The notes: generated by a model from the letters alone, not told the origin. Numbered from the stretch's first letter, positions 1-64,000 are shown. The stretch is 64,000 nucleotides of DNA from an uncultured Methanosarcinales archaeon (GCA_964354085.1 CAYGYA010000017.1:961-64960); one strand, 5' to 3'. Numbers and translations are program-made.

Positions 1-730
1 GATGTATCTGTTGCTGTTGCATTAAGAGTATAAGTGGTGGTTGTTATGTTTGTGAAATTGGTTGGTTGGTTTATTGTTGTTGTTGGTCCTGTTCTGTCTA
101 TTGTTATGTTTGTGTGTGTGTCGTTTTGTCCTATGTTTCCTAGTGTGTCGTTGGCGTATGCTCTTATTTCATATGTTAGGCTGTCTTGTAGTCCTGTCAG
201 GTTCCATGTGCATATGTATGTTGTTCCTATTCCTGTGTTGTTTCTGCATGCAAGAGTCCATGTTGCTGTGCTGTTTTGTCTGTATAGGAATGTTACTGTA
301 CTTACTGCTGTCATGTCTGTTACTGTTGCATTGAGAGTGTATGTGTTGGTGCTTATATTTGTGAAGTTTGCCGGCTGGTTTAGTGTTGTTGTTGGTCCTG
401 TTCTGTCCAGGGTTATGTTAGTGTGAGTGTCATTATTTCCTAACTTGCCCCATGTATCATTAGCGTATGCTCTTATTTCATAGGTCTTTCCTTCAGGTAA
501 TGCTGATACATCCCAAGTGCATGTGTATGCTGGTCCTCCTGTTTTGTTAGTGCAGATTGTATGCCAACTGTCGCTTGAATTTTGCCTGTACATAAAGGTT
601 AAGGTGTCAACTGCTGTTGTGTCTGTTGCTGTTGCATTTATCAAATATGTACTTGAGCTGATGTTGGCGAAGCTGACTGGGCTTGTCAAAGTTGTTACAG
701 GACCTGTTGTATCAATATGTATTGTATAAT
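1..730 (-). repeat. Intragenic tandem repeat, period ~306-309 bp (~102 aa), two full copies plus one partial copy
   Basis: gttggtcctgttctgtc occurs at 84-100 and 393-409. gcgtatgctcttatttcata occurs at 154-173 and 463-482. Both pairs are offset by exactly 309 bp. A third, more diverged unit carries acaggacctgttgtatc near 699-715. Confidence 0.8.
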
Positions 731-3518
731 TGAACATGTAAGAGCCGCTTAAGGGCACAGTAGCATTATCCCAACAAATTATGTTCCAAAGAATGTTTCC
801 ATCAGGTAAGGTCGCGTTGATTATATTGGCACTGTTGTTTTGCACACTTGTTATGCTTGCGTTTGGAGCCCATGAACCAGTGGCATTAGTGTAGAGAGTG
901 CAATTGTTAAATCCTCTATCCTCACTTACTGTGAAATTAAATGAAATAGTTGATGAGCTTGTTATGTTAGTCATGTTACCAGGATAATTCAGAGCAGTAA
1001 CATTTGGAGGAAGGTTTGAGCTGTTATAATTGACAGTCACATAAATTTGTGTAACCCAGGCTAATCTGCTGGCAGAAGATGAATTTCTCAGGACTCCCCA
1101 TTCCATGTTGTTTATGGTAGTGTAATTCCATGGTTGTCCTGTTGCGGGATTGGTTGTGTAGTTCCATCCAGTAAGGCTATAGGTAGTCCAACTGTTTGAT
1201 AATGCTTGGGTGTTGCCATTATCATAATCAGTTCCTCCTTGTCTGTAGAATATTTCAAGACTGGCTGCTCCTCCTGTGTTTGATTTCATTCCTCGCACAC
1301 TAACAGCGACCCAATTGATAGCTAGAGGATTCTCGCTAAGATTCTGGAATGTGAAAGAATTCCTGCTAGTATCGTCGGGACTAGCTATGTATGTAGTGCC
1401 GTCGTCAGGAGTTGCTTCGGGGTCATCCACTGATTGCCATCGGGTAGCTGCCGGGCTACTGCCTGAGATTGTCCAGCTAACATAATTACCATCTCCGTCA
1501 GGGAGTTCATTTTCGCTTTGAGGGTCAACTGCAAGGTACCAAGGCCTTGCCTCATAGAAAATTCCAGAGTCATAGCTTACAAATGCCGGTCCTAGTTCGT
1601 ATAATTCTGGTGTTATTTTTGGTGGAGTTGCGCTGTAGCTTACAATAGAGTTGTTATTCAGGTTGCTCCATGTTAGATAAGTTTTGTTGTTACCGTTTGT
1701 TATTGTTGCTCCATTGCCATTTACTATTTCAAAACTGTCTGGCAAAACTTCTGTGAAGTTAAAGATTGTTGCGTTTGTGTGTGATATTATTCTTATGCTT
1801 GAGGTAAATGCTCCATTCCATGGGTCTGTTGTTGTTGGAGTGGTTCTAAGAATGTCGAACTCATAGTATGACTTTACTGTGAAGTATGAGTACATTGTAC
1901 TGTTGACATTATTTCCTTGAGCGCTCACTGATAAAGCATAGTTTCCTTCTAATGCTGTTTGGTTATAGCTAGTCTCGTATATCCCTCTACTGGTTTCTAT
2001 TATTTCTCCTCTTGCTGTGGTCAGATTAATAGTGCCATTGTCAGGAGCAGTTATTGTCAAGCTGACATCTGCGTTACTTACAAGGTGTCCCTGGGTGTCG
2101 AGCACCACCATTATTATTTCTGCTGTTTCTCCAGGATAATAAATTGGCTTTTTGGTGTTGATGCTGGCCACTCCTGTTTCTGCATAGCCAGGATCTTCAG
2201 GGCTTATTTCCAATTCATAATCCTGGCCCGGCACCAGGTCCATTATCTTGCTCCAGGTTCCTAGGCACGTCTGGGTTTCAAAGTCCCATTCCTTGCACTT
2301 CCATAATTCTGTGCCCTTTGCAGTTCCTGTGAGTGTTCCATTTGTGAAGTTTAGTGATGATGCATCAATTGCAAAGGCTTTAAGAACATTCTTCTTACCC
2401 CATCCTTTTCCCAAGCCTATATTGTTGAATGGGATTTCATCAATTCCAAGGCTGGTGTTGCGTGAAAGATTAAGCAATAGTTTTTTCAGCACTATTTTCT
2501 TGAATATTCTGTTTTGAGGGATGATTTGTGCAAACTCTGCTTGTTTGATGTCAAGAGTTGCGTTGCTATCATTAACATTAAGGCTTATCTCATTGTTCTG
2601 CTGGTCATAAAGAGTTATAGTAGCGCTTTCAGTAATTCCTTTGCTGCTGACTAATCTGATAACATTATCATTTTTGCCTTGTGGCTGTGGCGTTGGTTCA
2701 CAAGTCTCATTTGTTGAAGGTTGAGGAGTTAATTCTTGGGAGGATGGTTGATACGGTGTGGGTTGAGGAAGAGATTTTTCTAAAACTTGGAATTCATGTC
2801 TTTCTATTTCATTATTATCCTTATCTCTCAGAACTAAATAATGAGTTCCTATTCCTCTTGGTACGAACTTTATTTCTTTTAAGTCGCCCATGTATCTTTG
2901 AACAAAGCCTTGGTATTCATAGTACAATTTGTAATCCTGTTCCTCTGTTAACGACAAGCTAACGCTCGCAATAACAGGCTCTCCAATTGCATAAATTTCT
3001 TTATCAGTGAATATCTTTTTGACTATCTCATTGTTTTGGTTTGTTTCATTAACTTCAATTGTAGTATTTGTTTCATTGCTGGCTTGATTGCTGGTGTTGT
3101 TAATAGCCTCGTTTATTGTTTCATTGATGGTTTCATTTTCTTGTGCTGGTTTTCCTACATAGAAATCCAATGAATCAACAATCACCTGGTTTGTTTTGCT
3201 TGTTAGCTCAACCCTGTATGGTCCTTCTTCTTTTGGGTAGAAGTCAATATTGTTTTTCAGTTCTCCTCCGTACCTATAGAAATTTTGATTAGAGTAAACA
3301 CTCATATCATAATCATTGAGATTGGGTGATGTTATTATGAGAGTTACTTTTTCACCAACATCATAGTAAGGCTTCTCAACAGAGAGGTAAAGGAGCTTCT
3401 GCGGCTGGTCTTCGCTGAGGGTAAGGGTTGCGCTTGCTAGAATAAGGACTATTAAAGCCAGCAGAAGTCCTATGCTCCTCTTTTTTCTATCTGTTTTGTT
3501 TTGGGTTGTTGGTTTCAT
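1..3518 (-). CDS. Giant secreted/cell-surface adhesin-like protein with signal-anchor and Ig-like repeat modules; partial, the C-terminus runs off the left window edge (>1172 aa)
   Basis: ATG at 3518-3516 gives MKPTTQNKTDRKKRSIGLLLALIVLILASATLTL (hydrophobic signal/anchor). I hand-checked the frame at both ends (bases 59-3 read NFTNITTTTYTLNATATDT). It is missing from the ORF track only because no stop lies in the window. Dense N-x-S/T sequons. Three ~100-aa D(R/T)TGP...YEIRAYANDT modules sit at the edge. The + strand ORFs at 34-2962 are V/L/F/C-rich antisense shadows. Confidence 0.85.
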   Translation of the reverse strand, partial: MKPTTQNKTDRKKRSIGLLLALIVLILASATLTLSEDQPQKLLYLSVEKPYYDVGEKVTLIITSPNLNDYDMSVYSNQNFYRYGGELKNNIDFYPKEEGPYRVELTSKTNQVIVDSLDFYVGKPAQENETINETINEAINNTSNQASNETNTTIEVNETNQNNEIVKKIFTDKEIYAIGEPVIASVSLSLTEEQDYKLYYEYQGFVQRYMGDLKEIKFVPRGIGTHYLVLRDKDNNEIERHEFQVLEKSLPQPTPYQPSSQELTPQPSTNETCEPTPQPQGKNDNVIRLVSSKGITESATITLYDQQNNEISLNVNDSNATLDIKQAEFAQIIPQNRIFKKIVLKKLLLNLSRNTSLGIDEIPFNNIGLGKGWGKKNVLKAFAIDASSLNFTNGTLTGTAKGTELWKCKEWDFETQTCLGTWSKIMDLVPGQDYELEISPEDPGYAETGVASINTKKPIYYPGETAEIIMVVLDTQGHLVSNADVSLTITAPDNGTINLTTARGEIIETSRGIYETSYNQTALEGNYALSVSAQGNNVNSTMYSYFTVKSYYEFDILRTTPTTTDPWNGAFTSSIRIISHTNATIFNFTEVLPDSFEIVNGNGATITNGNNKTYLTWSNLNNNSIVSYSATPPKITPELYELGPAFVSYDSGIFYEARPWYLAVDPQSENELPDGDGNYVSWTISGSSPAATRWQSVDDPEATPDDGTTYIASPDDTSRNSFTFQNLSENPLAINWVAVSVRGMKSNTGGAASLEIFYRQGGTDYDNGNTQALSNSWTTYSLTGWNYTTNPATGQPWNYTTINNMEWGVLRNSSSASRLAWVTQIYVTVNYNSSNLPPNVTALNYPGNMTNITSSSTISFNFTVSEDRGFNNCTLYTNATGSWAPNASITSVQNNSANIINATLPDGNILWNIICWDNATVPLSGSYMFNYTIHIDTTGPVTTLTSPVSFANISSSTYLINATATDTTAVDTLTFMYRQNSSDSWHTICTNKTGGPAYTCTWDVSALPEGKTYEIRAYANDTWGKLGNNDTHTNITLDRTGPTTTLNQPANFTNISTNTYTLNATVTDMTAVSTVTFLYRQNSTATWTLACRNNTGIGTTYICTWNLTGLQDSLTYEIRAYANDTLGNIGQNDTHTNITIDRTGPTTTINQPTNFTNITTTTYTLNATATDT

Positions 3519-3546
3519 AGTTTTGATTTTGAGTCTGATTTTGATT

Positions 3547-4140
3547 TCATGGTATCAGCTTTGAGTACCTCAGTTTTAGCTCGTCCTCTATCTCTCTGAT
3601 GTACTCGTAATACTTTTCATAGCCCTGCAGGATGGTGTGCTTTTCATGCAGTTCCTTGGTTTTCAGCATCTCTTTGAGAAAACTCTCTTTGGTGTGAATC
3701 TCTGTCTTGTAATCCTTTATTACCTGCTTTAGAATTGCTTTTTCAAACTGTTCCTTTTCTTCTGGCTTGTCAAGCACAAAAAGAATCCTGTCCCTGCTTT
3801 TGAGCACAAGCTGGAGGTTGATGATTCTCTTGGCTTTGTCAATATAATCAATTACTTGCTGCAGCTCAGGATTTTGTTTCAGCTCAGATGCTTTCTTGTG
3901 TATCTCATTGAGAATGAGCAGATAAATGGTTTCATCATTCTTGAGGTTGAGTGAGCACAGATATGAGCGGCCTATTATGGTCTTCCTAAAGATGTTGTTC
4001 TTTATGAGAAGCGTGACTTTCTTATTGATATAAGGATATTTTTTCCCTAGCTTATGTGCTATCTGGTTTATGCTGTATAGAGAACTGATGTCCTTGGAGT
4101 ACAGGCTGATTATTTCCTGCTCTAGCTTGTTGCCAATCAC
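3547..4140 (-). CDS. Hypothetical protein with N-terminal winged-helix-like DNA-binding region and K/E-rich helical C-terminal half
   Basis: GTG start at 4140. The N-terminal ~70 aa (SLYSINQIAHKLGKKYPYINKKVTLLIKNNIFRKTIIGRSYLCSLN) looks like an HTH plus beta-wing. No family recognised. It sits directly upstream of the giant adhesin gene. Confidence 0.5.
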   Translation of the reverse strand: MIGNKLEQEIISLYSKDISSLYSINQIAHKLGKKYPYINKKVTLLIKNNIFRKTIIGRSYLCSLNLKNDETIYLLILNEIHKKASELKQNPELQQVIDYIDKAKRIINLQLVLKSRDRILFVLDKPEEKEQFEKAILKQVIKDYKTEIHTKESFLKEMLKTKELHEKHTILQGYEKYYEYIREIEDELKLRYSKLIP

Positions 4141-4185
4141 TATGAAACCCTCAAACCCGTCTATTATACCTTTTATAATATAATA

Positions 4186-4258
4186 ATATACTCTTTTAAG
4201 AGCATATTATTTATAAATATTTCGATTTTGCCTTAAGTTATACTCTTAAGAGTATAAT
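4186..4258. promoter_or_regulatory. Two related palindromes (candidate operator pair) upstream of the wHTH gene
   Basis: Perfect 20-bp palindrome TTATACTCTTAAGAGTATAA at 4239-4258. Imperfect 22-bp palindrome ATATACTCTTTTAAGAGCATAT at 4186-4207. Both share the core ACTCTT..AAGAG and lie 46-118 bp upstream of the GTG at 4140. Confidence 0.45.
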
Positions 4259-4396
4259 AAAACGCTATAAAGAAAACTCTCTCCTATGGTGAATAAACCA
4301 TTCTCCCCTCAAAACAATAATTTAAGATCCTGAAACCAAAGTATTTAAGCTTTTCTAAAATCTAAAATTAAAACTAGAACTAAACAAGAGAATTAC

Positions 4397-4726
4397 TTAT
4401 GCTGTTTTAATCTCTTTAAGAACAATATCTGCTCCGCACAAAACCTTTGGCTGTTTACTGCATTCTGGGCATTCAAACAAGGTAAAATCATGGTGCTGGG
4501 CAAGTATTCGCGGAGCTCCTTCATAGCCACACTCGCACTTAACCTTGGCTTTGATGTTGTTCACAATTATCTTAAAATCAGCCATTGCCCTAAGAATTTC
4601 TTTGAGCTCATTTGCTGGCAGATGTGCAAGTTCCCCAACTTCCAGGGTTATTGATTTTATTTTTTTTCCCTTTGCCTTTGCCCTGGCTTCTTTTAGAATT
4701 TCTTTTGCAATAATGGTTTCGTGCAT
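4397..4726 (-). CDS. hypA: HypA/HybF-like metallochaperone (Ni-binding MHE N-terminus plus Zn ribbon)
   Basis: Starts MHETIIAKEIL. Has a CxC...CPxC zinc site (KCECG ... ECPECS). At 109 aa, the layout matches the HypA family. Confidence 0.7.
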   Translation of the reverse strand: MHETIIAKEILKEARAKAKGKKIKSITLEVGELAHLPANELKEILRAMADFKIIVNNIKAKVKCECGYEGAPRILAQHHDFTLFECPECSKQPKVLCGADIVLKEIKTA

Positions 4727-4770
4727 TCTTAAATCGATTTTTTGTTTTTTGTTCTTTTTTCCTATTATTT

Positions 4771-5910
4771 TTATGGCTGTTTTTCTTCTTCCTCATCACT
4801 CAGCCTGCTGGTGATTATCCTTCGCTTCTTTAGTATGTCCCCTAGCCCTAGCTCTGCTGATGGCTTTGCTTCTTTTTTTGGCTCTTCTTTTTGCTCAAAT
4901 GGTTTTTCTTCCATTTGAGGTCTCTTTGCAATACCATCTATTCTTGATAATCCATCTGTCTTAGATACTCCATCTATCTTGTTCAGATACTCTGATTCTG
5001 CTCCAGGCATTTTTTCCTCTCTAACCACGGCCTCATCAAGCATCAAGCCACGGCCTCCCCTTAGCTCGCTCTTTATTTTCTTTACAGTCTCTTTTAGCTC
5101 TATTTTCATGTGTTTTGAACGCTCATCAAGCAGTTTCATAATATTGCCTGTGTGCTTCTCAAATTCTGTGAACCTGTCCATGAGGCTTCCGAACTCCTTT
5201 TTCTCTGCTTTGTTGCTTAGCTGGAGCTTCATATTGTCAAAGTCTCCTTGCATGGCGTGGAAGGTTTTCTCAACCTCGTCAATTGTGCGTTGGAATTTAT
5301 CAAATTCTGCATACTTCTTTTCTAGGTCAAGGAAGATGCTTTCTGACTTGTCAGCATGCCTCTCAATAACTGCCTCAACTTTCTTAATCTCAAGAATCTC
5401 TCCCTTAACCTCCTCATTAAGCTTGACAACCTGCTCTATTCCCTTGTAGAAGTTCATCTGCTGCCTTATCTTTTTCAGCTCTTCCATAAGGTCTCTCATC
5501 ATTGCTTCATTGCTCTCAATATTAGCTTTAAGAGCTTCTGCTTTTCCTTCCTGCTTTCTTATCTCAATCATCAGTTTCTCAGGTTGCACGCTCTCAACAA
5601 GGTCAATTGCTTTGGTAGCGCTCACCTCTATCTTAGACATGGTCTTGTTAGTATCCATTATCATGCCACGCAATTCTCCCATCTGCTCGCTTACTCTTGA
5701 AAATCTCTCAGAATTAGCCTTCCTAATTTCATTCAGGGATTCTAGCTGGGCTTTTATCCTGGTAAGCTCTATGTCTACCTTTGCATTTCCAGAACTGAAG
5801 CTGTCTTCTTTTTTCTCCTGGCCAGCAGCTGACGCCTCTGCCTCTGTCTGGGCAATCCCATCAGCTATGATGTCATCTCTGCTCTTCTTTTTTCCTCCAA
5901 ATAAGCCCAA
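4771..5910 (-). CDS. Coiled-coil protein (about 379 aa), function unknown
   Basis: TTG at 5910 is preceded by the SD GAGAGGTGA and gives MGLFGGKKKSRDD. The longer track ORF (to 5985) begins with TTG inside the end of the upstream gene. E/K/L heptad-rich throughout, with no TM segment. Confidence 0.6.
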   Translation of the reverse strand: MGLFGGKKKSRDDIIADGIAQTEAEASAAGQEKKEDSFSSGNAKVDIELTRIKAQLESLNEIRKANSERFSRVSEQMGELRGMIMDTNKTMSKIEVSATKAIDLVESVQPEKLMIEIRKQEGKAEALKANIESNEAMMRDLMEELKKIRQQMNFYKGIEQVVKLNEEVKGEILEIKKVEAVIERHADKSESIFLDLEKKYAEFDKFQRTIDEVEKTFHAMQGDFDNMKLQLSNKAEKKEFGSLMDRFTEFEKHTGNIMKLLDERSKHMKIELKETVKKIKSELRGGRGLMLDEAVVREEKMPGAESEYLNKIDGVSKTDGLSRIDGIAKRPQMEEKPFEQKEEPKKEAKPSAELGLGDILKKRRIITSRLSDEEEEKQP

Positions 5911-5974
5911 TAGTTCACCTCTCTTTTTTTTATTAAATTGATAATGAAATATTTTAATATATTTATGAATTCGA

Positions 5975-6481
5975 TTAATCTTCAATTACCTTTTCTGTTT
6001 CCTTTGCTACTCTCTCCCTTAGTTTTTGGATAATGTCTTTTTTCACATTAAGCTCTTCTTCTTTTAATGCTTCTTGTAGCTCTGATTCTGCCCTTTTTAA
6101 AATTTGCTCTACTTCATCAAAATCTCGTTGTTCATGGGTCACTTCTGCCATTTTGATCTTGGCATTAGCATTCCTTAGCACCAGGTCTGCTATTAGAGGG
6201 TCTTTGCCTGCCCTCCTCGCATCGCTTATCCTGGATTTTAGCTCTTTTAATGCTTCATTCAAGCGCGTTATTCTTGTCTGATGCATCTCTTCGCTTTTCT
6301 CATCAGGCAAAAGCTTTTTTTTAGCATCCAGCCTTCTCAGCTTCTCATCATAAGCTTCTTCTATTTTCCTGTTGGTCTCGTTTACTTCTTTAACAAGCTT
6401 TCTAATTATAAATCCGTCATCCTCTTGTGCTTCATTGCTTTCTTGCGCTTCATTATTATCCATGCTCTGTTTCTCTTCCAT
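5975..6481 (-). CDS. Acidic coiled-coil protein (168 aa), function unknown
   Basis: ATG at 6481, 10 nt after the stop of the ATPase gene. Acidic N-terminus (NNEAQESNEAQEDD) followed by long helical K/E-rich segments. Confidence 0.6.
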   Translation of the reverse strand: MEEKQSMDNNEAQESNEAQEDDGFIIRKLVKEVNETNRKIEEAYDEKLRRLDAKKKLLPDEKSEEMHQTRITRLNEALKELKSRISDARRAGKDPLIADLVLRNANAKIKMAEVTHEQRDFDEVEQILKRAESELQEALKEEELNVKKDIIQKLRERVAKETEKVIED

Positions 6482-6491
6482 GCTCTATTTT

Positions 6492-9400
6492 TCACCCGCT
6501 CTCTAATGCTTGTAATAGGTTGTTCTTGTCATGAATATTACTTATCTTTTCTGCTAGCTCATCATTATGCAGCCCCTTCTTAACCCAGTCTGCGAACTTA
6601 TTGTAATCTTCGCCAACATAATGCTTGAAAGTGATTTCATCCATCTGGCTGATAATTTTCTTCAGCTCTCCTATTGTTTTTATCTCTTCGCCATTGTCCA
6701 GCTTGAAGGTATATGTTATGGTTGCTTCTATTCCATTAGTCTCTTTTTCTTCTTTATTCACTTTTTTCTCAAGATCATGTTCTGATTTTTTCTTCTCACT
6801 TTCAACTATTTCTGGTGGCTTAGCCATTTCCTCAAAAGCCTTTGCCTCATTTAACTTCTTTACACTGTCAATATTAAGCTTTGGCAGTGGTTTGTTATCC
6901 CTTCTAAGAGCCAGGAGGTCGAGCATCTCTGGTTTTGTGCGGGCTAATTTAAGGTGGTCTGCTAGTTCCTTGTCCTCAACAGCATTCTGTACCCAGTCTG
7001 AAAAGTCATTCTTGGCTCCACTAACGTGCTTTTCAAAGTCCTCGTCTTTCATGGCTGATATCTCGTCAAAAAGGCTAGCCATGTTTATTACTAGCATACC
7101 GTTCACGAGCTTGAGTATTTTTTCAGGGCTCACATCCTTTCTGAAAAGCGCTGCTCCGCTTACTTCTTTTTTCTCTCCTTCTTCTGATTTTGCAGATTCT
7201 TTTTTCATCTCAGCCTCAAACTGCTCTCTTGCCTTTTTGGCTTTTGTAATTGCTTCTTGCAACTCTTCTTCTGAGACCAGTTTTTTCTCGAGCTTCTCAG
7301 GTTTTTTACCTAGCTTAGCCCAGTTCTTCTCTATTCTAGGGGTTAGGCCATCAAGGTATATCTGTACCATGTTGAAGTTGCCTGTTTTTACCTTGTCAGT
7401 TGCGAGCTTAAGCTCAAGCTTTAGGTCAAACACGTCAAGCCCTTCTTTTTCCAGCTGCTCAAGCTCGAATTGCAATTGGTCTATCTTGTCGTTGTATTCA
7501 TTGTACTTCTCAATTTCTTCATCAGTAAGCCTTTGCACACTGTGCAGCAGCGGCCTGAAGGCGATGAAATAAGGCTTACCTCTATTATAGTGTGGGTTCT
7601 CTACCATCCCGCTACCAACAGTTGCCTTTACTAGAGATCGCAGGACTTCTTCTCCGTATTTTACCCTGATTCTTTCCAGGTCTCCTTCATCTCTTGTCCT
7701 CATCTGGATTTCTGTGTTAATGTTAGCTTTGATAGTTCCGACAAAGTCGCTCAAAACCTGTGATATCAACAGCATGCCAAGTCCCCATTTTCTGAACTCT
7801 CTGCATCCTCTTTCTATCTGGAGGAATCCTTCTCCGCTTCCTCCGAATTTGGGCAGCAGCCTGTGAACCTCATCATAAACAAACAATACTTTGAGAGTTC
7901 TGCTCTCTCCAAAGTTTGCCCTGAAAATCTCCCTGATGCTGTTTGATACAAACATATCCATTTCTTTTGGCTCGAGCTTGTGGCAGGCAAAGATTTGTAT
8001 CTCTCCAGGCTTCACATATTTCTTGATATCAATTATTTCTCTTGGATTTGATATCTGCCTTATATTCCCGCTAAATGCTCTTGCATCAGTTGGCTTCATG
8101 CCAAAGAATGGATAGAGTGCAAACATGGTCTTGTCTGTACATTTCCTAAGCATGCCTGTCCACTGAGCTGTTGGGTCAAACACAATCACAGCCACTCCTT
8201 TCAGAAGCATTTCTTCTACAATAGCCTGGGCAGATACTGTTTTTCCTCCTCCTGTGCTTCCTGCATCTATGGTGTGAGTCATAAAGGCTTCAAGGTTGAA
8301 ATAGGTTTTGTGGTCTGTCTCTGCTATTTTTCCAACAAATATGCTTCTTGGCCCTGGCTTTGGTAGCTCATTAAGCTCTACTTTGAGATGGAATTTCTTT
8401 TTGGATTCTATTCTCTTTTTTATTTGCCAGTAAGCTAATAGCCCTAGAGCAACAAGTATTAGGAAGAGCAAGACATGCCATACTCTTATTGGGCCTACCA
8501 GCAATATCAAGTACCAGGGAGTGCTTATCTTGAACATAGTGCTTGTTCCTGCGCTTAATCCGAGATAGTTGGCAGTGACTCTGAGTATGTAGTCTCCGGG
8601 CTTTGCATCTCTCGGTATTATGGCATTCTTGAGCATAGAGAATGATGTTTTTAGGAATACGTTGGTTTCATAGTCCCACAGTGTTTCTTTTCCCTCAACA
8701 TCCTGGATAGTATAATATAGCTGCACAGGGTATTGTAAGTCTGTTAGCAGGTTTCTCAAATCAGTTTTGAATTTTAAGGTGTCACCCGGATAGGCTATTT
8801 TCTTGTTGAGCTCAAGGTCTATTAGTAATGCTTGCACAGGAAGTTTTTCTTTTGACAGTATCTCAATGGTGATAGGTATGCTTGCATTTATATCTCCGCT
8901 CATGAGCAGAGTACCGTTGTATACCCCGACATCCCCGACTCCGAATATGGTAATAGTCATGTAGTCAGAGCCATGAGGCATGAGCACCATTGATATCTTA
9001 TCCATTTTTATGAGGTTACTGACATTTCCCTCAATTGTGAAATAAACAGTTGCTGGCTTTTCCTTGAAGCTGAAAAGGGTAATCTTTTCCTGAAGGAAGT
9101 TTCCTAGGCGCAGTTTCCTGTTAATCTCAGATATTGAGACCACATAATCTGTTCCCTCAATTTTTTGTGGCCTTTGGATTACTGGAGGCATATCATATTC
9201 TGCTGTCTTGGTTTTTGTCCCTTTCGCATCGACTCCTGTATCAAAGGTGTTTCCTGGTTCATCATAGCCAGGCCCTATGCCTGGATTCGGCGGATTAATA
9301 GGCTGCTTTGCCACCATGACAATATTGTGCATAGTTCCGTTTCCTCTTGTTATGTTCACGTTGCTAATATATGTCTCGTATCCTGTTTTCATTGCATAAA

Positions 9401-10283
9401 TAGTCCAGTTGCCCTCTCTTGCAGTCATATTATAGAAGCCAGTTATATTATTGCTATAATTCACAGCATCAGCAACTTGTACTATCACTGATCCTAATGG
9501 GTTGCCAGAGGTATCAGTAACATTACCATATACATAACCAGCCCAGGGTGCTGAGCCTTCTCCTGCTGGGCAATTATCTGTCGGATCAGCCCAGACATAA
9601 TAATCCTGCCATGTGCTGTAATGGATAGGTAGGATTATTTGATAGTTTAGACGCGAGCCTTGGAATCCATTAATAGGAGTATCAAGTATTTTTGTCACAA
9701 TTACGATATTGCTATTATTATCTTTCAATATGCCTGTGACAAATGCTGTTGAATTGATATTGTTCCATGAGTACGTATACATGGCAGGAGCAGTAATGGT
9801 TTGCTCACCTACATTGAAGGTCGCACTTTGTGTGAATGTGTTAGCTGCTGAAGAGAAATCTGAGCTGCTAATGTTCAGGTATGCATCAATTTCTGCTGTT
9901 GTTGCTGCCCTGAGAGAATTGAAAAGTATTTGGTCTTCTGGCGTCATGCTTGCATATATTTCATGCTCCTTATTCGGCTCAAAGCATTCGAATAGCAGGT
10001 GCTTCTCATTATCAACTTGCGTGAGAGTAACATTCCCTGTCAGGTTAAAGTACCATTCAGTAGTCCAGCCAACCCCCCATGCTGTTCCATAAAGAGCAGA
10101 CCAATGAGTAACGTCATAAACTATTGCTAAGTCTATTTCGCTGACTGTTCCTCCTTCTGTTTCAAGATAAGCTGCATAGCCCAGGAACTGGCTAACAATA
10201 ACCAAGCCTTTTACAGCCAGTATTAGCATTATGATTATCAGAATCCTAAATGTAATCTCCTTTTGTTTTGTTCTTACAACCAT
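6492..10283 (-). CDS. Bitopic membrane protein: ~600-aa extracellular Ig/CarboxypepD_reg-like domain, TM, cytoplasmic HerA/FtsK-superfamily (DUF87-like) P-loop ATPase, coiled coil, duplicated C-terminal helical domain
   Basis: TM1 is FRILIIIMLILAVKGLVIV. TM2 is WHVLLFLILVALGLLAYW. Walker A is DAGSTGGGKT (nt 8238-8261). Walker B is VLFVYDEVH (nt 7861-7890). A HerA-like EFRKWGLGMLLISQ motif is present. The extracellular part contains GNVTDTSGNPLGSVIVQV...GYETY (carboxypeptidase-regulatory-like fold). Confidence 0.75.
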   Translation of the reverse strand: MVVRTKQKEITFRILIIIMLILAVKGLVIVSQFLGYAAYLETEGGTVSEIDLAIVYDVTHWSALYGTAWGVGWTTEWYFNLTGNVTLTQVDNEKHLLFECFEPNKEHEIYASMTPEDQILFNSLRAATTAEIDAYLNISSSDFSSAANTFTQSATFNVGEQTITAPAMYTYSWNNINSTAFVTGILKDNNSNIVIVTKILDTPINGFQGSRLNYQIILPIHYSTWQDYYVWADPTDNCPAGEGSAPWAGYVYGNVTDTSGNPLGSVIVQVADAVNYSNNITGFYNMTAREGNWTIYAMKTGYETYISNVNITRGNGTMHNIVMVAKQPINPPNPGIGPGYDEPGNTFDTGVDAKGTKTKTAEYDMPPVIQRPQKIEGTDYVVSISEINRKLRLGNFLQEKITLFSFKEKPATVYFTIEGNVSNLIKMDKISMVLMPHGSDYMTITIFGVGDVGVYNGTLLMSGDINASIPITIEILSKEKLPVQALLIDLELNKKIAYPGDTLKFKTDLRNLLTDLQYPVQLYYTIQDVEGKETLWDYETNVFLKTSFSMLKNAIIPRDAKPGDYILRVTANYLGLSAGTSTMFKISTPWYLILLVGPIRVWHVLLFLILVALGLLAYWQIKKRIESKKKFHLKVELNELPKPGPRSIFVGKIAETDHKTYFNLEAFMTHTIDAGSTGGGKTVSAQAIVEEMLLKGVAVIVFDPTAQWTGMLRKCTDKTMFALYPFFGMKPTDARAFSGNIRQISNPREIIDIKKYVKPGEIQIFACHKLEPKEMDMFVSNSIREIFRANFGESRTLKVLFVYDEVHRLLPKFGGSGEGFLQIERGCREFRKWGLGMLLISQVLSDFVGTIKANINTEIQMRTRDEGDLERIRVKYGEEVLRSLVKATVGSGMVENPHYNRGKPYFIAFRPLLHSVQRLTDEEIEKYNEYNDKIDQLQFELEQLEKEGLDVFDLKLELKLATDKVKTGNFNMVQIYLDGLTPRIEKNWAKLGKKPEKLEKKLVSEEELQEAITKAKKAREQFEAEMKKESAKSEEGEKKEVSGAALFRKDVSPEKILKLVNGMLVINMASLFDEISAMKDEDFEKHVSGAKNDFSDWVQNAVEDKELADHLKLARTKPEMLDLLALRRDNKPLPKLNIDSVKKLNEAKAFEEMAKPPEIVESEKKKSEHDLEKKVNKEEKETNGIEATITYTFKLDNGEEIKTIGELKKIISQMDEITFKHYVGEDYNKFADWVKKGLHNDELAEKISNIHDKNNLLQALESG

Positions 10284-10322
10284 TTGTTTTTCATCTCATC
10301 AATAATATTCTCTTATATTTCA

Positions 10323-13300
10323 TTAAATCAAATTCTTTGTATTCTCAATTGCGATTTGTATCTTGTTGCCAAGGGCTACGAGGGTCGGATGAATCAGTTC
10401 CTTGGTATCATCATCAAGCTGAGTGTATGCTGCTTCAATCCTCTTGTATTCTTCAAGAGAAGCAGACAGCTGGCCGTTGTTAAGCAAACCCTGGATATTA
10501 TTCACCATTACTTTCAGCTCAGCAATATTGCCCTGGGCTTGCATTGCATCGCAATATTCCTTCACCCTCACTGCTGTTTGGGAAATATTTTCATATACAT
10601 CATTCTTTGCAAGAGTTGATAGCTCGCTGTAAGCATCTTTTGCTTCATTATAAAGATCAATGGCTTTCTCATGATCGCCTCCGTCAAGATTGTCATTAAT
10701 CTCATTGAGTATGACGCTGATATAGTGAAGGCTTTTCTTGCCATAAATTCTGTAAGCAAGATACCTGGCTGTGTTGATGCCGTCGTATTTAATTCCTGCA
10801 AACACCAAGCCGCCTAGCAGTATTATTATTACTGGTATGAACATTATTCCTTTGCCTGATGGCATTTTCAGGCCCTTAATTGAGAAGCCAGTTATTTTCT
10901 GTTTAGCCTCAATTGACGCCGGGTCTACAAGCACCACAGTTTTTATTTTCTTCAGCAGTTCCAAGTCTTGATTAGCTTCAAAATAATAAGTTATGGTGGT
11001 GTCGCCTTGTAAGCCAAACTTGATGATTGGGTCTTGCATCACCACTTCATATTTCTGTGAGCTCATGATGTTATCTGCTTTCTCAGCAACATCTTTCGGT
11101 ATTATTTCCATGATGAATGCGCCTTCTGTGATGTTATAGGTTTTTATCTCCCTAAGAATAATGCTTGCATCGCTTTGAGTCCCATCTCTGTAAGTAACCC
11201 TGGCAGTTTTTACCTTGCTGGAGATTAGGACTTCTTGCTGCAAATCATTAATGAATTTCAGGAGCTCTTTCTTGCTAATGCTTAGCGAAACATTGTTTAT
11301 CTCAAGGTACTGGTCGAGCAACGCCTCTATCTCATCTGGTTTTATATAGTCAACAAATGCATCTTTGTTAAGCAGCTCAATACTTATAGGTGTTTTTTGA
11401 TAGGCTTGTTCTGCGTTCAGCACCATTTGTTCCCCTTCTGCCTGCTTATCAGCATCTGTTAGGTCTGTCCTGAAATTAAGAGCATCAAGATCTCTTATGG
11501 TGTTCTTGAAAACAGATATGCTTTCATCTATAATGCTTGAAATCCCAAGAGCTTCTGCCGCTTCTTTCTCATCTTTTGGCAGGGCATTAATGTTATCAAG
11601 GATTTGCTGGAATTCCTTAACCCAGTCGTCATATGTCTTGAAATTCCCGCTACTTGCCTGTGGCTCAGTTGTCTGGGGGGTTGGTAATGCAGCAAGGCTT
11701 CCTACATTGAACACCCAGCTAGTACTCATTCCACTTTTTCCAATCTTATCAACGCATTCAACTTTCCACCAGTAGCTTTTGTTCTCAAGCTCTATAACCC
11801 CGAATGCATGCTCAGCACTGTCACTTACCTCTATACTTCCTAGGTAGGCAAAGAAGCCATCATTTTTCTCATTGATATAGAAGCTGCAGTTAAGTGTCCT
11901 GTTGTATTCTGCTTTGAAAGCCAGCTCTGTTGTTGTGCCTGTTATTCCTGAATTATTTCCTGGCCTTATGAGAGTGATTATTGGCTCCTGGTTAATTACT
12001 GGCTCAAGGAACAGAGTAATGGTTTCGTCTTTTGTAATGTCTAAATCACTGTGGTACATTGTATAATTTTCTTTTAGGACGAATATTCCCTTTTGCCCTG
12101 GTGTTAGGTAATATCCTATTTCTCCATTTGCATCTGTTTCTTTTTCTTCATCATCAATATCAACAGTTGCTCGTGAAATAACTCCTTTTGTTACTGAGTT
12201 TTTTACAACTATTTTTACATAATAAGTATTGTCAACAGTTATGGTTATGCTGCTGTTCTTGGTGTTGTTATAAGCATCTTTAACTGAGACTGTATTGACA
12301 TAGTTCCCTGCTGTCGTATATGTTATGTTGGTTTTTTTGCCATTCTTTACTGAGCCATCGCTTAGATGCCAGGTGTAATTAAGAGTGCCAACTCCTCCTT
12401 TTGCATCTGCTTTAAGAATGACTGGAACATTCCTTCTCTGGTCATCATCAGTATCAATATCTATCTTGATATTGTTTTTTATTTCATAATTCAGTGCTTT
12501 TGCTTCTGTGAAGCCGCTGTAGTTGAAGAAAGCCTCAAGCAGATATTTGCCCTCGTAATTAGTGAACATAAGATATTCCTGGAATGGATAATTCATTACG
12601 TTCTGGGCATTGACAGGAACTTTGCATTCTACAAATCCTGGCTTGTCAGGGCAGACTTCTACCCTTATGCTTGTTCCCTGCGGAGCACTTATGGTCATCA
12701 GGATGTTATCTCCAATATTGTATTCTATTCCCGGGATGGTTATGTTAAATGTTGGCTGTGCTGGCAGCGCTTCAATCCTGAATGTCCTTGTTTCGCTTGT
12801 CTCTGAGTTATTGACATAATCATAGCAGGTTATTCCCCAAGTGTAATTTCCTGTTTCTAATGTGCTTAGCGTGGTTGTTGCAGGCTCGCTGTTTTTGGCT
12901 GTGATGCTTTTGTTCACGTTGTTGTTCAGTGTGATGTCGCAGCTGATGTTCTCTGCAATGTTGTCAAGCACAACAAAGTTGATATCTACACTAGATGCAT
13001 TTATCTGAGTCTTATTAATAGGGAAGAAGAGCACTATGGTTGGCTTTAAACTGTCAATTATGATGGTTCTTTCTTCGCTGCTCTCAGAATTGTTGTTATA
13101 ATAGCATTCAATTCTCCAGCTGTGGTTTCCTGTTGTTAGGTTTTCTGTGAATGCATTGAATCCCGGGTTGGTTATGTTGGTGTTTGTTGCTTTTGTCTCT
13201 GAGTCTATGATGAGCTTGCAATTAGTAACAGTTAGGTTGTCAAGGCCGACATAGTAATCAAAGGTTACGATTTTGTTTGAGTAGGTGTTGTTTGCTGGGG

Positions 13301-13409
13301 TCACAAGGTCAATTGTTGCTGAGGCTAATGATGTACAGAATAGCGCAAAGAGTGCTGCAACTAGCAACAAGCTAATTCTCTTTTTTGCTATTTTGTTTTG
13401 CTCACTCAT
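10323..13409 (-). CDS. Large type-I membrane surface protein with Ig-like modules, PKD domain, CarboxypepD_reg-like domain, C-terminal TM and helical cytoplasmic tail
   Basis: Signal peptide RISLLLVAALFALFCTSLASA. Three modules end in G(N/H)(Y/S)WxIxC. PKD-like GTLNYTWHLSDGSVKNGKKTNITYTTAGNYVNTVSVKDAYNN. TM is IMFIPVIIILLGGLVFAGI, followed by a ~150-aa helical tail. The ATG at 13409 overlaps the upstream stop (ATGAGTGA). Confidence 0.8.
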   Translation of the reverse strand: MSEQNKIAKKRISLLLVAALFALFCTSLASATIDLVTPANNTYSNKIVTFDYYVGLDNLTVTNCKLIIDSETKATNTNITNPGFNAFTENLTTGNHSWRIECYYNNNSESSEERTIIIDSLKPTIVLFFPINKTQINASSVDINFVVLDNIAENISCDITLNNNVNKSITAKNSEPATTTLSTLETGNYTWGITCYDYVNNSETSETRTFRIEALPAQPTFNITIPGIEYNIGDNILMTISAPQGTSIRVEVCPDKPGFVECKVPVNAQNVMNYPFQEYLMFTNYEGKYLLEAFFNYSGFTEAKALNYEIKNNIKIDIDTDDDQRRNVPVILKADAKGGVGTLNYTWHLSDGSVKNGKKTNITYTTAGNYVNTVSVKDAYNNTKNSSITITVDNTYYVKIVVKNSVTKGVISRATVDIDDEEKETDANGEIGYYLTPGQKGIFVLKENYTMYHSDLDITKDETITLFLEPVINQEPIITLIRPGNNSGITGTTTELAFKAEYNRTLNCSFYINEKNDGFFAYLGSIEVSDSAEHAFGVIELENKSYWWKVECVDKIGKSGMSTSWVFNVGSLAALPTPQTTEPQASSGNFKTYDDWVKEFQQILDNINALPKDEKEAAEALGISSIIDESISVFKNTIRDLDALNFRTDLTDADKQAEGEQMVLNAEQAYQKTPISIELLNKDAFVDYIKPDEIEALLDQYLEINNVSLSISKKELLKFINDLQQEVLISSKVKTARVTYRDGTQSDASIILREIKTYNITEGAFIMEIIPKDVAEKADNIMSSQKYEVVMQDPIIKFGLQGDTTITYYFEANQDLELLKKIKTVVLVDPASIEAKQKITGFSIKGLKMPSGKGIMFIPVIIILLGGLVFAGIKYDGINTARYLAYRIYGKKSLHYISVILNEINDNLDGGDHEKAIDLYNEAKDAYSELSTLAKNDVYENISQTAVRVKEYCDAMQAQGNIAELKVMVNNIQGLLNNGQLSASLEEYKRIEAAYTQLDDDTKELIHPTLVALGNKIQIAIENTKNLI

Positions 13410-13677
13410 GCTCTAGTTCCTCAATCATTCTTTTCAGCCGCCTAACCATCTCTTCTTTTATCATATTCTCTGTCTTGAAATCAGTTTTTTTCTCTGCAGG
13501 CTTTTCTTCTTCAAGAGGCTTTATCTCTCCCAGCCTTATCTTGTATTTTCTTACCTGACTCTTGATTACGCTTCTTACTTCCTCGCTTATGTCTAAGAAA
13601 TGGTTATTTTTTGCCAGATCTCTTAGGGTCTGAACCAGGGAGGATGGCATCCTCACACTTACGATAGAAGTTACCAT
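13402..13677 (-). CDS. Ribbon-helix-helix (CopG/Arc-like) DNA-binding protein with K/E-rich tail
   Basis: N-terminal beta-strand plus two helices: IVSVRMPSSLVQTLRDLAKNNHFLDISEEVRSVIKSQV. The start overlaps the upstream stop (ATGGTAA at 13671-13677). Confidence 0.7.
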   Translation of the reverse strand: MVTSIVSVRMPSSLVQTLRDLAKNNHFLDISEEVRSVIKSQVRKYKIRLGEIKPLEEEKPAEKKTDFKTENMIKEEMVRRLKRMIEELEHE

Positions 13678-13877
13678 CCTTCACCCCCTTGCCCAGATTT
13701 TTTTTCCTCATGCAGTTGGCTCTGCACATATTCTCTGGCGAATTCTCGTATAGCTTCTGAGCGCGATTTGAAAACTTTCTTTTTTACCAATTGGTCTAGT
13801 TCTAGAATTAGCTCGTCAGGCAATCTGATGTTGAGTATTTCTGTCTTCTTTGTCAACCTTCTACCCCTGTATGACAA
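13671..13877 (-). CDS. Ribbon-helix-helix (CopG family) DNA-binding protein
   Basis: ILNIRLPDELILELDQLVKKKVFKSRSEAIREFAREYV is a textbook RHH pattern. TTG start at 13877; the exact start is uncertain. Confidence 0.7.
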   Translation of the reverse strand: MSYRGRRLTKKTEILNIRLPDELILELDQLVKKKVFKSRSEAIREFAREYVQSQLHEEKKSGQGGEGW

Positions 13878-13928
13878 ATGTATGTCATATGTATGCTTTT
13901 TGTCAGTTTTCTGTATGCCTGAGTTCTC

Positions 13929-13964
13929 TATACTATGCGAATAGTATACGTAATCGTATAGTAT
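13929..13964. promoter_or_regulatory. Inverted/direct repeat set upstream of the RHH operon (candidate RHH operator)
   Basis: TATACTAT-gcga-ATAGTATA at 13929-13948, plus a third half-site TATAGTAT at 13957-13964. A further inverted repeat ATGACA-aatgta-TGTCAT at 13871-13888 spans the predicted start codon. Confidence 0.4.
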
Positions 13965-14071
13965 TCCCTATGTATTACACTAACTTATATATAAATATTT
14001 TGATTTAGAAGACATATCTTCACTTGGCAATAGAAACCTTTAAATGCCATGAGATAGTTCTTTTTTTTTAG

Positions 14072-14518
14072 GTGATGACTATGGCTGATGCAAAATTCAA
14101 TATATTCTCCAAAGGCTTAGTAAGCTGTTTAGTGGAAACCGCAGGCAAGATACCCAGGTATGCAAGAGGAGAAATACCAGCATATGAAGAGCTGGAAGTC
14201 ATGGCTCAAAATTCTACAATGCCTGTATACCTTGATTTGACAACGCGCCAGCAACAGGATTATGAACTTCTTAGGAGAAACTTTAAGGAATTATTGAAAC
14301 AATACGGCGGGAATAATAAAAAACCAAGTCCAGAGTTGACTCCTGCTGAACACTTAATCTTGCTCCATGCAAGAAGAGCTTCTGGTCATAAAGAAAAACC
14401 AGAGCCTCAATTATCTGAAAGAGAGGGTAGAATCTATGATACACTGAGCTTTTGGCTGAATGAATACGCAAGGAATGCTGCTCTGAGGGCAACAAGAAGA
14501 AAAAAACCTGATTTCTAA
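14072..14518 (+). CDS. Hypothetical protein (148 aa)
   Basis: ORF with GTG/ATG starts at 14072-14083. No motif recognised. Basic C-terminus. Confidence 0.4.
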   Translation: MMTMADAKFNIFSKGLVSCLVETAGKIPRYARGEIPAYEELEVMAQNSTMPVYLDLTTRQQQDYELLRRNFKELLKQYGGNNKKPSPELTPAEHLILLHARRASGHKEKPEPQLSEREGRIYDTLSFWLNEYARNAALRATRRKKPDF

Positions 14519-14568
14519 GCATTGTCTTATCGCAAAATATTAAAAGCCCAGCCTAGTCTAGAATAACC

Positions 14569-15066
14569 ATGGCAGAAGAAAAAGATAAAGACAAAGAAAA
14601 GGAAAAAGATATGACAAAAGAATACGAGGCTCTGAAGAAGAAATATTACTTGCCAGAGCTTAAGGAACTGGACAAGGAGTTCTGTATTGGAAAGCTAGAG
14701 GACACGCAGTTCATCCTAAGAACAATTCTTGGCAAGATAATGGATAGGGTAGAGCTGGTCTTTAAGGCCTTGAGTGATATTGTCCAGCCTGCAGAGAACA
14801 ACCTAGCAACCATGTATGAGGCGGAAGTGTTTTCTGATGATGAAAAAAAGCATATCTTTGACCTGATGAAAAAATTAGCTTATACTCACAGGGACTTGAT
14901 AATCAAGGATTATGAGTACAGCGATGATACTGCAGCAGTTATCATACTCAAGGCTTTCAAGGAATGGAAAGAAATGAAAAAGGATGTTCTTGGGATTATG
15001 GAGAAGCTAAGGGATTCTTGGAAGAATAATAATGAGTCCAAGGCAACTGAAGGATATTTTGGGTGA
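14569..15066 (+). CDS. Hypothetical acidic helical protein (165 aa)
   Basis: ATG start, K/D/E-rich N-terminus. No motif recognised. Directly precedes adk. Confidence 0.45.
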   Translation: MAEEKDKDKEKEKDMTKEYEALKKKYYLPELKELDKEFCIGKLEDTQFILRTILGKIMDRVELVFKALSDIVQPAENNLATMYEAEVFSDDEKKHIFDLMKKLAYTHRDLIIKDYEYSDDTAAVIILKAFKEWKEMKKDVLGIMEKLRDSWKNNNESKATEGYFG

Positions 15067-15070
15067 TAAG

Positions 15071-15703
15071 GTGCAGCGCAACTATATTCTCATAGGCCCT
15101 CAAGGCTCTGGAAAAGGAACCCAGGCAAAACTGATTGCTGAAAAATATAAAATTCCTCACATTTCTACAGGAGATATTTTCAGGGAGATGAAGTATGAAC
15201 AAACAGCGCTAAGCAAAAAAGTCAGAGAGCTCATGGATAAAGGAAACCTTATCCCTGATGGCATAACCAATCAGATTGTTGCGCAGAGAATTATAAAATC
15301 TGACTGTAAAAATGGCTTTGTGCTCGATGGCTACCCTAGGAATATTGTCCAGGCAGAATTTCTTGAGCAAAAAAAACCAGTTAGCAAGTGCATATACATA
15401 GAGATCAGTGACTCAGAAGCCATCAAAAGAATATCTGCCAGGCTTATATGCTCAACTTGCAAATCAGATTATAATACTATATACATTAAGCCTAAAAAAG
15501 CATGGGTTTGTGACAAGTGCAACGGAGCGCTGATACAGAGAGAAGATGACAAGCCAGAGTTTGTGAAGAAAAGGCTTGCAACTTTTCACAAGGAAAACAA
15601 GCCGTTGCTTGATTATTACGAGAAACGAGAAGTTCTTCTAAGAGTTGATGGCTCGCAAGCGATTGAGAAAGTATTTGAGGATATTGTTGCAGTGCTTAAA
15701 TAA
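15071..15703 (+). CDS. adk: Adenylate kinase, bacterial long type with Zn-lid
   Basis: P-loop ILIGPQGSGKGTQA. AMP-binding ISTGDIFRE. Lid cysteines CSTC...CDKC. The track ORF starts at 15032, but the GTG at 15071 gives the usual short N-terminus and removes the overlap with the upstream gene. Confidence 0.9.
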   Translation: MQRNYILIGPQGSGKGTQAKLIAEKYKIPHISTGDIFREMKYEQTALSKKVRELMDKGNLIPDGITNQIVAQRIIKSDCKNGFVLDGYPRNIVQAEFLEQKKPVSKCIYIEISDSEAIKRISARLICSTCKSDYNTIYIKPKKAWVCDKCNGALIQREDDKPEFVKKRLATFHKENKPLLDYYEKREVLLRVDGSQAIEKVFEDIVAVLK

Positions 15704-15713
15704 AATTAATGCA

Positions 15714-16862
15714 TCAAAGTGGGCTTATAAGTCTCAGCTTCTTGATTATCGGCGGCAGGGTTTCAAGCAGGTATTTTATTTCTTCTTCTGTTGTGAACCT
15801 GCTGATGGAAAGTCTCAGGCTTCCGTTTGCTTCTGCTTTGCTTAATCCTATTGCCTGTAGAACATGGCTTGGTTCTAGGCTGTGACTTGAGCATGCTGAG
15901 CCTGTTGATGAGCTTATTCCTTTCAAATCAAGGTAGCCTCCTATTGCTTCTCCTTCTATCCTGCTGAATATGAAATTGATGTTGTTGCACAATCTTTTAT
16001 CTCCGCGTGGACCATCAAGTTTTGATTCGGGGATATTTTTTTCAATGCCTTCAATTATCATGTCTCTTAGCATTGTCATGTGCTTGATGTGCTTGCCACT
16101 GTCTGCTTGCCTGAATGCTTCTGCAAACCCCACGATGCCTGGGATGTTTTCTGTGCCTGAGCGTAGGTTGCGCTCATGTCCTCCTCCGTGCTGCCAGGCT
16201 TTGATATTTGTTCCTCTTCTTATATATAGGGCTCCTACTCCTTTTGGCCCGTGTATCTTGTGAGCATTAAGGGTTAATAGTGAAAGGTTTTGTTTTCTCA
16301 CATCAATCTCTGTCTTGGTGTAGCTCTGGCATGCATCTGAGTGAAAATAAACATTGTGCTTTTTGCACACTTCTCCAAGTGCTTTTAGGTCTTGTATTGT
16401 TCCTATCTCATTATTGCCATGAATTATTGTCACGAGAATTGTTTTTGGAGTTATTGCTTTTTCAAGGTCTTCTGCTCTGACAAATCCTTCCTTGTCAACA
16501 TCAAGATATGTTACTGAGAAGCCTTGAGTTTCAAGCCATTTGCAGGCATTCATTACGCAGTCATGCTCTATCTTGGTTGTGATTATGTGATTGCCTTTGC
16601 TTTTATTGTCAAAGGCTATTGCTTTGAGAGCAAAATTATTTGATTCTGTCCCTCCTGATGTGAAGATTATTTCTTCAGGAGATGCACCTATTGATTTCGC
16701 AATGATTCTTCTTGCATCTTCCATTGCATTCTTTGCTTCTCTCCCCTTGTTATGCGTTGAAGATGCATTGCCGTACTTCACATCAAAGTAAGGCATCATT
16801 TCTTTGAGAACTTTAGGATCAATCTTGGTTGTAGCAGCATTATCCATGTAGATTTCTTTCAT
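15714..16862 (-). CDS. iscS: Cysteine desulfurase (NifS/IscS class V aminotransferase)
   Basis: MDNAATTKIDPKV, TSGGTESNN, HKIHGPKGVGALYIR (PLP lysine) and the catalytic loop SSTGSACSS. The ATG at 16862 overlaps the ArsR stop (ATGA). Confidence 0.9.
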   Translation of the reverse strand: MKEIYMDNAATTKIDPKVLKEMMPYFDVKYGNASSTHNKGREAKNAMEDARRIIAKSIGASPEEIIFTSGGTESNNFALKAIAFDNKSKGNHIITTKIEHDCVMNACKWLETQGFSVTYLDVDKEGFVRAEDLEKAITPKTILVTIIHGNNEIGTIQDLKALGEVCKKHNVYFHSDACQSYTKTEIDVRKQNLSLLTLNAHKIHGPKGVGALYIRRGTNIKAWQHGGGHERNLRSGTENIPGIVGFAEAFRQADSGKHIKHMTMLRDMIIEGIEKNIPESKLDGPRGDKRLCNNINFIFSRIEGEAIGGYLDLKGISSSTGSACSSHSLEPSHVLQAIGLSKAEANGSLRLSISRFTTEEEIKYLLETLPPIIKKLRLISPL

Positions 16863-17155
16863 TTGCGGCACCTCCCTGTGCAGTGCTTCTCAACATGCTT
16901 TTGAACCAGGTCCAGGACTGGCATTATTGTTTCCTTGTTGAGAGAGTAAATCCTTTTCTTACCCTGTTGCTTTACGCTGAGTATTCCGCACTTTGCAAGA
17001 CTAGCTAAGCTATGGGATATTTTACTCTGTTCCTCACCAAGAACTTTCGTGAGCTCCATGACGCTCATTGGCTTGCTCTTCAGGCTCATGACTATATCAA
17101 ACTTGGTCTTATTTGAGAAATTCCTGAAAAAAACCTCGTATGAAGTACAGTTCAT
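16859..17155 (-). CDS. ArsR/SmtB-family winged-helix regulator
   Basis: KFDIVMSLKSKPMSVMELTKVLGEEQSKISHSLASLAKCGILSVKQQGKKRIYSLN is the typical ArsR HTH plus wing. Confidence 0.75.
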   Translation of the reverse strand: MNCTSYEVFFRNFSNKTKFDIVMSLKSKPMSVMELTKVLGEEQSKISHSLASLAKCGILSVKQQGKKRIYSLNKETIMPVLDLVQKHVEKHCTGRCRK

Positions 17156-17226
17156 ATGATTAAGATTTCATTAGTGGTATATAAAGATTGTGATTTTGAA
17201 TCCGAAAGATATTATTTTTAGTTAAA

Positions 17227-17236
17227 TTTATATAAA
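17227..17236 (+). promoter_or_regulatory. TATA-box-like element for the deaminase gene (near-leaderless transcript implied)
   Basis: TTTATATAAA is centred ~25 bp upstream of the ATG at 17257. No SD lies between them. Confidence 0.3.
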
Positions 17237-17256
17237 TAGTTTGGTTTTCATCCATT

Positions 17257-17703
17257 ATGATTCACCCAAACAAAGAAATCATGGTCAAGGCTATTGAACT
17301 AGCCAAGAAGAAATACAAAGAGGGAGGGCATGCTGTAGCAGCCATAGTTGTGAAAGGAGATGATATAATCTCTAAAGCATTTACCACCATTAGGAGAGAT
17401 AATGACCCAACTAATCATGCGGAGATGAATGCTATAAGAGCTGCTGCAAAAAAATTAAAATCTTATAAACTCGAAGGGTGCTGGTTATATGCGACTTTTG
17501 AACCTTGTCCAATGTGCTCTTCTGCATGCGTCTGGGCAAGAATTGAAGGAATTGTATACGGTGCCAGTATGAATGACAGGAATGATAAATACCCGCAAAG
17601 AATACTTATTCGTTGTGAAGACACCCTAAAGAATGGGACCCCTAAACTTAAATTACACAAAGATTTTATGAGAAAGGAATGCCGAGAGCTGCTTCTGCTT
17701 TAA
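17257..17703 (+). CDS. CMP/dCMP-type zinc deaminase (TadA/GuaD-like nucleoside or tRNA deaminase)
   Basis: Zn motifs HAEMNAIRAA and PCPMCSSAC at the canonical spacing. Confidence 0.8.
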   Translation: MIHPNKEIMVKAIELAKKKYKEGGHAVAAIVVKGDDIISKAFTTIRRDNDPTNHAEMNAIRAAAKKLKSYKLEGCWLYATFEPCPMCSSACVWARIEGIVYGASMNDRNDKYPQRILIRCEDTLKNGTPKLKLHKDFMRKECRELLLL

Positions 17704-18699
17704 TTAAGCAAACAATTCCTTGATAACCTCAGTAGCATAGCTGCCCTTAGAAAGCGAGAAGGTTATCCTAACCTTCTTCTTGCCATTGTTCAGCTCGTCA
17801 TCCTCAAGCTTGTCTATCTTCAAATTTTTAATCTCGACAAACATTTCCCTCTCATTCCCTGCGCTGCTAAGGTCAGGTATTGCGCGGATTACAAAGTCGC
17901 TTGGCTTCACATCCTCGTTTTGCAGAATCTTGTCAACAATCTTTTTCACATCATTATCCTGTATCTCTGTTGCAAAACCAATTAAGGGAATCTTTTTATT
18001 AATTAATTGTTCCTCAGACGCTGGAAGGGCTTTACTTTCTTTACTAACGAACTCCTTAGTTGTTTCATTCCATAACTTGCTCTGGTAAGCATGGATGTAC
18101 ATGGTCAAGGTCTTCCAAGGAATCTTCTTGAGCGCTCCTACAAAATCATTCTTGTTCTTCTGCAGGTGCTCAATAACCTTTTTCTCATCTCTGCCAATGC
18201 TCTCAAGCAACCTGTCAACAGCTTTCTTAAAATCTTTCTTGATAATAGCCTTGCCTATCTCTACGTTGTTGGTGCTGAACCTTTGCTCACCAAAATAATT
18301 GATAATCCTGTCAATCTTCTTAGGTTTCTTTATTATGTTCCTGACTACAATCTCAAAGCTGTTGCCTTCAAGGTCTCCAAGGCTGATAGGTTCGCCTGAA
18401 TGGCCTAGAAATTTCAGATTAATATCTTTTAGCTCTAGCTTCTTAACTTTATCCTTGCTGACATTGTGCAGGCTGATGCTCTGCTCTGTGATTGCCTTGC
18501 TGTCCTTGCTGCCAGCATAGCCAATCCTTTTCCTGTCAATATGCAAGCTGTCTACAACCTGCTGAACAGCCTTTTCAGTTGTGTAGTTCTTTTTTTTCAG
18601 CTTGAAAACAGAATACTCGCCACTTGCGACCAGCTTGACACTTGATTCTTCCTTTACAACGAAGTCTTCTGGCAGTTGCTTGATCTTATAATCACTCAT
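17704..18699 (-). CDS. truD: tRNA pseudouridine synthase TruD/Pus7 family
   Basis: N-terminal QLPEDFVVKEE, the catalytic-Asp motif GYAGSKDSKAITEQ, and FGEQRF. Confidence 0.85.
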   Translation of the reverse strand: MSDYKIKQLPEDFVVKEESSVKLVASGEYSVFKLKKKNYTTEKAVQQVVDSLHIDRKRIGYAGSKDSKAITEQSISLHNVSKDKVKKLELKDINLKFLGHSGEPISLGDLEGNSFEIVVRNIIKKPKKIDRIINYFGEQRFSTNNVEIGKAIIKKDFKKAVDRLLESIGRDEKKVIEHLQKNKNDFVGALKKIPWKTLTMYIHAYQSKLWNETTKEFVSKESKALPASEEQLINKKIPLIGFATEIQDNDVKKIVDKILQNEDVKPSDFVIRAIPDLSSAGNEREMFVEIKNLKIDKLEDDELNNGKKKVRITFSLSKGSYATEVIKELFA

Positions 18700-18783
18700 A
18701 CAGAGAAGTGTTGCTCTACTGAATTAAAATGTTTTGCTTATTTTTTAACAAGCTTTTTATAAGGCACAATCTTCCCTGTTCTC

Positions 18784-19260
18784 ATGAACAAAACACTGTT
18801 GCTGGTAATATCAATAATAATCTGCCTTGCTGCAGGCTTCATTGGCTCATTATTTACCACAACAGGGCCTGACAGCTGGTACTCAAACATCAATAAGCCG
18901 AGCTTTAATCCTCCTGGATGGATATTTGGTCCTGTCTGGACTTTATTATACATTCTAATGGGCATTTCGCTTTACCTTGTCTGGCAAAAAGGCATAGCAG
19001 ATCCTCATGTCAAGATTGCCTTGCTCATATTCGCAGTTCAGTTAGTCCTGAACATCCTGTGGTCAATACTGTTCTTTGGCATGCAATCACCTATGCTTGC
19101 ACTGATAGAAATAGTGCTACTATGGGTTTTCATCCTATGGACAATAACGAATTTCTACCCAATATCAAGAACAGCAGCTTACCTGCTAATACCATACATC
19201 GTGTGGGTTAGTTTTGCTGCAATACTTAACTTCTCGATATTCATGCTGAATAAAGCATGA
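18784..19260 (+). CDS. tspO: TspO/MBR tryptophan-rich sensory protein (5 TM)
   Basis: WYSNINKPSFNPPGWIFGPVWTLLYILMGIS and a W-rich multi-TM profile. Confidence 0.85.
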   Translation: MNKTLLLVISIIICLAAGFIGSLFTTTGPDSWYSNINKPSFNPPGWIFGPVWTLLYILMGISLYLVWQKGIADPHVKIALLIFAVQLVLNILWSILFFGMQSPMLALIEIVLLWVFILWTITNFYPISRTAAYLLIPYIVWVSFAAILNFSIFMLNKA

Positions 19261-19333
19261 TACTTATAATAATCTACTTTTCTAAGAAAAAACCATTACA
19301 TTAATAAATAATACTCGACTTTTCTAATGTGCT

Positions 19334-19643
19334 GGACCAGTGGCCTAGTTTGGATACAATAAAATGCCAAAAAGGGCGACAGCCTCCTATCCTAGCGCTG
19401 ATGAAGATTATTTCGCTAGTATCAAATGATATGTGAGAATTAACCGAAGCAATGGGCGAGAGCTGTAAGTCGGGAGTTCGAACAGATTTTTAGGAAAAAA
19501 TCTGGTAACAGAAATGTTCAAAACATTTCTGGAGCAGAAAAGCATTGCTTTTCTGCTAAAAAGACTTAAGGAGGATATTTGCTTCGCAAAATCCTCCGAA
19601 TTGCCAAAAAATCCTAAAACCTACGAAAGTCTCCCCTGGTCCG
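19334..19643 (+). tRNA. tRNA-Arg(CCT) interrupted by three insertions: D-loop ~17 nt, canonical 37/38 ~71 nt, T-loop ~147 nt
   Basis: Acceptor GGACCAG (19334-40) pairs with CTGGTCC (19636-42), discriminator G. D stem GCCT/GGGC with loop AGTTTGGATA. Anticodon stem ACAGC (19379-83) pairs with GCTGT (19462-66). Anticodon loop is CTCCTA|A. Variable loop AAGTC. T stem GGGAG (19472-76) pairs with CTCCC (19631-35), loop TTCGAA. Exons sum to 75 nt. Confidence 0.85.
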
Positions 19644-19669
19644 CTTTATAATTGCGAGCATTGGCTAAC

Positions 19670-20857
19670 ATGAAACTTAATAAAAAGGCACTTAAAATAG
19701 CAGCATCAATTATTCTAGGAGTAACGCTATTTATTGTTGTTGTCTTAAAATACCCTTTTAAGCAGGTTTTTTCAACCTTCAGTCACATAACGCCTTTGCT
19801 TGTTATTGTTTACCTTTGCGTTTCTTTCTCAATTATGTTGCTCTTTGCTATCAGGTGGCGTTTTGTCCTTAAGACATTTGGCCATAACCTTTCTTTTTCA
19901 GAAGCATTCAGTTTCAGAGTTATTGAATACGGGATAAGCTATCTTACTCCTTCTGGAAAGGCTGGCGGTGAGCCAGTAAGAGCTGCCTTGCTTACAAGGA
20001 AGGGAATTAAATTCAAGGAAGGCTTGGCTGCTGTGGTCGCTGATAAGAGCATTGAAATGTCTGTTTCTGTATTGTTCTTTATTTTTGGCTTGCTTACCTT
20101 GGCTATTGATTATGCCTTGCCCAGAGGTCTCAATATACTACTCATAGTGCTTTCCTTATTTCTTCTCTACCTGCTCTGGAAGTTTTATTCCAGGATTCTG
20201 CAGGGTAAGCCTGTTTTTACAGCCCTTTACCAGTTCTTGCGCCTGCATAAGGTTAAGTTCTTGCTCAAATACCAGCAGGTAATTGCTGATTTTGAAAAGC
20301 CGATTATCAAGTTCTATAATCAGGAGAAAAAAGCTTTTTTTGTTGCACTGTCCATTAGCCTACTGAGCCTTTGCCTCTCAATTGTTGAGTATAAGATTTT
20401 AATGCTTATGCTTGGGATAAATGCTCCTCTTAGCATAGTGTTCATAGTGTTCTCTGTGGTGGGAATAGCTTTCCTTGTGCCCGTGCCAATGGGCCTTGGG
20501 AGCCTTGAAGCTTTTCAAGCCTCTCTTTTCTCTGTGCTTGGCCTTGGCTCAGCAGCAGGTGTTGGCTTGGCAATGATTACCAGGGCTAGGGATTTGTTAT
20601 GGGTCTTGGTAGGAGTTATCCTCTCACTTTACATAGGAGCCTTTAAGAGGGTTGTTAAAGAAGCTTATGACAGCAAATATTCAAATCCGATTATGAAGAC
20701 CATGATTTTCAGGAATGGGAGGGCAGAGCCTTTGACAATAAAAATGTTCAGGCATCCTGCTCATGAAAAGAGATTTTTAAGCCTGAAAGAAGTGAAGAAC
20801 AGAGGCAAGCTGCTTTTTAATAAGGGCAAGAGTAATAAGAAAGGCGGGTTAGAGTAG
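19670..20857 (+). CDS. UPF0104 / lysylphosphatidylglycerol-synthase-TM-like (flippase-like) polytopic membrane protein
   Basis: About 8 TM segments. AIRWRFVLKTFGHNLSFSEAFSFRVIEYGISYLTPSGKAGGEPVRA matches the family signature. The ATG at 19670 is preferred over the track TTG at 19652, which abuts the tRNA. Confidence 0.7.
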   Translation: MKLNKKALKIAASIILGVTLFIVVVLKYPFKQVFSTFSHITPLLVIVYLCVSFSIMLLFAIRWRFVLKTFGHNLSFSEAFSFRVIEYGISYLTPSGKAGGEPVRAALLTRKGIKFKEGLAAVVADKSIEMSVSVLFFIFGLLTLAIDYALPRGLNILLIVLSLFLLYLLWKFYSRILQGKPVFTALYQFLRLHKVKFLLKYQQVIADFEKPIIKFYNQEKKAFFVALSISLLSLCLSIVEYKILMLMLGINAPLSIVFIVFSVVGIAFLVPVPMGLGSLEAFQASLFSVLGLGSAAGVGLAMITRARDLLWVLVGVILSLYIGAFKRVVKEAYDSKYSNPIMKTMIFRNGRAEPLTIKMFRHPAHEKRFLSLKEVKNRGKLLFNKGKSNKKGGLE

Positions 20858-20872
20858 ATTTAGAGTAAGGAA

Positions 20873-22018
20873 ATGTGTAATTCAAAAAAGAAAATGATTT
20901 TTATCTATCTCTCAGAAGGCCTGAGGATGTTTAAGAGGAGAATAAGAGTTCTTTTCAAGGGGTTAAGAAAATATCCTGGCAGCGCTGAGCAAATCGCACA
21001 GCAGATAATCCATGACTGTTATAACCAGAAAAAAAATTATTTCATGGTTAGCAGCAGAAACGGGCATTTCTGCGAGTTCTATGCTCGTGATTTTGGCTGG
21101 TGCACAGAGGCTTTGCTTAAGCTTGGCTATAGAAAACAAGTTCTTAGCACTCTTGAATACGCCCTAAAAGTTTTTGAGCGCCATGGAAGAATAGAGCAAT
21201 CCATAAGCCCCAGCGGTAAGCCTTTTACTTTCCCTGACAAGTATTCTCCTGATGCCCTGGCTTTCCTGATAAGAAGCCTTAAGCTTGCAAAAGCATATGA
21301 CCTGATAAAAAAATACGAGGGTTTTCTTAACAGGGGGATTAAGAGGTATTATGACCTGGTTATTGATGAGAATACAGGGCTGGTTAGGAAGGACAAGACT
21401 TATAGCTCTATGAAAGACCATGCTCTTAGGCAGAGCTCTTGCTATGATAATGTGATTACTGGAATGCTTACCAATGATTTGCAGGAGATAAAAATTCTGG
21501 ACAATCCTTTTAAGAAATATGATTACAAAAAAATAGTTGTTGATAATTTCTGGAATCATAAAGGAGGTTATTTCCTTGATGACTTGTCAGGCAACAAGTT
21601 TGTTTGCGGGGATGCTAATGTTATTCCTTTCTGGTCAGGCTTGATAAATGATAAGACTGTGATGAGAAAAGCAATTAGCGCAATAAGGGCTGAGGGCTTG
21701 GACAAGCCATTCCCTCTGAAATATGCTGACAAGAAATTCAAGGAGCATGAGATGATTGCTGGCGAGGTTTTAGCCAGTGGCTATGAGCGCAACTCAATCT
21801 GGGCTCATGTTGGCTTTATGTACATAAAAATTGTTCTTGAAACTGATAAGAACCTAGCAAAAGAATACTTGGAGAAGTACAAGAAGCAAATAGAAACTCA
21901 CCATAATTTTTTGGAGCTATACAATAACAATGGCAAGCCTTTCAGAACTCTTCTTTACTATGCTGATGAGAGCATGCTCTGGGCTGCTAATTATCTTTAT
22001 CTTAAGTCTTTGCTTTAG
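20873..22018 (+). CDS. Possible (alpha/alpha)6-barrel glycoside-hydrolase-like protein (debranching-enzyme/GH63-like)
   Basis: Weak recognition only: GHFCEFYARDFGWCTEALLKLGY, W/Y-rich helical repeats and a C-terminal ADESMLWAANYLYL. Confidence 0.35.
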   Translation: MCNSKKKMIFIYLSEGLRMFKRRIRVLFKGLRKYPGSAEQIAQQIIHDCYNQKKNYFMVSSRNGHFCEFYARDFGWCTEALLKLGYRKQVLSTLEYALKVFERHGRIEQSISPSGKPFTFPDKYSPDALAFLIRSLKLAKAYDLIKKYEGFLNRGIKRYYDLVIDENTGLVRKDKTYSSMKDHALRQSSCYDNVITGMLTNDLQEIKILDNPFKKYDYKKIVVDNFWNHKGGYFLDDLSGNKFVCGDANVIPFWSGLINDKTVMRKAISAIRAEGLDKPFPLKYADKKFKEHEMIAGEVLASGYERNSIWAHVGFMYIKIVLETDKNLAKEYLEKYKKQIETHHNFLELYNNNGKPFRTLLYYADESMLWAANYLYLKSLL

Positions 22019-22914
22019 TCTTCTTCTTCTGCGAACAGCCCTGGCTCAGTAGAGCTTCGTCCGTCAAGCTTAGCCCAGCCGTTCTCTCTTTTGCTCTTCA
22101 TTGACTTCCAGCCATCCTTGAAAACAGCAGGCAGCCTTATTTCTTTTCCGATAACAAAGTTCTTCTTTTTCCTTATAGACTTAAGAAAGTCCTCAATATT
22201 GTCTGCCCTGCTGGCAACAACTGCGCTTCCTAGTTCTGTCAATACGTGGGCGTCGCTTCCAGCGGTAAATGATTTTTTAACTTTAACAGCCCATTTCAGG
22301 GCTTTCTTGTTCATATACCTTCTGTTGGATGCATTAAGAACCTCAATAGCATCAATCTTATTTAGCAAATGTAAGTTTTTTGGCTTTTTAAAAAAAGAAT
22401 GGCTTTTTCTTATGCCAGAAAGATAAGGATGAGGAATGCTTATCAGGCAACTATAATTTTCAGCCCTATTAATTAGCTCTCTTATGGTTAATTGTGACTT
22501 GACTGATGTTACGGTCCTGCCCCAAGCGCTTTTTGGTATGCGATGAAGGGTTGTCTTGTTTCTAATATTCCTTTCGTAGAACTCGTCAAGGTCTTTAACA
22601 GAATAAAAGTAGAACAGGATTTCCTTATTCTCAAGTGCTGCTATCTCAATGCCTGGTATTATCATGACCTTTTTTTGCTTTGAAGCCTCGACTGCTCCTT
22701 TTGCTCGTAAGTGGTCAGTAACAGCGAATCCTATCTTCATCTGAGCTGCTCTCTTAAGGAGAAAGTTAATATTTGTTATTGAGTCATGGGAGTATTTTGT
22801 GTGGACGTGCATGTCAATGAGAGTGTAGTCATTCTTAAAGTCAGCCATTGCAGGAGCATTAAAAGCAATCCTTTTTGCGTAAGTGTTATAAGGTATTTTT
22901 TTCATTGAAATCAC
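22015..22914 (-). CDS. PHP-domain metal-dependent phosphoesterase
   Basis: IDMHVHTKYSHDS N-terminal His motif, a central VTDH, and C-terminal GSDAHV. Confidence 0.8.
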   Translation of the reverse strand: MISMKKIPYNTYAKRIAFNAPAMADFKNDYTLIDMHVHTKYSHDSITNINFLLKRAAQMKIGFAVTDHLRAKGAVEASKQKKVMIIPGIEIAALENKEILFYFYSVKDLDEFYERNIRNKTTLHRIPKSAWGRTVTSVKSQLTIRELINRAENYSCLISIPHPYLSGIRKSHSFFKKPKNLHLLNKIDAIEVLNASNRRYMNKKALKWAVKVKKSFTAGSDAHVLTELGSAVVASRADNIEDFLKSIRKKKNFVIGKEIRLPAVFKDGWKSMKSKRENGWAKLDGRSSTEPGLFAEEED

Positions 22915-22926
22915 TTCTAGCTCTTC

Positions 22927-24345
22927 TCATTTCTTGTGCTTATTCAGCAGCTCCATGGCTTTTTTGCCGTCGATCTTACCTCGATGCTTTGCCATGAGCA
23001 TGCCCATGAGAGCATTAATAGGTGCTTCCTTGTTGTCTTTTATTAATGTTACGATTTCTTTTTCAATAGCTTCATCACTCATTCCCTTGTATTTGTCATA
23101 ATCAGGTTTCTTATCATTTGCAATCTCTGTTAGTATCTCAAACACAGCGCTGGTTGGTATCTCACCCTTGTCTGCTCTTGCAAACAATTCGTCAGCATGC
23201 TTAAAAACATCAATCTCTTTCTTGAACCTTGTTCTTATCTCCTTGGGAGCATTGACAAGGGTTTCGGCAATAAACTTAGGCTTAAGGTTCTTGTACTTGC
23301 TCACGTATTCTTCAAAATTAATTTCTTCTTTTACTATCTGGGATGCGAGCTCGTGGCTTAGCTCAAATTCCTTGGCTAGCTCTTTGGTTCTTTCATCAAT
23401 TGTCTTAACTGTCTTAATCCCTTTTATCTCAGGGATTATTGGGGGGATATCAGTCTCAGGATACATCCTGTCCATGCCAGGCATTGGTCTTAGAAAGCTG
23501 GTGGTGAAGTCAGCTTCTGCTTTCCTAACTTCTGACTCTACTTTCTTGCCTTGCTTTATCAGCTTTAATTGCCTCTCAATTTCATAATTCATAATCTTAG
23601 GAATGCTTCTTAAGTCCTGAAAGCCCTTGATTTCTATTCTCGCGCCAGCCTTGATGCTCAGGTTTATGTCCTGCCTTATTGTGCCTATCCCCCTCTTGCA
23701 AGCTCCTGTGCTCCTGAGAATCATACCTAGTTTTGCAGAAACTTCTTTTGCTTCTTCAGGAGTTGTGATGTCAGGCTTAGTTGCAATCTCAATAAGTGGA
23801 ATTCCTAATCTTGAAAGGTTATAAACATCATATTCTTTTTTTCTCTCAATAATCTGGCAAGCTTCTTCTTCCAGGCAGATCAGGTCTATTCCTATCTTCC
23901 TGTCATTAACCTCAACAAATCCGTGCATGCCAATCATCATGGTCCTCTGGAAGCCAGAAGTATTTGAGCCGTCAATAACAGTCTTCCTCATGACCTGTAT
24001 CTCGTCAACAATCTCGCAGTTAAGCATCTTGGCAACTTGAAGAACAGCTTTGAGAGCTTCCTGGTTTACTGGTATTGGAGGAGATTCATCCAGTTCAACC
24101 TCGCAATTAATATCATTATAGCCTTGGTAAACAAAATATTTCTGCTTTTTTTGCTCATGAAGCGCTGCCTGGTCAACTTTTCCTTCTTCGCCAGCACTAG
24201 CCCTTAGCCTTCGAATTATCTTGAAGTCAGGGTTGTCCTTTCTAATTTCAGTAGGACAGTTGCAGAAAAGCTTATGGCCTTCGAGCTGCTGATGAATCTC
24301 AATGCCGCATTTCAATCCCAGCTCATTATAATTCAGAGTTGTCAT
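22927..24345 (-). CDS. gatE: Glu-tRNA(Gln) amidotransferase subunit E (GatE), compact form without the usual insertion domain
   Basis: GLKCGIEIHQQLEGHKLFCNCPT, VIDGSNTSGFQRT, GIGTIRQDINLS, FLRPMPGMDRMYPETDIPPI (GatE-type rather than the GatB DYRYFPEPDL), and a C-terminal YqeY-like tail. The ATG at 24345 overlaps the upstream stop (ATGA). GatD is adjacent. Confidence 0.8.
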   Translation of the reverse strand: MTTLNYNELGLKCGIEIHQQLEGHKLFCNCPTEIRKDNPDFKIIRRLRASAGEEGKVDQAALHEQKKQKYFVYQGYNDINCEVELDESPPIPVNQEALKAVLQVAKMLNCEIVDEIQVMRKTVIDGSNTSGFQRTMMIGMHGFVEVNDRKIGIDLICLEEEACQIIERKKEYDVYNLSRLGIPLIEIATKPDITTPEEAKEVSAKLGMILRSTGACKRGIGTIRQDINLSIKAGARIEIKGFQDLRSIPKIMNYEIERQLKLIKQGKKVESEVRKAEADFTTSFLRPMPGMDRMYPETDIPPIIPEIKGIKTVKTIDERTKELAKEFELSHELASQIVKEEINFEEYVSKYKNLKPKFIAETLVNAPKEIRTRFKKEIDVFKHADELFARADKGEIPTSAVFEILTEIANDKKPDYDKYKGMSDEAIEKEIVTLIKDNKEAPINALMGMLMAKHRGKIDGKKAMELLNKHKK

Positions 24346-24581
24346 CTTTCCCATACAACCTTGTTTTTTCCCTTAACCCTTCTCACCCTGTGCAACGGAA
24401 TGTGTGTTTCCTCGCCATTCATGTCTATAATCATGAAGGTTTCTTCTGTTCTTATGATGTCTGAATACTTCAGCTTTTTTAATGTTTTGCTAATCCTGTC
24501 CAAATAATAGATTGTATAGTCTTCTGGCTTAAGGTTCTGGTCCCATTTTATCTTGTTAAGGAGCTCGCGGATGGTTATCAT
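24342..24581 (-). CDS. UPF0248/DUF504-family small protein
   Basis: 79 aa. ELLNKIKWD...YTIYYLDR...IPLHRVRRV..GKNKVVWER fits the pattern of archaeal UPF0248. ATGA overlaps on both sides (24578-24581 and 24342-24345). Confidence 0.6.
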   Translation of the reverse strand: MITIRELLNKIKWDQNLKPEDYTIYYLDRISKTLKKLKYSDIIRTEETFMIIDMNGEETHIPLHRVRRVKGKNKVVWER

Positions 24582-25882
24582 ACTAAGAATGTCTCTTTCT
24601 CGCTCCTTTCAGAAATCTCTCCGCGAAGGTTCTTTTCAAATAGCTCTTTAATTTCTTCTTTTTTGTGGTTGCTGAGCAGCCATGCTAACTTGATGAAAGC
24701 AGTCTCAGGTGTCATGTCAGTATAATTGCCAATCACTCCTGCGTCTAATAATTGTCTTCCGGGAGTATAAACATTCATGTTAATCCTCCCATAAATAGTT
24801 TGAGGCGCAACTACTACCGGCATTTTCTTGGCAAGTTCTGTTACCGCTTTGAGAACGTGCTCATTCTCTTCTGTGAATTCATCCACTTTCATGCTTGGAA
24901 CATGCCCAATGCCAAGGAGCTCGATTACTAATCCGTCAAAGTCTTTGTAAGCACGTATTTCTGAAGCAAACATCTGCACATGGGGCTTAACTAAGCCTAT
25001 TTTTAGTTTTTCATTGAATAATTTGAGTGTCACCTTTTTTTTCTTGTCTTTTTTCTCATAATTGGTTATGAAATCTATTTTTTTCTTCTCAACACTAATC
25101 CTTGCTATAGGATTAGCATTAATTGGTCTGAAAGCATCTCTTCGCGAGCTATGCATCTTCCTGGTCTTGCAAGGAGGCAATATAATGCAGCTATCGTCAT
25201 CATTATTCTCGTGCATGCAAATAGCTACTCCTGAGAATTCTGAATGAGTTATGAAATGAGCAGCTGCTAACAGGTTGAGTGCAGAATCACTGCTTCCCCT
25301 GTCACTGCTTCTCTGGCTTCCAACAAGAATAACTGGTATGCCTATATCTTCAAGTGCAAATGCCAATGCTGCTGAGGTGTAGTGCAAGGTATCTGTTCCA
25401 TGAGTTAGGATTATTCCGTCAACTCCTTTCTTTGCTTCTTCCTCTATAGCTTTTGCAAGAAGATTATAATGAGCAAACCTTATCATCTCAGACTGCATGT
25501 TGCGAATTAGCCTGCTATGAATGTTAGCCATTGATTTTAATTCAGGGAACAAGCCAAGGATTTCTGATTCTGTGAACTGGGCTATTACTGCGCCTGTAGA
25601 ATAATCAACCTTACTGGCAATGGTTCCTCCAGTGTGCAGGATAGAAATATTTGGCAATTTTGGATTGGTTGTTTCTTTGTTTTCTTTCTTATCCTCTTCT
25701 TTTCCTGCTTTTGCGTGGTCAAGGCTCTTCTGCTCCTTGATATTCCTCTTAGCAACTCCGATATTATAGCCATTGCTAAGCTTTAGGACTACAAAATCCT
25801 TTTCTTCCTTTATGAACACTCCTTTGAATACCTGGGTGCTGGTGCTAATCTCTAGTTGTTCTCCTTGTTTGAACATTTTCAA
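24578..25882 (-). CDS. gatD: Glu-tRNA(Gln) amidotransferase subunit D (GatD, asparaginase-like)
   Basis: The N-terminal beta domain is followed by ILHTGGTIASKVDY, GIILTHGTDTLHYTSAAL (asparaginase signatures) and ELLGIGHVP. Confidence 0.9.
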   Translation of the reverse strand: MKMFKQGEQLEISTSTQVFKGVFIKEEKDFVVLKLSNGYNIGVAKRNIKEQKSLDHAKAGKEEDKKENKETTNPKLPNISILHTGGTIASKVDYSTGAVIAQFTESEILGLFPELKSMANIHSRLIRNMQSEMIRFAHYNLLAKAIEEEAKKGVDGIILTHGTDTLHYTSAALAFALEDIGIPVILVGSQRSSDRGSSDSALNLLAAAHFITHSEFSGVAICMHENNDDDSCIILPPCKTRKMHSSRRDAFRPINANPIARISVEKKKIDFITNYEKKDKKKKVTLKLFNEKLKIGLVKPHVQMFASEIRAYKDFDGLVIELLGIGHVPSMKVDEFTEENEHVLKAVTELAKKMPVVVAPQTIYGRINMNVYTPGRQLLDAGVIGNYTDMTPETAFIKLAWLLSNHKKEEIKELFEKNLRGEISERSEKETFLV

Positions 25883-25896
25883 TTGACCCCTAAAGC

Positions 25897-26112
25897 TTAC
25901 TTTTTCTTTTTTGCTTTTTTCTTCTTAGGAACAGGTTTTTTCTGCAGATTCATAGCTTCTTTCTTAATCTTCTCAGCGCTGTCCTTCAGGAATTTCACTG
26001 CTTTCTTATCATAGCCTTTCTCATGCATCTTCTTAGCTGCATAAATAGCTGCTCCAATAGCTGCTGCTGCAACTGCTATTCCTGCAACAACCTTTGTTTT
26101 TTTACTCACCAT
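25897..26112 (-). CDS. Small membrane protein with poly-lysine tail
   Basis: One A/G/I-rich TM (VVAGIAVAAAAIGAAIYAA) and a KKKKAKKKK C-terminus. Confidence 0.45.
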   Translation of the reverse strand: MVSKKTKVVAGIAVAAAAIGAAIYAAKKMHEKGYDKKAVKFLKDSAEKIKKEAMNLQKKPVPKKKKAKKKK

Positions 26113-26196
26113 TTTTTAACCTCCAATACATTAACCAACAGTATTCCTTAGTAATAAGGTTGACTTTATATAAATTTTGCTGTTAAGCTCAATAAA

Positions 26197-26724
26197 TTAA
26201 TGCAATAGTACTGATGAGTTTTCCTCAATATAGATGCTTTGGCTGTCTTCTGTTAAATCTTTTGGCATTGTTGTTTTTTTAGTTATTATTATTGTTGAGT
26301 TTTCTTCCAGCTTTATGATTAATACTGGCTTGCTTGTTTCAACCAGGTTGCGTGTTTCTATCGGCTGGTTTAATGCTTGATTGGAGTTAGTTGATTGTTC
26401 TATTTCATTTGCTAAAGAAGCATAGCCTGTTATGTGGCCGGGATTAGTGTAGACCATGCCTATGATTGTCATTATCAGGATTATTGCTGCTAATCCAGCG
26501 ATAACGATTCTTCTATCCTTGCTATAATCTCTATCCTCACTATTCTCTGGCTTAAGGATGGTTGTTTCATTTATTTGATTGCTAGCCACCCTTAGAGAGA
26601 GGGTGTAGTTGCTTTCATCCAGTTCTTTTATGTTTAGATTGCTGTCTGATCCGCCAGTGAACCTATCAATCTTGTAGGTTTTCTGTTCTATTTCCATTAT
26701 TTTTATTTCATTTTCAAGGTTCAT
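26197..26724 (-). CDS. Single-pass membrane protein, function unknown
   Basis: Central TM IVIAGLAAIILIMTIIGMVY. Translationally coupled to the upstream HTH gene (4-nt overlap at 26721-26724). Confidence 0.5.
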   Translation of the reverse strand: MNLENEIKIMEIEQKTYKIDRFTGGSDSNLNIKELDESNYTLSLRVASNQINETTILKPENSEDRDYSKDRRIVIAGLAAIILIMTIIGMVYTNPGHITGYASLANEIEQSTNSNQALNQPIETRNLVETSKPVLIIKLEENSTIIITKKTTMPKDLTEDSQSIYIEENSSVLLH

Positions 26725-26909
26725 TTTTTGGTCAGACCTAACTTTTTGACTATTTGGAGTGTTTGCTCTGCTTCCTTTATCTTGCGGAGAGCATTCTTTT
26801 CAAAATGAGAAACTGCTGCTTGGCTTATGTTGAGTTTTTTACTTACTTCTACCTGGATGAGCTTCTTGGCTCTTAATTCTAGAACCTGTATTTCTTTCTC
26901 AGTTAGCAA
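26721..26909 (-). CDS. Small HTH protein (sigma-70 region-4 / Tfx-like)
   Basis: LTEKEIQVLELRAKKLIQVEVSKKLNISQAAVSHFEKNALRKIKEA is a LuxR/sigma-r4-type HTH. Confidence 0.65.
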   Translation of the reverse strand: MLTEKEIQVLELRAKKLIQVEVSKKLNISQAAVSHFEKNALRKIKEAEQTLQIVKKLGLTKK

Positions 26910-27149
26910 TCTAAATAACCTTAATTAGTTATATAATTTGTTATTGTTATATTTAAATCTTTTGGTTTTGCAAGTAAAAATTAAACAATCATAGAAAAAC
27001 TAGAATAAGATAAACGATATGGTGCTAGCCAGATTGCTATGATTTATGTTTAAGAAAAAATAGTTATAGAAACAAAACAGAAAACTCTAACCATAATAAG
27101 AAGGACGCTGGTCTGGGAGAAAACCTTTGGTTTTCTAACAGCCAGAGGC

Positions 27150-29714
27150 CTATCCGTAATAACTTGGCCTCTGATCTTTCATTTCCTTGCCCCTTGCAGC
27201 CCTGAAGGTCTTTTCTAATTCTGCATAAGCATCTGCTACGTCCTTGGTTGCAGAGGGCCTGACTTTTTCAAGAGCTTTATCAAAGTGCTTCATCTTAATA
27301 GTCTTGGCTTTCATATCCTCACGCAAAGCAAATATAGCTGCTTCCCTTGCAATGCTCTCAATATCAGCTCCAACATAGCCTTCTGTCTTCTCAATGAGCT
27401 GGTTAATATCAACCTCCTTGTCAAGAGGCATTCCCTTAAGATGTACTGAAAAGATTTCCTTTCTGGTCTTCTTGTCAGGGACTGGGACTAGAATAATCCT
27501 GTCAAACCTTCCTGGCCTCATAAGGGCTGTATCCATTATATCAGGCCTGTTAGTTGCTCCGATAATCACAATATCGTTCAAATCCTGTAATCCATCCATT
27601 TCTGTAAGAAGTTGGTTTACAACTCTCTCAGTTACGTGGCCATCGTCCCCGCCGCCTAGTCCTCTCCTGGGAGCTATTGAGTCAATCTCATCAAAGAATA
27701 TGATTGTTGGGCTGGTCTGCCTTGCTTTTTCAAATACTTTCCTAACTGCCTTTTCGCTCTCACCAACCCATTTGCTAAGCATCTCTGGCCCTTTTACAAG
27801 TATAAAGTTGGCTTTAGATTCACTGGCAACTGCTTTTGCCAGTAATGTCTTTCCTGTTCCAGGAGCTCCGTAAAGCAACACTCCTTTTGGCGGCTTAACT
27901 CCCATTCTCTTGAAATCATTCTTGAAATTGAGAGGCCATTCAACAGCTTCAATAAGTTCCTGCTTCACACCGTCCAGTCCTCCTATGTCAGCCCATTTCA
28001 CATTAGGAATTTCGATCAATACTTCTCTGAGAGCACTTGGCCTTACAACCTTGAGTGCTTCCTGGAAATCCTGCTGAGTAAGAACCAGTTTCTCAAGTAT
28101 TTCCTGGGGGATTTGCTCGTTCTCCTTTATTTGCGTGTCTCCGATTACTCTCCTCAGGACTGTCATTGCTGCTTCTCTTGCCAGGCTTGCAAGGTCTGCT
28201 CCTACAAAGCCATAGGTTATGCTTGCTATTTTTGTGAGCAAATCTTCCCTGAGGGCATTTCCTAATTGTGCTTTTTCATCAGCACTCAGAATGGTAACAT
28301 CAATGCTTGTCATAAACTTCTGGAACTCTGATTGCCTTAGCTTGGCAACTTTCTCAAGGATTTTTTTCAGATTATCCTGTTCTGCCTTTTTTCCTTTAAT
28401 AAGCGCTTGGAACCCTTCATCATTGGAATTTGAGTTTTTGGATGATAGTAATATTAAATCCCTGTTAAGCTTGTTAATCTTTTGCTCTAAACCAGATATT
28501 GCCTGTGTAAGCTCATAGTTAGGCTCAATAGGCATGTTCCTGGTATGAATTTTCAGTATTGTAAGCCTTCCCTGTTCATTAGGCACTCCAATCTCTATCT
28601 CCCTGTCAAACCTTCCTGGTCGTCTGAGCGCAGGGTCTAGAACATTAGGAATATTAGTTGCTGCTATTACAATTACTTTTCCTCTTGCCTGCAATCCATC
28701 CATTATTGCAAGCAGCTGAGCAACCACTCTCTTCTCAACTTCTCCTTTGCTCTCTTCTCTTTTTGAAGCAATAGCATCAATCTCGTCAATGAATATTATT
28801 GAAGGAGCTGTCTTCTCTGCTTCTTCAAATTTCTTTCTCAGGTTTTCTTCTGACTGGCCATAATACTTGCTCATTATTTCTGGGCCATTAATAAGTATGA
28901 AATTTGCATGGGTCTCATTTGCAACTGCTTTTGCCAGCAATGTCTTTCCTGTTCCAGGAGCTCCGTGCAACAAAACACCTTTAGGAGCCTCTATTCCCAG
29001 CCTCTCAAATATTTCTGGGTGCTTTAATGGAAGCTCAATCATCTCCCTGACCTTTTTAAGCTCTTCATCCAAGCCTCCAATATCTTCATAAGTAATATCA
29101 ATTGGCTTTTCCTCTTTCACATCAACTGCTTTTGGGCTGAAAATAACTTCAGTATTCTCTGTGATAAGAACTGCCTGCTTAGGATCGCAGCTGACAACCA
29201 CGAATTTCAGGTCTCCAAGGCCCAAGCCCATTGTGGTCTCATTCATCATGCTGAACATTTCATCAAAGAAGGGGTGTCCTTGTCCTGTCATGGTGTTCCT
29301 TCTTCTCTGAGTCCCTCCCAGAGAAACCAAGTCACCTTTAACCACAGGCCTGCCTAGCAAGCCTTGCTTGAAAACCTCAGGATTAGCCCTTATCATCAGT
29401 CCTTCTCTTGCAGGAGCAATAGTCACAGTTTTAGCTTCCTTGACATCAGCTTTCCTTATAACCACAAAGTCGCCGATGCTGGTCTTGGCATTCCTCCTGA
29501 TAAGAGGGTCTGTTCTCATAATATTCAGGCCCATGTCGCCTGGAAGAGCCCTGTCAGCAATGCCAACAGTCTTTCTCTCACCCTGAATTTCAATAATGCT
29601 TCCTGGCCTTACATCAAGCTGCTTTAAGAAACCAGTATCTATCCTGACAATACCCTTATTCACATCTTCCTGGATGGCCTCAGCCACCTTTAGCTTAATA
29701 TCAGCCTTAGGCAT
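27150..29714 (-). CDS. cdc48: Cdc48/VCP/VAT double-ring AAA+ ATPase with ~95-aa coiled-coil insertion in D1 and a C-terminal YYG (HbYX-like) tail
   Basis: Two [15 protein letters not shown] Walker A motifs. Walker B motifs are [11 protein letters not shown] and [14 protein letters not shown] motifs are [11 protein letters not shown] and [12 protein letters not shown]-domain is [25 protein letters not shown]. Confidence 0.95.
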
Positions 29715-29778
29715 TTTAGAAAGGGGATAAAATTAAGAGGTTTATAAGCTTTTTGGACAGACGAGAGCCTTTCTAGCC

Positions 29779-31104
29779 TTATCTTCTCTGGCCTTGCGAG
29801 CTTCTATTCTCTCTATTCCTATTGCCATAATGGCCTTGCCCTTGGCTGTGCTGTGGCCTGGAATCTGATCTACTCTGCCCAGTCCTGTTCTGCCCAAACC
29901 TACTCTGGCCAGGCCTTCCTCCTCTGCCTTGCCCGCCTCTTCCTCCTTGGAATCCTCGCCTTTGCTGTCCAGTGTCTATTTGTACTCTCTCAAACTCAGG
30001 CAATGGCTCGCAGGTTATTTCCAAGGATCTATCGCTCTGCACAGCCCTGAAATTTTCATGGTCCCTGCTGGCTAGTATGCTTATGGCTTTTCCTTTATGG
30101 CCTGCCCTTGCAGTCCTTCCAATCCTGTGTATGTAATCCTTGCTGCTCTTTGGAATATCATAGTTATAGACGTGTGATACTCCTTTTATGTCAAGCCCTC
30201 TCGCAGCTACATCTGTGCAAACTAAAACATACATTTTCTCGCTGTTAAAATCATCCATGGTCCTGTTTCTCTTAGCCTGGGAGAATCCTCCGTGGATAGC
30301 CATTGCTTCAACACCAAGTTTCCTTAAGTTCTTGGCTACAAAGTCAGTGTTTCTCCTGGTGTTGCAGAAAACCATTACCAAGCCTGCTCTCTCGTTTTTC
30401 AGGAGGTGAACTAATAATGAGAATTTCTTGCTGTCAGGCGTATCATAAAAAACTTGTTTTAGTTTTGAAGGGTCTACGTATGATTCTGCAACCAGATTTA
30501 CAGGATTATTCATGTATTTTCTTGCCAGGCGCACTATCTCTTCATATATGGTTGCTGAGAACAATAGGGTCTGCCTTTTTTGCGGGCAATGACTTATTAT
30601 TTCTTGCACATCTTCTATGAATCCCATGTCAAGCATCCTGTCTGCCTCGTCAAGAACCAGGATTTTTATGTGGCTCAGGTTAATAGTGCCTCTGCCCACA
30701 TGGTCAAGTATCCTGCCAGGGGTTCCTGACACAACATCTGCTGTCCTGAGCTCATCTATCTGGTTATTAATAGACACTCCGCCGTACACTGAGGTTATTC
30801 TCAGGGGCTTGTGCCTCGCGAACATCCTTAATGCTTTTGTGTTCTGCTCAGCCAATTCCCTTGTCGGAGTTATGATGAGTGCCTGCAATCCACTTCCTTT
30901 TTCGCAGCTCTGGATTATGCCTGAGCCAAACACCAGGGTCTTTCCAGAGCCTGTTGCTGACTGGGCAATCACATCCCTTCCTGCGATTACAGAAGGTATT
31001 GCTTTCTCCTGAATCTCTGTCGGTGCTTCAAATCTTTGTTCTTCTATTACTCTTATTACTGGTTCTATAATGCCCAGTTTTCTAAACTGTTCCATTTTTT
31101 TCAT
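29779..31104 (-). CDS. DEAD-box RNA helicase with C-terminal RGG/Q-rich low-complexity tail
   Basis: Q motif FEAPTEIQ. AQSATGSGKT, PTRELA, VLDEADRMLDMGF, SAT, HRIGRTARAG. Tail is GFQGGRGGQGRGGRPGQSRFGQNRTGQSR. Confidence 0.95.
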   Translation of the reverse strand: MKKMEQFRKLGIIEPVIRVIEEQRFEAPTEIQEKAIPSVIAGRDVIAQSATGSGKTLVFGSGIIQSCEKGSGLQALIITPTRELAEQNTKALRMFARHKPLRITSVYGGVSINNQIDELRTADVVSGTPGRILDHVGRGTINLSHIKILVLDEADRMLDMGFIEDVQEIISHCPQKRQTLLFSATIYEEIVRLARKYMNNPVNLVAESYVDPSKLKQVFYDTPDSKKFSLLVHLLKNERAGLVMVFCNTRRNTDFVAKNLRKLGVEAMAIHGGFSQAKRNRTMDDFNSEKMYVLVCTDVAARGLDIKGVSHVYNYDIPKSSKDYIHRIGRTARAGHKGKAISILASRDHENFRAVQSDRSLEITCEPLPEFERVQIDTGQQRRGFQGGRGGQGRGGRPGQSRFGQNRTGQSRSDSRPQHSQGQGHYGNRNRENRSSQGQRR

Positions 31105-31416
31105 CTAAGAAAAAGCAAGCAAACACAGGGTTTGCGAGTACAGAAAATCTTTGATAAGATTCTGATGGTAAAGTAATGATTTAATATTTTTGAATATTAT
31201 CGCGCGTCTTACTTTATTGCTTTTTCCTATAAGCCTCGTATTTTATTTTTGTTATTTTATTAATTTGGTTATTATCTTATTATAACCTGTTTTTGCGCGT
31301 TTACTCATAGATTATAGGGGCTATTTATAAGCTTTGTGCAAATAAACTATAATTTCTATTGTATATATCCGCCATTTTACAGCTCAAAACGCAAGAGTTT
31401 TGTAGCTCAAAAGGGA

Positions 31417-33210
31417 TTATCCTATATATCCACCTTTCTGCAGATTCCATAGCTTCATGTAAAGTCCTTCTTGCTTGCAGAGCTGGTTGTGCGTGCCTCT
31501 TTGTATTACTCTGCCTTTGTCAAGCACTATTATTTGGTCTGCGCTCATTATTGTTGACAGCCTGTGGGCTATTATTATTGAAGTCCTGCCCTTCATCAAT
31601 TCTTTCAGGTCATTTTGTATCTCATGCTCTGTCTGCGAGTCAAGTGATGACGTTGCCTCATCCAGGACAAGGATTTTCTTGTTGGCAAGCAGGGCTCTTG
31701 CTATGGATACTCTTTGCTTTTCACCGCCAGACAGCTTAACTCCTCTTTCTCCCACTATGGTCTCTTCCTTGTTTGGGAACTGGCTTACTATCTTGTCAAG
31801 CTGGGCAAATTTCATTGCCTGGAATACTTCTTCCTTGCTTGCGCTCAGGTTTGAGAATGCTATGTTGTTATATATTGTGTCATCGAAGAGCACGCATTCC
31901 TGGGGCACAATGCTCAGTTCAGACCTTAATGATTCCTGCTTGAAATATTTTATGTTCCTGTCATCAACGAGTATTTCTCCTTCATCAAGGTCATACAGCC
32001 TGTAGAGCATCTTTATGATTGTTGACTTGCCTGCTCCTGACGGTCCTACGAGCGCTATCTTCTTATTCCTGGGAATCTTGAGTGTGAAGTTTGAGAGCAC
32101 TTTCCTCTTTTTGTAGCTGAAAGTGACATTCCTGAACTCCAAGGTTCCTTCTTTTATCTTAAGTTCCTTTGCATTTGGCGCATCCTTTACATCATTCTCT
32201 ATTTTTGCGTATTGGAACAGTGAGTCAAACTCGCTCATTGCCCTGTAATAGTTCTTTATCCCATGCACAAACCCGTAGAGATGATTAAATAGGTTCCCGT
32301 ACACAGTGTAAATGAATATTAGGGTTCCTGTTGTTATCTCCTTATTAAGGAAGCGCATGATTGGAAAATATATTATCAGCAGAGTGCCTATTCCCAGGAT
32401 TAATGAATGGCCAAGATCCATGCTCCTGTAATAATTCCAGTTCCTGACCATTGCGCTTTTCACTTTCTCGCTAATGCTGGCGAACTTGGCTTGGATAGTG
32501 TTTTCCTTTCCAAAGTATTTGATAGAGTCAATGTTCATGAATATGTCGCTAATATTTGCTTTTTCAAAGTCTTCTGCATCGTTAACTGCAAGAGTGGCTG
32601 ACTGCTGCACATGGTTTATTATCAGGCCATAGGCTATGAACACAATCACGACAATCATTACAATAATTGCAGATGCCTTGTCAAAGTAAAATAATGAGGC
32701 GCCTACAACAATAAGCTGGAATAATAATGGCGCAGCATTGAATATGAAGACATCAGTCATCCTTTCAATAGCGCTTCCTCCTCTAATAAGGCGGCTGATA
32801 AGCGAGCCTGTCTTGTGTGATGTGTGGAAGCTGTGTGACAGCCTTATGAGATGGTTGAAGAATTTTGTTTTTAAGTCAAGTATCAAGTTTCCTTCCAGCT
32901 TGTTAATAAAGTGCAGGTGAAGCCATTTTAATCCTGCGCGTATTATTGTTGTTGCCAGGAAAATAATAGCAATCATCTTAAGTAATCGGACAAAAGCGCC
33001 TCTTGTTATTTCCGCATTCACAAATTGTGTGGCATGGTCTATTATTACCTTGAAAAGATAGTCCTTAAACACAATTATTGATTCTAGTATGAATACGATT
33101 ATGAGAATCCCAATTATTATAGGAACATATTTCTTCAATAGCCCCAAGTATATTCTGGTGTCATACTTGAAGTCTATCTTTTTCTCTTTTTTGCCTTCTT
33201 GTTCTGCCAT
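31417..33210 (-). CDS. ABC exporter, fused permease plus ATPase (MsbA/type-I exporter family)
   Basis: 6-TM N-terminal half. GPSGAGKST, LSGGEKQRVSIARAL, ILVLDEATSSLD, and the H-loop IIAHRLST. Confidence 0.9.
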   Translation of the reverse strand: MAEQEGKKEKKIDFKYDTRIYLGLLKKYVPIIIGILIIVFILESIIVFKDYLFKVIIDHATQFVNAEITRGAFVRLLKMIAIIFLATTIIRAGLKWLHLHFINKLEGNLILDLKTKFFNHLIRLSHSFHTSHKTGSLISRLIRGGSAIERMTDVFIFNAAPLLFQLIVVGASLFYFDKASAIIVMIVVIVFIAYGLIINHVQQSATLAVNDAEDFEKANISDIFMNIDSIKYFGKENTIQAKFASISEKVKSAMVRNWNYYRSMDLGHSLILGIGTLLIIYFPIMRFLNKEITTGTLIFIYTVYGNLFNHLYGFVHGIKNYYRAMSEFDSLFQYAKIENDVKDAPNAKELKIKEGTLEFRNVTFSYKKRKVLSNFTLKIPRNKKIALVGPSGAGKSTIIKMLYRLYDLDEGEILVDDRNIKYFKQESLRSELSIVPQECVLFDDTIYNNIAFSNLSASKEEVFQAMKFAQLDKIVSQFPNKEETIVGERGVKLSGGEKQRVSIARALLANKKILVLDEATSSLDSQTEHEIQNDLKELMKGRTSIIIAHRLSTIMSADQIIVLDKGRVIQRGTHNQLCKQEGLYMKLWNLQKGGYIG

Positions 33211-33496
33211 TTATATCATCTCTACTCTGGTTTTTATATAGGTTTTGCTTGTTTTCTCGGAAAATTTTCGGCTTTCCGATATATTTTAATACTTAATAAC
33301 CCTTCTTATAAGCATAAATTGCCTAACATAACCCGAAGTTATGGTGATTCTACACCTATAAAACAGTATGAGCTTGATTCTGATGAGGATGAAATATCCG
33401 ATGAAGAGGAATAACCCTTCCCGTCACTAAAATTTATCCTCTGCAAACTGCTGGATTTATTCTACAAGAAAACAAAAAAAGTTTTTATTCTAAAAA

Positions 33497-33922
33497 TCAG
33501 GAAGCGCTCTCGGTTCTTCCCTTATCATCTACCTTTGGCAAGGGTATAGGCGGGGGCAGGTTCATCTTGTCGCTCAGGAATAATGCCTGGATGTTGCACT
33601 TGGCAAGCACATTGTTAAGCACCTTGGTCATCATTTCCTTCTCTATCTTTTTGTTTTTCTTCCAGTTCTTGATAGCCTCATCTGCCTTGGCTTTTTCTGT
33701 TAGATAAATCACTTCTCCTGTCAGGAGAATCTTTCCAATATCAGGCTCATAGGTCGAGGCAAACTCAAAGTCAAGCTTCAGGGCTTTCCTGTCAGAATTA
33801 ATGTTAAGCTTGGTCTCCTCAACATTCTTTATGCCTACATTGTTGTTGATGCTGACTTTGCCTTTAACAGGCGCGTTCTTTTCAACAAGCATTTTTGTAA
33901 AGCTGAATCCGATTACTGTCAT
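33497..33922 (-). CDS. Hypothetical protein (about 141 aa)
   Basis: Probable start at MTVIGFSF. Beta-rich N-terminal half and helical K-rich C-terminal half. No motif recognised with confidence. Confidence 0.4.
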   Translation of the reverse strand: MTVIGFSFTKMLVEKNAPVKGKVSINNNVGIKNVEETKLNINSDRKALKLDFEFASTYEPDIGKILLTGEVIYLTEKAKADEAIKNWKKNKKIEKEMMTKVLNNVLAKCNIQALFLSDKMNLPPPIPLPKVDDKGRTESAS

Positions 33923-34073
33923 GATAAAACACCTCACTTAATTTGTTTTTTATAATGTTTTTTTAAAGGAAGGATAAGGTGTTTTTAAAGGTTGTTGTTT
34001 TAGTCATTTTGATATTAAACAAGACTTTCAATCCACTATTTTTATAAATGCCTGCCTTTAACCAAGCATTATC

Positions 34074-35069
34074 GTGAGCAAAGTTTATCTTATCAGGGAC
34101 GCAAGGTCAATTAAGTATGAAGAAGTATTAGAGAGAGAGCTAAGAAAAAATTTCAAGAGCGGCATGTCTATTGCTGTCAAGCTTCACATGGGTGAGGACA
34201 AGGGCATGTTCAGCCCTGGGCTTACAAAAAGAGCAATAATGATTCTTATCAAGATTGGGTGCAAGCCTTTTCTTTTTGACACGCCAGTTACTTATCCTGG
34301 CAACAGGCATACTAAAGAAAGCTATGAAAAGACTGCTGCAATGCACGGGTTTTCCCAGGAAAAGATGGGCTGCCCTGTTATTATTTCTGACGAATACATT
34401 AATATTAAGACAGAGCATATGGATGTTGAGGTTTCAAAACACCTTGCACAGGCAGATGCCTTGCTTGTATTAACGCATTTCAAGGGCCATGGCTGCAGCG
34501 GAATAGGAGGAGCTGTTAAGAATCTTGCAATGGGTTGTGTTTCTCCAAAGTCAAAAGAAGACCAGCACAGCATGGGAACTCCAAAAGTCAATGATGAAGA
34601 CTGCACTGCCTGTGGCTTGTGCGCAGATATCTGCCCTTTCAAGGCAATCAAGGTTGAGGATAAGGCTGTTATTGACCCTGAAGAGTGCGGTGGCTGCACA
34701 ACCTGCGTCTATAACTGCCCTAATAGTTCTATATCCTCTGATGTCAGCTTTGACTTATTGCTTGCAGAAGCTGCGAGTGCTGCTCTCAAATCAATTAACA
34801 GCAAACCTGTTTTTTATATTAATGATGTAAGGAACATTACTGAGAACTGTGATTGTTTTAAGAATCCTGGCAAGCAGATAGCAAAGGATGTTGGCATTAT
34901 TCTTGGCGATGACATTGTTGCAGTTGAGATGGCAAGCACTGACGCCGTTATCAATCAGGAGAAGAGTAATGTTTTTGAGGAAACTCATCACCACGACCCT
35001 TATCTTCACATAAAAGAAGCTGGAAAGCTGGGGCTTGGCTCTGAAGAGTATGAGCTTGAAATAATTTAG
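34074..35069 (+). CDS. DUF362-like protein with embedded 2x[4Fe-4S] ferredoxin domain
   Basis: CTACGLCADICP and CGGCTTCVYNCP cluster motifs. N-terminal SIAVKLHMGE...PGLTKRAIMILIKIGCKPFLFDT resembles DUF362. Confidence 0.65.
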   Translation: MSKVYLIRDARSIKYEEVLERELRKNFKSGMSIAVKLHMGEDKGMFSPGLTKRAIMILIKIGCKPFLFDTPVTYPGNRHTKESYEKTAAMHGFSQEKMGCPVIISDEYINIKTEHMDVEVSKHLAQADALLVLTHFKGHGCSGIGGAVKNLAMGCVSPKSKEDQHSMGTPKVNDEDCTACGLCADICPFKAIKVEDKAVIDPEECGGCTTCVYNCPNSSISSDVSFDLLLAEAASAALKSINSKPVFYINDVRNITENCDCFKNPGKQIAKDVGIILGDDIVAVEMASTDAVINQEKSNVFEETHHHDPYLHIKEAGKLGLGSEEYELEII

Positions 35070-35075
35070 GGGTTT

Positions 35076-35369
35076 TTGATGGTTAAAAAAGCAAGGATTA
35101 ATTATTGGGTTGATGTTGGATTAGTAGCGTCTTTTATTATCTCACTAATCACAGGCATTGTCAAGTGGCCTGGTTTATTTAGGGCTTTAAGGATTAGTTA
35201 TGCGGGCCTTCCAATGAATCTGATTAGCAAAGCGCATGATATCAGTGGATTGGCTATGGGATTGCTAGTGCTGCTTCATATTATACTTCATTTCAGTTGG
35301 ATGATTAATATGACTAAGAATCTTTTCAAAAGAAAAGACCATCAAAAAGAGGTTGAAGATGAGAATTGA
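35076..35369 (+). CDS. Small 2-3 TM membrane protein, DUF4405-like (conserved His pair)
   Basis: INYWVDVGLVASFIISLITGIVKWPG ... AHDISGLAMGLLVLLHIILHFSWM. Confidence 0.5.
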   Translation: MMVKKARINYWVDVGLVASFIISLITGIVKWPGLFRALRISYAGLPMNLISKAHDISGLAMGLLVLLHIILHFSWMINMTKNLFKRKDHQKEVEDEN

Positions 35370-35607
35370 AATAATACTCATGTTAATTATTTTATGCTTG
35401 GCACTTGCAAGCTGTACTCCGGGAAGTAACACTGTGAATAATACAGAACAAGCTACTTCGCAGGTTGCTTCGCAAATAAGCAGCGATGTATTCTCAAACA
35501 ATGATGCTGCTGCATGTCCGCGAGGAGTTGAAAATGATCCTGCTCCTGGCGCTTGCTGGGAGTATGCTGACACTAATAATGATGGCTTGTGCGACTTAGG
35601 AGAATAA
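35353..35607 (+). CDS. Small secreted lipoprotein with C-terminal Cys/Asp-rich motif
   Basis: Lipobox-like LALASC after a hydrophobic signal. C-terminus is CPRGVENDPAPGACWEYADTNNDGLCDLGE. Overlaps the upstream gene by 17 nt. Confidence 0.55.
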   Translation: MKMRIEIILMLIILCLALASCTPGSNTVNNTEQATSQVASQISSDVFSNNDAAACPRGVENDPAPGACWEYADTNNDGLCDLGE

Positions 35608-35615
35608 TCTTTTAG

Positions 35616-36488
35616 TTAGCTGGTCCCTCTTATCTCAATCCACACCGGATAATGGTCACTCACATCTTCTGTGACATTCTTGTATATTCCGTACCTAACG
35701 TATTCTTCCTGCATGTCCTTGTTGATTATTATCCTGTCATAGGCGCAAATGCTGTTGGTTGCTGTGGTGTCATCATTGTCTTTTATAGCCCAGTACTCAT
35801 TCAGGAAAACAGTCTTGTTATCCTCGTCAAAATAGCCGCAGTCTGCGTTAAAGTCTCCAAGCCATATTCTGTTGCCGGCCCAGCTGCTTGTGTAGTAAAG
35901 CATTTCCAGGTTTTTGAGTTCGATAGTTGCGTTTTCAGGTTTTGTATGGATGTTGGTTGCCCTGAACTCATAGTTGCCAAAGAGAAAAGTTACTTCTACT
36001 GGCGGCCTTTCCCACCAGTCCATTTGATAAGGATTGTAATCAATTAAGCTGGTCATGTTAATTTCTTTCTTATAGATTATGCCGTACTGCTCTTTTGAGC
36101 TGCTCCTGCCTGCTCTGCTGCTAATGTTGCATTTATGCGTCTGGTTTAGCTGGCTGCACAATTCCCGGAATGCTTCTCCGCTCTTATCCCTTATTTCCTG
36201 GATAAATATTATGTCAGCTTTCGGTATCACGTCCAGCATTTTCTCTTTTACATTTGTCTTGTTCCATTTCGCAATGCCGAAAATCTGGACATTCCAGCTC
36301 ATTATTGTTATTGTATCATTGCTGTCAGGTATAAAAGAAGTGATTGCCTGGCTTGGCTGGTTAATTTTTTGTTTTGCCACTTCCTGCCTTATCAATAAAT
36401 AGTAGCTTACTATTACGATTATTATGAAAAGTAATATTAGAATTATCAGGATTATGTTTTTTTTGTTCATAGGCCTAATTAAGAACAT
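35616..36488 (-). CDS. Membrane-anchored extracellular endonuclease/exonuclease/phosphatase (DNase I-like) family nuclease
   Basis: N-terminal TM IILIILILLFIIIVIVSYYLLI. ITIMSWNVQIFG, IIFIQEIRD, LGDFNADCGY and SDHYPVWIEI are EEP-fold catalytic motifs. Confidence 0.8.
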   Translation of the reverse strand: MFLIRPMNKKNIILIILILLFIIIVIVSYYLLIRQEVAKQKINQPSQAITSFIPDSNDTITIMSWNVQIFGIAKWNKTNVKEKMLDVIPKADIIFIQEIRDKSGEAFRELCSQLNQTHKCNISSRAGRSSSKEQYGIIYKKEINMTSLIDYNPYQMDWWERPPVEVTFLFGNYEFRATNIHTKPENATIELKNLEMLYYTSSWAGNRIWLGDFNADCGYFDEDNKTVFLNEYWAIKDNDDTTATNSICAYDRIIINKDMQEEYVRYGIYKNVTEDVSDHYPVWIEIRGTS

Positions 36489-36539
36489 CTTATTAATAAA
36501 ATGCTATGCTTTTTTTGCGGAGAAGTTCCGGATTGTTAT

Positions 36540-37040
36540 TTAACGTGCCCGGTATTTGAGAAGGTCTTCTAATTTTCTTCTTGCAGTTAATAGTTTCAGT
36601 TTATGTGAGTGCTCTTTGGCAATTTGCTCCAGTTTTTTTATGGCGGAATTTTTTCCCCTAGCAATACTACATCCTGAGATCAAGTAAATATTAGGAGTTC
36701 TTAGTAATATAGGATATGACCTGCATCCTTTTGGCTTATCGTTCTCTAGATTGCATATTCTGGTTTCTGGGTTGTAGGCTTGGCAGTGAGGTTGCTGTTC
36801 AGTAGGGTGGATTGATACTGCGTACTCTGGCGTGTCATCTTTTCTCCACCCTGCCAGGAAATAATTTTTGCTTTGCGGTATTTCTTCTCCTGCTTTTATG
36901 CCATAAGCTTTCCTGAATTGTTTTTCTGTCATAAAGATAGCAGTTTTTTCACGGCAGCAGCAGCTTTCAACGCATTCTTCTAGACAGAAAGGCGACAGGT
37001 ATTCTTTCTGCCATTCTTTAAGCTCTAATGCAATCCCCAT
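36540..37040 (-). CDS. Cys-rich putative Zn/Fe-S binding protein (YkgJ/UPF0153-like)
   Basis: CLEECVESCCC cluster near the N-terminus and further Cys (HCQAY, RICNL, GCRSYP), as in CxxCxxCC-family proteins. Confidence 0.5.
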   Translation of the reverse strand: MGIALELKEWQKEYLSPFCLEECVESCCCREKTAIFMTEKQFRKAYGIKAGEEIPQSKNYFLAGWRKDDTPEYAVSIHPTEQQPHCQAYNPETRICNLENDKPKGCRSYPILLRTPNIYLISGCSIARGKNSAIKKLEQIAKEHSHKLKLLTARRKLEDLLKYRAR

Positions 37041-37302
37041 TTCAAAAAGGTCTTATTGCCAGATTTATAAATCTTATTCTGTAACCATTTTATAATGGTT
37101 ATTTAGCGAAAGATTTATATATTAGTTTATCCATTCCATAGTGAAGAAAAAAGAAGGGTTATTTTTAGTCGAAAGGGGATATTACAAGTCTATACTGATT
37201 CATGCTCACCTCTTTTTCCCGGGAAGACCTCGTACTGGGGTCTTCTTTGGGTTTAACACTGCTTAACATGAGAATACAAAAATAAGAAATGACTTTCAGG
37301 AT

Positions 37303-39138
37303 TTACTTTCTTGGCTTTCTCTTTATCCTAAGCTCTTTCTTGTGTTTTTTTCTAGTTATCATAATGCTAAGAATAACGCCGATAATTATGCCCATTACTA
37401 ACGCAGAAACAAAGAATATCACGAGATAGGCATTACTCCTGATAGCCCAAACCCAGGAAACATCAAACCCTTTTTTAGGGAAATAGATCTCGATATTGCC
37501 TAGCTCAAGGGCATATTCTGAGAATATGAGGCTTGAAAATGCATCACCGTTCTCATTGAGGGAATTAGCATACTCATAATAGCTGTAGCCCATTATTGGG
37601 AAGAATCCTCTGCTCTCTTCCTTGACAATAAGCTTCTTAATAGCCTTGAGCTTTTCATCTGCAAGCTCATCAACATGCTCTGAGCCTATTGAAATGCTGG
37701 ATAATAAAAGATTGGACTCTGCCTTTGCAAAGCTGGCTTTGAATAAGCACATTTTATAATTTTCCTTGGCTGCAAAAGCATAGGCCTGGTTAATAGTTTC
37801 CTTTGCGCTCTGTAGTTCAATAGGAATATATACGCCTGCATAATTAATCCTCTCATCTGCTTCTGAGAGCTTCTTATAGCATGCCTGCTTTAAGTATTCC
37901 TTGTTAAGCTGGATTTTTGCTCCTTTCATATTAAAGAAATTAGACCAATACACCCCGCTGTAATAGCGCTCAATTGCATAGGCAAGTTCATCACTTGAGA
38001 TGTTTTCCTTCCCTATAGAGAGGCTTTCTTCTGCTTCCAAAAGGCGTTCCTTAACAGTAATATAAGTCTCCAGCCCTTGGAGCGTTGTTAGGTTAATGCT
38101 CTCCAGGCTTTTGTCAAAATCCTCAACAGCTTTTTTAGTGACCTCATAAATCTCATCTATCTTTTCAGGGCTTTCATTATTAAGCTCTTTTAGATAGGCT
38201 TTTCTCAGCAATACACCAAAGCTAAAACAGTAGCTGGCAGCAGAATAATACTCCTGGGTTTCGAGGGTTTTATTGATGTTAGCCATGAACATATCTGACT
38301 TGTTAATATCGCTCTCATCAGCTAATTTTATTCTCTTGCTCAAATCAAGTGCCCGGCTGCACAAGGATTTTGAAACATTTTTCATAATATCAGTGTAATC
38401 AGATGGGATGCTTATGTTGCCATCAGTCTGTTTCATGGGAGCATCTGTAAAATAAGTCAGAGCTTCCTCCACATTGCTGACCTTAATCACTTCAATACTC
38501 AGGTTAGCTTCTTCAAGTGTTGGCTCTTTATCTATGACATTAACCCTGCTTATGTTAATGTTAGTCTCATTAGTAATATTATTATAGGATAAGCTGAGAT
38601 TAAGCCTGGTCTTATTCACTTCTTCAATATTAAAGGATAATATAGGGATAAGAACTCGCTCAAATCCTGCTTTCTGGGCAGCTGTTGCTTTTTTTACAAT
38701 CCCGCCGACAGGGCCAATGCTTCCGCCAGAATTAATAGTTCCAGTCATCACAGTATCATTTCTTAGCTTAAGATTCCTAAGAGCAGCAATAGTAAGAATA
38801 GTCAATGAGCCGCTAGCACTAGGTCCTCCGACAATTGCAGAATCAGCTCTTATGGTATAGAAGAAATCATAATGCGAGCAGTCCATGTCAAGGTAGTCGC
38901 AGGCAATCTCATTTGCATAACGCGTGCTTATCTGAGTGTCAATTTTGGTTAAGGGAAATGAATCAAGGAAAATCCTTCCAGTGCCGTATTTAACCTGAAG
39001 ATAAGCATCAGCAGTACCCCCAAAAGTTTCATTACCCATCTCTCCAACAGTCAAGAGAATCATATGATAGCTCTTGGCGCTGACCAGCACAAGACTAAGT
39101 AATGCCATTAAAACCAATAGGAGCGCTTGTTTTTTCAT
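37303..39138 (-). CDS. Secreted, C-terminally anchored protein with Lon-protease-like (S16) Ser-Lys domain plus large helical domain
   Basis: Signal LLLVLMALLSLVLVSA. GGPSASGSLTILTIAAL (catalytic Ser context) and GPVGGIVKKATAAQKAGFERVLIP (catalytic Lys context). C-terminal TM YLVIFFVSALVMGIIIGVILSIMI. Confidence 0.7.
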   Translation of the reverse strand: MKKQALLLVLMALLSLVLVSAKSYHMILLTVGEMGNETFGGTADAYLQVKYGTGRIFLDSFPLTKIDTQISTRYANEIACDYLDMDCSHYDFFYTIRADSAIVGGPSASGSLTILTIAALRNLKLRNDTVMTGTINSGGSIGPVGGIVKKATAAQKAGFERVLIPILSFNIEEVNKTRLNLSLSYNNITNETNINISRVNVIDKEPTLEEANLSIEVIKVSNVEEALTYFTDAPMKQTDGNISIPSDYTDIMKNVSKSLCSRALDLSKRIKLADESDINKSDMFMANINKTLETQEYYSAASYCFSFGVLLRKAYLKELNNESPEKIDEIYEVTKKAVEDFDKSLESINLTTLQGLETYITVKERLLEAEESLSIGKENISSDELAYAIERYYSGVYWSNFFNMKGAKIQLNKEYLKQACYKKLSEADERINYAGVYIPIELQSAKETINQAYAFAAKENYKMCLFKASFAKAESNLLLSSISIGSEHVDELADEKLKAIKKLIVKEESRGFFPIMGYSYYEYANSLNENGDAFSSLIFSEYALELGNIEIYFPKKGFDVSWVWAIRSNAYLVIFFVSALVMGIIIGVILSIMITRKKHKKELRIKRKPRK

Positions 39139-39719
39139 CAGTGCTTATACCTCCCTCTCAGCTCAACCTGTTTCAACCTCTGCATAATCGCATCATGCTT
39201 ATCAGCTTTCTTATAGCCTTTCAGAAATTCTTTCAGAGCTTCATCATAAACCTTGAAATGCTTGCTGTCAAGAGCCTGCTTGAACAAATGAATATCAACA
39301 GCCTTGTCCTCAACCTTGTCAGAATGAAAGCTAAGGCCGAAATCAATGAACACAATCTCGCCTTGAGGGTTAACAATCATGTTGCTAGTTGTCAAGTCAC
39401 CATGGATTATGTTATGATTATGCAGTTCTGCAACCAACTCTCCAACTCTTTTTGCAAGCTCAGGCTTCTTGTCAAGTACTTCCCTCAGCTTTTCACCAGG
39501 AATTTTCTCCATGACAATCTTTTGCTTGTCATCAGAATGAATAAGCCTAGGATGGGGGATAGATACTTTCTCAAGCAGATTAGCCTCTCTCCTGGTCCTC
39601 TGCCTTCTAAGCTCCTCGTCAAGCTCCTTAATGCGATAGCTCTTCTTGAGCCTATCCTTTATTATAGTGTTCTTGTCCTCATAAATTACAGATTCTGCGC
39701 CTCTGGCTATTTCCCTCAT
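39138..39719 (-). CDS. bud32: Bud32/PRPK atypical kinase (KEOPS subunit)
   Basis: RGAESVIYEDKN, NIIHGDLTTSNMIV, FIDFGLS. The ATG at 39719 gives the normal ~190-aa size. The stop overlaps the Lon-like gene start (TGATG). Confidence 0.85.
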   Translation of the reverse strand: MREIARGAESVIYEDKNTIIKDRLKKSYRIKELDEELRRQRTRREANLLEKVSIPHPRLIHSDDKQKIVMEKIPGEKLREVLDKKPELAKRVGELVAELHNHNIIHGDLTTSNMIVNPQGEIVFIDFGLSFHSDKVEDKAVDIHLFKQALDSKHFKVYDEALKEFLKGYKKADKHDAIMQRLKQVELRGRYKH

Positions 39720-39778
39720 GGAAAATAGAAAAAAATGCGTGTTTTTAATTGTTTTGAAAATTTTAGATGTAAACAAAT

Positions 39779-40318
39779 CTACTTAAATGCTAATACATAC
39801 CAATCAAATAATTTTTGGTTCTTGTGCTCTGGTGCGCAAACGAGTTTTATGGTGTTATCCTCTTCCTTTTTGATGACAGAATTATTAAGGGAATTATCAA
39901 CTCTTACCAAATATCCTCCTACCCTCACCACTTTTAGGTTCTCAAAAAATTCCTGCCAAGTTTCCTCCCCCATGATTACTAGAAGATCAAGTCCTTCAGC
40001 TTCTTCTGGCAGGTTTGGGTAGTAAGAAACTCTGTGTCTAATATTGTTCAGAGGGTTTAACCCTGCTTTAGGAAAACGATTCCACTCAGTACCTCTTCCT
40101 GTGATTAAAGCTGTTGATGGGCTTTTCTTTATCAGCCTAGAATATGTCTCGTCAAGATGGTCTTCTTTAAGAAAAGAGTAAAGAGGCGCTATTATCAAGC
40201 CTGGCTTTTGCTCTGCAGCCTTCATTATCTTTTCTTCTACTCCAGGATTTTTGTAATACCTTTTAACCCTGTGCTTGATGATTGCGACAGGTAATTCTTT
40301 TGGTTGTTCTTCTATCAT
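39779..40318 (-). CDS. Conserved hypothetical protein, tandem paralogue A
   Basis: Shares VAII..., KPxLIIxPxY, LNPL and RxGGYLxxxDN blocks, in the same order, with the adjacent 181-aa protein. Confidence 0.5.
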   Translation of the reverse strand: MIEEQPKELPVAIIKHRVKRYYKNPGVEEKIMKAAEQKPGLIIAPLYSFLKEDHLDETYSRLIKKSPSTALITGRGTEWNRFPKAGLNPLNNIRHRVSYYPNLPEEAEGLDLLVIMGEETWQEFFENLKVVRVGGYLVRVDNSLNNSVIKKEEDNTIKLVCAPEHKNQKLFDWYVLAFK

Positions 40319-40328
40319 TATTCTTCTC

Positions 40329-40874
40329 CTAGAACTTTAAGTCATACAATGAGCAGTTCTTCATCTTCTTTTCGAGATTCTCTGAAACATTGAAGCCAGG
40401 TTCTTTTCCCTCTACATGCCTGTAAAGTACCATGTGATTCCCAAGATTGTCAAGCATGATAAGATATCCTCCTGGCCTGACACTATTGTGAATAGACTGT
40501 GTAGGTTCTATTTTTCCTTCGCAAAAAAGAAATAGCGCGTCAAGGTTTGCATCTTCTCTGCCTTTGTAAGGAAGATCTGATACTTCATATTTTAGCCTTG
40601 ATAATGGGTTGAGATCCCCTGGGGCCAACGGGTCTATTCTCTGAGGGTATTGTGTTTGTGAGAACATCGCAATATTTGGCTTAAACTTCTTTGCAGCATC
40701 ATATGCCTCAAGCAGTTCGTCCACTTTCATTGTATACCTTGGCAGAATTATCAGGTCAGGCTTTGCCTTCGCTACAGAAGCCACTTGCTTGTTCACTGCT
40801 TTTGTCCTGCTGAATAAGCCTATGTGAGGCTCAATAATTGCAACTGATACATTAATTTCGGTTTCCATTTTCAC
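40329..40874 (-). CDS. Conserved hypothetical protein, tandem paralogue B
   Basis: See paralogue A. Start is the GTG at 40874 or the ATG at 40868. Confidence 0.5.
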   Translation of the reverse strand: MKMETEINVSVAIIEPHIGLFSRTKAVNKQVASVAKAKPDLIILPRYTMKVDELLEAYDAAKKFKPNIAMFSQTQYPQRIDPLAPGDLNPLSRLKYEVSDLPYKGREDANLDALFLFCEGKIEPTQSIHNSVRPGGYLIMLDNLGNHMVLYRHVEGKEPGFNVSENLEKKMKNCSLYDLKF

Positions 40875-41012
40875 ACTTCCCCGAGGAATGCCTCGTCCAT
40901 TTCGAATTTGTTAATTTTTTTCTTGTTAATTATGCTGTTGAAATCCTCTTTCTCTCCATTCTTGTGGAGCTCTTCAAGGATTTGGTCATCTTCTATCTCT
41001 TGGTTCATTATT

Positions 41013-41798
41013 TCACCTTTTATTTAGCTCTCGCTGTCTCAGCTCGCTTATTCTTATCCAGGCATGCTCAGGGGCTAAGTTTATTGCTTCTTGCTCCCTG
41101 ATTAATATTTCTTTTTCTCCATCAGTAAAGTATATCCTGCCATATCTGTTGATCAGATTATTAATTATTTTTTCATGGTCCTCGGGGTTTATGTTATTCT
41201 CTCCTTTGCTTTTTATCCCCCTGATCATTGATGTTGCTTGTATTGCACTTTCATTTAAGAAATATTCATCAACATGGATTATGCTGTTTCCGTCAGCGTC
41301 ATAAAAGCACACAAGGTCTCCTGGATTTATTTTTTTCTCATTGAATTTGGCGCCGTTGAGTGTTTTCATGATTGCAATGGAGGCTGCCTCTATTTGCTCA
41401 GCGCTCATGGCCATGTGTTTACCATTCTCATTGATATATGTCCATATTTCGTTCTTTCTCCAGTAATCCACTCTGGTGTTTTTAGTTGCGCGCACAACAT
41501 ATACTTTGCCTGTGTGCATCTGGTAAGCTTTTCCTGCATCTCGTGAGATTTCTTTGACTAGGCTAAGCTTGCCGTTTATCTTGCTGAAGACATATTCTGT
41601 CTGGTAATCAACAAGTATGTATACAGCCGAGTTTTTTCCAGCTTCTTGCTGGCTGGGTTGTGCCTCTGTTTCCTGGGGCGCACAGCCTGAAATTTTATTC
41701 GGCATTGGTGCAGCATTTAGAAAGGCGTATGCCAAGGCGATGCTTGCTGTTCCTCTTATAGCGGTTCCAGCTTTTTTGATTATGTCTGTTAATATCAT
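41013..41798 (-). CDS. Secreted/lipoprotein-like hypothetical protein
   Basis: The N-terminal hydrophobic segment ends in ISGC (lipobox-like). No catalytic motif recognised. Confidence 0.45.
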   Translation of the reverse strand: MILTDIIKKAGTAIRGTASIALAYAFLNAAPMPNKISGCAPQETEAQPSQQEAGKNSAVYILVDYQTEYVFSKINGKLSLVKEISRDAGKAYQMHTGKVYVVRATKNTRVDYWRKNEIWTYINENGKHMAMSAEQIEAASIAIMKTLNGAKFNEKKINPGDLVCFYDADGNSIIHVDEYFLNESAIQATSMIRGIKSKGENNINPEDHEKIINNLINRYGRIYFTDGEKEILIREQEAINLAPEHAWIRISELRQRELNKR

Positions 41799-41996
41799 CT
41801 TTGCTTTTTATTCCAAACTCTTTAAAAAAACATCTATCTCTGTATTCAGCTTTTGCTTTTGTATCTCAATCATCTGGTCTAGTTCCATTCTTATCAATCC
41901 CCCTTCTAGACGCATTTTGTTGTTTACCAGATGGAGTTTTGCTTATTTATAAAGATTTCGGTTTTGTAATCACTATTAAGTAGCTAAATAATCAAA

Positions 41997-42770
41997 TCAT
42001 CTCTTGGTATAGACATGGTAAGACTTAGAGTGCTGCTTTAGGCCAAGGTCGGTAGGAATTTCCTCTATATCTGGCCCGTGCAAGAACAATTTGGCGTCTT
42101 TTTTTGCATATCTTTTGAACATCTCAATCACTGAGGGCATCTGGAATTTCCAGAGGTAAGCATAGATTATGTCAAAATCAGTGAATGAAATGCCATTCTC
42201 AGAGTAAACATCCTTGTCGCATTTAAGAAATAAAAACGGTCCATCAATTGAGCCATAACCTTCTAAGAATTTTTCTTCCATCCGGACAGCTTTGCTCAAA
42301 TGCTTTTTTTGCCTTTCCTGGAGGTAGTCATCAAGAAACTTCTTAATATAATAGCTGCCCTCGATAATTCTATGGTCCTGACCAGCAAATAGTTCTTTAT
42401 GCCTTGCAAAAAACTCTTTTGAATAAGCAGCAAGAACAGGATTAAGTTCAATTCCCGTGGCAGCATATCCCAAATAATACCATATGGCGAGTGCAGAGCC
42501 AATTCCTGAGCCAATATCAAGAACCTTTTGGTCAGGCGAGATTATTCCTGCCATTTCAGCGCTCCGTATGCTGTCACACAGCCCCTGTCCTGATGTCTCC
42601 TCAGCAATTGTGAGGCAGCTCCAAGGGATTATTTTCTGATCCCTTAAATTGTCAGAATGAGCATTCATTTCAGTGACAAGAGCATTTACCCAGTCAGGCA
42701 AATCATTTTCTCTGCGCTTTTGCAAGATGCTGGCTCTCTCAAGTCCAGATTCAGGTATTATTAATCCCAT
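41997..42770 (-). CDS. Class I SAM-dependent methyltransferase
   Basis: Motif I VLDIGSGIGSALAIW, followed by an acidic residue at the end of beta-2 (ATGIELN). Confidence 0.7.
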   Translation of the reverse strand: MGLIIPESGLERASILQKRRENDLPDWVNALVTEMNAHSDNLRDQKIIPWSCLTIAEETSGQGLCDSIRSAEMAGIISPDQKVLDIGSGIGSALAIWYYLGYAATGIELNPVLAAYSKEFFARHKELFAGQDHRIIEGSYYIKKFLDDYLQERQKKHLSKAVRMEEKFLEGYGSIDGPFLFLKCDKDVYSENGISFTDFDIIYAYLWKFQMPSVIEMFKRYAKKDAKLFLHGPDIEEIPTDLGLKQHSKSYHVYTKR

Positions 42771-42835
42771 GCCTAGGCAAAAATAATGTTAATTAATAAA
42801 TCTTTCGGATTAATAGTTACTTAGAAGTGGTTAAA

Positions 42836-43153
42836 TTATCTCTTGTAAGGAAACCTCATCATCTTCTTGCAGACCTGGCAATAATAAACCAGGTGCTTCT
42901 CCCCCAGCCTAACCCTACAGTTGACTCCTGGCTTTAAGTAAGAGTAGCAGTGCTTGCAAAACCTTTTCTTAAGCTCAGAGCGAATCCTGACCTTTGTCTT
43001 CATGGCAATCTTTCTAGCGAGCTCAACATACCTGTTGCTAAGCTCAGGCTTCTGCTTGAAAGCATTCTCAGCCTCAGAGAAAAGAGTATCAATCCTGTCA
43101 AGAGCAATCTTTCTCTCCTTCATAGGCTTTTGCCTGTGCTTGCGAAGTGCCAT
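42836..43153 (-). CDS. rnp4: RNase P protein component 4 (Rpp21/Rpr2)
   Basis: N-terminal helices IALDRIDTLFSEAE...YVELARKIAMKTKVRI and Zn ribbon FCKHC...CRV...YYCQVC. Confidence 0.85.
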   Translation of the reverse strand: MALRKHRQKPMKERKIALDRIDTLFSEAENAFKQKPELSNRYVELARKIAMKTKVRIRSELKKRFCKHCYSYLKPGVNCRVRLGEKHLVYYCQVCKKMMRFPYKR

Positions 43154-43187
43154 GGTATTAATAGGTTTAGAACATTATAAATAATTT

Positions 43188-44516
43188 GTGCTTGCTATTT
43201 TGTTTGAATGCGTTACTCAGCAATATAAATTGGTTAAATATAAAAATCAGGATATCAAGAGTCTGGTTGTGGTAAGATTATTCACTTTTTTCAGGTCATT
43301 TGAAAGACAGCATTATAACCAGATCATAGTCAGTTCTAGCGAGGGAGCAATTCAGTACGCATTAACAGTTTTCTATGTAATCCTGCCAGTGTTAGTCATG
43401 AGCTTGTACAATGAGACTGTTGCAGGAATATTTCTGGGTGCATTCAACCTTATCCAGGCTTTCTTTTTTAACCCTATTTCTGGAGCATTGACTGATAAGT
43501 TCGGGGCAAAGAAAATGCTTATTGCCAGTTCCCTGATTCTGGGCGTAGATGCTATTTTATTCTTTATACTGCCAATAAGCCTAGTCTCAATTGTTGTGTT
43601 TACCTCAATTTATTTTGTAGCTTACAGCCTTAGAGTCGCTGACACTTACATTCTGAGGATTACTGAGAAGAGATCGGGAGGATTGATGTTTGGGCTTTAT
43701 GAGGATTTAAGAGCTATTGCTTTTTTCCTAGCAGCTCTTTCTATCCCTTTTTTTACAGTTTCAAAGAATTATAAGCTAGCAGGCTTGGTTTTGCTGGCAG
43801 TATCAATTCTTAATTTTTTCATGGTATTAAAAGTAAAGCCAGACCTTAAAATCTCCAAGAGAATCTCACTTAAGCAAACCTTTAATCTTCTCTTCACCAT
43901 CAGGAACGGGTTTCGTTTTATTAAGGAGAACAAGGGCTTCCCTTACTTGGTAATCTCTTCAGCTGTTTTTGAAGGATTTTTTCATGGCACCATCTGGTTT
44001 TTGTTCCCTGTACATTTTATTAATAGCCAGACAACTGGATTTCTAGGCAGCATGCAGTTAGGAATTTATGAGATTATCACTATTCTTTTCGCAGGCTATG
44101 CAGGCTATCTTGCTGATAAGCACAAATGGCATAAGATATTAAAAATTGGTTGGGCACTGACTATCCTTGGAGTTGCATTAATGCCCTTCTTCCCATTTTC
44201 AATCGGTCTAATACTCACCGGAGTCATTATTGCCATAGGCAACAATCTTTTCTCTTTCTCAGCAGAGCACGCTCTTGAGGAGTATGATATAGACCATAAG
44301 GAGGATGGAGAATTCATGGCGTTAAAGAACGTTGTTCTTGACACTTGCTTTGGAATAGCACCAATTATTGCAGGAGTATTGTATGGCTTGGCAGGATTTC
44401 AAGTGACTCTTATAGTATTAGCTGTTTTTATAGGAGGAGTTGGAGTGTTCACTCTTGTTCTTGCATCAAGGCTTATGCACCATAAGAAGAATACTTCTTC
44501 TATCATCAAAGAATGA
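43188..44516 (+). CDS. MFS-type transporter (about 12 TM)
   Basis: Polytopic hydrophobic profile with the MFS loop motif GALTDKFGAKKM between TM2 and TM3. The exact start is uncertain. Confidence 0.7.
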   Translation: MLAILFECVTQQYKLVKYKNQDIKSLVVVRLFTFFRSFERQHYNQIIVSSSEGAIQYALTVFYVILPVLVMSLYNETVAGIFLGAFNLIQAFFFNPISGALTDKFGAKKMLIASSLILGVDAILFFILPISLVSIVVFTSIYFVAYSLRVADTYILRITEKRSGGLMFGLYEDLRAIAFFLAALSIPFFTVSKNYKLAGLVLLAVSILNFFMVLKVKPDLKISKRISLKQTFNLLFTIRNGFRFIKENKGFPYLVISSAVFEGFFHGTIWFLFPVHFINSQTTGFLGSMQLGIYEIITILFAGYAGYLADKHKWHKILKIGWALTILGVALMPFFPFSIGLILTGVIIAIGNNLFSFSAEHALEEYDIDHKEDGEFMALKNVVLDTCFGIAPIIAGVLYGLAGFQVTLIVLAVFIGGVGVFTLVLASRLMHHKKNTSSIIKE

Positions 44517-44605
44517 TGAGATAGAAGTAAAATCATCATAATTCCACAACCAACAAAAGCCTTGCTTTTGAGGTTCTAAAAATTCTTTTTTAGAAACCAA
44601 TATAA

Positions 44606-45859
44606 ATGAGTGCCTCATTATTAATTTCTATAATGGGATTTTTTGATTTTCTTAAGAAAAAAGGGCCTGAGGAGCTAAGCTTTTCCAAGATAGGGGAATG
44701 GCTTGACAAGCAGGTTGCTGACAAGAAGCTGAACCAGAGAGTTGCTAATTCAAAGGACGTCATTAACAGCAAAATCCTTCAGGTTCATAAGCTGCTTGAT
44801 GAGCTTGAAAAAGCAGGCTTGAGGAACGAGAACATTCCTATGAAGGCTAAGCAGATGATGGAAGGCCACAGGAAAGCTTATATTCATAGGCTTAAGAGAT
44901 TTCTCGATGAGATGGAAGTGCCTGATGACTTCTCCCAGATAGGATTCTACGCTGCTAATTTCTCAGAATCCCTCACTAAGCTCAGCGAGGAAACCCAGAA
45001 GAATTTTTTTGTGCTCAAAGAGTTCCTTGAAGAGCCATTGTCAAAAGTGATAAAAGGAGTTAAGAGCATTGAGGATGAGCTTGTAAAGCTCCAGTCAGAT
45101 ATTGAGAGAGAAGGCATTGAGCTTATCAAGGATGCAAAAATACGCCTCAAGCAATACCAGGATGACCTGAAGAGAAAAGCTATGCTTGAAGAGGAGAAAA
45201 TAAGCCAGAGCAAAGAACTGGATTCTCTAAAGGAGAGAAAGTTCAAGCTCGAAGCCAGGCTTGATGAATTGCATCAGACTAAGGAGTATGATGAGTTCAA
45301 GGGATTATTAGATAACAAAAAGACGAATGAGGAAAGATTAAAGCAGATTGAGCATGAATTAAAGATTATGTTTGCAGAGCTGAACAGGCCTCTTAGGAAG
45401 TTCAAGCATTCCTCGCTTCAGGAGAGGCTAATAGATAAGTATTTGCTTGATCCTTTTGGTGCAATAGAGGATGATGCAAGCCTGGTTATTCTGGAAGTGC
45501 TTGCCAAGATGAAGCAGGAGCTTAGCAATCTTGAATTAAGCGATAGCCAGCTTGAAAAAGCACAAGAGCTTATTGAAAAGCTTAGCAGGGAGTTCTTCAT
45601 GGACAAGAGAATGGAGATAGACCGATTGAAAGACCTTAACAAGGATTATGCAACCAGGATTAATCATAGCGTAGTAGCTCTTAACATTGCAGAGACAGAT
45701 ACATTAATAAGAGGCTTGGGTGAGAGGGTAAACGAAGCAGAGAAGTCGCTTGAAGAAGTAAGCAAAGTGCTTGAAGAGATAAACCTTGACTTCCTAAAGC
45801 AAAAAGTAAAGGAAAGAGTAAAGGAAGTTTCTCCTAATATAATAATAAAGGATGACTGA
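44606..45859 (+). CDS. Long coiled-coil protein, function unknown
   Basis: E/K/L heptad-rich for ~400 aa. The alternative ATG at 44633 gives MGFFDFLKKKGPEE. Confidence 0.55.
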   Translation: MSASLLISIMGFFDFLKKKGPEELSFSKIGEWLDKQVADKKLNQRVANSKDVINSKILQVHKLLDELEKAGLRNENIPMKAKQMMEGHRKAYIHRLKRFLDEMEVPDDFSQIGFYAANFSESLTKLSEETQKNFFVLKEFLEEPLSKVIKGVKSIEDELVKLQSDIEREGIELIKDAKIRLKQYQDDLKRKAMLEEEKISQSKELDSLKERKFKLEARLDELHQTKEYDEFKGLLDNKKTNEERLKQIEHELKIMFAELNRPLRKFKHSSLQERLIDKYLLDPFGAIEDDASLVILEVLAKMKQELSNLELSDSQLEKAQELIEKLSREFFMDKRMEIDRLKDLNKDYATRINHSVVALNIAETDTLIRGLGERVNEAEKSLEEVSKVLEEINLDFLKQKVKERVKEVSPNIIIKDD

Positions 45860-45861
45860 AC

Positions 45862-46335
45862 ATGGTAAATCCTGATGATTCTTTTCTTAAAACTTGCCAG
45901 AAATGCAAAGCTACTTGTTGCAAAATGGGCGGGGCAGACCTTACTGAAGAAGAAATGATAAGAATTCTCAAAGCAAACCACCCTAACTTCTTTCGAAAAA
46001 TAGATAAGAACCATTATGAAATGAAAAGCAAGAAAGGAATATGCCCCTATCTGAATAATAATCATAGCTGCCAGATTCAAGACATAAAACCCTTAATGTG
46101 TAGAAGCTGGCCTATTGATACTGATTATAAAGGCAAAAAAGCAGCATTAGTTCTCATCAAATGCCCATTAATGCCATTGCTTTCCTCAAAACAGGTTAAG
46201 GAAATGAAAAAACAGGCAGGCAAAGTTCTGCCTCACATCATAAATGGCGGCTTTTGTAAATCCCAGTTATCAAAATCAGATCTTAATTTAATCTATAAAA
46301 GATTCCAGAAATTCAATAGGAGTAGTTTAACATGA
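45862..46335 (+). CDS. YkgJ/UPF0153 CxxCxxCC Zn/Fe-S-binding protein
   Basis: CQKCKATCCKMGG matches the family signature, with later C..L..N.SC and CRSWP motifs. Confidence 0.7.
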   Translation: MVNPDDSFLKTCQKCKATCCKMGGADLTEEEMIRILKANHPNFFRKIDKNHYEMKSKKGICPYLNNNHSCQIQDIKPLMCRSWPIDTDYKGKKAALVLIKCPLMPLLSSKQVKEMKKQAGKVLPHIINGGFCKSQLSKSDLNLIYKRFQKFNRSSLT

Positions 46336-46778
46336 ACAAGCTTATTTCTTTTGTCAAAGAGTTAACAAAATCAGAAGTTAAAGAGCTTAATAGCTCAGAG
46401 AGAATTGGCAGGAAATACTTTTGCATGAGCAAAGAATTAAAGCAGTTAAAGGACAGCATAAAGCTTGAGCCTTATTCTGCAGGAATATTCCTGGGAGAAT
46501 TAAAGAACAACAAGTTCATGCCCAGCATTGCTCTCCTTGACATCCTTGCAAACTATACAGACAAGAAGCTTTTCATAAACGAGAAAGGGCAGACAATGTT
46601 CCTTTATGGCAGAGATGTTTTCCCAGAGAACTTTGAAAAGTGCAGTGTTAATGAAGGCATTTGCCTTGTGCTTAATGAAGAGAATGAAGTGCTTGGCTAT
46701 GGAGAGCTTAAAAAAGACAAAAAAATAATTTTAAAACATATTCTTGACAGAGGAGACTTTCTCAGGAGGGAGCCCTAG
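46332..46778 (+). CDS. nip7: NIP7-like ribosome-biogenesis protein with PUA domain
   Basis: EPYSAGIFLGELKNNKFMPSIALLDILA, FLYGRDVF and LVLNEENEVLGYGELK follow the archaeal NIP7/UPF0113 pattern. ATGA overlap with the upstream gene. Confidence 0.7.
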   Translation: MNKLISFVKELTKSEVKELNSSERIGRKYFCMSKELKQLKDSIKLEPYSAGIFLGELKNNKFMPSIALLDILANYTDKKLFINEKGQTMFLYGRDVFPENFEKCSVNEGICLVLNEENEVLGYGELKKDKKIILKHILDRGDFLRREP

Positions 46779-47825
46779 CTATTTATTTTTGCCCTTTCCC
46801 CTACCATTCCTCTTGCCAACCACTTTTTTTCTTGACTCTTTCTCATACTTGTGCATAGTCCTTAATATGCTCGAGTCACTGATAGTCATCCCGTTAGTCT
46901 TGCTCTTCAAGTTCTCTTTAATCTCCTTGTAAGACTTGCCAGCAAGATAGTCATTGATAAGCTTCTCTTTTGCACCGAATTTGGTAGAAATGGTGTTATC
47001 ATATTTTCCTCTCGTATAACTCATGCCCGCGTCAAGGCTTAATGCAACCCTGTCAGTAATATCTGAGTAACTGTTAATGCCAGAATAGCCTTTCTTTGCT
47101 GCTTCATTAATAATCCATTTAGTCTTGTAGCCATTGTTGTACATCTCTGCAACCTTTATTGAGTCATCAAGATATTTCTGGTCAGCATTCTGGAGCAGGT
47201 TTTCAAGATAAGTATTCTTGTGTAAAGGTGTTTTCTGCTGGCTTGCCACTTGTTGCTTAGCTTGCGCAGATGCTGGTGCATAGCTCTGGATAATCTTATC
47301 ATTGTCGTACACATCAACCTTGATATCATAGGATGAGTTTATGCTTTTCACTTTTTGCTTGAAATCATTCACCAGGTCATCAAGTCCAGCACTTCTGGCT
47401 GGCGCAACAGGAGATGTTGCTTTTGGTGTTTGCTTTGGTTGCGGTGCAGGTGTTGCAGCTGGCGTTGCTGGTTGGTATGCGGGCTTTTGTGCAGCACTTG
47501 CTGAGGTTCCTGCTGGTTTGCCTCCTTGTGCACTTGGCTTGGCGCCATACTGTCCTTTTCCATTACCCCCTCCTTTGCTAGAAGCATATGCCTTGTTCAA
47601 TGGTTCTAAGATTGAAGGGCTGATTCTAACTTTGCTTTTCATATCATCCCAGATGTCATGCAAGACTTGATTCACAATCCCTCCTATCTTTTCAACTATC
47701 ACGTCGCTGTTCCTATCTAGATAGTCTGGTATGCCTTTGATACTTTTATAAGCACCCATTACTTGCTTAACTCCTTCTTCAAATTCTTTTACTCCTGGAA
47801 TTAACCTATAATTGAATCCTGTCAT
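46779..47825 (-). CDS. Hypothetical protein with central P/A/Q low-complexity linker and basic C-terminal HTH-like region
   Basis: The central stretch AQKPAYQPATPAATPAPQPKQTPKATSPVAPA is locally GC-rich. C-terminus is GKSYKEIKENLKSKTNGMTISDSSILRTMHKYEKESRKK. It is the last gene of the 47.8-55.7 kb operon (3-nt spacer). Confidence 0.45.
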   Translation of the reverse strand: MTGFNYRLIPGVKEFEEGVKQVMGAYKSIKGIPDYLDRNSDVIVEKIGGIVNQVLHDIWDDMKSKVRISPSILEPLNKAYASSKGGGNGKGQYGAKPSAQGGKPAGTSASAAQKPAYQPATPAATPAPQPKQTPKATSPVAPARSAGLDDLVNDFKQKVKSINSSYDIKVDVYDNDKIIQSYAPASAQAKQQVASQQKTPLHKNTYLENLLQNADQKYLDDSIKVAEMYNNGYKTKWIINEAAKKGYSGINSYSDITDRVALSLDAGMSYTRGKYDNTISTKFGAKEKLINDYLAGKSYKEIKENLKSKTNGMTISDSSILRTMHKYEKESRKKVVGKRNGRGKGKNK

Positions 47826-47828
47826 TTT

Positions 47829-48353
47829 TTATCCTCCTCCTGTCTTGAATAATCCTTTAATTATTCTTAATGATTCTTTGACTAGGCTATTTGTGATGGC
47901 TCCTTTGGCCAGGGTGATGATTTCTTCCAGATTAGAATTTTTTTGCTCTAATGCTGATAATTCCTCGCCATTCACAAGAATCATCTTATGATGCTCAGCA
48001 TATCTTTTTGCCCTCTCAGAATAACCTGTGTCACTCACCATGAGGCGAACGACGTTAAAGCCATTATAGTTATTTAGCTTGTGGTCGAACTCTTTCACCT
48101 CTCCAAGGCCAACATCATTATCAGGGTTAAAATGTGATTTGCATTCTATTATGTAGTATTGCCTATTCTGATGATTATACATAACAACATCATATTCTCT
48201 TCTTACAGCAAAATCCCTGTAAGGATGATTGTTTTTGTTCCACTGGTTCTTTTCTACCAGAGCATAGCCTCGCTTATTAAGGGCTTTTACTACTCTCCCT
48301 TCAAGTGAGCGTCCAAGCTCTACAGGATTTTGATATTGGTTGTTTTGCTTCAT
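47829..48353 (-). CDS. PD-(D/E)xK restriction-endonuclease-fold protein (Mrr-cat/NERD-like)
   Basis: GRSLEGRVVKALNKRGY ... EYDVVMY...YYIIECKSH gives a D...ExK catalytic arrangement. Confidence 0.65.
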   Translation of the reverse strand: MKQNNQYQNPVELGRSLEGRVVKALNKRGYALVEKNQWNKNNHPYRDFAVRREYDVVMYNHQNRQYYIIECKSHFNPDNDVGLGEVKEFDHKLNNYNGFNVVRLMVSDTGYSERAKRYAEHHKMILVNGEELSALEQKNSNLEEIITLAKGAITNSLVKESLRIIKGLFKTGGG

Positions 48354-48429
48354 TTTCCCTAATGACTCCTTCTTTCTTTACTCCATTTATCATCAAAAAT
48401 AAAAAAATAAAAAATAATTTTGTGCAAGC

Positions 48430-48690
48430 TTATTGCTGGCCAGTATTTTTAGGTACGTATCCCATTTTTTGCTTGGCATAGTCAGTTGCTTTCTTGAACC
48501 CGCCATTCTCAATTACCTTTGCTATGAGATAACCAATCCCAGCTCCGATTGCTGTATACAATGTTTTCTTTGGATGGTTGCGGACTGTATCTTCAAGCGA
48601 ATGCCCTGCTATATAGCCTGCGCCAGCGCCTATTGCTGTGTTCCTTATCCTGTTTCTCTTAACAGCGTTCTCATCTATTTTTTCATCCAT
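48430..48690 (-). CDS. Glycine-zipper small membrane protein
   Basis: AIGAGAGYIAG and AIGAGIGYLIA are GxxxG-type zipper helices. Confidence 0.6.
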   Translation of the reverse strand: MDEKIDENAVKRNRIRNTAIGAGAGYIAGHSLEDTVRNHPKKTLYTAIGAGIGYLIAKVIENGGFKKATDYAKQKMGYVPKNTGQQ

Positions 48691-48693
48691 TTT

Positions 48694-49080
48694 TTATGCA
48701 CCTCCTCCTTGTTGTTTAGTTGGTTGCTCGCCAGCTTTTTGCTGGCTTGAGTAGTACATCTTTGCCTGTCCTGCTTTTTTTCCAATCACATAACCCAGAA
48801 GAGCTCCTAATAATGCTCCTCCCCCTGTTCCTATGAGCTTGTTCTTTTTGCTGTCAGGCACTTTGCCATCAATTACCACGTCTGTAACTAGGTAGCCGGC
48901 AGTGCTTCCTCCTGCAGTTCCTATAACAGCTCCAAGGACACTGGATTTTTTCTTTTCACTCCAGTCATCTCTTGTCTTGACATACTTGCTAGCAAGATAG
49001 CTAGTCACTGCTACTCCTATACCGCCGATTGAAACGTGTTTTATTCCATCATAAAGTTTCATTTTCATTCCTCCATTCAT
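48694..49080 (-). CDS. Glycine-zipper membrane protein (three zipper helices)
   Basis: IGGIGVAVTSYLA, GAVIGTAGGSTAGYLV and GTGGGALLGALLGYVIG. The ATG at 49080 overlaps the upstream stop (ATGA). Confidence 0.6.
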   Translation of the reverse strand: MNGGMKMKLYDGIKHVSIGGIGVAVTSYLASKYVKTRDDWSEKKKSSVLGAVIGTAGGSTAGYLVTDVVIDGKVPDSKKNKLIGTGGGALLGALLGYVIGKKAGQAKMYYSSQQKAGEQPTKQQGGGA

Positions 49081-49712
49081 CCTTTCCAAATCTTTTCCTT
49101 GAACTGCTTTAGCCACTGCAATCCTCTGTAAACAAAGTAGCCTGAAACATCATTTCTTACTTCATCCATTACGCCCTTTGGATTGCCAAGAATAAAGCCA
49201 GTGCAGGCTTCTGTTTTTTCTAGAAGCTCTTTGTCAGTGCCGTCAAAAAGAGTGCCTCTTACCTGTTTCCATAATTCTCCGAACTGGTACTTTAAGTAGT
49301 CAGGCATTGCTTTGAGAATATCATCAACAGGAACCTTGTCAGTAGGATTATTGCTGCTTGGTTTTTGCGCAGAGTTAAGCTTTCTTAGCAACTCATCAAG
49401 ACTTTCTTGTTCAGTACTTTTCTTGCCATTATTATTGGCATTAGCTTCAACTCCGGGGCTAACATCACTCCCAGCATTGCTGCTTGCATAATTATTGTTA
49501 GGAGCCTCATCAATGCCAGGAGCATTTGTTGGCTCAGCAACAGGAGGAGTATAATTATTATCTTTTAGCTTGGAATCAAGCCCGTTCTCAACTATGTTCT
49601 TCCTTATCCTCTCAAACTTCTTTTCCTCAGGCTTCTTGCCCTGGCTATAGTTAGCCTTGCTGTCTTTGGTCTCATCTTCATACATCCAAAAGTATTTTTC
49701 AGTGCGGTTCAT
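49077..49712 (-). CDS. Hypothetical protein (211 aa), low-complexity N/S/P-rich middle
   Basis: ATGA overlap with the vWA gene stop (49709-49712). No motif recognised. Confidence 0.45.
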   Translation of the reverse strand: MNRTEKYFWMYEDETKDSKANYSQGKKPEEKKFERIRKNIVENGLDSKLKDNNYTPPVAEPTNAPGIDEAPNNNYASSNAGSDVSPGVEANANNNGKKSTEQESLDELLRKLNSAQKPSSNNPTDKVPVDDILKAMPDYLKYQFGELWKQVRGTLFDGTDKELLEKTEACTGFILGNPKGVMDEVRNDVSGYFVYRGLQWLKQFKEKIWKG

Positions 49713-51499
49713 ATATTAATCACCCCGGATTTTGTCAGGTCTTTGATTATAACTCCAGGAATGTCTTCTTCTTTCCTGATATTGTAGAATGCAATCTTGC
49801 TCTTGTCGCTCAGGTGCTGCATTTTCTGCGCGCTTCTTGACCTGGAGCTTCCATCTATGTAGAGAATGCTTATCCTGTTGGTGTTTGACTTGTCGTTCAG
49901 GTTATTCATCACAGAATCAAGATTGTATATGCCTCCGTCTGTTATGAGGATAATGTCTGCTTCTTTTTTTGTGCTTGAAACAAGCTTGTCAATTGCTTCT
50001 CCATCTAGTTCTGTGCCGCCATCCTGGTAATGAATCAGGTTTGAGGCTATTTTAGTATAATCTCTTGAGAATCCATAGGCATATGTTTGGCTGCTGAAAT
50101 TAACCACGCCAATCCTGCTTCCTTTTTTCAGGTATTCCTTGGCTGCGCAGAAAGCTCCAAGAACAGCATTTGATTTTGCTTCAGCAGGATTAGTCATGCT
50201 GCCAGAAGAATCTATCATCAGGATTAGATCGGGGGTTATTTTTGACTTTTGCTTTCCTACAGGGCCACCAGAATAATTAATTGCCTTTGTTATACTAGGC
50301 ATGAACTTCCCATAACTGTTAAAAACATCAATATCATTGAGAGGATTATCAGCTTCCCAGGGCTTTAAGCCTGACCTTTTACTTTCCTTGCCTGAAAAAA
50401 GTGATTCTTTGTCATTAATTCTTATTGGATAATATTCTGCAAGAATGGAATAGTATTCAATGAGCGGGTCCAAGCTTTTTCTTGGCTCTTGGTTTTGTAC
50501 TCTTCCTCTTCCCTTTCCTATCCATTGGTTTTCCTTATTCTCTTCCTTTGCTATTTCTTCTTCTGTTTTCTTAACAAAGTCAGAAATCACAACAAATTCT
50601 GAAGGCTCATCGCTTTCCTCTGCTATTTCCCTCAAAGCCCTTCTTATCTCGTTCTTATCATATGCTCTTATGCCGAACTTGTCCAAGCCTGTTAATGAAT
50701 AGGTTTGTGCTCTAGAACCTCGGCCATTGTATCTGCCACGCCCATTGCCTTTTCCATTACCTATGCCATTTCTCCCTCCCCCACTGAAGTCAGGCTCATT
50801 TTCATCAAGAAGCTCATGCACAATCTCTGCAAAGCGCTCAAGATTCTTAATAAGAACCTTATCATCTCTTTGCGTGAACATAATCTTTTCAAGCTCTAAA
50901 AGCTTGGGCTTTAGTTCTGCAGGTAATGGTAGTGTGTTGAAGTCAAATCCTGTTTTTGATTGATAAACATGGCTTAGCAGCAGGTCAACTCTAGAATCCT
51001 TGCTTAGATTTTTGTAAATATAATAAATGTCTTTGTTGTTCTTGTTAAGCATCAAGTCCAGGTTCAGGCTTACGTCAAGGAAATAATTAGTAACAGCATC
51101 TTTTTTGTCACCGCATATCTGGGATGCTTTGTGGAGCATTCTAAGCAAGTTCTTTAAGTCCCATGGTATGTCTTTGTAATGCCCTGCTTCATGGCTGAGT
51201 ATGCCTTTGAAAATAGACTCGTAGCCCATACCTTTTGCTGACAAGAAATCAACAAAACCCTTATTGATTGTAATCTGATGGTCCTGCATGTTAATGCACG
51301 CAGTTGATGTGCTTGAATCTTCTTTTATCTGAGGAGGAGGAAGCTCATAACAGTAGAGTTTGCCTTGCACTTCTTCCCATGCTTTGTCAAGAGCAGTTTC
51401 TAATGATATTAGATAGGGCTTGGCTTGGTGAGCAGGGTTAGCTCTGTTACTCTTTCCAAAATTCCTGAATATCTTGTCAAAAATAAATTCTTCTATCAT
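49709..51499 (-). CDS. HExxH metallopeptidase-like domain fused to a von Willebrand factor A domain (DUF2201-like partner of MoxR ATPases)
   Basis: GILSHEAGHY (about nt 51180-51200). G/R/N-rich linker GGGRNGIGNGKGNGRGRYNGRGSR. vWA MIDAS LILMIDSSGSMT (about nt 50195-50221), with downstream TDG. Confidence 0.75.
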   Translation of the reverse strand: MIEEFIFDKIFRNFGKSNRANPAHQAKPYLISLETALDKAWEEVQGKLYCYELPPPQIKEDSSTSTACINMQDHQITINKGFVDFLSAKGMGYESIFKGILSHEAGHYKDIPWDLKNLLRMLHKASQICGDKKDAVTNYFLDVSLNLDLMLNKNNKDIYYIYKNLSKDSRVDLLLSHVYQSKTGFDFNTLPLPAELKPKLLELEKIMFTQRDDKVLIKNLERFAEIVHELLDENEPDFSGGGRNGIGNGKGNGRGRYNGRGSRAQTYSLTGLDKFGIRAYDKNEIRRALREIAEESDEPSEFVVISDFVKKTEEEIAKEENKENQWIGKGRGRVQNQEPRKSLDPLIEYYSILAEYYPIRINDKESLFSGKESKRSGLKPWEADNPLNDIDVFNSYGKFMPSITKAINYSGGPVGKQKSKITPDLILMIDSSGSMTNPAEAKSNAVLGAFCAAKEYLKKGSRIGVVNFSSQTYAYGFSRDYTKIASNLIHYQDGGTELDGEAIDKLVSSTKKEADIILITDGGIYNLDSVMNNLNDKSNTNRISILYIDGSSRSRSAQKMQHLSDKSKIAFYNIRKEEDIPGVIIKDLTKSGVINI

Positions 51500-51505
51500 T
51501 TTTTA

Positions 51506-52840
51506 TCATCCTTTTCCTTTCAGGTAATCATAAAATACAGGGTGGTCTATTTGCTTGGCAAGCTTTTTAGCATCCTCAACCTGGTTTTTCCTTAACAGCG
51601 TAATCATCTCATACTGGTCATTTTTTATCTTTGAGAACCTGTCAACCATTTCTCCCACAGCTTCTTTTGTGATGTGCAAATAAGCAAAGTCTGTTCTTTC
51701 ATCATCCTTGAACTTCTTGACGAATTCAGGAGTAAAGTCTATCTTGTGCCATAGAAAAACAGGCTCAAGAGTGATAAGGTGCTTGGTGCTTATCTCGCTG
51801 TCACCCAGAAGCCAGGCAAGTGCCTGGGCATACTTTATTTCTGCTCTCTGGTTTCTTCCAGAGTCACTATTGTTTTTCTTGCCGCAAAGAAAGTCTTTGT
51901 AATGGCATCCCGAATAGCATTCCTCGCCAGATCTCTTTTTCCCAAATCTCATGCACGAGGTAAGCTCTGCCCTGAAAACATCATAGAGCAGGTCTGCTTC
52001 TGGGCTTATCTTAATATTGGTTATTTGGTCCCTGACTTCTTCGAGTTCCTGTGATGTTAAAAGCTCAAGCCCTGTCTTTGCTTCAATTATTTTTTTGAAC
52101 TTGTCCTGCAGAACCTGGGTCTTCTGGATTTTCTCCTCATAAGGCTCGTCTGATTTTAGCACTGCATACATTTCTTTTTCTATCTGGCTATCATTGAGTA
52201 TGTGCTCTCCCAGTTTTCTGCGGGCGCCAAGCATGTTGTGGCGTATGAGCCTGTAATCATTACCGTCTGGCTGGTCAAAAGCTACTGCTATCTCAAACCT
52301 GTCACGAACAGCCTGGCCAAGCGGGTAACCATTAGGGTCATTTGGATTAGACATTGCAAACAATGAATAATCTCCTGTTGGTATCATCTCATTAAGATAA
52401 TTCCAGTTTCCTCTGTCCAATCCTTCTAATACCAAGTTTTGCTTGTCAGGCTTGGTCTTGTTGAACTCATCAAAAATCTTTGGCTCAAGAGTAACAAATA
52501 AAGACCAGTGCACCTTCTCATTTCCTTTGTTTAACTCGCCGAAGTTAAGCCTTCCAATAATCTTTTCAATAGTAAGCTCATCACTTCCTTTGATAGAGCT
52601 TGACACAAGCACTTTTTGTGGTATGCCGTATGTAAAGCTAAGAAGGTATTCTGCAACACTGGTTTTTCCATCTCCAGGCTCTCCTATTGATAGCTGTTTT
52701 CCCTTGTTAATGCATGTAAGCATGCTTAGCAGCAGGTTTGAGTTGAACTTGTCTTTGCCAATTGAAAAATTTGGAGAGCAAAAAAACAGGTTGTTGCTTA
52801 TATAATCACAGCACCTTAACAGCTTTTCTTGCGGGAACAT
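51506..52840 (-). CDS. MoxR-like AAA+ ATPase with Cys-rich C-terminal extension
   Basis: Walker A GEPGDGKTS. Walker B IFDEFNK. MoxR-type block NLVLEGLDRGNWNY...FAMSNPNDPNGYPLGQAVRDRFEIAV. Cys cluster CMRFGKKRSGEECYSGCHYKDFLCG. The ATG at 52840 abuts the upstream TAA and follows the SD GGAGGCAGAGGTGAT. Confidence 0.8.
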   Translation of the reverse strand: MFPQEKLLRCCDYISNNLFFCSPNFSIGKDKFNSNLLLSMLTCINKGKQLSIGEPGDGKTSVAEYLLSFTYGIPQKVLVSSSIKGSDELTIEKIIGRLNFGELNKGNEKVHWSLFVTLEPKIFDEFNKTKPDKQNLVLEGLDRGNWNYLNEMIPTGDYSLFAMSNPNDPNGYPLGQAVRDRFEIAVAFDQPDGNDYRLIRHNMLGARRKLGEHILNDSQIEKEMYAVLKSDEPYEEKIQKTQVLQDKFKKIIEAKTGLELLTSQELEEVRDQITNIKISPEADLLYDVFRAELTSCMRFGKKRSGEECYSGCHYKDFLCGKKNNSDSGRNQRAEIKYAQALAWLLGDSEISTKHLITLEPVFLWHKIDFTPEFVKKFKDDERTDFAYLHITKEAVGEMVDRFSKIKNDQYEMITLLRKNQVEDAKKLAKQIDHPVFYDYLKGKG

Positions 52841-52841
52841 A

Positions 52842-54479
52842 TTAATCACCTCTGCCTCCTGTTCTGTAATGGTTTTTTTGGAGAAAATCATTCTTGCTTA
52901 GAACATCTCTATCGAGGTTAGTGCTTATCTCAACCCTGGGTGGAGGCGTTATGTTTGATGATGCTTGAGATGATTCAGCAAGCCCTCCCCATCCAGCAAA
53001 GGCCCCATCATAGGTTTGGTTAACATACTCAATTACTTCCTTGTCTTCTGGAATTGAGCCATAAGGATAAGCAAAAATATTCTTGACCAGAATGGCTTTG
53101 TCTCCAAGATAATATTCTAATGCTGTTCTTAGCCTAGCCTCTTCTTTTTTTACATCATTAATAGAACCCCTTCTCATATCTGGGTGAGAGTAGGTATGCT
53201 TGCATACTTCAAAACCTTCTTTAAGCAGATAATTGAGCTTTAGCTTTACAAGGCTTTCCTGGATAAAAGGCGCTTCTTCCTTATGATACTGGTCTACAAA
53301 ATCAATAAAGAATGATGCTTTCTTGCCAAAATCAGGGCGCTTGCTGTAGAAATCCATTAATATGCCAATTGCGCAGTCAGGATCTATTACAGGATTGCCG
53401 AATTCATCAAATACTAGCTTGTTGTTGTAAGTTGCAAACCTGAATTGTCCTTCATCAGCATCATCAAAAGTTATTACTGCTGGTTTTTTTCCTGGCTTGA
53501 GTGAGCTAAAATCCTGCTTAAGATATTCTTCTGCGCTTATTAGCTGGAAATCATGCTCATACAACTTTTGAAGATGATTCTTGAAATTCTCAGAAGAGAC
53601 AGTGAACCTGTCCTCTGGGGTTCCTATCTTATGATACATTAGAATAGGAACTTTTCCTGACACAAAAGCAGCATCTTCATTCTCAGAAAAATTAATTCTT
53701 TCATAAACAGGAGGCTCATAAGCCTGCTCTACTTTCTGTTCTAAGCCAGGCTTTTGGTTAAATGGATGAATTATTTTTGCCTTGTAAAGCCCTGTTAATC
53801 CTGCTCCTCCGATTAAAATAGAAAGAGCTGCTATTGCTGCTGGCTTAAACGCTTTGCTTCTCCTCTTGTGCAAGTGCAGCTCAAACCCATTCTCTTTTAT
53901 CAGCTCATAATTATTAAGAAAGAATTCGTGCCCAGCATTGTCAATTAGTGTTTTGCTTTGTTTTAAGCTCCTGTACGCAGATATTAATTTTTCTTTTATT
54001 TCGCTTTTTATTCCCAGGGTTTGTTCATTTGCTGGTTCATCTTCATGATTTCTTAGTTCTCTTTTTAGCCTAGAATATTCTAAGGCAATGTTCTTTAAGT
54101 TTCTTCCAGATTCAGTAAACTTATCAGATAGTAGCTTGATTGAGTTATAGGCAGATAAATATTTTTTTGGTCTGACTCTGCCTTTTTCATCCTTGTAATC
54201 AAATGGTCTTTGCTCAAGCCTGTAAGCCAGATTAAGAATTGATAAAGTTCTGCATTCTTCTTGAACTAAATTGGTTCTTGCATTTCCTAGGCTTATTTCT
54301 AATTCAGAAGGAACATCCTCTTTCTGAACTTCAAAGGGGATTTCTTCTTTCTGCATTTCAGAGGGATGATTATCCTCTACAGGATTTGTAACTATTTTTT
54401 CTAGCTCAGGAGTTTTTTTCTCATACTGAGCATTGTTTTCTTTGCTTTTTTTCTTTTCAAATATCCTTAAGCCGAGCAT
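52842..54479 (-). CDS. Bitopic membrane polysaccharide deacetylase (NodB/CE4) with ~215-aa cytoplasmic helical N-domain
   Basis: TM AAIAALSILIGGAGLTGLY. NodB motifs are VPILMYHKIG, AVITFDDADEGQF, CKHTYSHPDM and FAYPYGS. Confidence 0.8.
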   Translation of the reverse strand: MLGLRIFEKKKSKENNAQYEKKTPELEKIVTNPVEDNHPSEMQKEEIPFEVQKEDVPSELEISLGNARTNLVQEECRTLSILNLAYRLEQRPFDYKDEKGRVRPKKYLSAYNSIKLLSDKFTESGRNLKNIALEYSRLKRELRNHEDEPANEQTLGIKSEIKEKLISAYRSLKQSKTLIDNAGHEFFLNNYELIKENGFELHLHKRRSKAFKPAAIAALSILIGGAGLTGLYKAKIIHPFNQKPGLEQKVEQAYEPPVYERINFSENEDAAFVSGKVPILMYHKIGTPEDRFTVSSENFKNHLQKLYEHDFQLISAEEYLKQDFSSLKPGKKPAVITFDDADEGQFRFATYNNKLVFDEFGNPVIDPDCAIGILMDFYSKRPDFGKKASFFIDFVDQYHKEEAPFIQESLVKLKLNYLLKEGFEVCKHTYSHPDMRRGSINDVKKEEARLRTALEYYLGDKAILVKNIFAYPYGSIPEDKEVIEYVNQTYDGAFAGWGGLAESSQASSNITPPPRVEISTNLDRDVLSKNDFLQKNHYRTGGRGD

Positions 54480-54485
54480 TTCCCT

Positions 54486-55670
54486 TTACCCCTTTATTTT
54501 GCCTGTTTTTGAATCATAGCGAGAAGGATATTCCTTTATTGTGCGCTCTGAAGAAGCTTTTGCTTCAATATTGCCTGGAAGCCAAAATCTTTCCTGCTGT
54601 CCTGGCTTGATGCTTGGTATGAGCTCCTGGTTATACTTCATAATGTCAATAATCTTGTTGAGGCTTATGTTGTTCCTTACCATTGCTTGCGCCAAACTTT
54701 CTCCTTGTTTTTTTACAAAAGAATTCTTAGGCTCTTTGCCTTTTTCAAATGATTCCAGGCTTGCTTGGGTTGTGTATTCTTCAGGTATGACTACCAGGTC
54801 GCCCATGAGAATTTCAATCCTGGGACCATTTCGAGTGCTTTCTATGCTCATATTATTATACTCTGCGAGCTTTCTCCAGTTTGATGAACCGCCTGTGTAT
54901 TTCTGCGCTATTCCTGCCAGAGTTTCTCCTCTTGTCTGAACAAAAACTCCAAGAATCTTATTACTTGATTGCCCTTGTTCTCTTATATAAGGAGCTAGGC
55001 TTTCTTCTTCTCCCTCTGCCCTGTTTTCCAGGCTTGGGCTGGTTGTGATTGCTTTCTTTAGTTGCTCATTCTCAAATTTAAGATTTTCAGTTTCCTTAGT
55101 AGCAAGTTCCAACTGGTTCTTGTACTCGAATTTCATGCCAGTAGTTTTTTCTAATTCGCCTATGATATTCCTTTTTTCATTCTCTTTTGCATCAAGCTCT
55201 TTTTTAGTATAGTCTTTTTGTTTCTGAAGCTCTTGCTCTGTCTGTTTGCTCTTTTCTTCTGCCTGCTTAACTTTCTCCTTGTTGTCAAGAGAATTTTTTA
55301 TTCCTTCATAGCCTTCTTTTACCTCTTCGACCACATAGGTTTTAGCTCCTCCTATCTTGTCAACAACTTCCCTTATATGGCAGACTCCGTATGATAATCC
55401 AATCACTGTTGTAAGAGCAACAGCTTTCCCTAGAAAGCCTCTCTCATTCTTCTCAGGCCCTTTCTTATATTTTACAAACTTATAAGCCTTAGAGCCGACA
55501 TAACCTGCTAATATAACAGGAGCAGCTATTACTGTGCCAGCTCCTATCAGTGTTTTTCTTAGAATATGCTTTTTCTTTGGTTGGCCACTTAATTGCTGGC
55601 TCATCTGAGCTCTTATTTCCTTTTCAGTAACCTGGTCCAGGCTCGGATCTTTTTTAAAAAAGTCATTCAT
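54486..55670 (-). CDS. Membrane protein with two TM segments, coiled coil and two LysM-like domains
   Basis: TMs are LIGAGTVIAAPVILAGYVG and AVALTTVIGLSYGV. LysM-like are TRGETLAGIAQKYTGGSSNWRKLAEYNNM...GDLVVIP and KQGESLAQAMVRNNISLNKIIDIMKYNQ...PGQQERFWLPG. Confidence 0.65.
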   Translation of the reverse strand: MNDFFKKDPSLDQVTEKEIRAQMSQQLSGQPKKKHILRKTLIGAGTVIAAPVILAGYVGSKAYKFVKYKKGPEKNERGFLGKAVALTTVIGLSYGVCHIREVVDKIGGAKTYVVEEVKEGYEGIKNSLDNKEKVKQAEEKSKQTEQELQKQKDYTKKELDAKENEKRNIIGELEKTTGMKFEYKNQLELATKETENLKFENEQLKKAITTSPSLENRAEGEEESLAPYIREQGQSSNKILGVFVQTRGETLAGIAQKYTGGSSNWRKLAEYNNMSIESTRNGPRIEILMGDLVVIPEEYTTQASLESFEKGKEPKNSFVKKQGESLAQAMVRNNISLNKIIDIMKYNQELIPSIKPGQQERFWLPGNIEAKASSERTIKEYPSRYDSKTGKIKG

Positions 55671-55864
55671 TGTACCATCCCTCCATTTTGTTTTAATTCT
55701 TTTTACAGAATTCTGTTTAGGTGAGGTGTTTAAAATAGGCTCCTGCGAAAAAATCGGAGAAAAAGCACAAAACCCGAAAGAATTAACAGGTTGTCCGGAA
55801 GAGGCTTATAAATCGCACAATAAAATCATGCTTGAAATAAACACAGAATAGACCTGATCAAAAA

Positions 55865-56299
55865 TCACTCATTAAAGAACTCTTCCTTTTTTATGTGCTC
55901 AACAACGTCATGGTGCTCTAGCTTCTGGATGTTGAAGTTTCTGAGTTCATCAAGAAAGATATAGAATTCTTTCATTGTGGGAAAAATCGCATCAATAAGG
56001 TAATCATAAGTGCTGATTCTGAACACAGAATTGATGTTCTTTTGGTCGTCAAGGTAGCTGAGCAATTCTTTCTTGTTCCTGCTCTTGACAAAAACAAAAT
56101 TCCTGTAGAAGAAGCCTATTTTCCTGAAGTCAATGAAGGATGAGTGCTTGGTTATGACCTTGTTTTTTCTAAGCTTCTGGTAGTTGTCAAAAACAGTTGT
56201 GACTGGGATGCCTGTCTCCCTGCTTATCTCGCTGAAGTTCTTTCTCGCATTATTCCTGAGGTGCTTTAGGATGAGAATGTTGTTATTGTTCATCTTCAT
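55865..56299 (-). CDS. Lrp/AsnC-family transcription regulator
   Basis: ILILKHLRNNARKNFSEISRETGIPVTTVFDNYQKLRKNKVI is an HTH_AsnC pattern, followed by a RAM-like C-domain. Start taken at MKMNNNN (ATG at 56299). Confidence 0.75.
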   Translation of the reverse strand: MKMNNNNILILKHLRNNARKNFSEISRETGIPVTTVFDNYQKLRKNKVITKHSSFIDFRKIGFFYRNFVFVKSRNKKELLSYLDDQKNINSVFRISTYDYLIDAIFPTMKEFYIFLDELRNFNIQKLEHHDVVEHIKKEEFFNE

Positions 56300-56389
56300 G
56301 AAAAAAAGAATGGAACCACCCATTAATAAACCCTCGCAAAGAAAAAACGAAAAAATTACGGCAAACACAGAAAATTATTAAAAGCAATT

Positions 56390-56659
56390 ATGCACACTAT
56401 ATATTATATGATGGCTAAAGATAAGGATAATAAGGATAATAAAGAAGAGAAATCTTTGAAAGAAGAAAAAGAGCACGCTGATAAAAAAGAGGATGTTGCT
56501 GTCCTGAAAAAGAAGATAGAATACCTTGAAGAAGAGCTTGTTAGAAAGGATAAGCAGTTAGAGAAATTAAAACAAGAAAATCTTATCCTGTTTAAGACAG
56601 CTCTCAAGCATTCTGAAAGAAAAGTTGATAATAAAATAATAGAAGAGAAGAAAGCATGA
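56390..56659 (+). CDS. Small K/E-rich coiled-coil protein
   Basis: 89 aa. ATGA overlap with the ksgA start at 56656. Confidence 0.45.
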   Translation: MHTIYYMMAKDKDNKDNKEEKSLKEEKEHADKKEDVAVLKKKIEYLEEELVRKDKQLEKLKQENLILFKTALKHSERKVDNKIIEEKKA

Positions 56660-57408
56660 TTCCTCCTCTTAAATTAGACCAGCATTTTCTAAAAGATGAG
56701 AATGTTCTTGGCAAGATAGTTGATGCTGCGCAAATAAAGCCGGATGATGCAATCTTGGAAATAGGCCCTGGCAAGGGAATACTAACTGCTGAGCTGGCTA
56801 AAAAAGCAGAAAAAGTAGTGGCAATAGAGTTAGATGAAGAATTCAAGCTATTTCTTGACAAGATGCCAGCTAATGTTGAAGTAAAATACGGCAATGCTCT
56901 TGAGCTCATTGACAAGATTAATTTTAACAAAATAGTTGCCAATATACCTTATAATATAACAGAGCCTTTGTTTGGCAAGCTCTTAAGAACAAGAGTTGAA
57001 ATTACAGTATTATTAATAGGCAAGAACTTCTACAATATATTAACAGGCAAGGACAGCAAATGGTCAGTCATAATCCCGGTTTTCTTTGATGTCACTAAAG
57101 TTGTTGATGTTCCCAGATGGTTTTTTGAACCAATGCCAAGAACAGACTCAGTCGTTATCCTGCTTAAAAAAAGACAAGCCCAGTTAGGCCTCGCAGAGCA
57201 AATAATAAAAGAGTTTGTGCTGCAAGAAGATAAGAAAGTCTTTAACGCGCTGGCTGAAGCGTTTGTAAGGATTGAGAAATTAACTCAAAAACAAGCAAAA
57301 GAAAAGGTTTCTGAACTTAAACTGCCTGATAAATTGTTTGACAAAAAGGTAGCTTACCTGTCAAATAGGCAGTTTCTAACTATTTCCGGCAAAATCCGAA
57401 AACTATAA
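56656..57408 (+). CDS. rsmA: 16S/18S rRNA (adenine-N6,N6)-dimethyltransferase KsgA/Dim1
   Basis: LDQHFLKDENVLGKIV, SAM motif ILEIGPGKGILT, VVAIELDEEF and the NIPYNIT catalytic motif. Confidence 0.9.
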   Translation: MIPPLKLDQHFLKDENVLGKIVDAAQIKPDDAILEIGPGKGILTAELAKKAEKVVAIELDEEFKLFLDKMPANVEVKYGNALELIDKINFNKIVANIPYNITEPLFGKLLRTRVEITVLLIGKNFYNILTGKDSKWSVIIPVFFDVTKVVDVPRWFFEPMPRTDSVVILLKKRQAQLGLAEQIIKEFVLQEDKKVFNALAEAFVRIEKLTQKQAKEKVSELKLPDKLFDKKVAYLSNRQFLTISGKIRKL

Positions 57409-57455
57409 AAATAACCTCCTCAAAGGTTAGGTTTAAGGTTTAAGGGGTAATATTT

Positions 57456-58010
57456 ATGCATCCTGAAGATGAAGAACCACAAGAAGATATAACTGGAGTT
57501 TATGACGAGGAAGGAAGGGAGGATCTCATGACAGACGATGAGATTAAGCCTGAGGAAGAAGCCTTTATGGCAGGCTATGAGTCAGAGGAAGAGAAGAAAG
57601 AGGAACCTGCTGATGTGTATGATAAGGCTTTTGATGAGGAACAAGCAGAGAAGAAAGGAAAGAAAGCTTCAAAGCCAGCTCCTAAGAAAACAGCAAGTAA
57701 AAAAATTGCTGGTTCAAAAAACAAGCGTTTTTTGAAAGCTGTGAAAAAGGCCAAGCCAGCTAAGAAAAAAGCTAAGAAGAAACCTGTTAAGAAAAAAGCA
57801 AAGCCTAAGAAAACAGCAAGTAAAAAACTTGCTGGTTCAAAAAACAAGAGTTTTTTGAAAAAGGCAGCTAAGAAAAAAGCTGTCAAGAAAGCCAAGAAGA
57901 AGGTTGTAAAGAAAAAAGCAGTTAAGAAAAAACCTGCTAAAAAGGTTAAGCCAAAGAAGAAGGTTGCTAAGAAAAAGTCTGCCAAGAAAAGTAAGAAAAA
58001 GAAGAAGTAG
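57456..58010 (+). CDS. Bipartite acidic-N / lysine-rich-C protein (histone-H1-like AKKK tail) with internal 41-aa repeat
   Basis: The N-terminal 60 aa are D/E-rich. The C-terminal 120 aa are K/A/P-rich (PAKKKAKKKPVKKKAKPKK). The repeat is described in the next feature. Confidence 0.6.
   Translation: MHPEDEEPQEDITGVYDEEGREDLMTDDEIKPEEEAFMAGYESEEEKKEEPADVYDKAFDEEQAEKKGKKASKPAPKKTASKKIAGSKNKRFLKAVKKAKPAKKKAKKKPVKKKAKPKKTASKKLAGSKNKSFLKKAAKKKAVKKAKKKVVKKKAVKKKPAKKVKPKKKVAKKKSAKKSKKKKK
57681..57860 (+). repeat. Direct repeat, two 57-bp copies spaced 123 bp apart, inside the lysine-rich gene
   Basis: cctaagaaaacagcaagtaaaaaaAttgctggttcaaaaaacaagCgttttttgaaa at 57681-57737 recurs at 57804-57860 with two substitutions. 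It encodes PKKTASKK(I/L)AGSKNK(R/S)FLK. Confidence 0.8.
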
Positions 58011-58078
58011 AAATAACATTAATCGTCATAACAAACTCAAGCACAGATAACTATCCACTCTGTAATACCTGTTTCTGT

Positions 58079-60043
58079 TTATTTGATTGCTTTATCCTTA
58101 ACCTCGAGAAGCAGCTCTTTGATGAACTCATCAACTTTTTTCTCTCCAAGCACTTCGCTGTTCCTGGTCCTAACATTAACGCTGTGATTCTCTATTTCTC
58201 TATCCCCGACAACAAGGATATAATTAACTCTTTCAACCTGAGCATCCCTGACTTTCTTGTTAGTGCTTTCTGAGCGCTCATCAACCTCAATTCTCAAGCC
58301 AGCTTTGCGCATCTCATCAGCAACTTTTTTTGCATATTCCATGTGCCTGTCTGCTATTGGCAGTATCTTGATTTGTATCGGGCTTATCCATAGCGGCAGC
58401 TTGCCTGCAAAATGCTCTAGCAATACTCCCATGAATCTTTCTGTGCTGCCTATTATTGTCCTGTGTATCATTACTGGCCTGTGCCTAAAACCATCCTTTC
58501 CTTCATAGGTCAGGTCGAATTTCTCAGGCATCTGGAAATCTAATTGAATTGTGCCGCACTGCCATGTCCTTCCAATAGCATCCTTGAGATGGAAATCTAT
58601 TTTTGGGCCGTAGAATGAGCCTTCTCCCTCATTTAACTTATATTTTTTGCCAGTGCTATCCAAGACTTTTTTTAGCTTGCTCTCTGCAAGATCCCACAGC
58701 TTTGGATCTCCCATAGCATTTTCTGGGCGCGTTGATAATTCCATGTGATATTCAAACTTGAATGTGCTATACATCTCTGCCATGAAGTCAATGAGTTCCT
58801 GGATTTGCTCTTCAATCTGCTCTTCTGTGCAGAATATGTGGGCATCATCCTGGGTAAAGCATCTGACCCTGAACAAGCCGTTAAGCACTCCTGATAATTC
58901 ATGCCTGTGAACAAGCCCGAATTCTCCTGCCTTTATCGGCAGTTCCCTGTAAGAATGAAGTGTTGTTTTGTAGATGAGGATGTTGCCTGGGCAGTTCATT
59001 GGCTTGACTGCAAAGTCAGCATTATCAACCTTGGTAAAGTACATATTATCCTTGTAATGGTCCCAGTGGCCTGACTGAATCCACAAGTTCTTGTTCAATA
59101 TCATTGGCGTCTTGTTTATCTGGTAGCCTCTCTTGAGCATTAGTTCTGTTGTGTAATTAACAAGAGCAGTCCATATGAAATTTCCTTTATCATGGTAGAA
59201 AACCATGCCTGGAGCTTCGTCGTGAAAGCTGAAAAGATTCATTTCCCGGCCTATTCTCTTGTGGTCTCTCTTTTTTGCTTCTTCAATCCTTGCCAAATAA
59301 TCTGCAAGCATCTTCTTGTCAGGAAAGCTTATTGCATAAATTCTTGTGAGCATCTTCTTGGTGCTGTCTCCTCTCCAATAGGCTCCTGCTAGTTTGAGCA
59401 ACTTTATCGCTCCTATGATGCCAGAACTAGGGACATGCGGTCCTCTGCATAAGTCCTCGAATTCTCCGAGCTTGTAAGTGGTTAGTTTTTCACCAACTGG
59501 CAAATCATTTATCAAGTCAACCTTGTAAGGCTCATCCTTGAACAGATTAAGCCCTTCTTCCCTGGTTATTTCTCTTCTTGTAAAATGCAGTTTCTCATGG
59601 ATTATTTTCTTAATCTCATCCTCTATCTTTGCAAAGTCCTCATCACTAATCTTTAAATTATCAAAATCATAATAGAATCCGTCCTCAATATTAGGGCCGA
59701 TAGCTACTTTCACGTCTTTATACAGCCTCTTGACAGCTAATGCCATCACATGGCTGCTTGAATGCCTGAAAACATCCATTCCTTCCTTATCATCAAAGGT
59801 CAAGACGCTGAAATCTCCGCCCTCTGTGATAGGCAGGGACAAATCAATTGCTTTGCCATTCAGCTTTGCAATTAGAACTTTATCTGCTTGTTTCCTGAAG
59901 TGCTGCTTAACAATTTCCTGAGCAATGGTTCCCTTAGCAAATTCTGCTTCTGAGCTGTCAGGGAATTTCAACTTTATGCTACCATCTGCTTGGCTCTTCA
60001 TGCTTTCTTGCTCCTTGTTTTCGCCTTTTTTCTTTCCAGCCAT
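58079..60043 (-). CDS. thrS: Threonyl-tRNA synthetase, bacterial-type architecture (TGS, SAD editing domain, class II core, anticodon-binding domain)
   Basis: FRHSSSHVMALAV (editing His motif), RGPHVPSSG, FGLVHRHELSG (motif 2), GSFYGPKIDF, IHRTIIGSTERF (motif 3). Confidence 0.95.
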   Translation of the reverse strand: MAGKKKGENKEQESMKSQADGSIKLKFPDSSEAEFAKGTIAQEIVKQHFRKQADKVLIAKLNGKAIDLSLPITEGGDFSVLTFDDKEGMDVFRHSSSHVMALAVKRLYKDVKVAIGPNIEDGFYYDFDNLKISDEDFAKIEDEIKKIIHEKLHFTRREITREEGLNLFKDEPYKVDLINDLPVGEKLTTYKLGEFEDLCRGPHVPSSGIIGAIKLLKLAGAYWRGDSTKKMLTRIYAISFPDKKMLADYLARIEEAKKRDHKRIGREMNLFSFHDEAPGMVFYHDKGNFIWTALVNYTTELMLKRGYQINKTPMILNKNLWIQSGHWDHYKDNMYFTKVDNADFAVKPMNCPGNILIYKTTLHSYRELPIKAGEFGLVHRHELSGVLNGLFRVRCFTQDDAHIFCTEEQIEEQIQELIDFMAEMYSTFKFEYHMELSTRPENAMGDPKLWDLAESKLKKVLDSTGKKYKLNEGEGSFYGPKIDFHLKDAIGRTWQCGTIQLDFQMPEKFDLTYEGKDGFRHRPVMIHRTIIGSTERFMGVLLEHFAGKLPLWISPIQIKILPIADRHMEYAKKVADEMRKAGLRIEVDERSESTNKKVRDAQVERVNYILVVGDREIENHSVNVRTRNSEVLGEKKVDEFIKELLLEVKDKAIK

Positions 60044-60107
60044 TCTAAAACCCCAGAGTCTAATCTATTTTATAAACGTTTTGGGTAAAGGAGAAAAAAT
60101 AATGCCT

Positions 60108-60305
60108 TTATCGCTTGCCAACGGTGTACTGGTAAGTGTTTCTCTTTCCAGTGTTTCTGTACCTTATGAGATTAGTCTTTCGCAATTTCTTCAAAGACAT
60201 GGTTACTGAGCCAATGCTCACCTTGAGCCTTTCAGATATCTGCCTTGAAGTGAACCATTTGCCTTTGTTCTTGCATAGAAAATCATAAACTTCTTGCTGT
60301 CCCAT
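60108..60305 (-). CDS. Small winged-helix protein (65 aa)
   Basis: VYDFLCKNKGKWFTSRQISERLKVSIGSVTMSLKKLRKTNLIRYR is an HTH plus wing. The SD GAGGTGA lies 3 nt upstream of the ATG. Confidence 0.6.
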   Translation of the reverse strand: MGQQEVYDFLCKNKGKWFTSRQISERLKVSIGSVTMSLKKLRKTNLIRYRNTGKRNTYQYTVGKR

Positions 60306-60435
60306 AATTCACCTCAGTGTATGGGGCTCAAAAAAGCACAAACTTTTTTGTTGTCCCATTTCACCCTCCTCTTTTATTATTAAATGACACTAAGAGTATA
60401 TAAGCCTTTCTCTTTTTAAACCCTCAGTCCTCTTT

Positions 60436-60603
60436 TCACCAGGTAATGAGTGATATCAGAACCATTACAAAGCCTACTCCCTCACCTATCCAGGCGTAGA
60501 GCTCGTACTGTGTCAGGCTCTTGAAATAAGCCTGCACCTTAATAAGAGTCTGGTTAAACCAGAGCTTGACTTTCTGGATAATCTGGTTAACATTCAAATC
60601 CAT
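60436..60603 (-). CDS. Possible small membrane protein (55 aa, below the ORF-track cutoff)
   Basis: My own translation is MDLNVNQIIQKVKLWFNQTLIKVQAYFKSLTQYELYAWIGEGVGFVMVLISLITW*. An amphipathic helix is followed by a C-terminal TM. Support is limited to an intact ORF in an otherwise empty 420-bp gap. Confidence 0.3.
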   Translation of the reverse strand: MDLNVNQIIQKVKLWFNQTLIKVQAYFKSLTQYELYAWIGEGVGFVMVLISLITW

Positions 60604-60725
60604 ACAATAAACCCTGAATTCTTGAATATATAAAGTTTTGTATTGAGTAGAGAGTTAGAAATGGCTTTTAGGTTCAATAACCTTTTTAAACCATCATCTT
60701 ATTCTCACATTATCGAGGTGTTATC

Positions 60726-62177
60726 ATGTCAGAGCAAAAAGAAAAAATCAGTCCTAAAAAGATTAATGATCACTTGTTTGAGATAGAGAAATCTGGGTGC
60801 ATGAAAGTTCCTGTCAGGATTTATGCCAGTGAAAAGCTTATGAAGAAGCTCGGTGAGGATTCTAGCCTACAGCAGGGGATGAATGTTGCTTGCTTGCCAG
60901 GAATTTATGGCAAGAGTATCATGCTGCCAGATGCTCATCAGGGCTATGGCTTTAGTATTGGCGGAGTTGCTGCCCTTGACTTTGAGAACGGATGCATCAG
61001 CCCTGGAGGAATTGGCTTTGACATTAACTGCGGAGTTCGCTTATTAACCACTCCTCTGAAGAAAGAGGATGTTGAGCCTAAGATTAAGGAGCTAATTGAG
61101 TCAATGTTCAGGAATGTTCCTAGCGGCGTAGGTAGTGAGAGCTTCTTGCGCCTTAACAATCAGGAGCTTGATGATGTTCTTAACAGAGGAGCTGAATGGG
61201 CTGTTGAGCAAGGCTATGGATTCAAAGAGGATTTGGAGCGCTGCGAAGAAGGAGGAAGCATGAAAGATGCTGATGCCAGTAAAGTAAGCCAAAGAGCCAA
61301 GTCAAGGGGAAGAGAGCAGCTCGGCACACTAGGAGCAGGCAATCATTTTCTTGAAGTGCAGTTTGTCGAGCATATTTATGACAAGAAAGTAGCAGAGGCT
61401 TTTGGCATAACACAAGAAGGACAGGTTACTGTGATGATTCACTGCGGCTCAAGAGGATTAGGACATCAGGTTTGCTCTGATTACCTGAGAGAAATGGAAG
61501 AAGCAGATCCTCAACTTGCAAAGAGTCTGCCTGAGAAGGATTTGATTTATGCAAAAGCAGGCACTCAGCTGGCTAAGAATTATTTTGGGGCAATGGCTGC
61601 AAGTGCTAATTATGCATGGGCTAACAGGCACATAATCGCTCACCAGGTCAGGAAGAGCTTTAAGCAAGTTCTTGGAATAGAGCCTGAGAATATAAAAACT
61701 GTTTATGATGTTGCACATAACATTGCGAAGATTGAAGAGCATATTATTGACGGAACTAAGAGAAAAGTTTATGTTCACAGAAAAGGAGCTACCAGGAGTT
61801 TGCCAGCAGGCAATCCTGATGTGCCTGAGGTTTACAGGAGTGTTGGTCAGCCTGTTATTATCCCTGGAAGCATGGGAACATCAAGCTACTTGCTCGTCGG
61901 CACACAAGGGGCTTTGGATGAGACCTTTGGAAGCACTGCTCACGGAGCAGGAAGAGTGATGAGCAGGACAGAAGCTCTTAGAAGCTTCAGGGGAGAGCAG
62001 ATAAAGAAGGACTTGGCAGATCACTGCATCTATCTCAGGTCAGGCAGTATGAAAGGAGTGGCTGAAGAAGCTCCTGCTGTTTACAAGGACATTGATGAAG
62101 TAGTTAAGGTAAGCCATGAAGCAGGCATAGGCAACTTGGTAGCAAAGCTAAGACCTATTGGCGTTATAAAGGGCTAG
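60726..62177 (+). CDS. rtcB: RtcB 3'-phosphate RNA ligase (tRNA splicing ligase), no intein
   Basis: PDAHQGYGFSIGGV, GGIGFDINCGVR, GAGNHFLEVQ, HCGSRGLGHQV, PGSMGT, HGAGR. The SD GAGGTG lies 7 nt upstream. Confidence 0.95.
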   Translation: MSEQKEKISPKKINDHLFEIEKSGCMKVPVRIYASEKLMKKLGEDSSLQQGMNVACLPGIYGKSIMLPDAHQGYGFSIGGVAALDFENGCISPGGIGFDINCGVRLLTTPLKKEDVEPKIKELIESMFRNVPSGVGSESFLRLNNQELDDVLNRGAEWAVEQGYGFKEDLERCEEGGSMKDADASKVSQRAKSRGREQLGTLGAGNHFLEVQFVEHIYDKKVAEAFGITQEGQVTVMIHCGSRGLGHQVCSDYLREMEEADPQLAKSLPEKDLIYAKAGTQLAKNYFGAMAASANYAWANRHIIAHQVRKSFKQVLGIEPENIKTVYDVAHNIAKIEEHIIDGTKRKVYVHRKGATRSLPAGNPDVPEVYRSVGQPVIIPGSMGTSSYLLVGTQGALDETFGSTAHGAGRVMSRTEALRSFRGEQIKKDLADHCIYLRSGSMKGVAEEAPAVYKDIDEVVKVSHEAGIGNLVAKLRPIGVIKG

Positions 62178-62208
62178 AAATCCTTAGACAAACTCTCCAG
62201 AATAGAAA

Positions 62209-62730
62209 TCAGAGGTTATTTATAATTAGTTCTGCTCTTTCTTTCACACTAACTGCTGGAATCATTATTATCTCATGGCCTTTGCTCTCATATGCTTGTT
62301 TGATTAACCTTGAAATAACCTTGGCTTCATCCCTGTCTTTCTCAGCTCTGAAGCCTTCCTTGTCAAAGAAATTCAAGGGCTCAAGGAAAAAGACTTTTTC
62401 ATATTTGTAATTCTTGGCTTTTTTTGCAAGTTCTTCTGGTACTTCCTGTTTTCTATGCAGAAAAAAAGCCAGGATGTCATGCACTCCTCTGTCCAGGAAA
62501 ACAATACTAGTGCCTTCTGGGATTCTTGATTCATGCTCAAACTGCGACCTGAGCAGAGCTGGCTGGAAATCCTGTCTTAGCCACGGCTCACTAATGCCTT
62601 TTTCTTGCTGCTCAAGAATATGTGACTTGGCAAGTTCCTTGATAACATGAAAGCCTCTGGCTTCAAGCTCTTGAATTAGAGTTGATTTGCCAGCGCAAGA
62701 AGGGCCTGTTATTATGTATTTCTTGATCAT
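62209..62730 (-). CDS. P-loop NTPase of the AAA_28/COG3911-like predicted ATPase family, paralogue 1
   Basis: IITGPSCAGKSTLIQELEARGFHVIKE, FLDRGVHDILAF, YEKVFFLEPL. Confidence 0.6.
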   Translation of the reverse strand: MIKKYIITGPSCAGKSTLIQELEARGFHVIKELAKSHILEQQEKGISEPWLRQDFQPALLRSQFEHESRIPEGTSIVFLDRGVHDILAFFLHRKQEVPEELAKKAKNYKYEKVFFLEPLNFFDKEGFRAEKDRDEAKVISRLIKQAYESKGHEIIMIPAVSVKERAELIINNL

Positions 62731-62778
62731 TGTGATGAATTTAGTTCTGTTCTTATTATTAAATGTTTCTGGTAAACA

Positions 62779-63294
62779 TTAGAGATGTTTAAACACAAAG
62801 TCAGATCTTTCCTTAACAGCTAGAGGAGGGACAACAATCACTTCGTAATCGAGTTGCTCATACACCTGCTTGATAAGCTCAGAAATCTTTTTCGCATCTT
62901 CTTCTTCCTCAGCCCTGAATCCTGTCTTTTCATAATTAGGCAACTTCTCAAGCAAAAAGACTTTTTCATAATCGCATACTTTCATTGCAAGGTAAAGGTT
63001 TCTTGGCACTTTCTGATTCCTAAACCTGCAATACGCCAAGCCATCAGGAATTCCCCTGTCAATGAAAACAACCGCATTGCCTCTTAGAAGCTCACCCTCT
63101 CTCTTAAGCTGTAAGTCAACTATTTTTTCCTGGAAATTAGTCTGAAGCCAGGGTTCCTTAACTCCTTTTCCTTGCTCTTCAAGAATAATGTCCTTGGCAG
63201 CTTCCTTAACAATCATATATCTTCTTTTTTCTAATTCCTCAAGAAGTGTTGTCTTGCCTGAACCAGGCCCTCCTGTGATAACGTAAAGCCTCAT
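62779..63294 (-). CDS. P-loop NTPase of the AAA_28/COG3911-like family, paralogue 2
   Basis: YVITGGPGSGKTTLLEELEKRRYMIVKE, FIDRGIPDGLAY, YEKVFLLEKL. Start taken at MRLYVITG. Confidence 0.6.
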   Translation of the reverse strand: MRLYVITGGPGSGKTTLLEELEKRRYMIVKEAAKDIILEEQGKGVKEPWLQTNFQEKIVDLQLKREGELLRGNAVVFIDRGIPDGLAYCRFRNQKVPRNLYLAMKVCDYEKVFLLEKLPNYEKTGFRAEEEEDAKKISELIKQVYEQLDYEVIVVPPLAVKERSDFVFKHL

Positions 63295-63417
63295 GATTAT
63301 GTTTATGGCTAACATTCTTTAAATATTTTTTGTAGATTGATATTTTGTATCATAAGCAAAAAATATTTATAAGAGTCAAATAAGGAATAAGCAGGGTGTT
63401 TATGAGGGTAGGTAGTT

Positions 63418-64000
63418 ATGAGCAATGAGATAATCGTAATAAGTGTTGGTGGAAGCCTTATCTGTCCTGACAGTATTGACATAGCTTTTCTTAAGAAGTT
63501 AAAAGAGATAGTTATTGGGCAGATTAAGAAGGGAAAAAGATTTGTCCTGATAACAGGCGGCGGCAAGACTGCAAGGAACTACCAGTTTGCTGCAAGAGAA
63601 GTTGGGCTGCTTGATAACGAGGACTTGGATTGGCTAGGCATTCATGCAACAAGGATTAATGCTCATCTTGTAAGGACTATTTTCAAGGAATATGCTCATC
63701 CTCAAATCATCAAGCACCCTGCTGAAAAAATTGATTTTAAGGAGAAAATCCTTGTGGCTGCTGGCTGGAAGCCTGGCTTTAGCACAGACTATGATGCTGT
63801 TCTCCTTGCAAAGCAGTTTAAAGTGAAGAAAATAATTAACCTATCAAACATTTTCTATGTTTATGACAAAGATCCTGCAAAATACGGGGATGCCAAGCCT
63901 TACAAGACACTGAGCTGGAAGGATTACAGGAAAATGTTCGGTGAGAAATGGAATCCTGGGCTTAGCAGCCCGTTTGACCCTGTTGCCAGCGAAGAAGCAG
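63418..64000 (+). CDS. pyrH: Archaeal-type UMP kinase (amino-acid-kinase fold); partial, continues past the right window edge
   Basis: My own translation from the ATG at 63418 is MSNEIIVISVGGSLICPD...FVLITGGGKTARNYQ...DWLGIHATRINAHLV...AAGWKPGFSTDYDAVLLA. The frame is open to base 64000. Confidence 0.75.
   Translation, partial: MSNEIIVISVGGSLICPDSIDIAFLKKLKEIVIGQIKKGKRFVLITGGGKTARNYQFAAREVGLLDNEDLDWLGIHATRINAHLVRTIFKEYAHPQIIKHPAEKIDFKEKILVAAGWKPGFSTDYDAVLLAKQFKVKKIINLSNIFYVYDKDPAKYGDAKPYKTLSWKDYRKMFGEKWNPGLSSPFDPVASEEA

Follow-up and report, generated by a model that had tools for sequence, protein, structure and literature searches.

The cluster of nine minus-strand genes at positions 46779–55670 of the window, the 64,000-nt stretch of DNA analysed here, is read by us, with slightly less than even confidence, as a mosaic of three separable parts rather than as a single machine. 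The first part would be a surface/membrane set made up of g1, g2, the C-terminal domain of g5, g6, g7 and g9, with a conserved promoter/operator and an adjoining Lrp-type regulator; the second an optional MoxR AAA+/HExxH-vWA cassette (g3–g4); and the third an Mrr-type nuclease (g8) with its own signals and an independent evolution. Of the two roles offered in the initial annotation, defence or envelope remodelling, the latter turns out to be the better option and the former is not borne out.

Organization of the gene cluster

All nine ORFs lie exactly where they were first annotated (Table 1), and the description of nine minus-strand genes with near-zero spacers needs only small corrections. 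Gaps of 6 nt separate g1 from g2 (54480–54485) and g3 from g4 (51500–51505), gaps of 3 nt separate g6 from g7 (48691–48693) and g8 from g9 (47826–47828), and ATGA overlaps join g4 to g5 (49709–49712) and, provided that g6 starts at ATG 49080, g5 to g6 (49077–49080). At the g2/g3 junction, the TAA stop of g2 (52844–52842) and the ATG of g3 (52840) are positioned as described, yet they do not strictly abut, a single T being left between them; an alternative GTG start of g3 is found at 52849. The single larger gap before the nuclease gene is likewise present, although it measures 76 nt rather than 77 nt. Most starts in the cluster are preceded by GGAGG-type ribosome-binding motifs, and its base composition matches that of the rest of the window. 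A hydropathy scan indicates membrane anchoring in g1, g2 and g6 and no transmembrane (TM) segments in g3, g4, g5, g8 and g9.

Table 1. Features of the cluster and its upstream region, in window coordinates.
Feature	Position	Strand	Description
g0	55865..56299	-	Lrp/AsnC-type HTH regulator; conserved tenth member, upstream of cluster
promoter/operator region	55725..55800	-	conserved, upstream of g1; putative function
g1	54486..55670	-	membrane protein, two LysM-like repeats; wall-polymer binder position
g2	52842..54479	-	extracytoplasmic CE4/NodB deacetylase; wall-polymer modifier position
g3	51506..52840	-	MoxR-type AAA+ ATPase
g4	49709..51499	-	cytoplasmic two-domain protein: N-terminal HExxH, C-terminal vWA
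g5	49077..49712	-	family-less; N-terminal "KYF" extension, low-complexity linker, conserved C-terminal domain
g6	48694..49080	-	small glycine-zipper membrane protein
g7	48430..48690	-	small glycine-zipper membrane protein, g6 paralogue
g7/g8 intergenic gap	48354..48429	-	oligo-T tract and A/T-rich box
g8	47829..48353	-	stand-alone Mrr_cat PD-(D/E)xK nuclease domain
g9	46779..47825	-	family-less; all-helical conserved C-terminal domain

A fixed locus with separable modules

At least 10 independent contigs of related Woesearchaeota show the same gene order, with proteins only 30–60% identical to those of the window, and the arrangement is thus beyond chance. In L001, L003, L006, L008, L010 and L017–L020, the cluster is located between ThrRS/KsgA/Lrp and a conserved 407–417-aa gene, and trees of the cluster proteins are congruent with those of the flanking genes. 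The cluster, which is vertically inherited and lineage-specific, occupies a fixed housekeeping locus of a Woesearchaeota (DPANN) archaeon. Between the window and L010, the cluster proteins share 30–51% identity, against 57–73% for their neighbours, which corresponds to ~2-fold faster evolution; turnover is confined to the ectodomains of g1/g2 and to the allele of g8.

The MoxR-vWA pair is missing from two loci, L015 (Lrp-g1-g2-g5C-g6-g7-Mrr-g9) and L016 (Lrp-g1-g2-g5C-glycine zipper-g9). Both are nested inside MoxR-vWA-bearing lineages in NJ trees built from three proteins of the cluster or its flanks, arguing for two secondary losses. At another locus, a second clade (group B: L009, L011 and L098) keeps Mrr, MoxR and vWA linked to Lrp and to a g5-like gene and has no envelope genes; this linkage hints at a connection between Mrr and MoxR, which is treated as incidental in the favoured model. 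Independent occurrence of the genes in relatives, with no conserved linkage, is therefore found in part: the modules are separable, and the order recurs.

The surface/membrane set and an adjoining Lrp-type regulator

The g1 protein contains two Gly-rich hydrophobic stretches, together with a coiled coil and a pair of LysM-like repeats. Its LysM assignment is sub-threshold in Pfam (E-value 1.1e-3; 19.3 bits, under the 20.9 cut-off) and draws support from matches of the same region to PHROG endolysin and baseplate LysM families. The NodB deacetylase assignment of g2 stands, with a Polysacc_deac_1 match at 1.5e-9 (38.3 bits against a cut-off of 23.1) and intact metal/catalytic motifs TFDD and HTYSH, as read from the translation; the Pfam match and metal-triad motifs are those of a predicted CE4/NodB polysaccharide deacetylase, in which motif 3 reads AYPYG and the usual Arg is missing. 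The protein comprises an N-terminal cytoplasmic region, a single TM segment at 214–232 and an extracytoplasmic CE4 domain that is nearest to PgaB/IcaB/PplD-type deacetylases, its closest PDB relative being 6dq3. Against the favoured reading, the substrate of such a PgaB/IcaB/PplD-like domain could, instead of bacterial peptidoglycan, be an exopolysaccharide or a wall polymer of the archaeon itself.

Orthologues of g1 are found in L010, L015, L016, L017 and L020. In L001, L003 and L008, a YkuD domain that lacks the canonical His/Cys pair takes the g1 position instead, and g2 is replaced by an active YkuD (HG..SxGCVR). The ectodomain swap is paired, binder together with enzyme: LysM plus CE4 versus inactive plus active YkuD. 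In the favoured reading, g1 would be a membrane-anchored binder (LysM or catalytically dead YkuD) and g2 a membrane-anchored modifier (CE4 deacetylase or active YkuD L,D-transpeptidase).

Both glycine-zipper genes named in the initial annotation are recovered. The g6 protein, conserved in group A, L015 and L016, matches Rick_17kDa_Anti (glycine zipper 2TM) over the Pfam cut-off (2.9e-6), and g7 falls just under it (5.3e-5; 23.5 bits against 24.2), with an OsmB-like match in NCBIfam; the g6 and g7 HMMs match each other. The last gene, g9, is present in every group A locus, L015 and L016 included, and its 20 homologues all belong to Woesearchaeota or Nanoarchaeia. It begins with helices, which a linker rich in P, A and Q joins to a small beta unit; a strongly conserved all-helical C-terminal domain (206–331) and a basic tail follow. 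Alignment A3 contains 32 invariant positions, and pLDDT in the AF2 model exceeds 90 for residues 206–331 only. Profile searches of Pfam and NCBIfam returned no family for g9 and fold searches of PDB and BFVD no significant match, and the HTH once ascribed to it was not confirmed by either.

Upstream of g1, g0 matches the NCBIfam AsnC and Lrp profiles weakly and is the best-conserved protein in the cluster (orthologues of 144 aa, 58–68% identity); its true start is likely ATG 56299 (144 aa) rather than GTG 56368. It has an adjacent counterpart within the group B loci too, and in L011 its stop codon lies directly against the start of Mrr. Alignment A5, which spans nine loci with YkuD variants and loci lacking MoxR-vWA included, reveals three TYCSGR boxes (TTCCGGAC, TTTCGGGT and TCTCCGAT) upstream of g1 at a spacing of ~20 nt, followed by an invariant TATTTTAAACAC, which is a TATA-like box. 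The 34-nt core of this element occurs once in the window and is matched by 0 of 100 shuffles. We read the element as a putative promoter combined with an Lrp operator.

The MoxR-vWA cassette and its candidate client

Profile searches, in which a failure of the MoxR and vWA assignments had been considered, uphold both. The g3 protein matches AAA_5 (1.6e-6; 28.6 bits, over the Pfam cut-off), and its family profile A6 matches the MoxR structure 2r44 (6.6e-6) and BchI/ChlI, including 1g8p (8.8e-5). Walker A (GEPGDGKT) and Walker B (FDEF) are invariant in alignment A6, and a Cys/His cluster (C296, C308, C312, H313 and C319) is conserved. By its Walker motifs and profile similarity, g3 is a predicted MoxR/BchI-type AAA+ ATPase. 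The g4 protein matches Pfam VWA_2 (4.8e-8) and has a complete MIDAS with D430, S432, S434, T496 and D521 invariant. In its AF2 model (pLDDT 77, pTM 0.71), the vWA fold matches integrin I domains (Foldseek probability 1.00), Ssl1 and NorD; metal-site residues and fold together identify a vWA domain with MIDAS. The HExxH lies on helix 93–109, preceded in the model by three short strands; its residues H103, E104 and H107 hardly vary, a third metal ligand could be supplied by D114 or D142, and the motif is missing in about one fifth of the 147 g4-family representatives examined. The HExxH domain has no Pfam, NCBIfam or PDB sequence match and no peptidase fold match. In all 22 aligned members and the 147 representatives, vWA is C-terminal and the HExxH domain is the sole extra domain.

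This family is extensive: it comprises 1162 representative clusters and is represented by 475 loci in metagenomes. In the loci analysed, 72 ORFs were recognised as MoxR and 89 as vWA genes, and in most loci the MoxR gene is directly upstream of the vWA gene or only a ~230-aa GXGXG gene stands between them. The GXGXG protein is the usual third partner, its place being taken by g5 in the window's clade. About 60 distant loci, some of them bacterial, carry MoxR-GXGXG-vWA only, in unrelated contexts (PBP1A, Lon, HD, APH and SpoIIE), and the other seven cluster genes are absent from all wider-family MoxR-vWA loci analysed. The cassette is self-contained and part of a large uncharacterised family.

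The Pfam pair DUF2201_N/DUF2201, a putative metallopeptidase followed by a VWA-like domain, neighbours MoxR-like ATPases. Its architecture, HExxH then vWA beside an AAA_5 ATPase, resembles g4 and serves as a lead only. DUF2201 matches are sub-threshold in 6 of the 22 members (best 0.032) and reach 0.0018 in one distant member, the best score being 18.9 bits against a gathering cut-off of 26.4, and no g4-family member matches the Pfam DUF2201_N profile; g4 was not assigned to this family, as the gathering thresholds are not reached.

In adjacency of an AAA+ ATPase and a MIDAS-bearing vWA protein, and in the profile and fold matches to 2r44, BchI/ChlI and NorD, g3–g4 resemble the chaperone pairs NorQ-NorD, CbbQ-CbbO, RavA-ViaA, CoxD-CoxE and BchI-BchD, in which the MIDAS is expected to capture a client that is then remodelled at the expense of ATP (PMC7159879). 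They differ from these pairs in the N-terminal HExxH helical domain of g4, the Cys/His cluster of g3 and the third partner, g5 here and a GXGXG protein elsewhere in the family; in the window, moreover, no metalloenzyme client is nearby except the extracytoplasmic CE4.

The fifth gene, annotated as unknown, indeed matches no family among Pfam and NCBIfam profiles. In group A, g5 is always next after the vWA gene; in group B, L013 and L024, vWA is followed by a g5-like gene whose N-terminus bears a comparable aromatic-acidic motif, as judged by eye or from weak E-values only. In L015 and L016, g5 is reduced to the C-terminal domain, with no upstream room for the extension. Since both MoxR-vWA losses coincide with loss of this extension, g5 is a likely client, or else an adaptor, of MoxR-vWA; support for the g4–g5 client model comes from two co-loss events and gene adjacency. 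In this model, the N-terminal extension of g5 would be engaged by the MIDAS of the vWA domain or by the putative zincin-like domain, and the ATPase would remodel g5 or the HExxH domain process it, such that the cassette may act as a maturation/assembly factor for the surface set.

The Mrr-type nuclease

The PD-(D/E)xK assignment of g8 is sustained: it matches Mrr_cat at 4.3e-8 (33.7 bits against a Pfam cut-off of 21), and the catalytic residues E..D..ExK, whose absence would have spoken against it, are kept in 13 of 13 family members. Pfam match and residues are thus those of a predicted Mrr_cat PD-(D/E)xK nuclease, here followed by a C-terminal amphipathic helix. It weakly resembles CARF-associated and Card1-type nuclease domains, the best PADLOC match being a partial one to the CARF_PDDEXK nuclease domain (5.6e-5). 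In L017, the closest relative, the g8 allele is replaced (63% identity, against 98.6–100% for g3, g5, g6 and g7), the other proteins being 92–100% identical. Mrr is a pseudogene in L097, a locus of the second clade, beside an intact MoxR-vWA, and is absent from L016. The cluster does not fit a McrBC-type restriction system, given that the g3 profile finds MoxR/BchI rather than McrB and that nuclease and ATPase are lost independently.

The break in identity between the window and L017 coincides with the g7/g8 gap, in which an oligo-T tract (48395–48417, minus strand) is followed by the A/T-rich box; T-rich gaps ahead of Mrr also occur in most group A loci. The gap likely holds an archaeal terminator and an internal promoter, with g8–g9 as a separate unit, and the transcription-unit boundaries in the cluster are predicted from such signals. 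Collectively, g8 is probably a separately signalled, independently evolving Mrr-type nuclease with an autonomous DNA-directed function.

Alternative explanations

The modules might be functionally unrelated and kept together by synteny in a streamlined genome, the client of MoxR-vWA being unlinked. Group A loci are orthologous positions, so their conserved order is not independent evidence of function; each module is also lost or decaying on its own, and the wider MoxR-vWA family resides in unrelated contexts. We nevertheless regard mere juxtaposition as unlikely, because the two MoxR-vWA losses removed the g5 extension precisely, translational coupling (ATGA overlaps and 1–6-nt gaps) threads the cassette between envelope genes, and the g5-like gene recurs after vWA at the other loci noted above.

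An NTP-dependent conflict, defence or abortive-infection system, in which recognition of an invader by MoxR-vWA would unleash two kinds of effector, glycine-zipper pore formers and the Mrr nuclease, is distinctly improbable. MoxR-vWA cores do serve so in bacteria, in ternary systems of the VMAP, iSTAND, FtsH and beta-propeller classes (Kaur, Burroughs, Iyer, Aravind 2020, PMC7159879). Like these, the window has adjacent MoxR AAA+ and vWA genes (g3–g4) and a small conserved third protein, with membrane proteins and a nuclease encoded close by; the Lrp-Mrr-MoxR-vWA linkage persists in the second clade, and the intact catalytic residues, CARF/Card1 likeness and allele replacement of g8, together with the fast evolution of the cluster proteins, point the same way. 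However, neither g5 nor its neighbours have a Pfam or NCBIfam match to a VMAP, iSTAND, FtsH or beta-propeller component, and the mostly low-complexity g5 does not fit the alpha+beta description of VMAP-C (PMC7159879). The vWA protein ends with its vWA domain, to which neither a single effector nor an effector array is attached; the wider MoxR-vWA family never occurs with effectors, and no relatives of g4 or g9 were found in viral contigs. Whereas the published systems belong to multicellular bacteria and show a sporadic, island-like distribution with effector turnover, this one lies in a DPANN archaeon at a fixed, orthologous chromosomal locus, vertically inherited and native in composition. 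In L015 and L016, the genes cast as effectors are retained although the supposed sensor is gone, and in L097 that sensor stands beside a dead nuclease. A PADLOC check (PADLOC-DB v2) gave no significant model match and nothing for g3, g4, g5, g6 and g9. With its modules lost independently and no third conflict component, the single nine-gene core deploying glycine-zipper and nuclease effectors, as initially proposed, is not upheld.

It is very doubtful that the LysM, CE4 and YkuD ectodomains act on the archaeon's own wall polymer, as in a cell-wall maturation operon. The window ORFs scanned, a small part of the genome, include no wall-synthesis genes; fast evolution and domain swapping of g1/g2 fit a changing external target; and murein-directed enzymes of Woesearchaeota have been read as aimed at bacterial walls (PMC9723730, PMC8204110). 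In favour of such a role are the anchoring of the proteins in the membrane in place of secretion, the stability of a housekeeping-like locus, and the similarity of the CE4 domain to deacetylases acting on walls and exopolysaccharides.

The view that the region is what remains of a provirus, or a lysis cassette, in which the glycine-zipper proteins would be "holins" and the LysM/CE4 proteins "endolysin-like", is close to refuted: although small membrane proteins adjoin wall-directed enzymes and the g1 LysM region matches PHROG endolysin/baseplate families, these matches are confined to the LysM repeat with no muralytic catalytic domain, no integrase, capsid or terminase is found among the cluster genes or flanking ORFs scanned, IMG/VR holds no relatives of g4 or g9, and the orthologous locus is stable and native in composition. 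Nor does the cluster qualify as a holin–endolysin cassette, as CE4 and YkuD are non-lytic.

A possible role at the bacterial wall

Woesearchaeota are reported to encode murein-targeting surface enzymes (PMC8204110, PMC9723730). Those of Woesearchaeota/Pacearchaeota include giant lytic-transglycosylase proteins, read as attaching to or attacking bacterial walls, and share with the present cluster the display of bacterial-type wall domains by DPANN archaea (PMC8204110, PMC9723730). In contrast to the giant proteins, the domains here (LysM, CE4 deacetylase and YkuD transpeptidase) are non-lytic and are carried by small proteins anchored in the membrane; binder and enzyme are paired within an operon that also encodes glycine-zipper proteins and a chaperone cassette. 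No paper was found in a literature search combining DPANN and YkuD. In the favoured three-part reading, the surface set would constitute a membrane complex displaying domains for the binding and chemical modification of a wall polymer that contains GlcNAc and peptides, most plausibly the peptidoglycan of a bacterial partner.

Organization and domain content of the nine-gene cluster

The nine open reading frames of the cluster, g1–g9, follow one another on the minus strand (Table), and most of their starts are preceded by GGAGG-like ribosome-binding motifs. The tight spacing described in the initial annotation was confirmed in the sequence for the 6-nt gaps, the 3-nt gaps and the ATGA overlaps, with two corrections: the single long gap, between g7 and g8, measures 76 nt instead of 77 nt, and g2 and g3, said to abut, are in near contact but separated by 1 nt. 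The GC content across the cluster, 0.39–0.41, is the same as in the remaining window, which also carries the archaeal housekeeping genes CDC48, GatD/E, ThrRS and KsgA, and all named relatives are Woesearchaeota or Nanoarchaeia MAGs. A proviral origin was rejected given the native base composition and the lack of viral relatives of g4 or g9 in IMG/VR. The g9 gene converges with a 148-aa gene at window 46778/46779, with zero spacer between the stop codons.

Pfam searches bore out the assignments of g2 as a CE4/NodB deacetylase (1.5e-9), g3 as a MoxR AAA+ ATPase (AAA_5, 1.6e-6, exceeding the cut-off), g4 as a vWA protein (VWA_2 and VWA), g6 and g7 as glycine-zipper 2TM proteins (g6 over the cut-off, g7 just under it) and g8 as a PD-(D/E)xK-fold protein (Mrr_cat, 4.3e-8). 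The LysM call in g1 falls below the Pfam threshold (19.3 versus 20.9 bits), but LysM-containing PHROG families match the same residues. No family match in Pfam, NCBIfam or PHROG was obtained for g5 or g9; the NCBIfam matches of g9 are all insignificant (E at least 0.02), leaving its helix-turn-helix call without support there. The structural model of g9 is confident at residues 206–331 only and all helical, and a fold search against PDB and BFVD found nothing significant (best match RecX, E 0.53). A hydropathy scan detected hydrophobic segments in g1, g2 and g6 and no transmembrane segment in g3, g4, g5, g8 or g9, and the glycine-zipper match suggests that g7 is also membrane-associated. Elsewhere in the window, the 1263-aa and 1028-aa proteins are possibly surface- or secretion-related.

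Table. Coordinates of the features discussed (window positions unless a related locus, L, is named)
Feature	Coordinates	Strand	Description
1263-aa protein	6492-10283	-	HerA/DUF87, CarboxypepD_reg and DUF5752 matches
1028-aa protein	10323-13409	-	PKD domains; adjoins the 1263-aa protein
417-aa coiled-coil protein	44606-45859	+	Present beside the cluster, oppositely oriented, in each group A locus (56-66% identity); no family match
148-aa gene	46332-46778	+	L015 orthologue with pre-PUA_NIP7 and UPF0113 matches
g1-g9	46779-55670	-	Nine open reading frames
6-nt gaps	54480-54485; 51500-51505	-	
3-nt gaps	48691-48693; 47826-47828	-	
ATGA overlaps	49709-49712; 49077-49080	-	
g3	51506-52840	-	MoxR; start at 52840, g2/g3 junction TAA-T-ATG
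g7/g8 gap	48354-48429	-	
Oligo-T tract	48395-48417	-	23 nt, opens the g7/g8 gap
Reduced-identity region	47829-48429; L017:8094-8692		From the g7/g8 gap across g8
Upstream element	55725-55800	-	Three TYCSGR boxes ~20 nt apart, then invariant TATTTTAAACAC
Sequence after third TYCSGR box			CGCAGGAGCCTATTTTAAACACC, as given for the deeply conserved element
Expected transcription start	~55700	-	Conditional on the promoter reading
Lrp-like open reading frame	55865-56368	-	Listed with a GTG start
Probable Lrp start	56299	-	ATG
g1-position YkuD	L001:6093-7229; L003:6116-7333; L008:5603-6865		
Mrr pseudogene	L097:4022-4696		Pieces in three frames, in-frame stop
GXGXG-type protein (example)	L039:7154-7855		

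Conservation of the cluster and two losses of the MoxR–vWA cassette

Among related loci on other contigs, group A (L001, L003, L006–L008, L010 and L017–L020) shares both the gene order and the locus of the window, between ThrRS/KsgA/Lrp and a conserved 407–417-aa gene, with proteins 30% to 93% identical to the window's. Group B (L009, L011, L097 and L098) lies elsewhere, at another conserved locus (L35Ae…Alba, S17e), and contains Lrp-Mrr-MoxR-vWA together with a g5-like gene, without g1, g2, g6, g7 and g9. At the cluster's own chromosomal position, L015 carries Lrp-g1-g2-g5-g6-g7-Mrr-g9 and L016 carries Lrp-g1-g2-g5-glycine zipper-g9, both without MoxR-vWA. When neighbour-joining trees are drawn for g9, Lrp and the 407-aa protein that flanks the cluster, L015 pairs with L010 and L016 with L006/L001, arguing that the cassette (g3–g4) was lost twice within the clade.

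The g5 homologues in L015 and L016 comprise the C-terminal domain only (E 1e-21 and 1e-7, respectively), and no space is left upstream for the N-terminal extension of ~60–100 residues. This extension, with its ‘KYF’ motif, is present in every locus bearing MoxR-vWA. The two joint losses of MoxR-vWA and the g5 N-terminus thus provide a natural experiment pointing to the client of the cassette, which is most likely the g5 N-terminal extension; the extension is dispensable without the cassette, as expected of a pro-region or docking peptide.

The MoxR–vWA cassette belongs to a large family

With a profile built from 14 g3 relatives, the MoxR structure 2r44 is matched at 6.6e-6 and BchI/ChlI come next; McrB is not matched, and the McrBC idea was rejected. 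The C-terminal part of this MoxR-like ATPase family contains an invariant C-x11-C-x3-C-H-x5-C cluster (g3 residues 296–319), which may bind Zn or an Fe-S cluster and, to our knowledge, has not been recognised as a feature of MoxR proteins.

In 22 relatives of g4, the MIDAS residues D430, S432, S434, T496 and D521 never vary, and H103, E104 and H107 are nearly invariant. The predicted g4 structure (pLDDT 77, pTM 0.71) consists of a helical N-domain, in which the HExxH helix follows three short strands, and a vWA domain. Its fold matches in the PDB are all to vWA domains (integrin I, Ssl1, NorD and Ro60); for the HExxH domain, whole-protein Foldseek of g4 returned the vWA domain alone, the g4 sequence profile found nothing meaningful in the PDB, and the N-terminal HExxH domain of this MoxR-partner vWA family has no Pfam model. 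The g4 family approaches Pfam DUF2201 below threshold only, and a literature search for DUF2201 returned mentions in passing in unrelated papers and no functional study. The cassette passes the sequence tests of the NorQ/NorD, CbbQ/CbbO and BchI/BchD pairs, to which we liken it in mode of working; we regard it as a variant, so far unstudied, of a chaperone type already known.

An exhaustive profile search places the g4 family at no fewer than 1162 representative clusters at 50% identity, 289 of them at E≤1e-30. In the 147 representatives examined, the match spans most of the length, and most carry HExxHxxxxPxD and (I/L)DSSGSMxxP. A metagenome scan yielded 475 relatives, and in about 60 of the 80 loci fetched MoxR is followed by a 223–256-aa protein weakly matching GXGXG (PF01493) and then by vWA. 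A GXGXG-type protein lies between or beside MoxR and HExxH-vWA in L022–L096, L099 and L100, in bacteria and archaea; some of the three-gene loci come from bacteria, where PBP1A or Lon adjoins them, and others from archaea, for example L099 and L100. None of these loci has Mrr, glycine-zipper, LysM, CE4 or g9 genes, and the neighbours of the distant loci share no functional theme, arguing that the cassette forms a unit of its own, which came to be part of the Woesearchaeota cluster, where g5 occupies the place of the GXGXG partner. As no paper turned up in a literature search combining MoxR with GXGXG, the three-gene MoxR-GXGXG-vWA cassette appears undescribed.

The nuclease gene probably has separate signals and history

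The catalytic D/E/K residues of the nuclease (E..D..ExK) are conserved in all 13 Mrr relatives in the family alignment, upholding this part of the initial annotation. In the g7/g8 gap, the oligo-T tract is followed by an A/T-rich box, and gaps of this kind lie ahead of Mrr in most of the group A relatives. Throughout g1–g7, DNA of the window and of its closest relative, L017, is 92–100% identical in most 150-nt windows, whereas identity is 67–77% from the gap across g8; the g8 proteins are 63% identical, compared with 98.6–100% for g3, g5, g6 and g7. Judging from the two sequences, the drop at the gap is an allele replacement or recombination breakpoint. Together, the gap signals and the identity break argue that the nuclease is signalled separately and has evolved along its own course, including an allele replacement.

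As one of two options, the initial annotation had proposed a conflict or defence module with a vWA-MoxR core, in which the nuclease would be a candidate effector. Three of the four defining features of vWA-MoxR conflict systems (PMC7159879) do not hold for the cluster, and PADLOC lends no support. L097, where Mrr is a frameshifted pseudogene adjoining intact MoxR and vWA genes, speaks against an effector of one coupled system.

A conserved element upstream of g1

An element of ~75 nt upstream of g1 is common to all group A loci, including the loci with YkuD genes and those without the cassette; among the loci that share it, proteins can be only 30–45% identical. Its 34-nt core is unique within the window. 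The element is probably a TATA box preceded by operator sites at which Lrp, highly conserved and encoded next to it, would act; a promoter here would be expected to start transcription ~25 nt downstream of TATTTTAAA. An RNA-structure reading was rejected by inspection: the TATA-like box has the boxes on its upstream side, and changes in the sole candidate stem are mismatches rather than compensatory. The listed start of the Lrp-like gene adds a hydrophobic 23-residue leader; orthologues have 144 aa, so the true start is probably the downstream ATG.

Interchangeable bacterial-type wall domains at g1 and g2

LysM and CE4 occupy g1 and g2 in the window, L010, L017 and L020, and two YkuD proteins do so in L001, L003 and L008. 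In the g1-position YkuD the canonical catalytic His/Cys pair is missing (…LCG…TNGG(I/V)(V/I)M…), and the g2-position YkuD has an intact HG…SxGCVR motif. That g1 and g2 swap as a pair, LysM and CE4 versus dead and active YkuD, argues for a binder at position 1 and an enzyme at position 2. Peptidoglycan is the likely target, being the only substrate common to LysM, CE4 and YkuD. Murein-directed surface enzymes have already been ascribed to Woesearchaeota (PMC8204110, PMC9723730); a literature search combining DPANN and YkuD found no paper.

Discussion

The gene organization observed in the initial annotation stands, and its interpretation finds partial support. We regard the cluster as a lineage-specific, undescribed mosaic rather than a single system, whose function we infer. 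Our best reading of the whole, held tentatively, combines a surface module, an accessory maturation factor and an autonomous nuclease. The surface and membrane module would comprise g1, g2, the g5 C-domain, g6, g7 and g9 with the Lrp regulator and promoter, displaying a binder and an enzyme toward a wall polymer containing GlcNAc and peptide; the cytoplasmic MoxR/zincin-vWA pair would serve as the maturation factor, and g8 would act as the nuclease.

A more far-reaching proposal, which we consider improbable, is a hitherto undescribed apparatus, encoded by the cluster, through which a DPANN archaeon would engage the cell wall of a partner. Here, a glycine-zipper membrane complex would carry either LysM and CE4 or dead and active YkuD as an interchangeable binder/enzyme pair, and the active YkuD could covalently tether the archaeon to the peptidoglycan of a bacterial partner. 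MoxR/zincin-vWA, a module from the large unstudied MoxR-GXGXG-vWA family of bacteria and archaea, would license assembly by removing or remodelling the g5 N-terminal pro-region.

The mosaic nature of the cluster warns that a MoxR-vWA-nuclease neighbourhood, taken by itself, can lead to over-calling of defence systems, and the analysis exposes a large MoxR/HExxH-vWA family, usually with a GXGXG partner. For the means by which uncultivated DPANN archaea attach to other cells and exploit them, few candidate molecular parts are known; a compact set that lends itself to testing is found at this locus, with a binder/enzyme pair of bacterial-type wall domains exchanged among close relatives, small membrane proteins and a deeply conserved putative promoter/operator beside its likely regulator.
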